Source: Candidatus Micrarchaeota archaeon | GTDB taxonomy: Archaea; Micrarchaeota; Micrarchaeia; Micrarchaeales; CABMGC01 | Direction: 5' to 3' | Length of the DNA: 33,555 nt | Assembly: GCA_027328265.1 (NCBI GenBank) | Contig: DAHVVD010000029.1 | Coordinates: 1-33,555 of the forward strand | In this document: positions 1 to 33,555 of the stretch, piece after piece | Layout of the letters: each line of letters begins with the position of its first letter | Position numbering within the stretch: position 1 is the first letter of the stretch | Position numbers and translations under genes: made by a program | The notes under the pieces: generated by a model | Told to the model about the DNA's origin: nothing | The model's database searches: none | What the model saw: the letters and a program-made list of their open reading frames with translations, nothing else

Positions 1-102
1 GTTTCCTCCGAATTCCCTACACATGCACAATAGACGTAAGGTTCGTAACCTTTAAATAGGATAAAAATCATAATACAATATAGGTCGACTTAAGGTACAA
101 AC

Positions 103-738
103 ATGAGATTAATGGGAAACCCTAAAGAATTAAAGACTGCAGTTGCAGCCACGCTTATCACAGCCAGTTTGTTTACTGGTGCAAAGTTACCTGCACGCGC
201 AGATACCCTTCCGCAGAGGTTGGTAGTGCAGACAGTGCAGGATAAGCTCAGGGTGATGGTACTCCAAGCGCAACGCAGTGACCAGATAGATAGAGAAAAA
301 ATAAATCTGCAATGGCAAGGAGAACAAGAAGCTTGCAATGGCGCTCAGCGCATACAGGAGCTTCAGGCACGCCAAATCTCCTATATTATCTCTGCAAACC
401 TCAGGGGCATAGCCCAAGCAGCCTTTGGTGCAAACGAGAACATAGCCGATCAAAATATTAGTATTGCTTTTAATAAAGCCGAGACAGCAGCTCTTATGGT
501 CAGGAATGAGGAAGCCGGAGCCGTAGATGGTGTTATGGCATCAGAGACATACAAACTTCAGAATCTTCAAGACACAGCCAGACTACAGATAGTGATGGGC
601 AATAATCCATATTTGCAAGGCAACAAAATAATGAAAGAGGCCAATGTGACTGTGAGAGATGCAAACAAACAAGTTGCAATCATCATGTCAGGTGCCGATC
701 AAAGGGTTCACGTTTTTCTCGGCCCAAAATGTCCTTAA
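103..738 (+). CDS. hypothetical protein with signal-peptide-like N-terminus
   Basis: 211-aa ORF. The N-terminal basic plus hydrophobic stretch (KELKTAVAATLITASLFTGA) looks like a signal peptide. No family motif recognised. AT-rich TATA-like sequence at 61-84 upstream. Confidence 0.4.
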   Translation: MRLMGNPKELKTAVAATLITASLFTGAKLPARADTLPQRLVVQTVQDKLRVMVLQAQRSDQIDREKINLQWQGEQEACNGAQRIQELQARQISYIISANLRGIAQAAFGANENIADQNISIAFNKAETAALMVRNEEAGAVDGVMASETYKLQNLQDTARLQIVMGNNPYLQGNKIMKEANVTVRDANKQVAIIMSGADQRVHVFLGPKCP

Positions 739-811
739 CTGTGAGTACTATTTTTCCTCCTGATTCTTTTATCCTGGCTTTTACTAGCTCGATTATCACG
801 ATACAATTTTC

Positions 812-1588
812 CTATCTCCTATATTCTTGAATAAAACTAGTTAGTGTATAAAGCAAAAACTGCTGCAAACTCATGTTTTCTAACGCTCTGTAATAGTTCT
901 GCTTTGTTTTTTCCATTATTGTTACAGGCAAATAATTATGCGCTGTTAATATATGATTCATAAGCAGCCTGCCTACCCTTCCGTTCCCATCCGCAAACGG
1001 ATGGATTACCTCAAATTGCATGTGAAATATTGAAGCTAAGATGAACGGATACATTTTGTCTTCATTTTTTATGTACCATTCCATAAGGTTTCCCATCCTC
1101 CCTTTCACGTGTTGTGGTGGCGTAGTAGGACTATTCGGTTTAATGTAATTATAGAAATTCTTGTAATAACCTGCATGCTCATCTATGTTCTTTTGTATTA
1201 GAAAATGCAACATTCGTGCTAAATCTTGACTTACTTTTTCACCACTTTTTACCTTAAGAAACTGAAGCACCTCTGATGTATTTCCAGTTTCAAATATTTC
1301 TCTTTTAGATACGCTTTCCGGTTTTTTGCCATTTTTTAGGAAAGCATTAACGTCTTCTTGACTCATTGTGTTCCCTTCAATGCTATTTGTATTGTAAACA
1401 TACCTCTTTTCCCACTGATCCCTGAAAGTCGCCCTTGTATTATCATCAAGAGCGTTAAGAAATAATGTATATTCCTTATTGGTGTCATCAGTTGTTTTCA
1501 ACAGCTCCAAAATCCTTTGGTCTGGAATAAAATCCGATAACCTAGAAATTAGATTGTCTCCATCTTCTGCATAAAATCTATCGCACAT
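812..1588 (-). CDS. Fic/DOC family protein (class II, with N-terminal inhibitory helix)
   Basis: HPFADGNGRVGRLL matches the Fic active-site motif HxFx(D/E)GNGRxxR. TNSIEG upstream matches the (S/T)xxxE(G/N) auto-inhibitory helix motif. The gene is visibly AT-richer than its neighbours. Confidence 0.85.
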   Translation of the reverse strand: MCDRFYAEDGDNLISRLSDFIPDQRILELLKTTDDTNKEYTLFLNALDDNTRATFRDQWEKRYVYNTNSIEGNTMSQEDVNAFLKNGKKPESVSKREIFETGNTSEVLQFLKVKSGEKVSQDLARMLHFLIQKNIDEHAGYYKNFYNYIKPNSPTTPPQHVKGRMGNLMEWYIKNEDKMYPFILASIFHMQFEVIHPFADGNGRVGRLLMNHILTAHNYLPVTIMEKTKQNYYRALENMSLQQFLLYTLTSFIQEYRR

Positions 1589-1742
1589 ATCAGCGACTTC
1601 AGTATCGCTTTTAGGAGGCGCTGCAGTCTCTTAGGCGCTCTAGAAATGTATAAATCTACACCTTCCGATGTTTTCCTCATAAGTATATTCGTCTCTCTAA
1701 TTATCTCATTGGTTATTTATAAGCCTCCCGCCCCCGTAGTTC

Positions 1743-2249
1743 TTAAGGAGCGACATACACAATATTAACCTCCTGTGTCTTTTCTATCGGAAAAGAGAGT
1801 AGACCTTCATGCTTCAGCTCAACTTTTATATACCATCGCACGATGTTAGAGCCACCCATTAAGCCTGCCATGCTACCCAGAAACATTTCCGCTGCCTGTG
1901 CATTCTTATTCGGTTGAGAGCCAGCCGCGTTTGCCTGCGGTATTACGAAACTGAATTTGTACTGGTACGGACTACCGCTTTTTGCATAAAGCTTCTCGCC
2001 GTCTAACGATTGCTTGTTGGTATAAACGTTCATCTTGCTTTGGCTCATCCCGCTTCCTCCGCCGCCCATGCCCATCTGAGTCATGGTCCGTTCTGCATAA
2101 AGTATAGCAACGACCTCCTTGCCCTTGACGTCCTTGTTCAAGGTAAGCGTCGCGGTGCCTTCAAGCGCCTGTCCAGGAGCCACATTCTGGCTTTTTAGCG
2201 CAATCTCCATCTTGCCCTCTCCAGGTCCAAACAACCCCATAGCAACCAT
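1743..2249 (-). CDS. hypothetical protein (possibly SpoOM/arrestin-like beta-sandwich)
   Basis: The ORF is open to 2327, but that start overlaps the divergent TrpRS start at 2305. In-frame Met codons lie at 2306, 2249, 2240 and 2210. 'MEIALKSQNVAPGQALEGTATLTLNKDVKGKEVVAILYAERT' resembles SpoOM-type N-termini. Start and family are both uncertain. Confidence 0.4.
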   Translation of the reverse strand: MVAMGLFGPGEGKMEIALKSQNVAPGQALEGTATLTLNKDVKGKEVVAILYAERTMTQMGMGGGGSGMSQSKMNVYTNKQSLDGEKLYAKSGSPYQYKFSFVIPQANAAGSQPNKNAQAAEMFLGSMAGLMGGSNIVRWYIKVELKHEGLLSFPIEKTQEVNIVYVAP

Positions 2250-2304
2250 CAGGATAACTCCTATTATATATTTATGTCTTAACCCTACTTGAAAGAATGA
2301 TCCC

Positions 2305-3426
2305 ATGCCAGAAGAGTTCAATGTCACTCCTTACGAAGTGGAAGGAAAGGTGAACTACGAGAGGCTTACCGAGCAGTTCGGAATCAATCCCATAACAGAG
2401 GATATGGAGAAGAGAATTGCGAGACTTGCAGGCGAGCCCCATTACTTGATACGCAGGAAGATATATTTCGCGCAGAGGGAGCTCAACTGGCTGCTCGACG
2501 AATATGAGAAGGGCAACAAGTTCTACGTCTACACCGGCATCGCGCCTTCGGGGAGCATGACAGTCGCACACCTCCTTCCATTCGTAATGGCGCAATGGTT
2601 GCAGGAGAAATTCGGCGCAGATGTCTACATCCAGATACCCGACGAGGAGAAATTCCTGAACAAGAAGGACCCCAAACTGACGCTCGACTATACGAATGGT
2701 CTCGCCCACCAGGACGCGCTTGACATAGTCGCACTCGGCTTCAAGCCGAAGAAGACCAAGATTTACATCGACACCGAGAACGCAGGAGTACTATACAAAC
2801 AGGCTGTGAGAGTGGCGAAACGCGTAACCTTCTCGATGATAAAGGACGCCTTCGGCTTCAGCAACGAGACAAACATAGGTGCAATCTTCTACACGAGCAC
2901 GCAGGCTGTCGGTACATTCATAAAATCTGTTGAGGAAGGGAGGAAGGTGCCATGCCTGATCCCTCTAGGCGTAGACCAGGACGTCCATTTCAGGATCGCT
3001 CGCGACGTCGTTGAGAAGATGGGCTACTACAAGCCAGCGATAATCCACAGCAAGTTCATGCCAGGTCTGAAGGGCGAGCCGAAGATGTCCTCGAGCGATC
3101 CGAACGGCGCAATATACCTTAGCGACCCTCCGGAGACTGTGGAGAGGAAGGTAAACAAGGCCATAACCGGGCAGCAGTCTACAGCGGAGCTCCAGAAGAA
3201 ATACGGCGGCGACCCTGAGAAATGCTCAGTATGTCAGTATTACAAATACCTCTTCGAGCCTGACGACAAGAAATTAAAGAAGATACTCGATGCAGAAAGG
3301 GACGGAACCATGCTTGCAGGGGAGCACAAGGCTGCCCTCGCGGAGAGGATAAACGAATTTCTTGAAAAGCACAGAAAGGAGAAGGAGAGGCTTAAGGGAA
3401 AGATGGAAGAATTCATGCTCGGCTAG
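2305..3426 (+). CDS. trpS: tryptophan--tRNA ligase (archaeal/eukaryotic type)
   Basis: N-terminal VTPYEVEGKVNYERL, FYVYTGIAPSGSMTVAHLLPF (HIGH-region equivalent), KMSSSDPNGAIYLSD (KMSKS equivalent) and C-terminal GTMLAGEHKAALAE all parallel eukaryotic/archaeal TrpRS. Confidence 0.85.
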   Translation: MPEEFNVTPYEVEGKVNYERLTEQFGINPITEDMEKRIARLAGEPHYLIRRKIYFAQRELNWLLDEYEKGNKFYVYTGIAPSGSMTVAHLLPFVMAQWLQEKFGADVYIQIPDEEKFLNKKDPKLTLDYTNGLAHQDALDIVALGFKPKKTKIYIDTENAGVLYKQAVRVAKRVTFSMIKDAFGFSNETNIGAIFYTSTQAVGTFIKSVEEGRKVPCLIPLGVDQDVHFRIARDVVEKMGYYKPAIIHSKFMPGLKGEPKMSSSDPNGAIYLSDPPETVERKVNKAITGQQSTAELQKKYGGDPEKCSVCQYYKYLFEPDDKKLKKILDAERDGTMLAGEHKAALAERINEFLEKHRKEKERLKGKMEEFMLG

Positions 3427-4142
3427 CGCTTCGGCTCTATCTCTATTCCGTGCGGCGTTATTGTCATCTTGCACAGAGTGCTCTTGAACTTGGAATAGCG
3501 CATCTTAACCACATTTAGGAAGTACTGCATCTCGCTTCCAGATATTGCCTCTCTCTGCAGCTTTATTATTCCGTCGAACATCGATTCTTCGAAGAGGCCA
3601 GGAGGCTCATCAGGGTCTTTTTCTGCAGTCTCGAACGTCATGATGCTTGTCACTCCCTGGTCCCTTATGCTTTCCACTATGTAGTTTATACCCCTTGTGA
3701 AAGAGCGATCATCACCATAGAGAGAGCGGAGCAGACTGAACGAATCTATAATTAGTAATTTTGAACTGTTCAGCTCAGTGGTCCTTATTATCTCAGCTAC
3801 CATCTCCTGTATGCTCTCCGGGCTTCTTATCGCGTACTGCAGCTTCTTCTCCACGACATTCAACCTGGTGGTGCCTATAAATTCCTTCGCATCAGAAAAC
3901 TCGGAGAACGTACTCACCACGAAGCTGATCAGCGCCTTCCTGTTCTCCTCTATCGTAAGATATGTAGTTGGAACGCCTCTTTTGGCGTTGTGATATGCTA
4001 TCTCAAATGAGAGAAGCGTCTTGCCTGATCCTGCCTCGCCAAGTAGAAGTGTCTGGCTCTTCTCAGGAATGCCTCCATAGAGCAATTCGTCCAGGCCGTC
4101 TATTCCTGTGCTTAGCCTCTCAATCTTGTTTTCTCCATCCAT
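3423..4142 (-). CDS. KaiC-like / RecA-superfamily ATPase (single domain)
   Basis: LSTGIDGLDELLYGGIPEKSQTLLLGEAGSGKTLL is the typical KaiC/RadA-like N-terminus with a Walker A motif. The ORF is open to 4253. The Met at 4142 (MDGENKIERLSTGIDGLD) gives the family-typical N-terminus. Confidence 0.7.
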   Translation of the reverse strand: MDGENKIERLSTGIDGLDELLYGGIPEKSQTLLLGEAGSGKTLLSFEIAYHNAKRGVPTTYLTIEENRKALISFVVSTFSEFSDAKEFIGTTRLNVVEKKLQYAIRSPESIQEMVAEIIRTTELNSSKLLIIDSFSLLRSLYGDDRSFTRGINYIVESIRDQGVTSIMTFETAEKDPDEPPGLFEESMFDGIIKLQREAISGSEMQYFLNVVKMRYSKFKSTLCKMTITPHGIEIEPKR

Positions 4143-4285
4143 TTGTGCCCACACTACAGCTTTCCCTGTTTCACCTATACAAAATATTCTTATATAACTT
4201 TTGATAAAAGCCTTTGCCGCATTAAACCAAGACCCTGTGTGGCGTAAGGACACGAAGCCGCATTAACGTAATAAATACCTAAATC

Positions 4286-4304
4286 TTTCAACTTTTTGTT
4301 GAAA
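4286..4304. promoter_or_regulatory. perfect inverted repeat TTTCAAC-N5-GTTGAAA just upstream of the TATA-like box of the wHTH-grpE-dnaK-dnaJ operon
   Basis: Read directly: tttcaac ttttt gttgaaa at 4286-4304, followed by tttatatat at 4315-4323 and start codons at 4340/4346. Confidence 0.3.
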
Positions 4305-4339
4305 ATAAGCAAATATTTATATATCTATAAGTGCATAAG

Positions 4340-4780
4340 ATGGATATGTCAAGCACAGAGAAGCTAGTCATAAAGGCACTCAACAAGCCGGCAAAAGGAG
4401 GCCAGGAAGAAATATTGGAATGGTTCTGCGAAGTTTTCGATCTAGCAGGGAAGAATGACCCCCTTGAACCGGAGATGCTAAGGCAGATAGCCGAGAGGAG
4501 CATAAAGGGAGAGGGCATAACGAGCAAGGATCTAAACAAGAGGCTGGAGACGCCAAGAAGCACAGTGATCTACCACCTCAACAGATTCATCTACTCGGGC
4601 CTTGTAGTGAGGAAGGGCAGGAAATATTATCTGAGGTCTAACGATATGACAAGCACCCTTGAGGAGATGCAGGCAGAGATGGAAAGAGAATTCAACAGGA
4701 TGATGGAGCTCGCAGGGAAACTGGACAAGATGCTTGAAAGTGAGGCTTATGGCAGAAGACGAAAAGAAAGAGAAGAATGA
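4340..4780 (+). CDS. small winged-helix DNA-binding protein with coiled-coil C-terminus (putative chaperone-operon regulator)
   Basis: 'TPRSTVIYHLNRFIYSGLVVRKGRKYYL' looks like a wHTH recognition helix plus wing. The gene sits directly upstream of grpE and overlaps it. The track start is GTG 4331; ATG 4340/4346 fits the TATA spacing better. Confidence 0.55.
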   Translation: MDMSSTEKLVIKALNKPAKGGQEEILEWFCEVFDLAGKNDPLEPEMLRQIAERSIKGEGITSKDLNKRLETPRSTVIYHLNRFIYSGLVVRKGRKYYLRSNDMTSTLEEMQAEMEREFNRMMELAGKLDKMLESEAYGRRRKEREE

Positions 4781-5267
4781 AAAAGAAGAGACGCCAAAGG
4801 AACCCAAGAAGGAAGAGGGCCAGAAGAGCGAAAGCGAGGAACTGAAGGACAGGCTGCTCAGGCTCGCAGCGGAATTCGACAATTACAAGAAAAGGTCGTC
4901 AAAAGACCTGGACAATGCGAAAAAGGTAGGGAAGGCGGAGCTAGCAGCAAAGCTCCTTCCGATACTCGACGAGTTCGAGATCGCGATAGAGAGCACCGAC
5001 ACCAAGACTGAGCACGGAAAAGGGATGGCGATTGTCTTCTCAAACTTCGTTGAAGTGATGAAGAAGGAGGGACTCAAGGAAATAGAGTGCAGCGGTGTCT
5101 ATGACCCGTATAAACACGAGATCATGATGACAAAAGAGAGCAATGAAAAAGAAGGAACGATACTTGACGTGATAAGGAAAGGTTATTTATGGAATGAAAT
5201 TATGCTTAGACCCGCTTCGGTGATAGCATCAAGCGGGGAAAAGAAAGAGGAAGAGATAAAAAAGTGA
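4734..5267 (+). CDS. grpE: nucleotide exchange factor GrpE
   Basis: [14 protein letters not shown] signature, charged N-terminus, and position upstream of dnaK. An alternative start is ATG 4749. Confidence 0.85.
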
Positions 5268-5271
5268 TAAC

Positions 5272-7119
5272 ATGAGCAAAGTAATAGGAGTGGATTTAGG
5301 AACGAGCAACAGCGCAGCAGCGGTACTTGAAGGAGGAAGACCAGTGCTTATACCAAGCGCGGAGGGAACATCGCTTTACGGGAAGTCTTTCCCTAGCTAT
5401 GTGGCGTTTACAAAGGACGGACAGAGGCTAGTGGGAGAGCCGGCAAAGAGGCAGGCGGTGGCTAACTACGAAGGCACGCTGACAGCATTCAAGAGAAAGA
5501 TGGGGACCAGCTTCAAGTACAATATCTTTGGCAAGGAGTACACGCCTCAGGAACTTTCTGCAATGATACTCCAGAAGATAAAGAAGGATGCCGAGGCGTT
5601 TCTCGGAGAGGAAGTAAAGCAGGCAGTAATAACGGTGCCAGCTTACTTCAACGACAATCAGAGGCAGGCAACAAAGGACGCAGGAGAGATAGCGGGCCTC
5701 GAAGTCGTAAGACTCGTCAACGAGCCGACTGCGGCAGCTCTGGCTTATGGGCTTGACAAGCAGAGCAAGGAGATGAAGATACTAGTTTACGACCTAGGAG
5801 GAGGAACCCTGGACGTAACGATAATGGAATTCGGGAACGGCGTCTTCGAGGTGAAATCGACAAGCGGCGACACCCAGCTCGGAGGGACTGACATGGACAG
5901 CGCCATAACCGACTTCCTCAAGGCAGAGGTGCTCAAAGGAGGCCTAGATATCTCTAAGGACAATCAGGCACTTCAGAGACTAAGGGAGGCTGCTGAGAAG
6001 GCGAAGATTGAGCTCTCAACGACACTATCAAGCGAGATAAACCTTCCTTTCCTCGGAGTGAAGGACGGAAAGCTATTCAACTTCACATATGCTCTGACAA
6101 GGGCAAAGCTGGAGGACATAGTGCTCCAGATAGTCGAGAAGACGACTAAGCCGGTAATGCAGGCGCTTAAAGACGCAAAGATGGATCCCAAGGACATAGA
6201 CAAAGTCATACTCATAGGAGGGCCCACGAGGATGCCCATAGTCCAAAGATACGTCGAACAGCTACTCGGAAAGAAGATAGAACGCGGAGTGGACCCGATG
6301 GAGGCTGTGGCATTCGGAGCAGCAATACAGGCAGGCGTTCTCACCGGAGAGGTAAAGGACATACTCCTACTCGATGTGACCCCTCTTTCACTGGGGCTCG
6401 AAACCCTCGGAGGCGTAACAACGACGCTCATAGACAGGAACACGACAGTGCCGGTGAAGAAGTCGCAGATCTTCTCGACAGCGAGCGACAACCAGAACAC
6501 CGTCGACATACACGTGCTCCAGGGAGAGAACAAGATGGCGAAGTACAATATCTCGCTTGGAAGGTTCCAGCTCACTGGCATACCTCCAGCACCGCGCGGA
6601 GTACCGCAGATAGAAGTTACATTCGACATAGACGCGAACGGCATAATCCACGTAACCGCGAAAGACAAGGCAACCGGCAAGGAGCAGAGCACGAAGATAG
6701 TTGCACCGCAGAAGATGAGCAGGGATGAGATAGAAAAGAAGATGAAGGAGAGCGAGCAGTACGCGACTCAGGACAAGGAGGAATTCGAGAAGGCCGAGAC
6801 TAAGAACAACGCAGAAGCGCTTATCTATACTGCCGACCACACCCTGAAGGAATACGGGGACAAGATAGCTAAGGATGTAGCAGAAAAGGTAGAGAACGCA
6901 AAGAAGAATCTTCAGGAAGCCATCAAGAAGGACGACATGCGTGAGGTAAAGGAGAAGTCTGATAGCCTCAACCAAATCTTGCAGGAGATTGGTTCCAGCA
7001 TGTACAAAGGCGCAGGTCCAGAAGCCGCAGGAAACCAAGGCCCGGAACAGGGTCCAGGACCTAGCGGAAGTGCAAATAACGACGGCTCAGTGAACGCCGA
7101 CTTCAAGGTCGAGAAGTGA
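5272..7119 (+). CDS. dnaK: molecular chaperone DnaK (Hsp70)
   Basis: [30 protein letters not shown] and other full-length Hsp70 signatures. Confidence 0.97.
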
Positions 7120-7137
7120 AAATAGCAGTAGGTCACC

Positions 7138-8253
7138 ATGGCTGACGATTATTATGAAATCCTCGGTGTCCAGAAGGCAGCCACTACTGGCGAGATCAAG
7201 AAGGCCTACAGGGATCTTGCCCTGAAATATCACCCAGACCGCAATAAGGATAAGGACGCCGAGGAGCGTTTCAAAAAGGTTAACGAAGCCTATGCTGTCC
7301 TTAGCAACCCCGAGAAGCGCAAGAGCTACGACATGTACGGCGCCGAAGGATTCCAGCAGAGATATTCTGCTGAGGATATTTTCCGCGGCACTAATTTTGA
7401 GGACCTCTTTCGTGAGATGGGGATAAACCTTGGTTTCGATACTTCTGGAATTTTCGGGAGCGCCTTCGGTCAGGGATTCGGGCAGAGCATGGAACGCGGA
7501 AGCGACCTGCTTTATGGTATGGAAATATCTCTTGAGGAGGCAGCAAACGGAACTAAGAAAGAGGTCAGTATCAAGCACGTCAAGAAATGTGAGCGCTGCG
7601 GAGGCAGCGGCGCCGAACCTGGCTCCAGGATAACAAAATGCCCTGATTGCGGAGGCTCAGGCAGGGTAAGACACATAACAAACACAATCTTCGGGAGCAT
7701 GCAGACCATAACGACGTGCCAACGATGCGGCGGAAAGGGCAAATCATATGATAGAAAATGCAGGGCATGCGGAGGCAGCTGCGGAGTCATAGGGATAGAT
7801 AAAGTTGAGGTCAGCGTCCCAGCAGGAATAAGGGACCAAATGAGGCTAAGGCTAGAGGGCTTGGGAGATTACGGCAAGGACGGCTCAGGCGACCTCTATA
7901 TCGAGATGAAGATTGCGAAGCACAGATACTTCACTAGGAAAGAAGATGACATCTACGTGGACGTGTCAGTGCCGTTCCATACTGCAGCCCTCGGTGGTAA
8001 CATCGATGTGCCTACGCTTTCTGGAAAACAGACAGTGACAATTGAGCCAGGCACACAGCCAAACACGCAGAAGGTGTTGCATGGCGCCGGCATAAAACAT
8101 TTCAGGGGCAGCTCCAGAGGCGACGAGGTCGTAAATATCAAGGTAGAGATACCGAAGAGCCTTTCAGGAGAAAAGAAAGAGCTTATGGAAAGATTCAAGG
8201 CGCTGGACAGCGGCAAAGATTCTGAGTCAAAGAAGAAATACGGCTTTTTCTAA
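7138..8253 (+). CDS. dnaJ: co-chaperone DnaJ (type I)
   Basis: J-domain (DYYEILGV ... HPDRN), G/F-rich linker, and four CxxCxG repeats ([32 protein letters not shown]). Confidence 0.95.
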
Positions 8254-8313
8254 AACTCAGGTTCTATCCACAAACTCATTACCTAATTCCGATGTCGCAT
8301 TTATTGCCTATTT

Positions 8314-8949
8314 TTATCCAAAAACCAATATATAGATTCCCACTACAGCAATAACTAATCCTGTAAGTACATCATTGTATCTTGGATCTAACTTTTCTAA
8401 ACGCTTCGCAAATCGTGAATGTTCAACTAAATAATGACCTCCAAAGACAAATAGAAGCAGAGTCATTACAGAAGCAACAGCAAAAACTATCGCTACTTGA
8501 ATAGCAAAACTGAAGCCTATGGGAATAGCAATAAGGAAGATCGGTAATATTGACAAATCAGGAGATAATGCTGCACCAAGCACTGCGAAATTGCTAATTT
8601 CTTTTGTATGTGTATGCGACTTCCCCTCTTCTTCACAGTGTTCTTCTGCCTTGTAGGATTTTACCGCATAGTAAAGCCCTGCCACTATCATTATCATGCC
8701 GATTATCTTCGTAATGGCGGATAAGACAAATTTTGAGCTAAATATGCCTACAATCACGACCGCAAATCCTAATATCACAGATAGGATTACGTGCCCAACG
8801 CTTGTTAATATGCTGTTCTTGAACAATTTATTATGAGTCCAACGGTTTGCTCTGCCAAGCATTACAAGAGTAGCCCAATGGTCAGGTGCGGACATGTGCA
8901 ATATACCCACCGATGCTGCGGCAAAAAGCAAAGCAGCAGTTGAAATCAT
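8314..8949 (-). CDS. NicO/RcnA-like nickel/cobalt transporter family membrane protein
   Basis: Polytopic membrane protein. H-MSAP-DH fits the NiCoT/RcnA HX4DH signature in TM1. There is a central His/Glu/Cys-rich loop (EEHCEEEGKSHTHTKE). The gene is strongly AT-rich compared with its flanks. Confidence 0.5.
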   Translation of the reverse strand: MISTAALLFAAASVGILHMSAPDHWATLVMLGRANRWTHNKLFKNSILTSVGHVILSVILGFAVVIVGIFSSKFVLSAITKIIGMIMIVAGLYYAVKSYKAEEHCEEEGKSHTHTKEISNFAVLGAALSPDLSILPIFLIAIPIGFSFAIQVAIVFAVASVMTLLLFVFGGHYLVEHSRFAKRLEKLDPRYNDVLTGLVIAVVGIYILVFG

Positions 8950-9055
8950 TTAATCTTAAGATATACCTACACTCAACTTTAATAGGCTTAGCCAGATTAA
9001 TCAGAGCTTTAGAAGAATCTTTGGAAAACACAGTAGCTCTAATGGAGCCTCGTAG

Positions 9056-9373
9056 TTAGTCTTGCTTATCAAGCGCGCCTTCCTTGAACAGCAACTCTTT
9101 CTTCCTTTCAACACCTCCTGTTCCACTGTAGTTGCCTATTTTGCCGTCGCTCTTTATCACTCTGTGGCAAGGAATAGTTATCGGGAAGGGATTGTTCTTC
9201 ATCACAGTACCTACGGCCCTATATGCCTTAGGGCTGCCTGCCTTCTTGGCAAGTTCCTTGTAAGATAATGTCTCCCCTTCCTTTATCCCATAGCAAGCCA
9301 GGAGCACCCTTCTCTGGAAAGCCGTGAATTCGAATTGGTCGAGCTTCCTCTCGATTTCCTTTCTTGCTGTCAA
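9056..9373 (-). CDS. ogt: methylated-DNA--protein-cysteine methyltransferase (C-terminal domain only)
   Basis: TAFQRRVL ... YRAVGTVMKNNPFPITIPCHRVI ... GNYSG contains the PCHRV active site and the MGMT DNA-binding domain. Confidence 0.8.
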   Translation of the reverse strand: MTARKEIERKLDQFEFTAFQRRVLLACYGIKEGETLSYKELAKKAGSPKAYRAVGTVMKNNPFPITIPCHRVIKSDGKIGNYSGTGGVERKKELLFKEGALDKQD

Positions 9374-9377
9374 CGAA

Positions 9378-9653
9378 TCAGTCTTTTATTGATTCCAAAA
9401 GGCTTAATAGGTTCCATATCACCGTCCTTGCGTAGGGCGGCAGGTTTATGTCGTTGCTTACCTCGTCTATCTTATACATTGCATTAGAGGCCTTTACTGA
9501 ATAACCCTCGTTCTGCTCAAGCGCCTTCCTCGCCTCGTCAAGCGCTGTCTTCACGTTCCTTGGAACGCTGTTGTCGTTGAGCAGCATCTCTATCTGCTGC
9601 TTTATCTGCGTTATCGTCTCCTCGTGTTTTTTGTCCTCTGCCATGTTAGTCAC
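9378..9653 (-). CDS. UPF0147-like small archaeal protein
   Basis: 91 aa and helical. 'NDNSVPRNVKTALDEA' resembles the UPF0147 family hallmark. Assigned from memory of the family. Confidence 0.5.
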   Translation of the reverse strand: MTNMAEDKKHEETITQIKQQIEMLLNDNSVPRNVKTALDEARKALEQNEGYSVKASNAMYKIDEVSNDINLPPYARTVIWNLLSLLESIKD

Positions 9654-9662
9654 CTACTGTCT

Positions 9663-9758
9663 CGGGCCCGGCGGGATTTTCAGAACCAAAATGTCCGTTT
9701 GAACCCGCGACCATCAGATTAGAAGTCTGCCGCTCTATCCAAGCTGAGCTACGGGCCC
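9663..9758 (-). tRNA. tRNA-Arg (anticodon TCT) with an apparent 21-nt intron in the T-loop
   Basis: Minus-strand read: GGGCCCG TA GCTC AGCTTGGATA GAGC G GCAGA CTTCTAA TCTGA TGGTC GCGGG TTCAAA[cggacattttggttctgaaaa]T CCCGC CGGGCCC G. All stems pair except 27:43. The T-arm closes only if 21 nt are removed. Confidence 0.7.
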
Positions 9759-9764
9759 GCGCTA

Positions 9765-10529
9765 TCATATGTAAAAGTACTCTTTAATAGTTTTGGTTAT
9801 CCGCTCCGCCGTTTCATCAAGGCTCAGTCCCTTGATAGTTGCAATATAATTCACCACGTCAACCACATCTGCAGGTGTTTTGCCCACAGCAGGCGAGTCA
9901 GTTTCAGCAACTATACTACTAAGCTCAATGCTCTTTATAACCCTTTTCCTCCTGCCCGATTCTCCTGGAGGCATCGAGATTATGTAGCCTCTCCTTTCAG
10001 CGCGCTTTGCCATCTCCTCGTCTCCCTCGAAAAAATGAAAGACGGCGCGCTCTACCTCTTCCTTCTCGAGTATCTCCATCACCTTCCCGATAGCCTTCCT
10101 TGCATGTACAACAACTGGAAACCCCAGCTCCTTCGCCACAGCTATCTGCTTTGTGAAGGCATCGACTTGCCTTTCCATCCCTACCGCCTCAAGTATTGTC
10201 TCGTCAAGCCCGATCTCCCCGATGCCGATTATGTTCTTGTTCATCTTCACCAAGTCCATCAGCTCTGCTATCTGTTCGTAATTGGATCCGGAAAAATCAG
10301 GGCTTATTCCAACAACCCCGTATACGCCTTCCTTCGCAAGCTCAAGCATCCTGACATTGCTACTCGCGTTGCTGCCTGCAGTTATGATTATACCGACTCC
10401 CCTCATTCTCGAATCATAGATGACTTTCTCAGCGTCATCGAAAAGGTCTAGGTGGCAGTGGGCATCGGAGAAGGCAACCGCATCCTCCATCCTCATTAGC
10501 CTTGTAGAAGCCTGAGCCGTACCTTGCAC
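9765..10529 (-). CDS. TatD-family metal-dependent hydrolase
   Basis: N-terminal DAHCHLD motif, internal GEIGLD, HAR/HFF motifs. The start may be Met 10496 or 10490. Confidence 0.8.
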   Translation of the reverse strand: MQGTAQASTRLMRMEDAVAFSDAHCHLDLFDDAEKVIYDSRMRGVGIIITAGSNASSNVRMLELAKEGVYGVVGISPDFSGSNYEQIAELMDLVKMNKNIIGIGEIGLDETILEAVGMERQVDAFTKQIAVAKELGFPVVVHARKAIGKVMEILEKEEVERAVFHFFEGDEEMAKRAERRGYIISMPPGESGRRKRVIKSIELSSIVAETDSPAVGKTPADVVDVVNYIATIKGLSLDETAERITKTIKEYFYI

Positions 10530-10604
10530 AGAATCACTAAGAATCTTTATATATTGATATTGACTAAACTATAAAAGTGTAGCCGTTTCCACAGCGTGTA
10601 GCCT

Positions 10605-11705
10605 ATGGCATCCTCAAGTACTAAAACAAGACAAACACAAGCCTCGAAGAAGGCTCAGGCATTGACATACGCAGCAGTAGCGTTCAGCATAATCGCGATT
10701 CTGATTTCTTCCTATTCTTTCATACACCCAAAGATTAAGACGGTTTACGTGAACACAACCGTCTATCTGAACGGCACCTCGCCTCCGACAACGCTTACTA
10801 AATACAATATCAGTGGCACCCTCATAACGCCACCGTACTCACTCGCATCAGATCCTGTGATCAATAAGTCGGCGCCGTTCGGCAGGACACTCAATGGAAT
10901 AAACCAGCCTCTTAACTCCAGCTCCCTTGCAGTAATAAACAAAGCCCCAAATTCCTATTTCGAGACAGCAGGCCTCAAGTACCTCAACAACTCGCTCTCG
11001 AACCAGGTTGGGGCATCGGCTAACCCTGTGCCAGCGTTCATGGTCAACGGCAAGCCTTCTGTCATATACTTCGGCTCTATAACATGCATCTTCTGCGGCG
11101 AGAACAGATGGGCTATGGCGCTTGCACTTTCCAGATTCGGCAACTTTTCCACACTTTACACAGGCTACAGTTCTCTTGGCGACGCTGATCTGCCCACACT
11201 CTACTGGTCTCCTGCGCATTACAACCAGTCCGCAGTGGATCTCGGCTCCTTCTACAGCAGCAATTATATAAACTTCATAGCGATCGAGGACACCGACCCG
11301 ATAACCGGCGGCTTCAGCCTGCAGCCTGTCGCGACCATACAACAGGAAGTTAACAGCACAGGAAACACAGCCTACATGGACGCTATGGCATACCTAATTC
11401 AGACTGGGGACAAGTACAAGAATTTTGGAGGCACTCCTTACGCGATATGGGGCACATTCCAGATCGATGGCGCAGACGCTGTCGACTTAGGCAACACAAC
11501 CACCCAGATAAACTCGACGTATGCACTAGGATACATGACGCACGCGCAGGTTTTGCAGCAGCTCTCCAATCCAAACGACCAGTTCGCATGGACAGAGTAT
11601 GCCGCTGCCGATCTCTATGTTGCTATGATCTGCAGCACCATAAGCAACACAGCGCCTGTATGCAAGCTCTCAGCGGTACAGAGCCTGGAAGCACGCGGGT
11701 ATTGA
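10605..11705 (+). CDS. DUF929-like membrane-anchored thioredoxin-fold protein
   Basis: N-terminal TM anchor. 'FGSITCIFCGENRWAMALALSRFGNF' matches the CxxC-containing core I associate with DUF929. Many N-x-S/T sequons. Confidence 0.65.
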   Translation: MASSSTKTRQTQASKKAQALTYAAVAFSIIAILISSYSFIHPKIKTVYVNTTVYLNGTSPPTTLTKYNISGTLITPPYSLASDPVINKSAPFGRTLNGINQPLNSSSLAVINKAPNSYFETAGLKYLNNSLSNQVGASANPVPAFMVNGKPSVIYFGSITCIFCGENRWAMALALSRFGNFSTLYTGYSSLGDADLPTLYWSPAHYNQSAVDLGSFYSSNYINFIAIEDTDPITGGFSLQPVATIQQEVNSTGNTAYMDAMAYLIQTGDKYKNFGGTPYAIWGTFQIDGADAVDLGNTTTQINSTYALGYMTHAQVLQQLSNPNDQFAWTEYAAADLYVAMICSTISNTAPVCKLSAVQSLEARGY

Positions 11706-11706
11706 A

Positions 11707-12237
11707 GTGCCACAGGCCAGTGTGAAGCCGGGAAGGTTCCTCGTATTCAAATCTATCTTCTCTTCCCCATTCTCATTGGTGCTCTTAGCAACCGCCTCCA
11801 TTGCATATTACTATTTCATAATGTATATCATAAGGATAAGCGGCAGCGGCCTTGCCCTCGTAACAGCGCCGATCTACCTGATATATCTTACCGTAGTCAC
11901 GTCAGGTCTGCTTCTCACCATCAGCATATACTCCCTGCATCTCTCCCTGAAAAGCATGGCGAGCGAGGTGTCGGAGGGGGCAGCAAGCGTAGTAACCGTC
12001 TTCATAGGAAGCCTTGTTTCGAGCTGCGGATGCAGCGCGCCAATCCTTGGCACCATCCTTTACGGGATAGGATTTGACTCGGTAGGAGTCAGCGGCATAC
12101 TCTCGTTCGTCGGTTCGAACCAGTACCTCCTCCTTGGCATAATCTCCCTTGCAAACCTGCTCCTGATCTACTATTCCCTAGGGAAACTCTCAGGGGAATG
12201 CAAACTCAAGAACGGCAGGATAGTTCCAAGAAAGTAA
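11707..12237 (+). CDS. polytopic membrane protein with CGC motif (partner of DUF929 gene)
   Basis: GTG start 1 nt after the DUF929 stop. About 5 hydrophobic segments. 'SSCGCSAP' lies at a membrane boundary and there is a C-terminal Cys (GECKLKNG). Confidence 0.5.
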   Translation: MPQASVKPGRFLVFKSIFSSPFSLVLLATASIAYYYFIMYIIRISGSGLALVTAPIYLIYLTVVTSGLLLTISIYSLHLSLKSMASEVSEGAASVVTVFIGSLVSSCGCSAPILGTILYGIGFDSVGVSGILSFVGSNQYLLLGIISLANLLLIYYSLGKLSGECKLKNGRIVPRK

Positions 12238-12396
12238 GGCAGAAACTTCTCCTCGCAGCTCCTCTGACAAAAACAAAGTAATATTTTTAAATGGCAAGAA
12301 AACAAGCAAATACTTGATTGCCCAAGCCCGCGCAGAAGGCGTTTATAAACCTTTGTTTTATACATTCTGTAGTATTCCTGTAATATTAAAAACACA

Positions 12397-12424
12397 ATAG
12401 GTAGTAGTGTATAGGTAGTAGTGT
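12397..12424 (+). repeat. perfect tandem direct repeat, 2 x 14 bp (ataggtagtagtgt), 6 nt upstream of the nrdA start
   Basis: Read directly: ataggtagtagtgt at 12397-12410 and again at 12411-12424, then ggttgg ATG (12431). Confidence 0.9.
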
Positions 12425-12430
12425 GGTTGG

Positions 12431-15349
12431 ATGGCGTGGGGCAAGTTCGAAAATGTGAAAAAGCGCGATGGCACTGTAGACGAATTCAGGCCCGAGAAGA
12501 TAAACGAGGCCATAAGGAAGGCGATAGTTGCCACGAGAGGCAGTTCACTGGGCATAGACCTCAACGCCCTTACCGAGCATGCGCTGAAGAACATAGCGGT
12601 CAGATACGCAGGTTATAAGGCGCCTGACGTGGAAGGGGTACAGGACGTCGTCGAAAGGACACTCATGGAATTCGGCCTCTATGACGTCGCAAAGGCTTAC
12701 ATACTATACAGGGAAAGGCACAGGGAGATACGCGAGCGGAAGCAGCAGGAACTGCTGCAGGCAATAGAGCACGGCAATGTCAACGTAGTGAAGAGGAACG
12801 GAAGCAAAGAACGGTTCAAGGAGGCAAAACTCAAGGCATACCTATCGAGGGCATGCAAGGGCTTCGAGGGGGTTGTGGACGTAGAAATGCTGGCAAGGCA
12901 ATGCGAACTAGGGCTCTACGACGGGATAACTACGGCTGATATTTCAAAGCTGGCCATCATGTCATCAAAGGCGATGATAGAGCAGGATCTGGTCTCATAC
13001 GAGGCGATAACTGCAAGGCTCTTTCTCTCGTCTCTCTACAAGGAGGCCCTCCTCCCTGGATTCTCGGGCAACATGGAGAAGGCCTATCGCGATTCATTTG
13101 TTTCTTACATAGGGAAGTCAGTGGCCCAGGGCTTCCTTTCAAAGGAGATGCTCAATTTTGACTTGGAGAAACTCTCAAAGGCGCTCTCTATAGACCGCGA
13201 TCTCCTGATGAACAGCAGGGGCCTCCAGACCCTCTGCGACAGGTATTTCATAAAGGACAAGGAATCCTATCATGCAAGCGAGACGCCTCAGTTCTTCTGG
13301 ATGCGCGTGGCCATGGGACTCTCGCTTAACGAGAAGGACAGGGAAGCAAGTGCGATGCAGTTCTACGAGGCAATGTCATTGCTCAGGTTCGTGCCCTCCA
13401 CTCCTACACTATTCCATTCCGGCACGCCCAGGCCGCAGCTAAGCTCATGCTACCTTACAACAGTAGAGGACGACCTCACCCACATCTTCAAGGCGATATC
13501 CGACAACGCCCAGCTCTCCAAGTGGTCAGGAGGACTTGGCAACGACTGGACCAACATCAGGGCCACAGGCTCGCCAATAAAGAGCACAAACGTCGAGAGC
13601 CAGGGGGTCATACCTTTTCTTAAGATAGCCAACGACACTACAGTCGCGATAAACCGCTCAGGCAAGAGGCGCGGCGCCACATGCGCCTACCTAGAGACAT
13701 GGCACATGGACATAGAGGACTTCATAGACCTCAGGAAGACCACAGGCGACGAGAGGAGGAGGACTCACGACATGGACACTGCGAACTGGATACCTGACCT
13801 CTTCATGAAGCGCGTTATGAACGACGAGAACTGGACGCTCTTTTCTCCAAACGACGTGCCCGAGCTTCACCAGACCTACGGCAAGAAATTCGAGGAGAAG
13901 TACCTTGAGTATGAGAGGATGGCTGCCGAGGGCAAGATCCCACTCTTCAAGACAGTGCGCGCAGCCTCGCTCTGGAGGAGGATGATAACCTCGCTCTTCG
14001 AGACCGGCCACCCATGGATGGTCTTCAAGGATCCAGCCAACGTGCGTTCTCCGCAGGACCACGCCGGCGTGGTGCACAGCTCAAACCTATGCACTGAGAT
14101 AACCCTCAACACGGCCAAGGACGAGACAGCCGTCTGCAACCTCGGCTCGATAAACATACCGATGCACATACGCAACGGCCATCTCGACAGCGAGCTGCTG
14201 AAAGAGACGATACTGACAGCGATGCGCATGCTAGACAATGTCATAGACATAAACTATTATCCAACTCCAGAGGCAAAGAACTCGAACATGAAACACAGAC
14301 CGGTAGGTCTGGGCATAATGGGCTGGCAGGACGCGCTCTACGCGCTCGGGCTGAGCTTCGATTCTGAGGAGGGGGTGGAGCTCGCGGACGAGAGCATGGA
14401 AACCATCTCCTATTATGCCATATTGGCCTCGACTGAGCTCGCCAGGGAGCGCGGGCATTATGAGACATTCAAGGGCTCAAAGTGGGACCGCAGCCTACTT
14501 CCAATAGACACACTTGACATGCTTGAGCAGCAGCGAGGCATCAAGATAGACGTTCCGAGGACATCTAGGATGGACTGGTCTATAGTAAGGAACGCGATAA
14601 AGCAGTACGGCATGAGGAACTCGAACTGCATGGCCATAGCCCCCACGGCGACGATTTCCAACATAGCAGGCTGCTATCCTTCGACAGAGCCGATCTACAA
14701 GAACATCTACGTCAAGTCCAACATGAGCGGTGAATTCACCGTGGTCAACAAGTACCTCGTCGAGGACCTCAAGGCACTTGAGCTCTGGAATCGCACCACG
14801 CTCGAAAAGATAAAGGAGGCAGACGGCAACCTCCAGAACATTGAGTACATACCCCAGAAGCTGAAGAAGAAGTATAAGGAGGCATTCGACATAGAACCGG
14901 AATGGCTCATACGTTCAGCAGCGAGGAGGGCGAAGTGGATAGACCAGAGCCAATCGCTAAACATCTTCAGCGCCACCAACTCCGGCAAGCGCCTCGCCGA
15001 GATATACATGTACGCATGGAAGATGGGACTCAAGTCAACCTACTACCTGAGGACTATAGCGGCATCGGTGATAGAGAAGAGCACACTTGAGATTACAAAC
15101 AGGACAGCGAAGATAGTGATAGAGACCAAGATGAACGACGAGCAGAGGAACAATCCGCCGCTGCAGGAGAAGTCCGAGGCCGACGAGAACAACAGGATGG
15201 TCAGCGTTGGAGACTCCGGTTCGATGGCGCAGGTGCAGATAAAGAAAGAGGCATCGGCTCCAACTGAGCAGGAGACTGTTGAGGGTAAGGCATGCGGGGT
15301 TGACGGCCACCCGATGTCAGAAGAAGAGAACTGTGAAGCATGCCAGTAG
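12431..15349 (+). CDS. nrdA: ribonucleotide reductase class I alpha subunit with two tandem ATP-cones
   Basis: Two VxKRxGxxExF ATP-cone starts (VKKRDGTVDEF, VVKRNGSKERF), catalytic SSNLCTEI and QLSSCYL motifs, C-terminal CEAC pair, and an adjacent beta-subunit gene. Confidence 0.92.
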   Translation: MAWGKFENVKKRDGTVDEFRPEKINEAIRKAIVATRGSSLGIDLNALTEHALKNIAVRYAGYKAPDVEGVQDVVERTLMEFGLYDVAKAYILYRERHREIRERKQQELLQAIEHGNVNVVKRNGSKERFKEAKLKAYLSRACKGFEGVVDVEMLARQCELGLYDGITTADISKLAIMSSKAMIEQDLVSYEAITARLFLSSLYKEALLPGFSGNMEKAYRDSFVSYIGKSVAQGFLSKEMLNFDLEKLSKALSIDRDLLMNSRGLQTLCDRYFIKDKESYHASETPQFFWMRVAMGLSLNEKDREASAMQFYEAMSLLRFVPSTPTLFHSGTPRPQLSSCYLTTVEDDLTHIFKAISDNAQLSKWSGGLGNDWTNIRATGSPIKSTNVESQGVIPFLKIANDTTVAINRSGKRRGATCAYLETWHMDIEDFIDLRKTTGDERRRTHDMDTANWIPDLFMKRVMNDENWTLFSPNDVPELHQTYGKKFEEKYLEYERMAAEGKIPLFKTVRAASLWRRMITSLFETGHPWMVFKDPANVRSPQDHAGVVHSSNLCTEITLNTAKDETAVCNLGSINIPMHIRNGHLDSELLKETILTAMRMLDNVIDINYYPTPEAKNSNMKHRPVGLGIMGWQDALYALGLSFDSEEGVELADESMETISYYAILASTELARERGHYETFKGSKWDRSLLPIDTLDMLEQQRGIKIDVPRTSRMDWSIVRNAIKQYGMRNSNCMAIAPTATISNIAGCYPSTEPIYKNIYVKSNMSGEFTVVNKYLVEDLKALELWNRTTLEKIKEADGNLQNIEYIPQKLKKKYKEAFDIEPEWLIRSAARRAKWIDQSQSLNIFSATNSGKRLAEIYMYAWKMGLKSTYYLRTIAASVIEKSTLEITNRTAKIVIETKMNDEQRNNPPLQEKSEADENNRMVSVGDSGSMAQVQIKKEASAPTEQETVEGKACGVDGHPMSEEENCEACQ

Positions 15350-15361
15350 AAATGTGATATC

Positions 15362-16360
15362 ATGAAGCAAATACTTAACGCGTCTGAAATTGACCCCAAC
15401 AAGATCCTCCCGATAAAATACGAATGGGCCAGGACCCATTACAAGGCAGGAGTCGCGAACAACTGGGTGCCTGAAGAGATACCGATGCAGCAGGACATAG
15501 AGCTCTGGAAGAAGAAGGGAGGCCTGAGCGACGAGGAAAGAAGGATGATACTCTGGAACCTTGGCTTCTTCTCCACAGCAGAGAGCCTGACAGCCAACAA
15601 CATAGTACTCTCGATATACAGGCACATAACAAACCCAGAGTCGAGGCAGTACTTACTGAGGCAGGCTTACGAAGAAGCTGTCCACACCGAGATGTTCCTC
15701 TACTGCTGCGATTCCCTCGGCCTGGACCCTGACGAGATATACAACATGTACAATACAGTACCTAGCATAAAGGCCAAGGACGATTTCGTGGTTGAGCTGA
15801 CAAAAACAATGCTCAATCCCAACTTCAGCACCGTGGGGAAGGAGAACATCCAGACGTTCGTCTACGACCTCGTGGGCTACTACATCATAATGGAAGGAAT
15901 CTTCTTCTACGCAGGATTCGCGATGATGCTCTCGCTCCTGAGGAGCAACAGGATGGTCGGCGTAGGCGAGCAGTTCCAGTACGTGCTGCGCGACGAGACT
16001 GTGCATCTGGCATTCGGCGCCGACCTGATAAACCAGATAGTCGAGGAGAACCCAGAGATCTGGACAGAGGACTTCAAGAAATCCATAACAGCTTCGATAC
16101 TCAAGGGCGTGGACCTCGAGATAGCATACGCGAGGGACGCCCTGCCCAAGGGCATACTCGGCCTGAATGCCGAGACCATAAAGGAGTACATGGAGTACAT
16201 AGCAGACAGGAGGCTCGAGAGGATAGGACTCAAGAAGGTCTTCAACTCCGAGAACCCGTTCCCATGGATGAGCGAGATCATAGACCTCAGGAAGGAGAAG
16301 AACTTCTTCGAGACAAGGGTAACAGAGTACAAGAACCGCGGAGAACTCTCTTGGGAGTAG
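15362..16360 (+). CDS. nrdB: ribonucleotide reductase class I beta subunit (class Ic-like)
   Basis: Ferritin-like ligand motifs STAES, EEAVHTEMF, MEGIFF, RDETVHLAF. Phe occupies the radical-Tyr position (4 residues after the His of ExxH). Glu occupies the first-ligand position. Confidence 0.92.
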   Translation: MKQILNASEIDPNKILPIKYEWARTHYKAGVANNWVPEEIPMQQDIELWKKKGGLSDEERRMILWNLGFFSTAESLTANNIVLSIYRHITNPESRQYLLRQAYEEAVHTEMFLYCCDSLGLDPDEIYNMYNTVPSIKAKDDFVVELTKTMLNPNFSTVGKENIQTFVYDLVGYYIIMEGIFFYAGFAMMLSLLRSNRMVGVGEQFQYVLRDETVHLAFGADLINQIVEENPEIWTEDFKKSITASILKGVDLEIAYARDALPKGILGLNAETIKEYMEYIADRRLERIGLKKVFNSENPFPWMSEIIDLRKEKNFFETRVTEYKNRGELSWE

Positions 16361-16394
16361 CAAAACAAGCTACTTGCAGCGCAGCATCAACTAT

Positions 16395-16434
16395 AGCTTA
16401 TTAAAGATAGCTTTTTCTTATATATTCGATTCAC
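16395..16434 (+). promoter_or_regulatory. promoter module of pilin gene 1 (TATA-like ttattaaagatag), duplicated at 17366-17404
   Basis: The 40 nt upstream of the start are near-identical to the 39 nt upstream of pilin gene 2. The AT-rich box lies about 25-37 nt upstream of the start codon. Confidence 0.45.
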
Positions 16435-17313
16435 TTGGCGGCGTTCAAGCTCCAAAGCGCCATGGAGTACCTGATGACCTACGGATGGGCCATACTGATA
16501 ATTGCAGTTGTACTGGGTGCGCTCTTCACACTTGGATTCTTCAATTCTGCTAACCTGGCTCCAAAAGTGCCTCCTGGAAGCTGCAAGGTCTACAGACCGA
16601 ACGGCCCAGGAACCACGTCGTACATAAACACTGAAGGAACATGCAATAATGGTCTGCCGCAATATGCCGCAAAATTCAACGGGGCCTCGAGTTACATAAA
16701 CCTCGGCTCAGGCGTCTCTTCTTATACATCTGGAAACTTCGCGGTAAGCTTCTGGGCTTACGCTACAGGTGCTTCAGGTTCTACGGCAGTTTCTTCCGTT
16801 GCTTCTGGAGGATGGAATAGCAATCTCTTTGTCATTTATGTTGGAGATACAGCCATTAACGGCGCGGCTAAAGTATACTGGAATGGCGGAACCATAGCTA
16901 CAGCTGCTGCAGCCTCAACCGTAACGAACGGCTGGCACTTTTTTGCAGTTACGGATAATGGGGGCACCATGAATATATATATCGACGGAGCTAATGCCGC
17001 GGCCGGCTCAGTCAGCGGTACAATCACCGCGGTCTCTACGTTTATAGGAGCTGCTGATGATGATGGCAGCCCTACGCAATTTTATCCCGGAGAGATTTCA
17101 AATGTGCAGATCTACAACAGTTCTTTATCCCAAAACGAAATAACAAGCCTTTATGACGAGGGTATTGGTGGCGCGCCGATAGTACTACCATGGCTTGTGG
17201 GATGGTGGCCTCTGAACGGCAACGGCAAGGACTACAGCGGAGACCTCAACAACGGAGCTGTGACTAACACGGTATTCATAACTTCTTGGACATCCAGCTA
17301 TTCGGCACCATGA
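16435..17313 (+). CDS. type IV pilin-like protein (class III signal peptide) fused to a LamG/concanavalin-A-like domain
   Basis: N-terminus (M)AAFKLQSAMEYLMTYGWAILIIAVVLGALF is an archaeal prepilin-type signal. 'GNFAVSFWAY ... NGWHFFAVTDNGGTMNIYIDGA ... GEISNVQIYNSSLSQNEITSLY' is typical of LamG (Laminin_G_3-like) domains. TTG start aligned with the ATG of the paralog. Confidence 0.7.
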   Translation: MAAFKLQSAMEYLMTYGWAILIIAVVLGALFTLGFFNSANLAPKVPPGSCKVYRPNGPGTTSYINTEGTCNNGLPQYAAKFNGASSYINLGSGVSSYTSGNFAVSFWAYATGASGSTAVSSVASGGWNSNLFVIYVGDTAINGAAKVYWNGGTIATAAAASTVTNGWHFFAVTDNGGTMNIYIDGANAAAGSVSGTITAVSTFIGAADDDGSPTQFYPGEISNVQIYNSSLSQNEITSLYDEGIGGAPIVLPWLVGWWPLNGNGKDYSGDLNNGAVTNTVFITSWTSSYSAP

Positions 17314-17365
17314 TTTTACTTAAAATCTGCGGCAGCCCTGCCAAACAAGGAATCAAGATTAGTAA

Positions 17366-17404
17366 AGCTTATTAAAGATTGCTTTTCTTATATATGGGAT
17401 TCTC
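17366..17404 (+). promoter_or_regulatory. promoter module of pilin gene 2 (copy of 16395-16434)
   Basis: agcttattaaagattgcttttcttatatatgggattctc, compared with copy 1 agcttattaaagatagctttttcttatatattcgattcac. Confidence 0.45.
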
Positions 17405-17902
17405 ATGGCGGCATTTAAGCTCCAAAGCGCATTGGAGTACCTGATGACGTACGGATGGGCGATACTTATCATTGCCATAGTTATTGCCGCACTCTTCCTT
17501 ATCGGAGCATTCAACGGAGGACTAGGCACTTTCTGCAACGCCCAACCAGGCTACACCTGCTCAGTGACACAGTACAGCGCAGCTACAGGCAACCTAGTCG
17601 TGGTCATAGGCCAGAGTTCAGGCTCGTCATGGATGACTGCCAACGCTGCCTTTGTTCCTACAGCATCTGAGTCCAACGTAGTAAGCACAAGCTCTATTTC
17701 GGCCTTCTCTCAAAACACAGCCGCACTAGCAAACCTTGGCTCAGGAACCAGCGCAGCAGTCACGCTTCCAGTCTCAGCACCAGGCACCGTAGCAGGCTCC
17801 AGCACAACTGGTTACATCTGGGTGCAGTACACAACCGCAACCACCGGATCGGGCTCATCTGTGCTCGTCCAAGTGGCAACAGTCGGTGCAAAGGCGACAT
17901 AA
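17405..17902 (+). CDS. type IV pilin-like protein (class III signal peptide), Ser/Thr/Ala-rich
   Basis: MAAFKLQSALEYLMTYGWAILIIAIVIAALF is near-identical to the N-terminus of the upstream gene. The remainder is a small S/T/A/G-rich domain. Confidence 0.7.
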   Translation: MAAFKLQSALEYLMTYGWAILIIAIVIAALFLIGAFNGGLGTFCNAQPGYTCSVTQYSAATGNLVVVIGQSSGSSWMTANAAFVPTASESNVVSTSSISAFSQNTAALANLGSGTSAAVTLPVSAPGTVAGSSTTGYIWVQYTTATTGSGSSVLVQVATVGAKAT

Positions 17903-18053
17903 CCTTCGCCTTATTACATTAATTCGGCATATATAGCTTGCCAGCGCTCAAGCTCACAAAAGCCAAGTGCGCTCTAGAAAGCTGCCGAGAGGTCTGAAAA
18001 GCCAGAAAAGGCTAAATACCTATAGATATAAAGTTAATCTGCGATAGAAAAGC

Positions 18054-18350
18054 ATGAGCTACACGAACAGGAACATCGTCATAAACGAGCTTATAGGCCT
18101 GCGGGCAAGGGTCATCGGATCCTTAGACAAAAAGCAGAAGGGCATAAGCGGAAAAGTAACGGACGAGACCAAGAACACCCTCATGCTCGCAACGCAGAAA
18201 GGAGAGGTCCGCATCATAAAGTCCACCTCAACATTCAGGTTTTACACGCCTGACGGAAGCTTCGTTGTTGAGGGAAAGGAGATCTCCTTCAGGCCAGACG
18301 AGCGGACAGGAAAGGCAATGAAGTACTACAAGAGGAGAAAAGAAAGGTAA
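18054..18350 (+). CDS. rnp1: RNase P protein component 1 (Rpp29/Pop4)
   Basis: 'NELIGLRARVIGSLDKKQKGISGKVTDETKNTLML' is typical of Rpp29. The gene holds the canonical position just before uS17. Confidence 0.8.
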   Translation: MSYTNRNIVINELIGLRARVIGSLDKKQKGISGKVTDETKNTLMLATQKGEVRIIKSTSTFRFYTPDGSFVVEGKEISFRPDERTGKAMKYYKRRKER

Positions 18351-18388
18351 AAAGAAAGAGAAAAAGAAAGAGAAAATAATGTGAAATA

Positions 18389-18691
18389 ATGGCAGGTAAT
18401 AGCAAAGCCGATTGCAAGGACCCGAAGTGCCCGATACACGGAGGGCTGAAGGTTAGAGGCACCTCTCTCCAGGGCAGAGTCGTGAGCGCGAAGGCAAAGA
18501 AGACAGCAATAGTCGAGATCGACTACACGCGCTACATCAACAAGTACGAGAGATACCTGAGAAAGAGGTCAAGGATTCCTTCCTACAACCCTGACTGCAT
18601 AGCTGCGAAGGAGGGCAACGTCGTCACAATAGCAGAGACGCGCAGGCTCAGCAAGACAAAGTCCTTTGCGGTAACAGGAATAGTAAAGTGA
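18389..18691 (+). CDS. rps17: 30S ribosomal protein uS17
   Basis: CPIHGGLKVRGTSLQGRVVSAKAKKTAIVE, plus operon position. Confidence 0.9.
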   Translation: MAGNSKADCKDPKCPIHGGLKVRGTSLQGRVVSAKAKKTAIVEIDYTRYINKYERYLRKRSRIPSYNPDCIAAKEGNVVTIAETRRLSKTKSFAVTGIVK

Positions 18692-18701
18692 TGGCGAGAA
18701 G

Positions 18702-19106
18702 ATGAAGGGCATTTCAACAAAAGTAATGAAGACTCTTATACCCGGAACTGTGCTGGGATGCGCGGACAACAGCGGAGCTTACGAGTTCAGGATGATCCAT
18801 CTGATAGGAAAGGGAGGAGGCGGAAGGCACGGAAAGCAGGCAACTGCAGGAATCGGCGACCTCGTCTCAGCTAGCGTCAGGAAGGGCTCGCCTACATACC
18901 TCAAGAAGCCCGTGCGCGTTCTCGTAATAAGGCAGAAGGCTCCGATAAGGCGCGCCAACGGCATGCGCATGAGGTTCGAGGACAACGCAGGCATAATGGT
19001 CGGCGAAGACAACCTTCCGGTGGGCACCGAGATAAAAGGGGCAATCGCAAGAGAGGTAGTGGAGAGATTCGTCAAGGTCGCAGGAATAGCCTCGAGGATT
19101 GTGTGA
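18702..19106 (+). CDS. rpl14: 50S ribosomal protein uL14
   Basis: LGCADNSGA ... IRRANGMRMRFEDNAG ... GAIAREV, plus operon position. Confidence 0.93.
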   Translation: MKGISTKVMKTLIPGTVLGCADNSGAYEFRMIHLIGKGGGGRHGKQATAGIGDLVSASVRKGSPTYLKKPVRVLVIRQKAPIRRANGMRMRFEDNAGIMVGEDNLPVGTEIKGAIAREVVERFVKVAGIASRIV

Positions 19107-19111
19107 CATTA

Positions 19112-19474
19112 ATGGGCAGCAGCAAGCCAAGGAGACAGAGATTCATGCGCTTCAACGCGCCTCTCCACGTCAGGCAGGGCTTCGCGCACGCTCACCTCAC
19201 GAAGGAGCTCAAGACAAAACTGAGCATCAAGAGGAGGAGCGCGCAGATAAGGCGCGGCGACACCGTGAAGGTGGTTGCTGGAGACTTCAGCGGCAAGACA
19301 GGCAAGGTGAACAAGGTGAGCCTTCGGAGCAGCAAGGCTTTCATAGAGGGGCTGACGAGGAAGAACGCAAAGGGAAAGGAGCTCATGATCCCAATCCCGA
19401 TAAGCAAGCTCTACATCACCGACCTCGACCTCTCGGACAAGTTCAGGAAGGAGAAGCTCGGGATAAAGGCATGA
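19112..19474 (+). CDS. rpl24: 50S ribosomal protein uL24
   Basis: KOW motif RRGDTVKVVAGDFSGKTGKV. The track start is GTG 19103; ATG 19112 is the likelier start. Confidence 0.9.
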   Translation: MGSSKPRRQRFMRFNAPLHVRQGFAHAHLTKELKTKLSIKRRSAQIRRGDTVKVVAGDFSGKTGKVNKVSLRSSKAFIEGLTRKNAKGKELMIPIPISKLYITDLDLSDKFRKEKLGIKA

Positions 19475-19478
19475 TAAA

Positions 19479-20162
19479 ATGGCAGGAAAGGGAAACAAGC
19501 GTCATATCAAGAGGCTCGCTTCGAGCAGGTACATGGCCATCGGCAGAAAGGCCTCTAAGTATGTAATCAAGCCGATGCCAGGAAGGCATACCGGCAAGAG
19601 GAGCATCTCCCTTATGACTGTGCTCAAGGAGAAGATAATGAGCGCAACATCGAGGGAGGCAGGATTCGCGATAAAGAGCTCAAGCATAAAGGTAAACGGG
19701 AAAACGGTCAAGGAGCCTAAGTATGCGGTAGGCTTCGGAGACCTCATAGAGATACTTCCAACCAATGAGAGCTTCAGGATAGTCTCTGGCAAGGACGGCA
19801 GGTTCGAGATAGAGAAAGCGAAGGGGAAGCACCGCTCCAATCAAACATTCAAGGTAATAGGCAAGTACGTCGGCAAGAAGGGAAAGATCTTCCTCAAGCT
19901 GCACGATGGCAGCTCTGTTGGCTCGGACAACTCGGCAAAGGTCAACGACTCTGTGGTGCTTGCAGAGAAGAAGATATCAAAAGTCATAAAGCTCGAGAAA
20001 GGAAGCAAATGCTACGTCGTTACCGGCACGCACGCCTCCGAGAGCGGCACAATAAAGGAGATAACGAAAGGCACACTCCAGAGAAATCCCTCCGTAAAGA
20101 TAGAAGGGAGCAGCGGAGAGTTCGAGACCCTCCTCAGGAACATAATGGTAGTTGGTGAATAA
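19479..20162 (+). CDS. rps4e: 30S ribosomal protein eS4
   Basis: MAGKGNKRHIKRLASSRYM N-terminus, S4e-type length, and operon position. Confidence 0.9.
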   Translation: MAGKGNKRHIKRLASSRYMAIGRKASKYVIKPMPGRHTGKRSISLMTVLKEKIMSATSREAGFAIKSSSIKVNGKTVKEPKYAVGFGDLIEILPTNESFRIVSGKDGRFEIEKAKGKHRSNQTFKVIGKYVGKKGKIFLKLHDGSSVGSDNSAKVNDSVVLAEKKISKVIKLEKGSKCYVVTGTHASESGTIKEITKGTLQRNPSVKIEGSSGEFETLLRNIMVVGE

Positions 20163-20682
20163 GTTGGAAGAGAGCGCCATGCGCACAGTCTATCTTGACA
20201 AGGTCGTCATAAACATAGGCACCGGTTCTGGAAGCGAGGACCTGGCTGACAACGCGCGCGAGCTAATCAAAAAACTCACCAACCACGATGCAGGCTACGC
20301 CTTCTCGAAGAGGAGGGACCCGGAGCTCAAGCTCAGGCAGGGCCAGAAGATAGGCGCAATAGTTACACTCAGGAAGAAGGACGCTTTCGACTTCCTCAAG
20401 AGGGCTCTCGATGCCAACAACAACCTTCTGGGAGAGAACGCGATCTCAAACAACTCAGTGAATTTCGGAGTAAAGGAGTACATCTATTTCACCGGAGTGA
20501 AGTACGACCCCAAGATAGGGATACTCGGCATGAACGTCAACGCCGCCTTCTCAAGGAAGGGAAAGCGCGTCGAGAACAGAAAGAGGCGGAGGAGCCGCGT
20601 GCCAAAGGGCCACAGGGACGTGCGGAAGGAAGAGATAATCAGCTACCTGGAAAAGAACTTCAGCGTGAAATTCGCAAACTGA
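20152..20682 (+). CDS. rpl5: 50S ribosomal protein uL5
   Basis: [13 protein letters not shown] ... [10 protein letters not shown], plus operon position. The track start is TTG 20152; an alternative is ATG 20179. Confidence 0.9.
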
Positions 20683-20693
20683 CTGATGATCCT

Positions 20694-20849
20694 ATGAAGA
20701 CGAGCAATGACCAAAAATACAAGGGCCGCGGGAAGCGGGTCTGCTGGAGATGCGGCACCGCAAGGGGCCTGATAAGGAGCTACCGCCTCCAGATATGCAG
20801 GAGATGCTTCCGCGAGACTGCGAGGGACCTCGGATTCGAGAAATATTAA
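20694..20849 (+). CDS. rps14: 30S ribosomal protein uS14 (zinc-binding, type Z), 51 aa; absent from the ORF track
   Basis: My translation: [51 protein letters not shown]. It has CxxC...CxxC and sits in the canonical slot between uL5 and uS8. Confidence 0.85.
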
Positions 20850-20858
20850 GGTGATAAA

Positions 20859-21239
20859 ATGGATGTTTTTGCAGATGCGCTCAACAAGATAAAGCTCTAT
20901 GAAAGTCTAGGCAAGTACGAGTGCACGGTCGACTCGACAAAGCTGATAAGATCGGTGCTGGAGGCTCTCAAGGCCCACAACTACATAGAGGGATTCGAGG
21001 AATACAAGGAAGGCAAGTTCAAGAAGATAAAGATAAGGATGGCCAAGAAGATAAACTACCTAGGCGCCATAAAGCCGAGGCACGCAGTCGGCATAGACGA
21101 GTACCAGAAGTACGAGGCTAGGTACATACCAAGCAAAGACTTTGGGATCTTGATAGTCTCTACGCCACAGGGCATAATGACAAACAGGGAAGCGAGGGCG
21201 AAGAGGATAGGAGGAAGGCTCCTGGCCTACGTATACTGA
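20859..21239 (+). CDS. rps8: 30S ribosomal protein uS8
   Basis: DVFADALNKIK ... STPQGIMTNREARAKRIGGRLLAYVY. SD-like aggtgat upstream. Confidence 0.9.
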   Translation: MDVFADALNKIKLYESLGKYECTVDSTKLIRSVLEALKAHNYIEGFEEYKEGKFKKIKIRMAKKINYLGAIKPRHAVGIDEYQKYEARYIPSKDFGILIVSTPQGIMTNREARAKRIGGRLLAYVY

Positions 21240-21258
21240 CGAAAAGGAAACGATATTC

Positions 21259-21780
21259 ATGAACGTTATAGAAGTATCCAACGGCGTCGAAGTAAGAATC
21301 GACTCTGATATGATAATCATCAAGGGCAAGCTCGGCTCCACTGCGAAGAAGATAAACCCCAAGCTCTTCACTGCGAAGACTGAGCCAGGCAAGATAACCC
21401 TGGAGCCGACAAAGAACAAGAAGCTGGCGAAGAAGGCTGACCTTGCAATCCAGGCATTCGCATCAGAGCTCAAGTCGGCAAACCTTGGGGTCCAGAATGG
21501 CATCGAGAAGAAGATGGTAGTCTTCTTCTCGCACTTCCCGATAACGATAGAGATCAAGGGCAAGACAATCAGCATAAAGAACATTTTCGGCGAGAGAGTC
21601 CCAAGGTCCACGACATCTGTGGGCGACACCAAGGTAGAGGTCAAGGGGCAGGAAGTGATAGTGAAGGGAGTTGACGCTTACGATGTGGGCCAGACAGTTG
21701 CCAACATCAGGAAGGCCTGCTACTCCATAGGAGACACAAGGGTATTCCAGGACGGGCTATACCTTGCAAAGAGCGAGTGA
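21259..21780 (+). CDS. rpl6: 50S ribosomal protein uL6
   Basis: Two-repeat uL6 pattern, C-terminal DTRVFQDGLY, and operon position. Confidence 0.9.
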   Translation: MNVIEVSNGVEVRIDSDMIIIKGKLGSTAKKINPKLFTAKTEPGKITLEPTKNKKLAKKADLAIQAFASELKSANLGVQNGIEKKMVVFFSHFPITIEIKGKTISIKNIFGERVPRSTTSVGDTKVEVKGQEVIVKGVDAYDVGQTVANIRKACYSIGDTRVFQDGLYLAKSE

Positions 21781-21781
21781 T

Positions 21782-22138
21782 ATGACGAAAAAGAGCCATC
21801 CAACATTTGCCGTGCCAAATCTCGGCGCGCCTAACAGAAAGGGGGTCAAGGACAGATGGAGGAAGCAGCGAGGCATCGACAACAAGAAGCGGGTCAAGAG
21901 GAGCGGATACGGTGCTGTGCCTAATATAGGCTACAAGAACAGCGACTCCATAAGACACCTTAGGCAGGATGGCACGAGGAGCCTGCTGGTGCGCAACGAG
22001 CAGGAGCTCATTGATGCGTCAAAATTGAAGGGCATCACGGTAGTCATGGCCCACTCACTCTCGCAGAGGAAGAGGGCAGCTCTCGAGGGCCTCGCGAAGA
22101 AGTTCGGATTGAACGTGGCAAACAAGGTGAGAAGATGA
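21782..22138 (+). CDS. rpl32e: 50S ribosomal protein eL32
   Basis: DRWRKQRGIDNKKR ... GYKNSDSIRHLRQDG ... LVRNEQEL. ATG 21782 lies just after the uL6 stop; the track ORF opens at 21764. Confidence 0.85.
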   Translation: MTKKSHPTFAVPNLGAPNRKGVKDRWRKQRGIDNKKRVKRSGYGAVPNIGYKNSDSIRHLRQDGTRSLLVRNEQELIDASKLKGITVVMAHSLSQRKRAALEGLAKKFGLNVANKVRR

Positions 22139-22626
22139 CATTGAAATTCACAAGAAGGCTTGCAGCAGAACTCATGAACAGAGGAGAGAATGCTGTGAGG
22201 ATTAATCCAATTGCACTCGACAAGGCATCCAAGGCGATGACGCGCGAAGACGTCAAGAGGCTCATAAAAGACGGCAGCGTCTACGCGCTGAAGGAGAAGC
22301 ACAACCTCGGCGTGAGATCGAAGCTGCTCAAGCAGAAGCGGGCAAAGGGAAGGAGAAGGGGCCAGGGAAGAAGGCGCGGAACAGACAAGGCCCGCCAGGG
22401 AAGGAGATGGGAGAAGCAGGTCAGGTCGCAGAGAACCCTGCTAAGAATGCTCAGGTCCTCCGGGAAGCTCGACAAGGGATCATTCAGGAAGTATTACATG
22501 CTGATAAAGGGAAACAGCTTCCCAGACAAGGCTTCGCTGCTGCTCCACCTTGGAGAAGAAGGCGTGAAGGTAAGCCCTGAGGAGCTGAAGGCCATAAACG
22601 AGGAGATAGCAAAGCAGTACAAGTGA
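22135..22626 (+). CDS. rpl19e: 50S ribosomal protein eL19
   Basis: LKFTRRLAAELMNRGENAVRINP, a basic central region, and operon position. Confidence 0.88.
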   Translation: MTLKFTRRLAAELMNRGENAVRINPIALDKASKAMTREDVKRLIKDGSVYALKEKHNLGVRSKLLKQKRAKGRRRGQGRRRGTDKARQGRRWEKQVRSQRTLLRMLRSSGKLDKGSFRKYYMLIKGNSFPDKASLLLHLGEEGVKVSPEELKAINEEIAKQYK

Positions 22627-22632
22627 TTGAGA

Positions 22633-23187
22633 ATGACCGGAGGAAGGGATTTTAGAAGGAGGAAGGACTCGCTCACAGACTACAAGAAGAGGCTCGCCCT
22701 AGTGAAGGGAGGGACAGCCAGGGTAGTCGTGAGGAGGAGCAACAAAAGAATAATAGGCGAGATAGTAAGCTACGCCGAGATAGGCGACAAGGTCACAGCA
22801 TACGTCGACTCGAACTCGCTCAAGAAGCTCGGCTGGCCGTCAAGGAGCAACAGGCCCACGGCATATCTCACCGGCATGCTTCTCGCGAAGAGCGCTGCCA
22901 AGTCAAAGGAGCCAGGCAAGGAATACATACTTGACATAGGGCTCAGCTCGCCCGTGAAGAACTCCGTGCCGTTCGTTTTCGCAAAGGGCTGCATAGACGG
23001 CGGCATGAAGCTGAAGGCGAACCTCGATATAAAAGAAGTGATATATAACTATTCCAACACAGAGTATGCAAAGAAGTCGTCTGAGAACGGAGGCAGCCAA
23101 TACTCCAAATTCAAGAAGGATGGCATAAAGATAGAGGGGCTAGGAGAGCTCTTCGAGAGCACAAAGAAGAAGATACTGGGAGAGTGA
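22633..23187 (+). CDS. rpl18: 50S ribosomal protein uL18
   Basis: RRRKDSLTDYKKRLALV ... RVVVRRSNKRIIGEIV. ATG 22633; the track opens at TTG 22627. Confidence 0.88.
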   Translation: MTGGRDFRRRKDSLTDYKKRLALVKGGTARVVVRRSNKRIIGEIVSYAEIGDKVTAYVDSNSLKKLGWPSRSNRPTAYLTGMLLAKSAAKSKEPGKEYILDIGLSSPVKNSVPFVFAKGCIDGGMKLKANLDIKEVIYNYSNTEYAKKSSENGGSQYSKFKKDGIKIEGLGELFESTKKKILGE

Positions 23188-23191
23188 TATT

Positions 23192-23842
23192 TTGGAAGAG
23201 AGCGCATCAATACACGAAGCACTGCTTTGGAATCCTAAGACGAAGATAGGCAAGATGGTCAAGTCAGGCGAGATAAGGAACATAGAGCAGATTTTCGAGG
23301 CAGGCAAGCCCATCAAGGAAGTTGAGATAGTGGACACGCTCCTGCCAAAGCTGGAGGACAAGGTGCTCGAGATAATCTCAGTGCAGAGGATGACTAAGAA
23401 CAACAGGAAACAAAAATTCAGGGTCACCGCGGTAGTAGGAGACAGGAACGGCCACGTCGGACTCGCAGCTGCAAAGGACGCAGAGGTAAAGCCAGCCATA
23501 GATACTGTCGTGAGGGAAGCAAAGAGGAATGTCATCTCGGTTAAGCTAGGCTGCGGTTCGTGGGAATGCGGATGCGGAACGCCTCACACCCTCCCGCTCA
23601 CCCAGAGGGCCAAATGCGGAAGTGCAGAAGTCATAATCAAGCCTGCGCCAAAAGGAGTAGGCATAGTAGCGTCAAAGACAGTGAAGACCGTTCTAGAGTT
23701 CGCAGGCATAAAGGACGCATGGACCTTTTCGAAGGGAAGGACGAGAAGCGTATACAACATGGCCATGGCGACCTTCACCGCACTTCAGGGAATCTCAGAG
23801 ATCAGGAATCCAGAAGAGCTCAAGGCAATGGACGTGAACTGA
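23192..23842 (+). CDS. rps5: 30S ribosomal protein uS5
   Basis: VQRMTKNNRKQKFRVTAVVGDRNGHVGLAAAKD ... IKPAPKGVGIVAS. Apparent TTG start. Confidence 0.92.
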   Translation: MEESASIHEALLWNPKTKIGKMVKSGEIRNIEQIFEAGKPIKEVEIVDTLLPKLEDKVLEIISVQRMTKNNRKQKFRVTAVVGDRNGHVGLAAAKDAEVKPAIDTVVREAKRNVISVKLGCGSWECGCGTPHTLPLTQRAKCGSAEVIIKPAPKGVGIVASKTVKTVLEFAGIKDAWTFSKGRTRSVYNMAMATFTALQGISEIRNPEELKAMDVN

Positions 23843-23846
23843 CTTT

Positions 23847-24719
23847 TCAGAAAGGCTCCTCTCCGAATTTTCTTGAGAGCGCTTCTATTCCTCCGCGCAT
23901 TACAAAAACATCTACCCCATAGTCCCTCTTAAGTATCTTGGCGAGATGAAGCGCCTCAGATTCTTCATAACTTATCAAGATGCAACCTTTCCAAGCTGCA
24001 ACTTTCTCCCTCTTCAGATCTGTCATCTCTCCGAGGCTCACCTTAATCACCTTCTCCTTATCGACTCCTAGAAGATTAACCACTTCCTGTACGGGCTCGA
24101 GCCCTAGCCAGATGAACTTCGCGCCTTTCTCCACCTTATCGAAAGCCTCCTTTAGCGTAAGCTCGCTCGCGCTCCTCTTCTCCTGGTAGACTGTGGTCTG
24201 GCGGGATGATCCCTCAACCTTTCCAAAAACCTCCTCGCGGCTCCCAGCAAGTGCCATGTTCTCCACCACCTCGGTGATGAAGGTCGAGATCTTGAGCGCG
24301 TCAGCTGGCCAGAGCCCATCAACCTCCCCCTCCTTCTTCACTGCCTGGCTGGAGTCCGCGAAGCCGTGTATGCGTATGTGCACCGACGAGAACAGCCTTC
24401 CCCTTGTCTTGAGAACGCTTATTATGTTGTTGTACGGTATGATGCTTATCTCCGAGGGCGAGCCGAGGTTGAAGCCGAAATAAAGCCCCCAGAAAGAGGG
24501 CATGGCTATTATCACCCGCTTGTTCGTTACTACTATCTTATTCGGCGCTAGGTCCCTCAGGAGGCTCTGCTTCACCTCTATTATGGTCTCCTCGTCCTTC
24601 ACAAGCGTGTCCTTGAGGGCGTTCAGGCACCTCTTGGTGTGGGCGTGCGGCTGGTAGTTTCCGCTCTCGACGAGCGTCTGCTTTGCCCTCTCTACAGCCA
24701 AGTGTACCTGAGACTCCAA
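23847..24719 (-). CDS. hypothetical protein: bacterial-PH-like (bPH_2-like) domain plus rhodanese-like C-terminal domain lacking the catalytic Cys
   Basis: 'IVVTNKRVIIAMP ... ISIIPYNNIISVLKTRGRLFSSVHIRIHG' resembles bPH domains. The C-terminal 'GCILISYEESEALHLAKILKRDYGVDVFVMRGGIEA' resembles a rhodanese core with Ser/Tyr where CxxGxR would be. Weak assignment made by eye. Confidence 0.35.
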   Translation of the reverse strand: MESQVHLAVERAKQTLVESGNYQPHAHTKRCLNALKDTLVKDEETIIEVKQSLLRDLAPNKIVVTNKRVIIAMPSFWGLYFGFNLGSPSEISIIPYNNIISVLKTRGRLFSSVHIRIHGFADSSQAVKKEGEVDGLWPADALKISTFITEVVENMALAGSREEVFGKVEGSSRQTTVYQEKRSASELTLKEAFDKVEKGAKFIWLGLEPVQEVVNLLGVDKEKVIKVSLGEMTDLKREKVAAWKGCILISYEESEALHLAKILKRDYGVDVFVMRGGIEALSRKFGEEPF

Positions 24720-24760
24720 CCCATAAACCCTGTAGCTTACTGTAATTTACTGTAATCAGT

Positions 24761-25513
24761 TCAGTTCCTGTAGCCCCAGCTTCCTACGATCGCAAGAGCG
24801 AAGCCGAAGAGGCTCAGGACGAAGTAAAGATTATTCCCAAGTGTGATTGAGAGAAGGATGACGCCTGTAAGTCCACCGACGAGCCACGCGCCCCTGTTCA
24901 TGTTGCTGAAAGCCCCCAGGTTTATGAAGCTTATAAAGAAGAGTGCAATTGCACCTATCATCGCCGCTGAGAAGAGGAGGGGCTCAAGCGGTGCCACGCT
25001 GAGCACTGCGCCGAGATAGGCGCCGCCTATAGCAGTGAAGGCTATTAGCAGGTAGACTATGCTCGCGAGGAACTCGAAGAAGAACTTCTTCTTCCTGACC
25101 TCGGCATTAAAGGCGACCCTTCGCCTGTTCCTCCTCTTAAGGTAGGCATGGTGTCCTATCCCTCCGCTCGCGAAAGAGAGCGCAAATCCAATCAGCACAA
25201 CGAGCAGCATAGCATAATTGCCAAATGTCAGCGCAACGAGCGAGACGCCGACGAGAACAGTTATGAAGAGCGAGAGAATCACAGTCTCCTCCCTTATGCC
25301 GAAGAGGTTTGTAAAACTGAGCAGAAAGAGCACTATAGCGCCAACTGCGGCGACAAGATATGCGGCTATGTTCCAGGATGCGCCAGCCCATGCGGCGTAT
25401 GGGTAAGAGCCGCCGAACGAGAGCGCAACAATCAGCAGGTATGCCAGGCTACCTAGGAAGCCTAGCCCAAAGACCCTCAAAATATGAGCCTCATTATTCG
25501 TGCCTATAGCCAC
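24761..25513 (-). CDS. 8-TM membrane protein made of two tandem copies of a 4-TM module
   Basis: Both halves share a module start (FLGSLAYLLIVALSFGG / FLASIVYLLIAFTAIGG) with the neighbouring 126-aa protein (FIGSLIYLIVVFTGLGG). A basic linker (KRRNRRRVAFNAEVRKKK) joins the halves. Confidence 0.55.
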   Translation of the reverse strand: MAIGTNNEAHILRVFGLGFLGSLAYLLIVALSFGGSYPYAAWAGASWNIAAYLVAAVGAIVLFLLSFTNLFGIREETVILSLFITVLVGVSLVALTFGNYAMLLVVLIGFALSFASGGIGHHAYLKRRNRRRVAFNAEVRKKKFFFEFLASIVYLLIAFTAIGGAYLGAVLSVAPLEPLLFSAAMIGAIALFFISFINLGAFSNMNRGAWLVGGLTGVILLSITLGNNLYFVLSLFGFALAIVGSWGYRN

Positions 25514-25557
25514 CGTATCACAATACCCTTAAGAAATAAAGATTATTAAACCTGACT

Positions 25558-25616
25558 AGAAGAAAAAGAAAAGGAAGAGAAAAGGGAAAGAAAGAGAAAA
25601 ATAAAAGAAAGAAGAA
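25558..25616 (+). repeat. 59-nt homopurine tract (one T interruption) in an intergenic spacer; pyrimidine/oligo-T-rich on the coding (minus) strand
   Basis: Read directly: 25558-25601 is all A/G, T at 25602, and A/G again at 25603-25616. Confidence 0.9.
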
Positions 25617-25645
25617 TGCAGCTTTGTCTTATCCTGCCTTATCCT

Positions 25646-26026
25646 TTACATCGAGGATGCAGCTGCTCCCAGGAATGCAAGGACGAAGCCCAGCAAGCTT
25701 ACGAGCATGTAGGTAGAGTTTCCAGCCGTAAGGGCTACAAGCGCTATGCCGCTGATAGTGGCTGCCTTCATTGCGCTCGCCGTCGCCGTCTTTGCCATCC
25801 CGCCGAAGTTAGCGAAGCTCGTGAAGAAGAGTGTTATCGAGCCGATAGCCGCTACTCCGAAGAGTATAGTCCATGCCCATGCCGTATTAGCCTGGGTCAA
25901 CACCGCACCAGCATATCCACCCAGTCCTGTAAAGACTACAATAAGGTAGATAAGGCTGCCGATGAACTCGAGGCCGAATGCGCCCCATAGATTCTTAGAC
26001 TGTTTTGCCATTTTACCACGGTACAC
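25646..26026 (-). CDS. 4-TM membrane protein, single-module paralog of 24761-25513
   Basis: Four hydrophobic segments and shared motifs with both halves of the downstream gene. An alternative start is Met 26011. Confidence 0.55.
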   Translation of the reverse strand: MYRGKMAKQSKNLWGAFGLEFIGSLIYLIVVFTGLGGYAGAVLTQANTAWAWTILFGVAAIGSITLFFTSFANFGGMAKTATASAMKAATISGIALVALTAGNSTYMLVSLLGFVLAFLGAAASSM

Positions 26027-26171
26027 TATCGGAAATCGAGATTCTTAAAGGTAATCCCAAGGCCGAAAATAAGTCTGACAAATGACGAAAGAGGACATCC
26101 CTTTAAATGCTTAAGCCCCTGAAAAGGGGCTGGAGTCAGGCTTAAAAAGGGGCTAGAAAAAATCCAAAATA

Positions 26172-26242
26172 GGCCTTGGCCGGGAATCGAACCCGGTCCT
26201 GGGGGTCCACAACCCCCTGTGCTACCGTTACACAACCAAGGC
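26172..26242 (-). tRNA. tRNA-His (anticodon GTG), G-1 not genomically encoded
   Basis: Minus-strand read: GCCTTGG TT GTGT AACGGTA GCAC A GGGGG TTGTGGA CCCCC AGGA CCGGG TTCGATT CCCGG CCAAGGC C. The base 5' of G1 is T. The discriminator is C73. Confidence 0.85.
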
Positions 26243-26350
26243 ATCGCAGTATACTGCCCTCCTCAAATATATAAAATTTGGCACGTGCGTCCCAGCCCCT
26301 ATTAGCTAGTCTTTTAAATCATAACTGCATAGAGGGTAATAGGTGGCAGA

Positions 26351-27958
26351 GTGCTCTTCTCCCTGGTCTATACTCTGTTCTCGATACTGCTCTCAATAGG
26401 CAACATCAACGCACTCATACCCATAATGGTCATAATAATACTCATTGTAGCTGCTGCCGGCGCGAGCAGGGGCTTCAGCATCTTCAACATCTTCGGCGTC
26501 TCCTCCCTTCTCGGAGGCGGGGTAGGTTCAGGCGGAGGCTCGTCCAACCTGGCAAGGAGCGGCTACAGCCTCAGAGGATTCCTGGACATAAGGGGCACGC
26601 CGACGAATCCAAGGGGAAGGGCCACGCTTAAGAAAGTAGTCAATAAGTACTTCGGAAAAGAATCACCAGATAACTACCTCTATTCAATGTTCGGCGGGAA
26701 AAAGAAGATCACTTTCGGCGGCAGGGATATAGGCGTCATAAAATTCAAGCCAGGAAGCGACCAGAAAAGGGTGGCGAAACTTGCAAAGATAGACGCCGAG
26801 GCAAGGTTCCTGTATGACCGATATAACTCCGGGTCAGATCTCCACAAGCCTGGCACAGAAGTCATATCCGAATCCGAGCTGAAGAATCGCCAATCAATGA
26901 CCAGCGGAAAATTCATAAAGATGGCAACCGCTCCTTTTTTCTTCAGCAGCGCGCGCTACTGGGCTGAAGGAGGCAAGCGCTATGCCGAGGAGAGGAAAAA
27001 AGCAGAGGTTACCTCGTACAAGAAGATAGACATGTTGAATGAGAAGGAGGTTCTGCAAGGAGAGATAAATCAACTAAAAGCAAGGTTCGCTTTGTCTAAG
27101 AATGAGATAGACAGAATGATTATAATGCGGGACAAGGGCAACCTGCAGAAGCGCCTGAAAGCAATCGATGAGTCGCTGGGAGAGATCAAGAAGGCCTCCA
27201 GGCTCTCATTCGACCAATTCAGTTGGGCCTATGCAAAACAGCACAACAGACTGTACGGCCCGCCTGACAGCAACATCCGACAAAACCTGATGAACCCGCT
27301 GTATGGATTCTCAATATCCAACACCACAAACCGCATGAAGGAATCAGCAGATGCAGTGTCCAATGCGGTTAAAGGGGTGACACTTGGCACAACGGTTGGC
27401 ATGGCGCACCTTGTGGCGGGAGCCACCGGGGCCAACAAGAACGAGCGGGTGGCCAAGGCCCTGCACGACCTAAGTGCCGGAGCTGCCAAGGCTCAAGGCC
27501 TGGCTCTTTACGGGCCTGGCACCTATAAGACCAATCCAAGGACAGGAGAGATGACTGAGCCAGCGGAGCACCTGACCGCATCAGAGGCCAGAGAGAAGGC
27601 CAAAGCCATGACCGAGGAGTTCCACGAAAGGCTTGCAGACGCCGCTGAAGAATACAAAAGAGGCATAGAGAGTCGCCTCAAATCCTACGAGAAGGCCAAG
27701 GAAAAAGGTCATGTCAGCCAAGCTGATATCGAGAGCATAGAGGGGCTAAAGCAGGGCATATCATATGCCCTTGCCTACAACAAGGTCAAGGGCGTGTACC
27801 AGAAAGAGGCAAGGGAGAGGAGGAAAAGGGCGGAGGAGGCAGAGGGGAATGAGGATAGAAAAGCGAGAGAAGAGGAGTCAAGGGCATATGAAAAGGAGCG
27901 CGCCTCAAAGGCCAGGGAAAAAAGAAGGAGAAAAGGCGACTCCGAAAGGGAAAGTTAA
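26351..27958 (+). CDS. hypothetical N-terminally membrane-anchored coiled-coil protein with Gly-rich hinge and highly charged K/R/E tail
   Basis: Two N-terminal hydrophobic segments, then GGGVGSGGGSS. Heptad-like stretches (EKEVLQGEINQLKARFALSKNEIDRMII ... LQKRLKAIDESLGEIKK). C-terminal ~60 aa are almost only K/R/E/A. GTG start preceded by SD-like aggtgg. No family recognised. Confidence 0.6.
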   Translation: MLFSLVYTLFSILLSIGNINALIPIMVIIILIVAAAGASRGFSIFNIFGVSSLLGGGVGSGGGSSNLARSGYSLRGFLDIRGTPTNPRGRATLKKVVNKYFGKESPDNYLYSMFGGKKKITFGGRDIGVIKFKPGSDQKRVAKLAKIDAEARFLYDRYNSGSDLHKPGTEVISESELKNRQSMTSGKFIKMATAPFFFSSARYWAEGGKRYAEERKKAEVTSYKKIDMLNEKEVLQGEINQLKARFALSKNEIDRMIIMRDKGNLQKRLKAIDESLGEIKKASRLSFDQFSWAYAKQHNRLYGPPDSNIRQNLMNPLYGFSISNTTNRMKESADAVSNAVKGVTLGTTVGMAHLVAGATGANKNERVAKALHDLSAGAAKAQGLALYGPGTYKTNPRTGEMTEPAEHLTASEAREKAKAMTEEFHERLADAAEEYKRGIESRLKSYEKAKEKGHVSQADIESIEGLKQGISYALAYNKVKGVYQKEARERRKRAEEAEGNEDRKAREEESRAYEKERASKAREKRRRKGDSERES

Positions 27959-28038
27959 AGCGGCGCCGAACAAAACACCTAGACTGCTTCTTCCCCTTTG
28001 ATAAAGATAGCGATTATATTATTATAGTTTATCATAAT

Positions 28039-29541
28039 ATGGGCTTCATGCAAAATAGAAGCAGGATTTCGCTTCTGCTACTTTCGTTCGTTCTCATATC
28101 TGCCTTCACTTTTGTCGGTGCGCAATTCATTTCCACCCCATCTCCAACACCAACCCCTACTCCTAACCCAACTCCAGCCCCGGCCCCAGCGCCTGCTCCA
28201 AGCCCACTTCCAGTTTCCTCAACTTCTACACCTACAACTTCAACCTCCTCAACCACAACATCTCCACTTCCTCAAGGACCAACTGCTGAATGCACTGCGA
28301 TTTTTGGAAGTGGCACCTCAGCCAGTACCTCTGCGCTCCAGGCGCTTGGTCTCTCTGCTGCCATATCTAGGAACGCAATCTCAGCCTCCCTTCTTGCGCT
28401 CATCATCTCTTTCGATGTAGTTGGCATAGGCTACATGATAAGCAAGCTTATTCCTGAATCGAAGGTCAGGGGCTGGCTCGGCAAGGAATACTGGGAGGTT
28501 GCAAAGTCTGTTATACTGGTTGGCAGCATATTTTCAATACTAACATTCATCAGCGGCTTAGGCATCTCGCTGACAGGCAGCGGCACCCCTGGAACATACT
28601 CATCAAACATCCAGAACCTTGTCTCCAGCTCAGAAAGCTACCTATGCACAGTAAACAACCAGGTGAACCTCGCAATAAACAACGTAGTCCCGCTGATAAT
28701 AGGGATAGGTTTCCTGAAGAGCATTCAAATAAATTATGAAGGATTCCCTATACCTCCTGTTCCAATTCCTATAGCCCCCGAACTCCCTGTCCTCAGGGCA
28801 GGCATCTCCTTCAAGCTCTTCGACAATTTGCTTTATGGCGTCGCTTTCACCTATTTGGGCTTCGGTCTATCTGCATTCCTAGATATGCTTCTCTTCCTAA
28901 TCATTCCAGCTAAAGTCTTTTTCGCGGGCCAGGTGCTCATACTTCCATACTTGGTGAGCTTGGGACTTATAGTGCTGATACCTACAGGCCTCATAATGCG
29001 CGCCTTCCCATTTTCCAGAGGCATAGGCGGCACCCTGATAGCTTTCGGAATAGGCATTGCCATTGTATGGCCCACCATTCTAATACTTTTCAATGCTCCA
29101 ATATCCAATTACTTCTGCAGAGTCCTATCAACGAACTACTGCCTGCCTCTTGGTCCGTCCCCTTCAGCTGCGCAGACTACCATCCAGCTCTACAACGCGC
29201 CTGAGACAATCCAGGCTACTAGCGAATGCAATGGCGCCACCTTGGGCCTTGGAGCCACCGGGAACGTTCCCGGAGGGTTGCTCCTTGCACTAGTTTGCCA
29301 GCCGCTTGCCAATTGGTGGATCTCTACTGGCTATACTGAATTCTCATTGCCCTGGCAGAGTGCCATATCATTCTTCCCCTCGCTCAACGTCCTGCTAGAC
29401 AATAGCCTATACTTGGATCTCCAATTCTTCGTGCTCTTCATTCTGGATCTTCTGATCGCTTATACAATAACCGACAACATTGCAAAAATGCTGGGCGGCA
29501 CGATCCGCGTTAGCCTTGGCAATAAGCTGAAACTGGTGTAA
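28039..29541 (+). CDS. paralog 1 of uncharacterised polytopic membrane protein family (signal peptide plus Pro/Thr-rich linker)
   Basis: Signal peptide ...FTFVGA|QF, a 50-aa P/T/S/A linker, multiple TM segments, 6 Cys, shared motifs (KEYWEV ... ; MRAFPFSRGIGG ... VWP), and C-terminal tail LGGTIRVSLGNKLKLV. Confidence 0.7.
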   Translation: MGFMQNRSRISLLLLSFVLISAFTFVGAQFISTPSPTPTPTPNPTPAPAPAPAPSPLPVSSTSTPTTSTSSTTTSPLPQGPTAECTAIFGSGTSASTSALQALGLSAAISRNAISASLLALIISFDVVGIGYMISKLIPESKVRGWLGKEYWEVAKSVILVGSIFSILTFISGLGISLTGSGTPGTYSSNIQNLVSSSESYLCTVNNQVNLAINNVVPLIIGIGFLKSIQINYEGFPIPPVPIPIAPELPVLRAGISFKLFDNLLYGVAFTYLGFGLSAFLDMLLFLIIPAKVFFAGQVLILPYLVSLGLIVLIPTGLIMRAFPFSRGIGGTLIAFGIGIAIVWPTILILFNAPISNYFCRVLSTNYCLPLGPSPSAAQTTIQLYNAPETIQATSECNGATLGLGATGNVPGGLLLALVCQPLANWWISTGYTEFSLPWQSAISFFPSLNVLLDNSLYLDLQFFVLFILDLLIAYTITDNIAKMLGGTIRVSLGNKLKLV

Positions 29542-29543
29542 TT

Positions 29544-30821
29544 ATGTTTTGGAACCTACTCACTACCAATTTCCTAAACCTGTGCAGTGCCAACATTTCC
29601 TACCTCAACCACAACAACTGGATAGGGATAACTCTGCTTGTCGTTCTCACCTTCATGATGGTGGGCGCAGCGGCTTACGGTCTCAGCGGCATCCTTCCAG
29701 TAAACATGAGGGAGAAGATAAGGGGCTCTGTCAAGTATGAATACGTCCAAGGCGTCTTCAGCATTGTGCTCGTAGCCGCGATCTTCGCAATCTCGCTCAC
29801 GGCATGCAGCGTTGAGGGCGCCATAACCTCAAGCGCTACCAAGTTAGGCGGCCCTCCCTTGGGAGTCACGCCAGCCTGCGGCACATCTTACACCGATCCA
29901 TTCCAGTTCTCTAACTGCTACGTCGGAAACCTCCTCTTCTCAAAGGGCACAGCCCTGGTATCGGGAATGATATCTGAAGGCTTCTTCCTCTTTGCCGAGG
30001 GCAATCTCCTCTACTTCGTTGTCAACAGCGCGGCTCAAAAACTGCCCAAAGCGGCAGGTGCAGGCACTCTCTTCGGAGCCATAAACTGGGGTTTCGACAT
30101 CTCTCCCTCAATATCCAATTCGGAGGGCCCTGCAGAAATATTCTACGATTACAGTTTCATCTTGGTCCTCGTCTTCGAGACGATAATAGTAGCAACCTTC
30201 GGCCTTCTATTTCTGCTCTTCCTGAGCCTCGGCTTCATAGAGCTGCTCTCACTCACGCTGGTCCTTCCCGTAGCCATAGCCATGCGCTGCATATCCTTTG
30301 CAGGCCCCAAATTGAAGGAAGCCTCCAACGCATTCATAGCAATCGCAATAGCCTTCTATTTTGTCTTCCCTGTAACGATAGCGATGAACTACTACATAGT
30401 CAACTGGACCTATTGCTCCAACGGCGGGGCGTGCAATCCATACGCAGAGAGCTATCTCAGCACCTATACGCTAAACACGCTTCCGCTAATTAACCTCTTC
30501 TCAAACCCCGAAAACGTAGTTCTGGGTTCAGGAACAGGAGCCGGAGGCCTCAACCTTAACCTGCCTCTCAACTTTTACGGCGCGGTGATGCAGAGCAACG
30601 GCGGTTTCATAAACATGGTAGCTAACATCTTCGTCGCAGCGGTAGCCCTGCCCAACGTTATGAACAACTACACCACACAGACCGCGCAATTCGTCTTCGA
30701 GGGCATCTTCCTGATAGCACTTGACCTTGCGATAACCGTGGGCTTTTCGGTTGGATTTTTCAAGGGGCTTGAGACAGTAGGTCAGATACTGGCTGTAGGG
30801 CCGGTCTGGGGAGGAGGTTAA
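29544..30821 (+). CDS. paralog 2 of uncharacterised polytopic membrane protein family
   Basis: Starts 2 nt after the upstream stop. Shares the motifs (REKIRGSVKYEYVQGVFSIVLVAAIF; AMRCISFAGPK ... FVFP). No obvious cleavable signal peptide. Confidence 0.7.
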   Translation: MFWNLLTTNFLNLCSANISYLNHNNWIGITLLVVLTFMMVGAAAYGLSGILPVNMREKIRGSVKYEYVQGVFSIVLVAAIFAISLTACSVEGAITSSATKLGGPPLGVTPACGTSYTDPFQFSNCYVGNLLFSKGTALVSGMISEGFFLFAEGNLLYFVVNSAAQKLPKAAGAGTLFGAINWGFDISPSISNSEGPAEIFYDYSFILVLVFETIIVATFGLLFLLFLSLGFIELLSLTLVLPVAIAMRCISFAGPKLKEASNAFIAIAIAFYFVFPVTIAMNYYIVNWTYCSNGGACNPYAESYLSTYTLNTLPLINLFSNPENVVLGSGTGAGGLNLNLPLNFYGAVMQSNGGFINMVANIFVAAVALPNVMNNYTTQTAQFVFEGIFLIALDLAITVGFSVGFFKGLETVGQILAVGPVWGGG

Positions 30822-32333
30822 ATGGAGAAGACAGCACTGCTTTACCTCTCTGTTTTCATCCTTGCCTCATTGTCAATGCCAATCCTCACCAACGCTCAGG
30901 GCCCTCTCCCAGGAACATCTCCTGGGCCGGTTTCCAACCCTTCCTATCCGCTAACATCGAACGTCTCAGTCTTCTATAACTGGCTGCCTGTGATCATAGT
31001 GGCGGTCTTTGCAGCCGTGGGCCTGACAGCAATCTACTACGGACTGGGAGCGTTGCTTAACAACCAGAGGGTAAAGACCAACGCGATAAATGAATTCTAT
31101 CAGGTACTGGGCACCGTGGTTGTGGTAATAATAATACTGGCTATCTTCAGCGTCTATGGAAGTGCCATAATAGCCGACGGGCCCCTGACTACCGCCCTTG
31201 CCAACATCTGCGGCAGCAACCAGCTAGGCTCTGCCAACACAATGGTGAATTTCCTAAGCAGCAATTCGCTTGACACCGCCACTACAGGGCCAACAAGCCA
31301 GATATGCGCCGATATTGTCGCGGTAGGCCAGGGCAGCGGCATAACCTCGAAGATAGACTACGGCCTCGGCGCCACTTACGCCATAATAGCAAACCTCACC
31401 AATCAGGAGGCTGAGAGCCTAAATGCCGTAAACGTATTCGAAACCTATGCCTCAACCCTCAACAGCTTCCTTCCCACTGAGAGCCTCTGCTGGCCAGCTA
31501 CATGCGCCGACACGAATCTGTTGCCTTCAGGCTACATAGTATACCAATACAGGCCCTGGTCCCTGTACGACAAGATAAGGGGCATGACGCTTTACGTGGG
31601 CGCCGAGGCCCTCCTCTCATTCTACATCAGCATAATGCAGCTCATAGTGATAATAATGCTGCTCTTCGCCTGGCCATACATACTTGCAGCAGGCATAATC
31701 CTGAGAGCCTCATTCTTCACGCGCAAGGCAGGCGGCCTGCTCATAGCGATAGTTATCGTCGCTATTATCCTGTATCCCCTACTCAACCTTTTCGAGTATG
31801 CATCGCTGAGCAACACCCTGTCCAGTCCCATAGGTGCGAGCAAGATACCCGCATTCACCCTCAAGGGCCAGGCGCCATGTTCATTGACCTCGCTATTTAC
31901 AGGATGCGGAATAAAAAATCCAGCTCCTGTGATAGATTACACCGACACCAAGCTCAACTTCTATGTGCTGCCCAACCTTGAATATGTACTGAACCTAGAT
32001 GGCTGCTGGCCGCCGGCAGGAAATGTCTTCCTCTCTGATGCGCTGATCGCGGGAGCCTACAGCATACCTGGTTACGCCACCTTTCTTGCCATAAAGGACA
32101 TCATAGGCGCATTCGTAAGCTCGCTCCCATCGCCTCCGATACCATGGTTCAGTTGCAATCCAGGTAACGCCATACAATCCATTGTCGACTTGGCGAAATT
32201 CTATGGCATGGTCTTCGTCACTACTGTTCTCCTGCCTGTATTGAACATACTGATACTCCTCTCCGGGGTCAAGAACATCTCCAGCCTGCTAGGCGGAGAT
32301 ACCAGGATACTGGGACTTGGCAAATTGGTTTAG
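30822..32333 (+). CDS. paralog 3 of uncharacterised polytopic membrane protein family
   Basis: ATG abuts the upstream TAA and is preceded by a strong SD (ggaggaggt). Signal peptide ...ILTNA|QG, 8 Cys, motif LRASFFTRKAGG ... ILYP, and C-terminal tail LGGDTRILGLGKLV. Confidence 0.7.
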   Translation: MEKTALLYLSVFILASLSMPILTNAQGPLPGTSPGPVSNPSYPLTSNVSVFYNWLPVIIVAVFAAVGLTAIYYGLGALLNNQRVKTNAINEFYQVLGTVVVVIIILAIFSVYGSAIIADGPLTTALANICGSNQLGSANTMVNFLSSNSLDTATTGPTSQICADIVAVGQGSGITSKIDYGLGATYAIIANLTNQEAESLNAVNVFETYASTLNSFLPTESLCWPATCADTNLLPSGYIVYQYRPWSLYDKIRGMTLYVGAEALLSFYISIMQLIVIIMLLFAWPYILAAGIILRASFFTRKAGGLLIAIVIVAIILYPLLNLFEYASLSNTLSSPIGASKIPAFTLKGQAPCSLTSLFTGCGIKNPAPVIDYTDTKLNFYVLPNLEYVLNLDGCWPPAGNVFLSDALIAGAYSIPGYATFLAIKDIIGAFVSSLPSPPIPWFSCNPGNAIQSIVDLAKFYGMVFVTTVLLPVLNILILLSGVKNISSLLGGDTRILGLGKLV

Positions 32334-32340
32334 TGATCAT

Positions 32341-33555
32341 ATGAGCAGAACCAAAATCTTTTATATCGCAATCTTCCTCCTCTCGCTAGCGCTACTGCCC
32401 TCCTTTTCCAATGCACAAACAGCCACGCCTGGGTTCGGTTTCGGCTCCTACTGCTCGAGCTTCTATCAGAATGCCAACGGAGCAGTGAGCAACGCGTTTG
32501 TCAAAGGGGTCTTCTCCGGCGGGATAGTCTCGCTAGCCCTGCTTATCGTGCTCTTCGTTGTTGTCTCCCTCTCGGTAGTCTACGGCATAGGCATTGGATT
32601 CGGGATAAACAAGCTGACCGAATTCGCGAAGACCGAGTACATAGAGAGCTTTTTCAACATCGTGCTAATCATAGTGCTTGCTGGCTCATTCATGACTATC
32701 GGCAAATACGCGCAGTTCTTTACCAGTCTCGCCTCGTCAAACCTGCCCTCTACCAGCCAGCCAAACCTTGGCGGAAGCGTCATAAGCATGTACGAAGGCA
32801 TATGCACAGGGCTCATATACAGCCAGATACTCCCATCTATCGGCGCAATCTATTCCATATATGCTGCACAGATGCCGTACTCTGCGATCTCCAGCTTAAA
32901 GATAAACCTCAACATTCCGGCACTCACGACTGGCATGGCATCTGATTTCATTCCGTCATTCTCATTCGGCCCCTGGGAAGGCCTCAACATATATGGGGAC
33001 GTGCTGCTTTTCGAGTTTGCGCCTCTTGCCATGATACTCTTCCTTGGGATTTCTGTAATCTTCCTTTTCTACCTGATCTATTTCCTTTTTCCCGTCTTCC
33101 TTTACCTCGGTGTCCTGCTGCGCTCCTTCCCATGGACCCGCGCCGCTGGCGGCTCGATGCTCGCGCTTTTCATCTCCTTCTACATAATTTTCCCTGCGCT
33201 CTACTATCCATTCTCAGTGCTTGGCAATACGTATCTTTCAAGCCTCGGCTCCGCTTCACTCCAGCAGGAGATATGCTCCCTAATGGGCCAGATAGGAAAC
33301 TGCAAAAATTACCAATCCCCAGGGACATTCAGCACCATATTCAACTATGCATCTACACTCTTTTCCAATTTCTTCACTGCGTCCAGCTCGATCTTACTCG
33401 CATTTACCGGCCCAGGGAACCTCTTCATTGTAGTGAGCGAGACTTACACCAACGTTATCGCAGCATCGATACTCAAGCTCCTCGGCCTGACGATAGCATT
33501 TATCATCTCCTTCGACCTTCTCGAGGCTCTTGGAGACTTCCTTGGCTCCCCATCG
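32341..33555 (+). CDS. paralog 4 of uncharacterised polytopic membrane protein family (3'-truncated by window end)
   Basis: Not in the ORF track because no stop falls in the window. I translated 405 codons with no stop: MSRTKIFYIAIFLLSLALLPSFSNA|QTATPGFGF ... Motifs NKLTEFAKTEYIESFFNIVLIIVLAGSF and LRSFPWTRAAGGSMLALFISFYIIFP. Confidence 0.65.
   Translation, partial: MSRTKIFYIAIFLLSLALLPSFSNAQTATPGFGFGSYCSSFYQNANGAVSNAFVKGVFSGGIVSLALLIVLFVVVSLSVVYGIGIGFGINKLTEFAKTEYIESFFNIVLIIVLAGSFMTIGKYAQFFTSLASSNLPSTSQPNLGGSVISMYEGICTGLIYSQILPSIGAIYSIYAAQMPYSAISSLKINLNIPALTTGMASDFIPSFSFGPWEGLNIYGDVLLFEFAPLAMILFLGISVIFLFYLIYFLFPVFLYLGVLLRSFPWTRAAGGSMLALFISFYIIFPALYYPFSVLGNTYLSSLGSASLQQEICSLMGQIGNCKNYQSPGTFSTIFNYASTLFSNFFTASSSILLAFTGPGNLFIVVSETYTNVIAASILKLLGLTIAFIISFDLLEALGDFLGSPS

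Follow-up and report, generated by a model that had tools for sequence, protein, structure and literature searches.

A Micrarchaeales-specific family of single-pass membrane proteins with genetic links to a giant surface protein and to a secretion-like gene cluster

In type IV secretion systems, VirB3, VirB8, and VirB10 are bitopic inner-membrane subunits that join the VirB6 channel to the VirB4 ATPase. Large surface proteins that are tied to a transfer or contact apparatus include PrgB of pCF10, from Gram-positive conjugation, and the giant SPEARE proteins of Nanohaloarchaeota, and we know of no adhesin of the PrgB/SPEARE type that has a polycationic cytoplasmic arm, separate or fused, like the protein described here. 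Ced in Sulfolobales and Ted in Thermoproteales are chromosomally encoded DNA import systems with polytopic and small hydrophobic proteins and a HerA/VirB4-like ATPase. Archaea have no homologs of VirB3 and VirB8 (PMC11868833). The wider question to which the present locus belongs is that of host attachment by Micrarchaeota and other DPANN and of the exchange of material between these archaea and their hosts.

The window, that is, the whole stretch of 33,555 nucleotides that was analysed, comes from a Candidatus Micrarchaeota archaeon whose genome is 574 kb and 62% complete. A sequence-only reading had singled out in it a 535-aa ORF with a GTG start that lies on the same strand as a downstream array of paralogous membrane proteins and is separated from it by an AT-rich spacer of 80 nt, and had noted in its product a GGGVGSGGGSS hinge and a terminal stretch of K, R, and E residues. 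This description is accurate: the spacer between the ORF and the first paralog has 36% G+C compared with about 50% locally, the hinge occupies residues 55-65, and the K/R/E string occupies residues 485-529. The 535-aa product is called T here. The features of the locus and the parts of T are as follows.

24761..26026, minus strand: two divergent genes for small proteins of the 4-TM-unit family (250 aa and 126 aa)
26265..26346, plus strand: putative promoter and ribosome-binding region of T, with a TATA-like box and GGTGG
26351..27958, plus strand: gene for T (535 aa), GTG start; a Micrarchaeales-specific family without a name
26351..26470, plus strand: residues 1-40 of T, conserved membrane helix, from the alignment and from AF2 (helix 2-40, pLDDT 81-91)
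26471..26545, plus strand: residues 41-65 of T, GFSIFNIFG and then the Gly hinge GGGVGSGGGSS, with near-invariant F, F, and G columns
26546..26953, plus strand: residues 66-201 of T, basic membrane-adjacent region, predicted to be disordered, net charge about +14
26954..27385, plus strand: residues 202-345 of T, helical middle with YGPPDSNIRQNLMNPLYG, kept in close relatives only
27578..27955, plus strand: residues 410-535 of T, two long helices predicted by AF2
28039..33555, plus strand: paralogs 1-4 of six tandem polytopic membrane proteins (the array)

Two putative signals were read from the sequence in front of T, namely, a TATA-like AAATATATAAAA at 26265-26278, about 75 nt 5' of the start, and a Shine-Dalgarno-like GGTGG at 26342-26346, 4 nt 5' of the GTG. 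No start other than the GTG preserves the N-terminus that is conserved in the family. A tRNA-His gene (minus strand, 26172-26242) lies between T and the two divergent small membrane-protein genes. In other orders, members of the 4-TM-unit family to which these two belong are found immediately 5' of the array, and the family also turns up repeatedly in the vicinity of T. On a longer contig that covers the same locus, T is followed by all six paralogs and then by two membrane proteins of about 275 aa, f3 and f10. The first paralog has a TATA-like box of its own, 13-26 nt 5' of its ATG, which suggests a separate and possibly leaderless transcript and because of which co-transcription of T with the array is not implied.

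The neighborhood of T is like Ced and Ted in that it is chromosomal and in that it combines polytopic and small hydrophobic proteins with a HerA/VirB4-like ATPase. A 504-aa protein of the cluster, in locus L057, matched DUF87 (59 bits), AAA_10 (49 bits), and P-loop_TraG (40 bits), all above the curated cut-offs. The source genome carries on contig C25 a copy of this ATPase that is 68% identical, followed by a 99-aa protein and, at the contig end, by a partial match to the 126-aa protein. For one of the paralogs a good AF2 model was obtained (pTM 0.74), and a Foldseek search of the PDB with this model gave no significant match; it had TTYH2 as the best match with an E of 0.04 and placed the VirB6 of R388 (7o3v_G) at rank 18 with an E of 3.3, while a PDB profile search with the paralog family found nothing. 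We accept that the cluster encodes a secretion-like machine whose motor is of the HerA/VirB4 class, and we make no claim that the paralogs are homologous to VirB6.

T resembles VirB3, VirB8, and VirB10 in being membrane-anchored and in being encoded beside polytopic proteins and an ATPase of the HerA/VirB4 class, and by analogy with them it is conceivable that T connects the membrane parts to the soluble ATPase. It differs from them in that it is mostly cytoplasmic and disordered with no folded periplasmic domain, and in that it is restricted to one order whereas the cluster is phylum-wide. No profile match was found between T and VirB3, VirB8 with its NTF2-like periplasmic domain, or VirB10 with its C-terminal barrel, and the AF2 model of T consists of helices and disorder only. 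Neither Ced nor Ted has a component that is built like T. In its build T may be likened to TatA and TatB, which also have a short exterior N-terminus, one helix, a hinge segment with Phe and Gly, and a long charged cytoplasmic tail, but the likeness is in build only since the motifs and the genomic context are different, and a scan of the N-terminal modules up to an E of 5 did not bring up the Tat family profile. T as a T4SS coupling protein (VirD4/TraG) was rejected because it has no P-loop NTPase domain with Walker motifs; a GxxxxGKS-like string is present in the Gly hinge of only one subfamily and is absent from T of the source genome. Scans of Pfam and NCBIfam revealed neither a Walker A motif nor any enzymatic domain in T, as had been said from the sequence. 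T as an archaeal type IV pilin or a protein with a class III signal peptide was also rejected because its N-terminus is uncharged and the RG is after the helix and not before it. In the fusions described below, moreover, the T module lies inside the chain and serves there as a stop-transfer anchor, which counts further against such a signal peptide.

When 1.8 billion cluster representatives were scanned in full with HMMER, 224 of them proved to be relatives of T at an E of 0.001 or less. These proteins are between 75 and 1,137 aa long in total, and each of them aligns through its own N-terminus and only with residues of about 8-75 of the query. The conserved part of the family is the first 65-75 or so residues, that is, the membrane helix and then a Gly-rich hinge, and the consensus of this module is LSxGAINALIP-(8 aliphatic residues)-AAAGxTRG-FSxFNxFG-xTLxGxG. 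In T itself, residues 1-40 hold LSIGNINALIP (14-24), a hydrophobic core, a small-residue AAAG face, and R40; the invariant Arg-Gly motif is made up of R40 and G41, the second of which belongs to the next segment (residues 41-65). The mean column identity is 52% in the alignment of the N-terminal module, which has invariant G, P, I, A, R, and G columns, compared with 9% in the full-length alignment. The middle region of T (200-345) is common to 29 of the 212 family members and its K/R/E end to none. The tails in the family are 120-900 aa long, cannot be aligned, and are predicted to be helical or disordered. Tail composition was analysed in the 129 members with tails of at least 120 aa, shorter ones being left out, and the net charge was positive in every one of them with a median of +33 and a range of +7 to +70. 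These tails have about 19% K+R, essentially no Cys, few hydrophobic residues, and a low density of glycosylation sequons. Across the family, the median net charge of the 80 residues that come first after the membrane module is +12. The 52% identity of the module together with the uniform charge of the tails argues that selection acts on the membrane module and on the composition of the tail and not on the sequence of the tail.

Searches with T and its neighbors against Pfam gave no family, and the matches in NCBIfam were far under their cut-offs (16 bits compared with 502). The N-terminal modules of 24 members had no Pfam match with an E below 0.05, and a PDB profile search with this module had antibody chains as its best match (E = 0.76). 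Foldseek with the model of T against the PDB gave a best E of 1.6; no match was to be expected here since the pTM of the model is just 0.35.

The AF2 model of T was built on an alignment of 76 sequences and has an overall pLDDT of 66.7. It has a confident helix at residues 2-40, disorder from about 55 to 204, and then long helices up to the C-terminus (202-281, 410-451, and 457-534); pLDDT values below 50 begin at residue 55, the first residue of the Gly hinge. Where two N-terminal hydrophobic segments had been claimed, the model has one helix and the short FSIFNIFG, and the segment that contains the latter, GFSIFNIFG, is probably interfacial.

The orientation of T in the membrane comes from its relationship with a giant protein, f2. 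This protein is 1,600-3,300 aa long; a signal peptide and an ectodomain rich in S, G, N, T, and Y are followed by a helix near the C-terminus and a short basic tail, and it had no match in Pfam. It looks like a very large surface protein whose gene is linked to an apparatus for transfer or contact in the setting of a host-dependent or mating lifestyle, and in this f2 may be considered analogous to PrgB and SPEARE. Three in-frame f2-T fusions were found in two genera (G078, 3,361 aa; G081, 2,562 aa; G157, 1,881 aa), and in these the order is signal peptide, giant ectodomain, T module as the sole later membrane span, and T-type tail. The ectodomains of the fusions are acidic (net charge -24 to -83) with 1.5-1.8% Cys and many N-glycosylation sequons, and their tails have a net charge of +15 to +20 and are free of Cys. 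Since the giant ectodomain is exported in all three fusions, the T module is N-out/C-in, and judged from these sequences T is a single-pass membrane protein with its N-terminus facing outward and its tail in the cytoplasm. The proposal that T is docked at the membrane with a charged cytoplasmic tail is thereby upheld. The invariant Arg right past the helix and the basic membrane-adjacent region agree with the N-out/C-in orientation.

The C-terminus of unfused f2 reads ...APNxT...IGxYxLSxG(D/N)IS followed by a helix and a basic stop, and the N-terminus of T reads ...LSxGAINALIP followed by the helix of T. The junction in the G157 fusion reads ...FEIGAYGISLKYTYIFIPVIIIVILILAARGS..., and three genomes of the same genus have a split f2 and T pair instead of the fusion. 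Comparison of the fused and the split sequences places the junction at the common LSxG register, where the T module substitutes in the fusions for the anchor of f2. An hhalign comparison of the T module with the f2 anchor also found the LSxG register, and we rejected a claim of homology based on it because this profile-profile match is too weak (12 columns, P = 0.005). A common origin of the two anchors, which the fusion junctions support, is treated here as a lead and not as a result.

Gene neighborhoods were surveyed at 55 loci and in about 100 genomes; many of these are assembled in fragments, and those that are related to one another do not count as independent samples. The commonest neighbor of T was f2 and not the array: by manual tally the two adjoin in about 32 of 64 genomes, the three fusions included, and in 18 loci f2 is directly 5' of T on the same strand. 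In about one-third of the genomes T adjoins neither f2 nor the array or the contigs are too short to judge. The f2 gene of the source genome is on another contig and runs off the contig end, and in the same-genus genome G002 a single contig carries T, the paralogs P1-6, f3, f10, one gene on the opposite strand, f2 (3,277 aa), and f5. One genome, G086, has two f2-T pairs, which is a paired duplication.

The phyletic range was determined in 151 genomes of the phylum Micrarchaeota, each at least 80% complete. The T module was present in 64 of the 70 genomes of one order, where it spans two families and is mostly single-copy, and in 0 of the 80 genomes of 18 other families. The range of f2 matches this restriction (51/70 in the order and 0/80 elsewhere), whereas the array is found throughout the phylum (135/151). 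Since T and f2 are order-restricted and the array is not, they are order-specific additions to an older machine, and T is an add-on and not a core partner of the array. The clusters of other orders, which comprise the small 4-TM genes, the six paralogs, f3, f10, and the ATPase, had no T-like gene, and because the array and the ATPase operate there without T, it is dispensable for the core machine. Thus, T is not a core subunit of the array. A candidate remote homolog of T in another order, a 1,654-aa protein of like build that adjoins the array in G153, was rejected because its HMM score was not significant. An argument from the joint loss of T, the array, and f2 was dropped because assembly gaps may explain the absences; such genomes keep the cluster ATPase, and there was one match at a contig edge.

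Among public genomes, nearly all loci with T are labelled Micrarchaeota. One such locus is in the complete genome of Ca. Micrarchaeum sp. A_DKE (Ca. Micrarchaeum harzensis), a strain grown in co-culture with Scheffleriplasma, in which Micr_00434 (f2) is followed by Micr_00435, the ortholog of T that is annotated as a hypothetical protein. The TPM values reported for the co-culture are 2.06 for Micr_00435, 0.95 for Micr_00434, 1.43 for SMC, and 1.95 for CysRS (PMC8975820, Suppl. Data S5), and with its value of 2.06 the ortholog of T is transcribed at a level like that of housekeeping genes. In the literature that was searched, neither the T family nor Micr_00435 or Micr_00434 was found to be described. 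The family carries no name and is annotated as hypothetical protein only.

The explanation that we favor, with a probability of roughly 0.5, is that T is the order-specific inner arm of an envelope apparatus that consists of a giant adhesin and a T4SS/Ced-like machine. The conserved helix together with the FSxFNxFG segment and the Gly hinge would be the working interface of T, and the AAAG face of the helix with the invariant Pro, Arg, and Gly would be an intramembrane interaction surface, so that the helix could pack in the membrane against the f2 anchor and/or the six-paralog complex. The polycationic tail would be a flexible cytoplasmic arm at the inner membrane face and would link the surface apparatus to acidic partners, for which nucleic acid, the membrane surface, and the soluble HerA/VirB4-like ATPase are candidates. 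The data show how the family is conserved, how T is oriented, which genes it is linked to, how far it ranges, and that it is transcribed in a cultured relative. Binding of T to f2 or to the array and the partners of the tail, like every functional statement made here on T, are inferred from sequence and gene order. Since the sequence of the tail is not conserved, the tail may also be a mere spacer. A more specific proposal, which is speculative and which we consider unlikely, is that f2 and T form a two-part transmembrane tether, in some genomes fused into a single chain, in which a highly conserved, dedicated membrane helix joins a huge glycosylated adhesin outside to a polycationic arm inside, and which is docked on the phylum-wide T4SS/Ced-like machine and couples contact with the host to the transfer of DNA or other cargo. 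If so, T and f2 would give an obligate archaeal symbiont an "outside-in" link that is specific to its order.

It had been proposed from the sequence that T is the cytoplasmic partner of the downstream array, and in its strongest form T would be a dedicated scaffold subunit of the six-paralog complex that is co-expressed with the array. The linkage on which this rests recurs in independent arrangements, at 19 loci: T is placed at the head of the array in 16 loci as well as in the window, is at its tail, before f3-f10 and the ATPase, in at least three (in L057, L044, and L003 it lies between the array and the f3-f10-ATPase genes), and was found without the array in 0 genomes, so that the co-occurrence that had been predicted does hold. 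A dedicated subunit is nevertheless unlikely given that the array is found in 135 of the 151 genomes and T in one order, that clusters in other orders do without a T-like gene, that f2 adjoins T more often than the array does, and that the first paralog has its own TATA-like box. Somewhat less likely still is that the main function of T is to bind nucleic acid at the membrane to which it is tethered, either as a substrate receptor for a Ced-like DNA conduit or as a tether for the nucleoid, with its link to f2 being secondary. The net positive charge of +7 to +70 is universal, many members have Gly/Arg-rich stretches beside the membrane, and the cluster has a HerA/VirB4-like ATPase and no recognisable coupling protein, all of which would suit such a function, but profile scans found no known nucleic-acid-binding domain in T and the charge would suit lipid or acidic proteins equally well. 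This explanation also leaves the f2 fusions unexplained, and the conserved part of T is the membrane module and not the tail.

Another reading is that only the membrane module matters, for example because it helps to insert, sort, or position the f2 anchor or because it is a remnant of a duplicated f2 anchor, in which case the tail would be an unconstrained disordered spacer. The hypervariable length and sequence of the tail and the LSxG-plus-helix register that T has in common with the C-terminus of f2, and that is used as the fusion junction, are in keeping with this. We give it little credence because a positive net charge in 129 of 129 analysed tails of at least 120 aa indicates selection on composition and because the short library fragments are mostly truncated gene calls. 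Finally, the GTG start and the low-complexity sequence might indicate that the ORF is not real or is not expressed, but its presence in 64 of 70 genomes of the order, mostly in single copy, its strongly conserved N-terminus, its Shine-Dalgarno-like GGTGG, and the transcription of its ortholog in culture make this barely credible. New here are the T family, its topology, and, as it appears, its link to f2. What was a hypothetical protein is now a defined family in which a membrane module is conserved and the topology is fixed, and which has f2 and the secretion-like machine as its recurrent genetic partners. It is a candidate for the inner link of an apparatus for contact with other cells, although it may turn out to be no more than an accessory of one lineage with a modest role. 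The one Micrarchaeon that is kept in stable co-culture in the laboratory has both Micr_00435 and Micr_00434, which makes the proposed complex directly testable.

The several heptad-like stretches that had been read in T did not bear up. In a crude home-made test of heptad a/d periodicity against shuffles, which is not a trained coiled-coil predictor, 451 to 1000 of 1000 shuffles reached the periodicity observed in the long helices, and 167 of 1000 did so for the helix 287-302; only the 23-residue stretch 322-344 stands out. A coiled coil for T was rejected because the a/d hydrophobic periodicity of its long helices is no better than that of shuffles. Residues 486-534 are predicted by AF2 to form one helix with a pLDDT of 95-98, and since they are 67% E/K/R and 2% hydrophobic no coiled-coil seam is possible there. 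On this prediction they look like an ER/K single alpha-helix or else like a polyampholyte. The K/R/E string at 485-529, an ER/K-type polyampholyte that is single-helix-like, is unique to the species, and since this segment is not conserved even in close relatives, the ER/K likeness is a local feature and not the function of the family. The net charge of T as a whole, +29, ranks 7th when it is compared with the 444 ORFs of the source genome that are 150 aa or longer.

The giant surface protein f2, a frequent upstream neighbour of the 535-aa membrane protein T, is found in the same order as T and no wider. It is represented in a cultured strain and in the window's own genome as follows.

L032, 3915-9953: f2 of A_DKE, the Ca. 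Micrarchaeum strain in culture (Micr_00434)
C17, 15887-22581: f2 of the window's own genome, running off the contig

The C-terminus of f2 is conserved and reads NYxxAPNxT...IGxYxLSxG(D/N)IS, followed by a helix and then a basic cluster. This arrangement of motif, helix and basic tail is like that of a C-terminal sorting signal, and the C-terminus of f2 might be processed. A few genomes have a further gene between those of f2 and T, for a protein of 524-545 aa without a family (L002, 6579-8216; L016, 1199-2773).

The protein formed where f2 and T are fused has an analogue in architecture in G153, a genome of another order, next to the six-paralog array of that genome.

L076, 11371-16767, minus strand: 1,654-aa protein, divergent from and adjoining the G153 array

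It is built of a signal peptide, a Cys-containing ectodomain of about 190 aa, one membrane helix and a tail that has a net charge of about +90, with a C-terminal CxxC...CxxC zinc ribbon. The HMM match of this protein was not significant.

Within the T family, the Gly hinge of one subfamily (P0024, P0026, P0032, P0041, P0046 and relatives) carries the string AGINPGGK(S/A)SIAGK, a match to the Walker A pattern GxxxxGK[ST]. The T family as a whole does not conserve this string, and there is no NTPase fold after it.

The genes downstream of T at another locus, L057, and features near T in the window are listed below.

L057, 12981-18577: genes downstream of T
Window 23847-24719, minus strand: 290-aa protein with a weak match to a bacterial PH domain (bPH_3)
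Window 26172-26242, minus strand: tRNA-His(GTG) gene, between divergent small membrane-protein genes and T
Window 28012-28038: TATA-like TTATATTATTATA, 13-26 nt 5' of the ATG of the first paralog

One of the L057 genes encodes a HerA/VirB4-like ATPase, and two encode small hydrophobic proteins of 99 and 126 aa. The others are for a 241-aa protein, whose coiled-coil-type matches are weak, and for an 809-aa protein without a family. The cluster is broken up in the window's own genome, where the counterparts of these genes are on contigs C25 and C38. Because of the position of the tRNA-His gene, the promoter region of T is just ~108 nt. The 290-aa protein gene has a ribosomal protein operon on one side and the small membrane-protein genes on the other. 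The TATA-like element suggests that the array has its own transcript, possibly a leaderless one.

The first paralog is 21 aa shorter in L001, a near-identical longer contig (11689-13128), than in the window (28039-29541). This 63-nt difference presumably lies within a Pro/Thr/Ala-rich low-complexity linker, and if so it would be a strain-level length polymorphism.

A solitary seventh paralog of about 335-350 aa is found far from the six-paralog array in near-complete genomes, and it is kept even where the genome search did not find the array. Examples, among others, are as follows.

G024, C1:289734-290249: lone seventh paralog
G010, C3:316998-318041: lone seventh paralog
G032, C1:658504-658992: lone seventh paralog

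Follow-up and report, generated by a model that had tools for sequence, protein, structure and literature searches.

The window, that is, the whole 33,555-nt stretch of DNA that was analyzed, ends with four co-directional open reading frames (28039-33555, forward strand), hereafter P1 to P4, which are separated by spacers of 2, 0 and 7 nt. SD-like strings lie just 5' of P2 (ggtg), P3 (ggaggaggt) and P4 (gtgatc). The features at this locus are as follows:

26351-27958, + strand: UP, with a membrane anchor at the N-terminus and then a long coiled-coil-like stretch rich in Lys and Glu; the GTG start is uncertain
28013-28026, + strand: TATA-like AT-rich element attatattattata, 13-26 nt 5' of the P1 ATG, as read from the sequence
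28039-29541, + strand: P1 (500 aa), the first of six paralogs, with a signal peptide, a linker rich in Pro, Thr and Ser, and a CedA-like core of 5 TM
29544-30821, + strand: P2 (425 aa), the most divergent paralog, without a cleavable signal peptide
30822-32333, + strand: P3 (503 aa), the biggest paralog, with 8 Cys across two outside loops
32341-33555, + strand: P4 (405 aa); the window ends about 10 residues ahead of the stop

The AT-rich element could be an archaeal promoter, giving rise to a leaderless or short-leader transcript. A sequence-only reading had described these tightly packed genes with the same spacers and SD-like strings, which the open reading frames and the sequence confirm. 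It took them for an array of four running off the window; the operon-like run-off holds, but the number does not, as there are six paralogs and the window ends inside P4. The anchor of UP carries a conserved AAAGxSRGFSxFNxFG stretch, and its N-terminal ~50 aa share 54-58% identity with the protein located 5' of P1 in a related locus (L002). UP had no match in Pfam, NCBIfam or PDB; BLAST found homologs at roughly one in four related loci, placed 5' of P1 or in the interval from P6 to Q1 (see below), and UP counts as an accessory component of the cluster.

The P protein family

P1 to P4 are distant paralogs with one common layout, and their paralogy, previously aligned by eye, goes beyond chance: profile-profile comparison of ortholog alignments gave 99.1% for P3-P4 (E 1.8e-18), 98.7% for P1-P2 (E 3e-16) and 94.7% for P3-P2 (E 6e-8). 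The shared motif that had been pointed out, R..F.(T/S)R..GG.LIA...........P, shows the highest conservation among 118 family members, including a Pro that never varies and two Arg residues that hardly ever do, and takes the form MRCISFAGPKLKEASN...FVFP in P2. The conserved region of these proteins comprises a membrane-embedded hairpin, a cytoplasmic turn and the tail, not the outside loops.

As had been proposed, P1, P3 and P4 have signal-peptide-like N-termini (ending in VGA, TNA and SNA, respectively, each followed by Q) and P2 has none; cleavable signal peptides occur in three of the four proteins of the window and in four P classes out of six overall. The proteins contain 6 (P1), 7 (P2), 8 (P3) and 4 (P4) cysteines, matching the earlier counts for P1 and P3, and 23 of these 25 residues are placed in long loops or in the N-terminal part of the mature protein; P2 has both exceptions (C88 within TM2 and C249 in the short TM3-4 loop). 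Cysteine makes up ~1% of the P proteins, which is 5-30 times the level of the cytoplasmic proteins of the cluster, and even counts predominate. The N-x-S/T sequons, which had been called numerous, are not enriched (3-7 per 1000 aa, about the level of the cytoplasmic cluster proteins). Basic segments are found in the short TM1-2 loop and the TM3-4 loop and, for P1 and P3, also in the C-terminal tail; given this distribution and the placement of the cysteines, P1 to P4 fit a topology with 5 TM, the N-terminus outside and the C-terminus inside.

P1 has 1:1 orthologs at L002:7485-8732 and L001:7571-8791 (35-40% identity), P2 has orthologs in the same two loci (31-36%), and residues 36-405 of P4 align with L002:11453-12691 (residues 25-401 of 412) at 34% identity. 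All 43 P3 homologs are hypothetical proteins of Micrarchaeota, and P3 is encoded in 91 species-level genomes. The close relatives are without exception Micrarchaeota MAGs; the host is a DPANN archaeon with a small genome, and a small-genome archaeon had indeed been supposed.

Neither Pfam, NCBIfam nor PDB (sequence and fold) recognised P1 to P4, and the AF2 model of P3, which consists of long helical hairpins (pLDDT 78.7, pTM 0.77), had no significant structural neighbour. Both results speak for a lineage-specific envelope or cell-contact machine without T4SS or Ced ancestry, which would have recruited a generic HerA/FtsK-type motor independently. We consider this explanation unlikely in light of the comparisons described below.

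A conserved gene cluster in Micrarchaeota

To place the array in its context, we compared ~80 loci out of the 91 species-level Micrarchaeota genomes, ~65 of which were long enough to contain the ATPase gene. The order P1-P6, (UP), Q1, Q2, ATPase, S1, S2, S3, large surface protein was kept in nearly all loci that reach the ATPase; four loci differ in that the surface-protein gene is inverted and directly follows P6. The cluster of ~14 genes is present in nearly all Micrarchaeota, with one copy per genome. Since the Q, ATPase and S genes fall outside the window, we infer their presence in the source genome from these relatives. The earlier suggestion to look downstream for ATPases proved decisive, as the relatives encode a VirB4/CedB-like ATPase (~500 aa), preceded by two paralogous ~275-aa proteins, Q1 and Q2. 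Three small proteins come after the ATPase: S1 is related to its C-terminal domain and has faint matches to HTH families only, S2 is a zinc-ribbon membrane protein, and S3 combines a coiled coil with a winged helix; a basic protein of 48-51 aa is a further conserved partner. The large surface protein, which ends most clusters long enough to show it, has 36.6 sequons per 1000 aa and its own signal/anchor sequence. The cluster lacks a relaxase, a coupling protein, a nuclease and any other gene from which its cargo could be named, no pilin-like gene was seen among the open reading frames examined in the Micrarchaeota clusters, and we found no description of the cluster in the open-access PMC and bioRxiv literature.

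Simpler clusters with a single copy of each gene, arranged as P, Q, ATPase, S3, exist in other archaea (L088, L095, L097). The P proteins of these one-copy clusters matched each Micrarchaeota P class at 98-99.3%, and the P family is thus homologous to them. In minimal systems of this kind, the ATPase is adjoined by proteins with PA14 or Big domains (471-1004 aa). In L097, a 79-aa two-helix protein is encoded directly ahead of P, whose only Pfam matches were the TrbC/VirB2 pilin (E 0.0024) and T4SS_pilin (E 0.099) families, both under gathering scores; the resulting order of (pilin-like), P, Q, ATPase parallels CedA1, CedA, CedB, which argues against a machine without Ced ancestry. At another locus (L089), a related long-ATPase Ced-like cluster adjoins an integrase.

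An integrase neighbour of this kind, and a VirB4-type ATPase such as conjugative elements typically have, would suit an array that belongs to an integrated conjugative element or a provirus instead of the host core machinery. This is very improbable, however, as the cluster occurs as a single copy in the 91 genomes, its order is identical in nearly all long-enough loci, and the identity of the ATPase between aligned loci (63-86%) tracks the host lineage. Moreover, core genes (ribosomal protein operon) flank the cluster in the window and in L002, its GC content is not deviant, and neither in it nor adjoining it did we find an integrase, relaxase or replication gene.

The ATPase, Q1/Q2 and a probable remote link to CedA

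The ATPase matched DUF87, AAA_10 and the TraG P-loop domain in Pfam and carries Walker A (GITGAGKS) and Walker B (VVLDEAW) motifs that are invariant or nearly so; it is a motor of the FtsK/HerA/VirB4 superfamily with both motifs intact. The best NCBIfam matches were CedD, VirB4-like CD1110 and CedB for the Micrarchaeota ATPase, and CedB for those of the single-copy systems (103 and 74 bits), all far under the curated cut-offs; indeed, the cluster proteins widely miss the curated cut-offs of CedA, CedB and VirB4. Among PDB sequences, HerA entries gave the lowest E-values, as an independently recruited HerA/FtsK-type motor would, yet they cover the distal motor only (residues ~234-398), whereas the VirB4 C-terminal domain (4ag5) spans the whole motor.

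The Micrarchaeota ATPase is devoid of the N-terminal membrane domain typical of CedB-like ATPases. Q1 and Q2, which are paralogous (97%, E 1.1e-10), were compared by hhalign with the N-terminal 320 aa of six CedB-like ATPases of 860-915 aa, resulting in 96.5% for Q1 (E 7.4e-10, 170 columns) and 87.3% for Q2 (E 3.8e-6). Q1 and Q2 are therefore stand-alone homologs of the missing ATPase domain (TM hairpin and N-domain), which again speaks against a machine without Ced ancestry. Three of the six long ATPases were looked up; all three adjoin CedA or CedA-like genes and two also a CedA1/pilin-like gene.

The P profile (118 sequences) matched four CedA-like proteins at 87.5% (E 3.6e-6, 137 co-linear columns), a value below the usual 95% comfort level that concerns four sequences and their C-terminal half only; with three CedA-like proteins it reached 81.3%, and single P classes alone gave 0.1-12%. 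The matched region pairs the C-terminal halves of both families and includes TM3, the basic turn, the GG-containing TM4, the last TM and the (L/I)GG tail. The null controls were clean, as 40 local column shuffles reached a score of at most 16.8 and the reversed alignment 13.0, compared to 47.9 for the real one, and the TrwI/VirB6 control gave 0.2%. Furthermore, Ced_CedA was the sole NCBIfam family to which at least two of the 118 P members had a match at E <0.01. We take these results to suggest a remote homology between P and CedA, at odds with the absence of Ced ancestry. Direct kinship of P with bacterial TrbL/VirB6 was not found: Pfam, hhalign (0.1-0.2% for TrwI/VirB6) and Foldseek (TrwI against the P3 model, E 2.4, TM-score 0.28) were all negative; of these results, the negative hhalign comparison favours a lineage-specific origin. 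The analogy to VirB6-paralog arrays drawn in the sequence-only reading was apt given the ATPase, its split N-domain and the CedA-like match, but did not extend to direct relatedness.

The N-terminal hairpin of P aligned with CedA1/VirB2-like pilins in the same register every time, without reaching significance (E 0.015-0.045). Together with the signal peptides, the large Cys-containing outside loops, the sequon-rich protein ending most clusters and the PA14- or Big-domain neighbours in minimal systems, this could indicate that the motor is Ced/T4SS-derived while P1-P6 are structural or surface subunits (stalk, pilus base, S-layer/adhesin anchor) that serve in glycosylated surface-protein assembly and display or host adhesion. 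We deem this improbable, as the conserved membrane hairpin, cytoplasmic turn and tail of P suit a channel or motor docking better and the surface protein carries its own signal/anchor sequence.

Proposed machine and comparison with known systems

We favour, with a probability of about 0.72, that the cluster encodes a chromosomal, vertically inherited and strongly remodelled Ced/Ted-like translocon, with six paralogs in place of a single channel subunit and with a split ATPase. The line of descent looks like one from bacterial conjugative type IV secretion through archaeal Ced/Ted to the Micrarchaeota machine. The observations of the sequence-only reading are confirmed and its interpretation is partly supported: no family could be named for P1 to P4, yet the machine would be a new variant of Ced/Ted/T4SS-derived systems, not a wholly new kind without relatives. 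In such a translocon, P1-P6 would form a hetero-oligomeric channel or stalk, whose disulfide-stabilised loops may extend into the space below the S-layer, and a hexameric ATPase would be attached to it through Q1/Q2. By hydrolysing ATP, this motor would move a substrate over the membrane, most likely DNA by analogy with Ced/Ted, although the substrate could also be a protein, or the machine a conduit directed at the host. S1, S2, S3 and the 48-51-aa basic protein might act as cytoplasmic accessory or substrate-handling factors, and the large sequon-rich protein might be the surface-exposed part. The cluster may also function in host contact, as the sequence-only reading had put forward.

The ATPase belongs to the same superfamily as the DNA-end-resection helicase HerA-NurA. 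However, its Walker A motif begins near residue 70, which leaves no room for an N-terminal HAS-barrel, and its partners are membrane proteins instead of NurA, Mre11 or Rad50. VirB6 has about 5 TM, an outside N-terminus, an inside C-terminus and a large outside loop, and it is multiplied in tandem in Rickettsiales. TrbL/VirB6 (TrwI of R388) and P are alike by analogy of role, as polytopic inner-membrane core of a translocation channel, whereas no similarity in sequence, profile or fold was detectable, so that the only link runs through CedA. Published HHpred work made the CedA-VirB6 connection, and CedA and CedB are described there as counterparts of VirB6 and VirB4, and CedA1 as a VirB2-like pilin (PMC9905601).

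The chromosomal T4SS of Patescibacteria (CPR) epibionts is likewise conjugation-derived, relaxase-free and conserved radiation-wide on chromosomes of ultrasmall host-dependent cells, and one cultured strain is reported to need VirB4, VirB6 and VirB3-like genes to grow as an epibiont (PMC12102498). In contrast to the Micrarchaeota cluster, its bacterial MPF-FATA-type components are recognised by standard profiles and it has neither six-fold channel paralogy nor a split ATPase.

The closest likeness is to Ced (Sulfolobales: CedA, CedA1, CedA2, CedB) and Ted (Thermoproteales: TedA, TedB, TedC), which are also chromosomal and domesticated, lack a relaxase and coupling protein, and place a VirB4/HerA-like ATPase gene next to that of a polytopic channel protein. 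The resemblance extends to the N-domain of the collected CedB-like ATPases (themselves under the curated CedB cut-off), the CedA-like C-terminal half and the pilin, channel, ATPase order of L097. Unlike Ced/Ted, the Micrarchaeota cluster shows no pilin gene, and its proteins stay under the curated CedA and CedB cut-offs. It also has six channel paralogs instead of one, an ATPase split into a soluble motor and the membrane N-domain proteins Q1 and Q2, and larger P proteins (350-600 aa versus about 260-290), most with cleavable signal peptides and two Cys-containing outside loops of 80-145 aa. Finally, it includes S1-S3, the small basic protein and the large glycoprotein as extra partners, and it resides in a DPANN symbiont, not a free-living thermophile.

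Four paralogous membrane proteins at the end of the window

The window is a fragment of an archaeal chromosome, in which a ribosomal protein operon (including S4e, L32e and L19e) is followed on its 3' side by two minus-strand genes, a tRNA-His, the gene of an upstream protein (UP) and the array of P1 to P4 on the plus strand. The features of this region are as follows:

23847-25513, minus strand, two ORFs of 290 and 250 aa between the ribosomal protein operon and the cluster
26172-26242, minus strand, tRNA-His (anticodon GTG), between a membrane-protein gene (25646-26026, minus strand) and UP
26351-27958, plus strand, UP, coiled-coil membrane-anchored protein
28039-29541, plus strand, P1 ORF
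29544-30821, plus strand, P2 ORF
30822-32333, plus strand, P3 ORF
32341-33555, plus strand, P4 ORF, cut by the window end

The two ORFs at 23847-25513 were without a Pfam match, and a TTTAAAT box lies about 30 nt upstream of the UP start. Spacers of 2, 0 and 7 nt within the array and its SD-like strings, both reported in the sequence-only reading, were recovered as described, and so were the signal-peptide ends and cysteine counts.

Elsewhere on the same contig, genes at 812-1588 (minus), 3423-4253 (minus), 4734-8253 (plus), 9765-10529 (minus) and 12431-16360 (plus) encode a Fic/DOC protein, a KaiC/RadA-like ATPase, a GrpE-DnaK-DnaJ operon, a TatD DNase and a class I ribonucleotide reductase (a large subunit with ATP cones and a small subunit). 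A protein with a Laminin_G_3/concanavalin-A-like lectin domain is encoded at 16435-17313 (plus); in Mia14 and other DPANN, LamG proteins are proposed to take part in host interaction (PMC5498576).

Pairwise similarity among the four proteins was low in BLAST (P1-P4, 26% over 222 aa; P3-P4, 22% over 373 aa). Their paralogy was established by profile-profile comparison of ortholog alignments:

hhalign comparisons between ortholog alignments of the window's P proteins
P3-P4, 99.1%, E 1.8e-18
P1-P2, 98.7%, E 3e-16
P3-P2, 94.7%, E 6e-8

All four proteins share a predicted layout, namely a signal peptide (lacking in P2), TM1, a short basic loop, TM2 and a long outside loop in the N-terminal part, followed by TM3, a turn R..F.(T/S)R..GG, TM4, a second long outside loop and TM5. 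The tail after TM5 is short and carries an (L/I)GG motif in most paralogs. In P1 to P4, 23 of the 25 cysteines fall on the predicted outside; across relatives, cysteine makes up about 1% of the P proteins versus 0.03-0.2% of the cluster's cytoplasmic proteins, and even cysteine counts predominate. A richness in N-x-S/T sequons, which had also been attributed to these proteins, was not borne out, as sequons were not enriched across relatives.

The sequence-only reading had recognised no family for P1 to P4 and had proposed profile searches explicitly including TrbL/VirB6, PilC/TadB and AglB. These gave no family match, and Pfam, NCBIfam, PDB sequences and Foldseek all agreed in leaving the proteins without a standard family. 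Indeed, Pfam and NCBIfam scans of P1 to P4 and UP returned no meaningful match, and no Pfam family, PilC/TadB (T2SSF) and AglB/STT3 included, reached E 0.01 or better for P1 to P4. The only matches of a 42-sequence P3-ortholog profile to PDB sequences were to PsaL; the PsaL matches in a Pfam scan of the 42 orthologs (E 0.0012 in 3 members) were likewise taken as spurious. The AF2 model of P3 (pLDDT 78.7, pTM 0.77) consists of long helical hairpins and matched no PDB or BFVD entry significantly in Foldseek, TrbL/VirB6 entries appearing only at E 1-2.4 (TrwI at rank 23, E 2.4). A direct similarity to TrbL/VirB6 was seen neither in the Foldseek search, nor in Pfam (at E up to 1, neither P1 to P4 nor any of the 42 P3 orthologs matched PF04610), nor in hhalign, where the P proteins reached 0.1-0.2% against a TrwI-subfamily profile whose narrowness (at least 50% identity) limits sensitivity.

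A conserved gene cluster in Micrarchaeota

Homologs of P3 (n = 43) were without exception hypothetical proteins of Micrarchaeota MAGs, some of them labelled Marsarchaeota, and in a scan of one genome per species 91 encoded P3, nearly all of them under the names Micrarchaeota, Micrarchaeia or Micrarchaeaceae. We annotated about 80 related loci with our own ORF caller and BLAST, about 65 of which were long enough to reach an ATPase gene. In the loci long enough, the gene order was the same: P1-P2-P3-P4-P5-P6, (UP), Q1, Q2, ATPase, S1, S2, S3, followed by a basic 48-51-aa ORF and then a surface protein. A UP gene was found in roughly one locus in four, placed before P1 or between P6 and Q1. Two of the loci, L001 and L002, carry 1:1 orthologs of each window gene (31-40% identity), and in L002 the cluster also follows the ribosomal protein operon, as in the window, directly after the S5 gene. 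The tandem array noted earlier stands as a set of paralogs. Its number of four does not, since the relatives' loci run from P1 to P6 with 1:1 orthologs of the window's genes, so that only four of the six paralogs lie in the window. Judging from these relatives, Q1, Q2, the ATPase and the S genes of this genome would lie outside the window.

Q1 (about 277 aa), Q2 (about 275 aa) and the ATPase (about 500 aa) are followed by S1 (about 100 aa), S2 (about 130 aa, a zinc ribbon plus TM) and S3 (about 240 aa, a coiled coil with a C-terminal winged-helix-like domain). The basic ORF (L002:19774-19920, L001:19831-19986 and equivalents in every cluster inspected) lies between S3 and the surface-protein gene, is not hydrophobic and follows the pattern MKY.V.IN..F.Y.K.Y.I.K....N.N..S...; it could encode a small nucleic-acid-binding protein. 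The surface-protein gene closes most clusters long enough to show it, and in four loci it is inverted directly after P6. In the two loci with a complete gene (L007:19279-21666 and L009:19840-22197) the product has about 790 aa, begins with an anchor or signal and carries N-x-S/T sequons at a density of 36.6 per 1000 aa, and it had no Pfam match. The published Micrarchaeota S-layer protein, SLP_Mh, has a mass of 101 kDa.

Complete clusters of the Micrarchaeota type also occur in L004 (DATJMH010000008.1), L006 and L047 (JAVYSI010000036.1), from MAGs labelled Saccharimonadales bacterium, 'bacterium' and Methanothrix sp.; these labels are probably binning or labelling errors in public assemblies. 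A reading of the cluster as a mobile element was rejected on its distribution and context. No integrase, relaxase or replication gene was found in the cluster in the loci examined.

The motor ATPase and its relatives

No other member of the cluster is as conserved as the ATPase, which shows 63-86% identity between aligned loci; its Walker A (GITGAGKS) and its Walker B (VVLDEAW) sequence are invariant or nearly so. The Pfam signatures of the ATPase are DUF87, AAA_10 and TraG P-loop, and its NCBIfam matches were, best first, CedD, VirB4-like CD1110, CedB and HerA, all far below the curated cut-offs. Among PDB sequences, the VirB4 C-terminal domain 4ag5 matched from Walker A onward, while HerA entries covered the distal motor only. 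A HerA-NurA repair helicase was rejected as an explanation, since the HerA matches were partial and the loci contained no NurA, Mre11 or Rad50. The relatives' loci thus encode, together with membrane components, a CedB/VirB4-like ATPase of the FtsK-HerA superfamily. Its AF2 model, built on a shallow alignment, had a pLDDT of 50 and was confident in the C-terminal domain alone (pLDDT 85-90); because the model is poor, a Foldseek search with it is meaningless.

The S1 HMM matched the C-terminal domain of the ATPases of one-copy systems, which are clusters with a single P-like protein, at E 1e-9 to 6e-5 (L002:18265-18519 compared with the ATPase C-terminus, about residues 400-500), so that S1 looks like a free-standing copy of this domain. 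This kinship hints at substrate or regulatory binding. S1 also gave faint MerR/StbB-type HTH matches.

A homolog search with the ATPase gave only Micrarchaeota orthologs among the matches listed, and outgroups required an exhaustive HMMER search of 1.84 billion representatives with the ATPase profile. Two groups emerged. The first comprises full-length relatives of about 480-515 aa (330-500 bits) in simpler versions of the cluster. The second comprises proteins of 860-980 aa (120-210 bits) with an N-terminal extension bearing a TM hairpin and with CedB as the best NCBIfam match; its named cluster members are from Thermoproteota and Nitrosopumilaceae. In L086, L089 and L090 these long ATPases follow a polytopic protein of about 290 aa. 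The one in L086 matches NCBIfam Ced_CedA (E 6e-23) and is preceded by an 84-aa protein matching CedA1 (E 9e-16), and a 99-aa pilin-like protein lies upstream of its CedA-like counterpart in L089. The Ced-like set of L089 (4676-10221: the 99-aa pilin-like protein, a 287-aa CedA-like protein, a 57-aa protein and an 861-aa ATPase) adjoins a phage-type integrase gene, and some members of the wider family may reside on integrated elements.

One-copy systems, which belong to other archaea, were found at the following positions, and also in L085, L087 and L096:

L088:2437-7037, one-copy cluster
L095:999-4906, one-copy cluster
L097:1566-5028, one-copy cluster

In L088, L095 and L097, the ATPase is preceded by a single P-like protein of 314-345 aa and a single Q-like protein of 260-268 aa; the ATPase of one-copy systems had CedB as its first NCBIfam match, far below the curated cut-off. 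After the ATPase comes an S3-like protein in L088 and L095 and two large proteins (648 and 471 aa) in L097; L088 adds a 210-aa polytopic protein. One-copy clusters lie among archaeal informational genes such as PriS/PriL, PheRS-beta and SRP54. Their P-like proteins matched all six Micrarchaeota P classes (98-99.3%), and these systems seem to represent the state from which the Micrarchaeota system arose. Directly before the P-like gene of L097 lies a gene for a 79-aa two-helix protein, whose sole Pfam matches, both below the gathering scores, were TrbC/VirB2 pilin (E 0.0024) and T4SS_pilin (E 0.099); the order there is therefore pilin, channel, anchor, motor, as in Ced. Large surface proteins recur nearby, with PA14- and Big-domain proteins in one-copy systems and the sequon-rich protein in Micrarchaeota, which would be compatible with a surface or host-contact role.

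Relation to Ced and Ted and the proposed machine

In the archaeal DNA-transfer systems Ced and Ted, CedA and TedA are VirB6-like, CedB and TedB VirB4-like, and CedA1 and TedC VirB2-like pilins (PMC9905601). One link runs through the Q proteins. Q1 and Q2 are paralogs (hhalign 97%, E 1.1e-10). When the long CedB-like ATPases were represented by their first 320 aa, Q1 aligned with about residues 85-257 of this region at 96.5% (E 7.4e-10, 170 columns), and Q2 reached 87.3% (E 3.8e-6) against it. Q1 and Q2 are thus independent versions of the membrane anchor with its N-domain (TM hairpin plus N-domain, equivalent to VirB3/VirB4-NTD) that CedB carries in cis, and the Micrarchaeota ATPase, by sequence comparison, is the motor alone. 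No match was found for the Q1 and Q2 profiles among PDB sequences.

For the P proteins, a broad profile of 118 sequences, comprising all six classes and the one-copy forms, aligned with four CedA-like proteins at 87.5% (E 3.6e-6) over 137 co-linear columns. In it, the RxxxxRxxGG...P turn-helix of the P proteins lies opposite the RxGRxxG...P turn-helix of CedA, and their last TM and (L/I)GG tail lie opposite the CedA tail. Forty local column shuffles of the CedA alignment scored at most 16.8 and the reversed alignment 13.0, versus 47.9 for the real one, and the same P profile gave 0.2% against TrwI/VirB6. Single P classes reached 0.1-12% against CedA-like proteins, significance being attained only with the 118-sequence profile, and hmmsearch of the cluster HMMs against CedA-like proteins gave no match. 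As independent support, Ced_CedA was the only NCBIfam family to which at least two of the 118 members matched at E < 0.01, the best match being at E 7e-4, and one member, from L095, scored 16.4 bits; all P-family members scanned missed the curated cut-off of 330 bits for CedA proper (NF041796, an equivalog), and P1 to P4 gave no match to it at E up to 0.1. Homology of the P proteins, as candidate VirB6-like polytopic channel proteins, to CedA/TedA is thus moderately supported and not conclusive, because the alignment, made with four CedA-like sequences, is confined to the C-terminal half. Searches for further CedA relatives found two in a metagenome scan and none in viral contigs.

A pilin candidate was seen only in the one-copy relative L097. 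Among ORFs of at least 70 aa in the Micrarchaeota cluster, and among smaller ones in the gap between S3 and the surface protein, we found no two-helix pilin resembling VirB2, CedA1 or TedC. The CedA N-terminus has been described as resembling CedA1 (PMC9905601), which we reproduced with the sequences collected here (93.8%); the N-terminal hairpin of the P proteins reached E 0.015-0.045 against pilins, which is not significant.

We observed paralogy, a conserved cluster, the class of the ATPase, homology between the Q proteins and the CedB N-domain, and one-copy systems of ancestral type. The array is best read as the leading section of a chromosomal translocation machine found across the phylum, Ced/Ted-like and derived from type IV secretion, which is probably related to Ced/Ted and probably works like them. 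In such a machine, P1 to P6 would assemble as a hetero-oligomeric channel or stalk, Q1 and Q2 would dock a hexameric motor to it, and a macromolecule would be moved, most likely DNA by analogy. The winged-helix, HTH-like and zinc-ribbon accessory proteins hint weakly at DNA as the substrate; none of the cluster's genes reveals what is transported. The nucleotide-salvage genes of the window could be relevant if the cargo is DNA.

A bolder proposal, to which we give a probability of roughly one in five, is that P1 to P6 build a heterohexameric ring of pseudo-six-fold symmetry that pairs one-to-one, by way of Q1/Q2, with the hexameric ATPase, and that this ring is the core of a conduit taking DNA, nucleotides or other macromolecules from Thermoplasmatales hosts. 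If true, it would be the first hetero-oligomeric channel of the CedA/VirB6 type.

How DPANN archaea with reduced genomes obtain host material is an open question, and no dedicated Micrarchaeota machinery has been named. The fixed gene order across the phylum and the strong conservation of the ATPase (63-86% identity) make the cluster a candidate for an essential cell-surface function. Micrarchaeota co-cultures exist, namely Ca. Micrarchaeum harzensis with Scheffleriplasma and Mancarchaeum with Cuniculiplasma. We found no paper joining CedB and DPANN in open-access PMC or bioRxiv, the Micrarchaeota genome and co-culture papers do not mention the cluster, and of the five papers there that name both Micrarchaeota and type IV secretion none concerns it by title and abstract. 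The cluster extends conjugation-derived systems in archaea from Thermoproteota to DPANN and combines two unusual evolutionary moves, the six-fold subfunctionalisation of a channel subunit and the fission of a motor into anchor and engine.

The Micrarchaeota system falls outside the curated definitions of CedA, CedB, VirB4 and TrbL/VirB6. In contrast to the described Ced and Ted systems, it is without a pilin gene among the ORFs examined and adds several unreported components. A close conceptual parallel, from ultrasmall bacteria, is the chromosomal, relaxase-less type IV secretion system of Patescibacteria, whose VirB4, VirB6 and VirB3-like genes one cultured strain reportedly needs for its epibiotic growth (PMC12102498). 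Were the proposed conduit real, it would be the archaeal counterpart of the type IV secretion system that Patescibacteria need to grow as epibionts.
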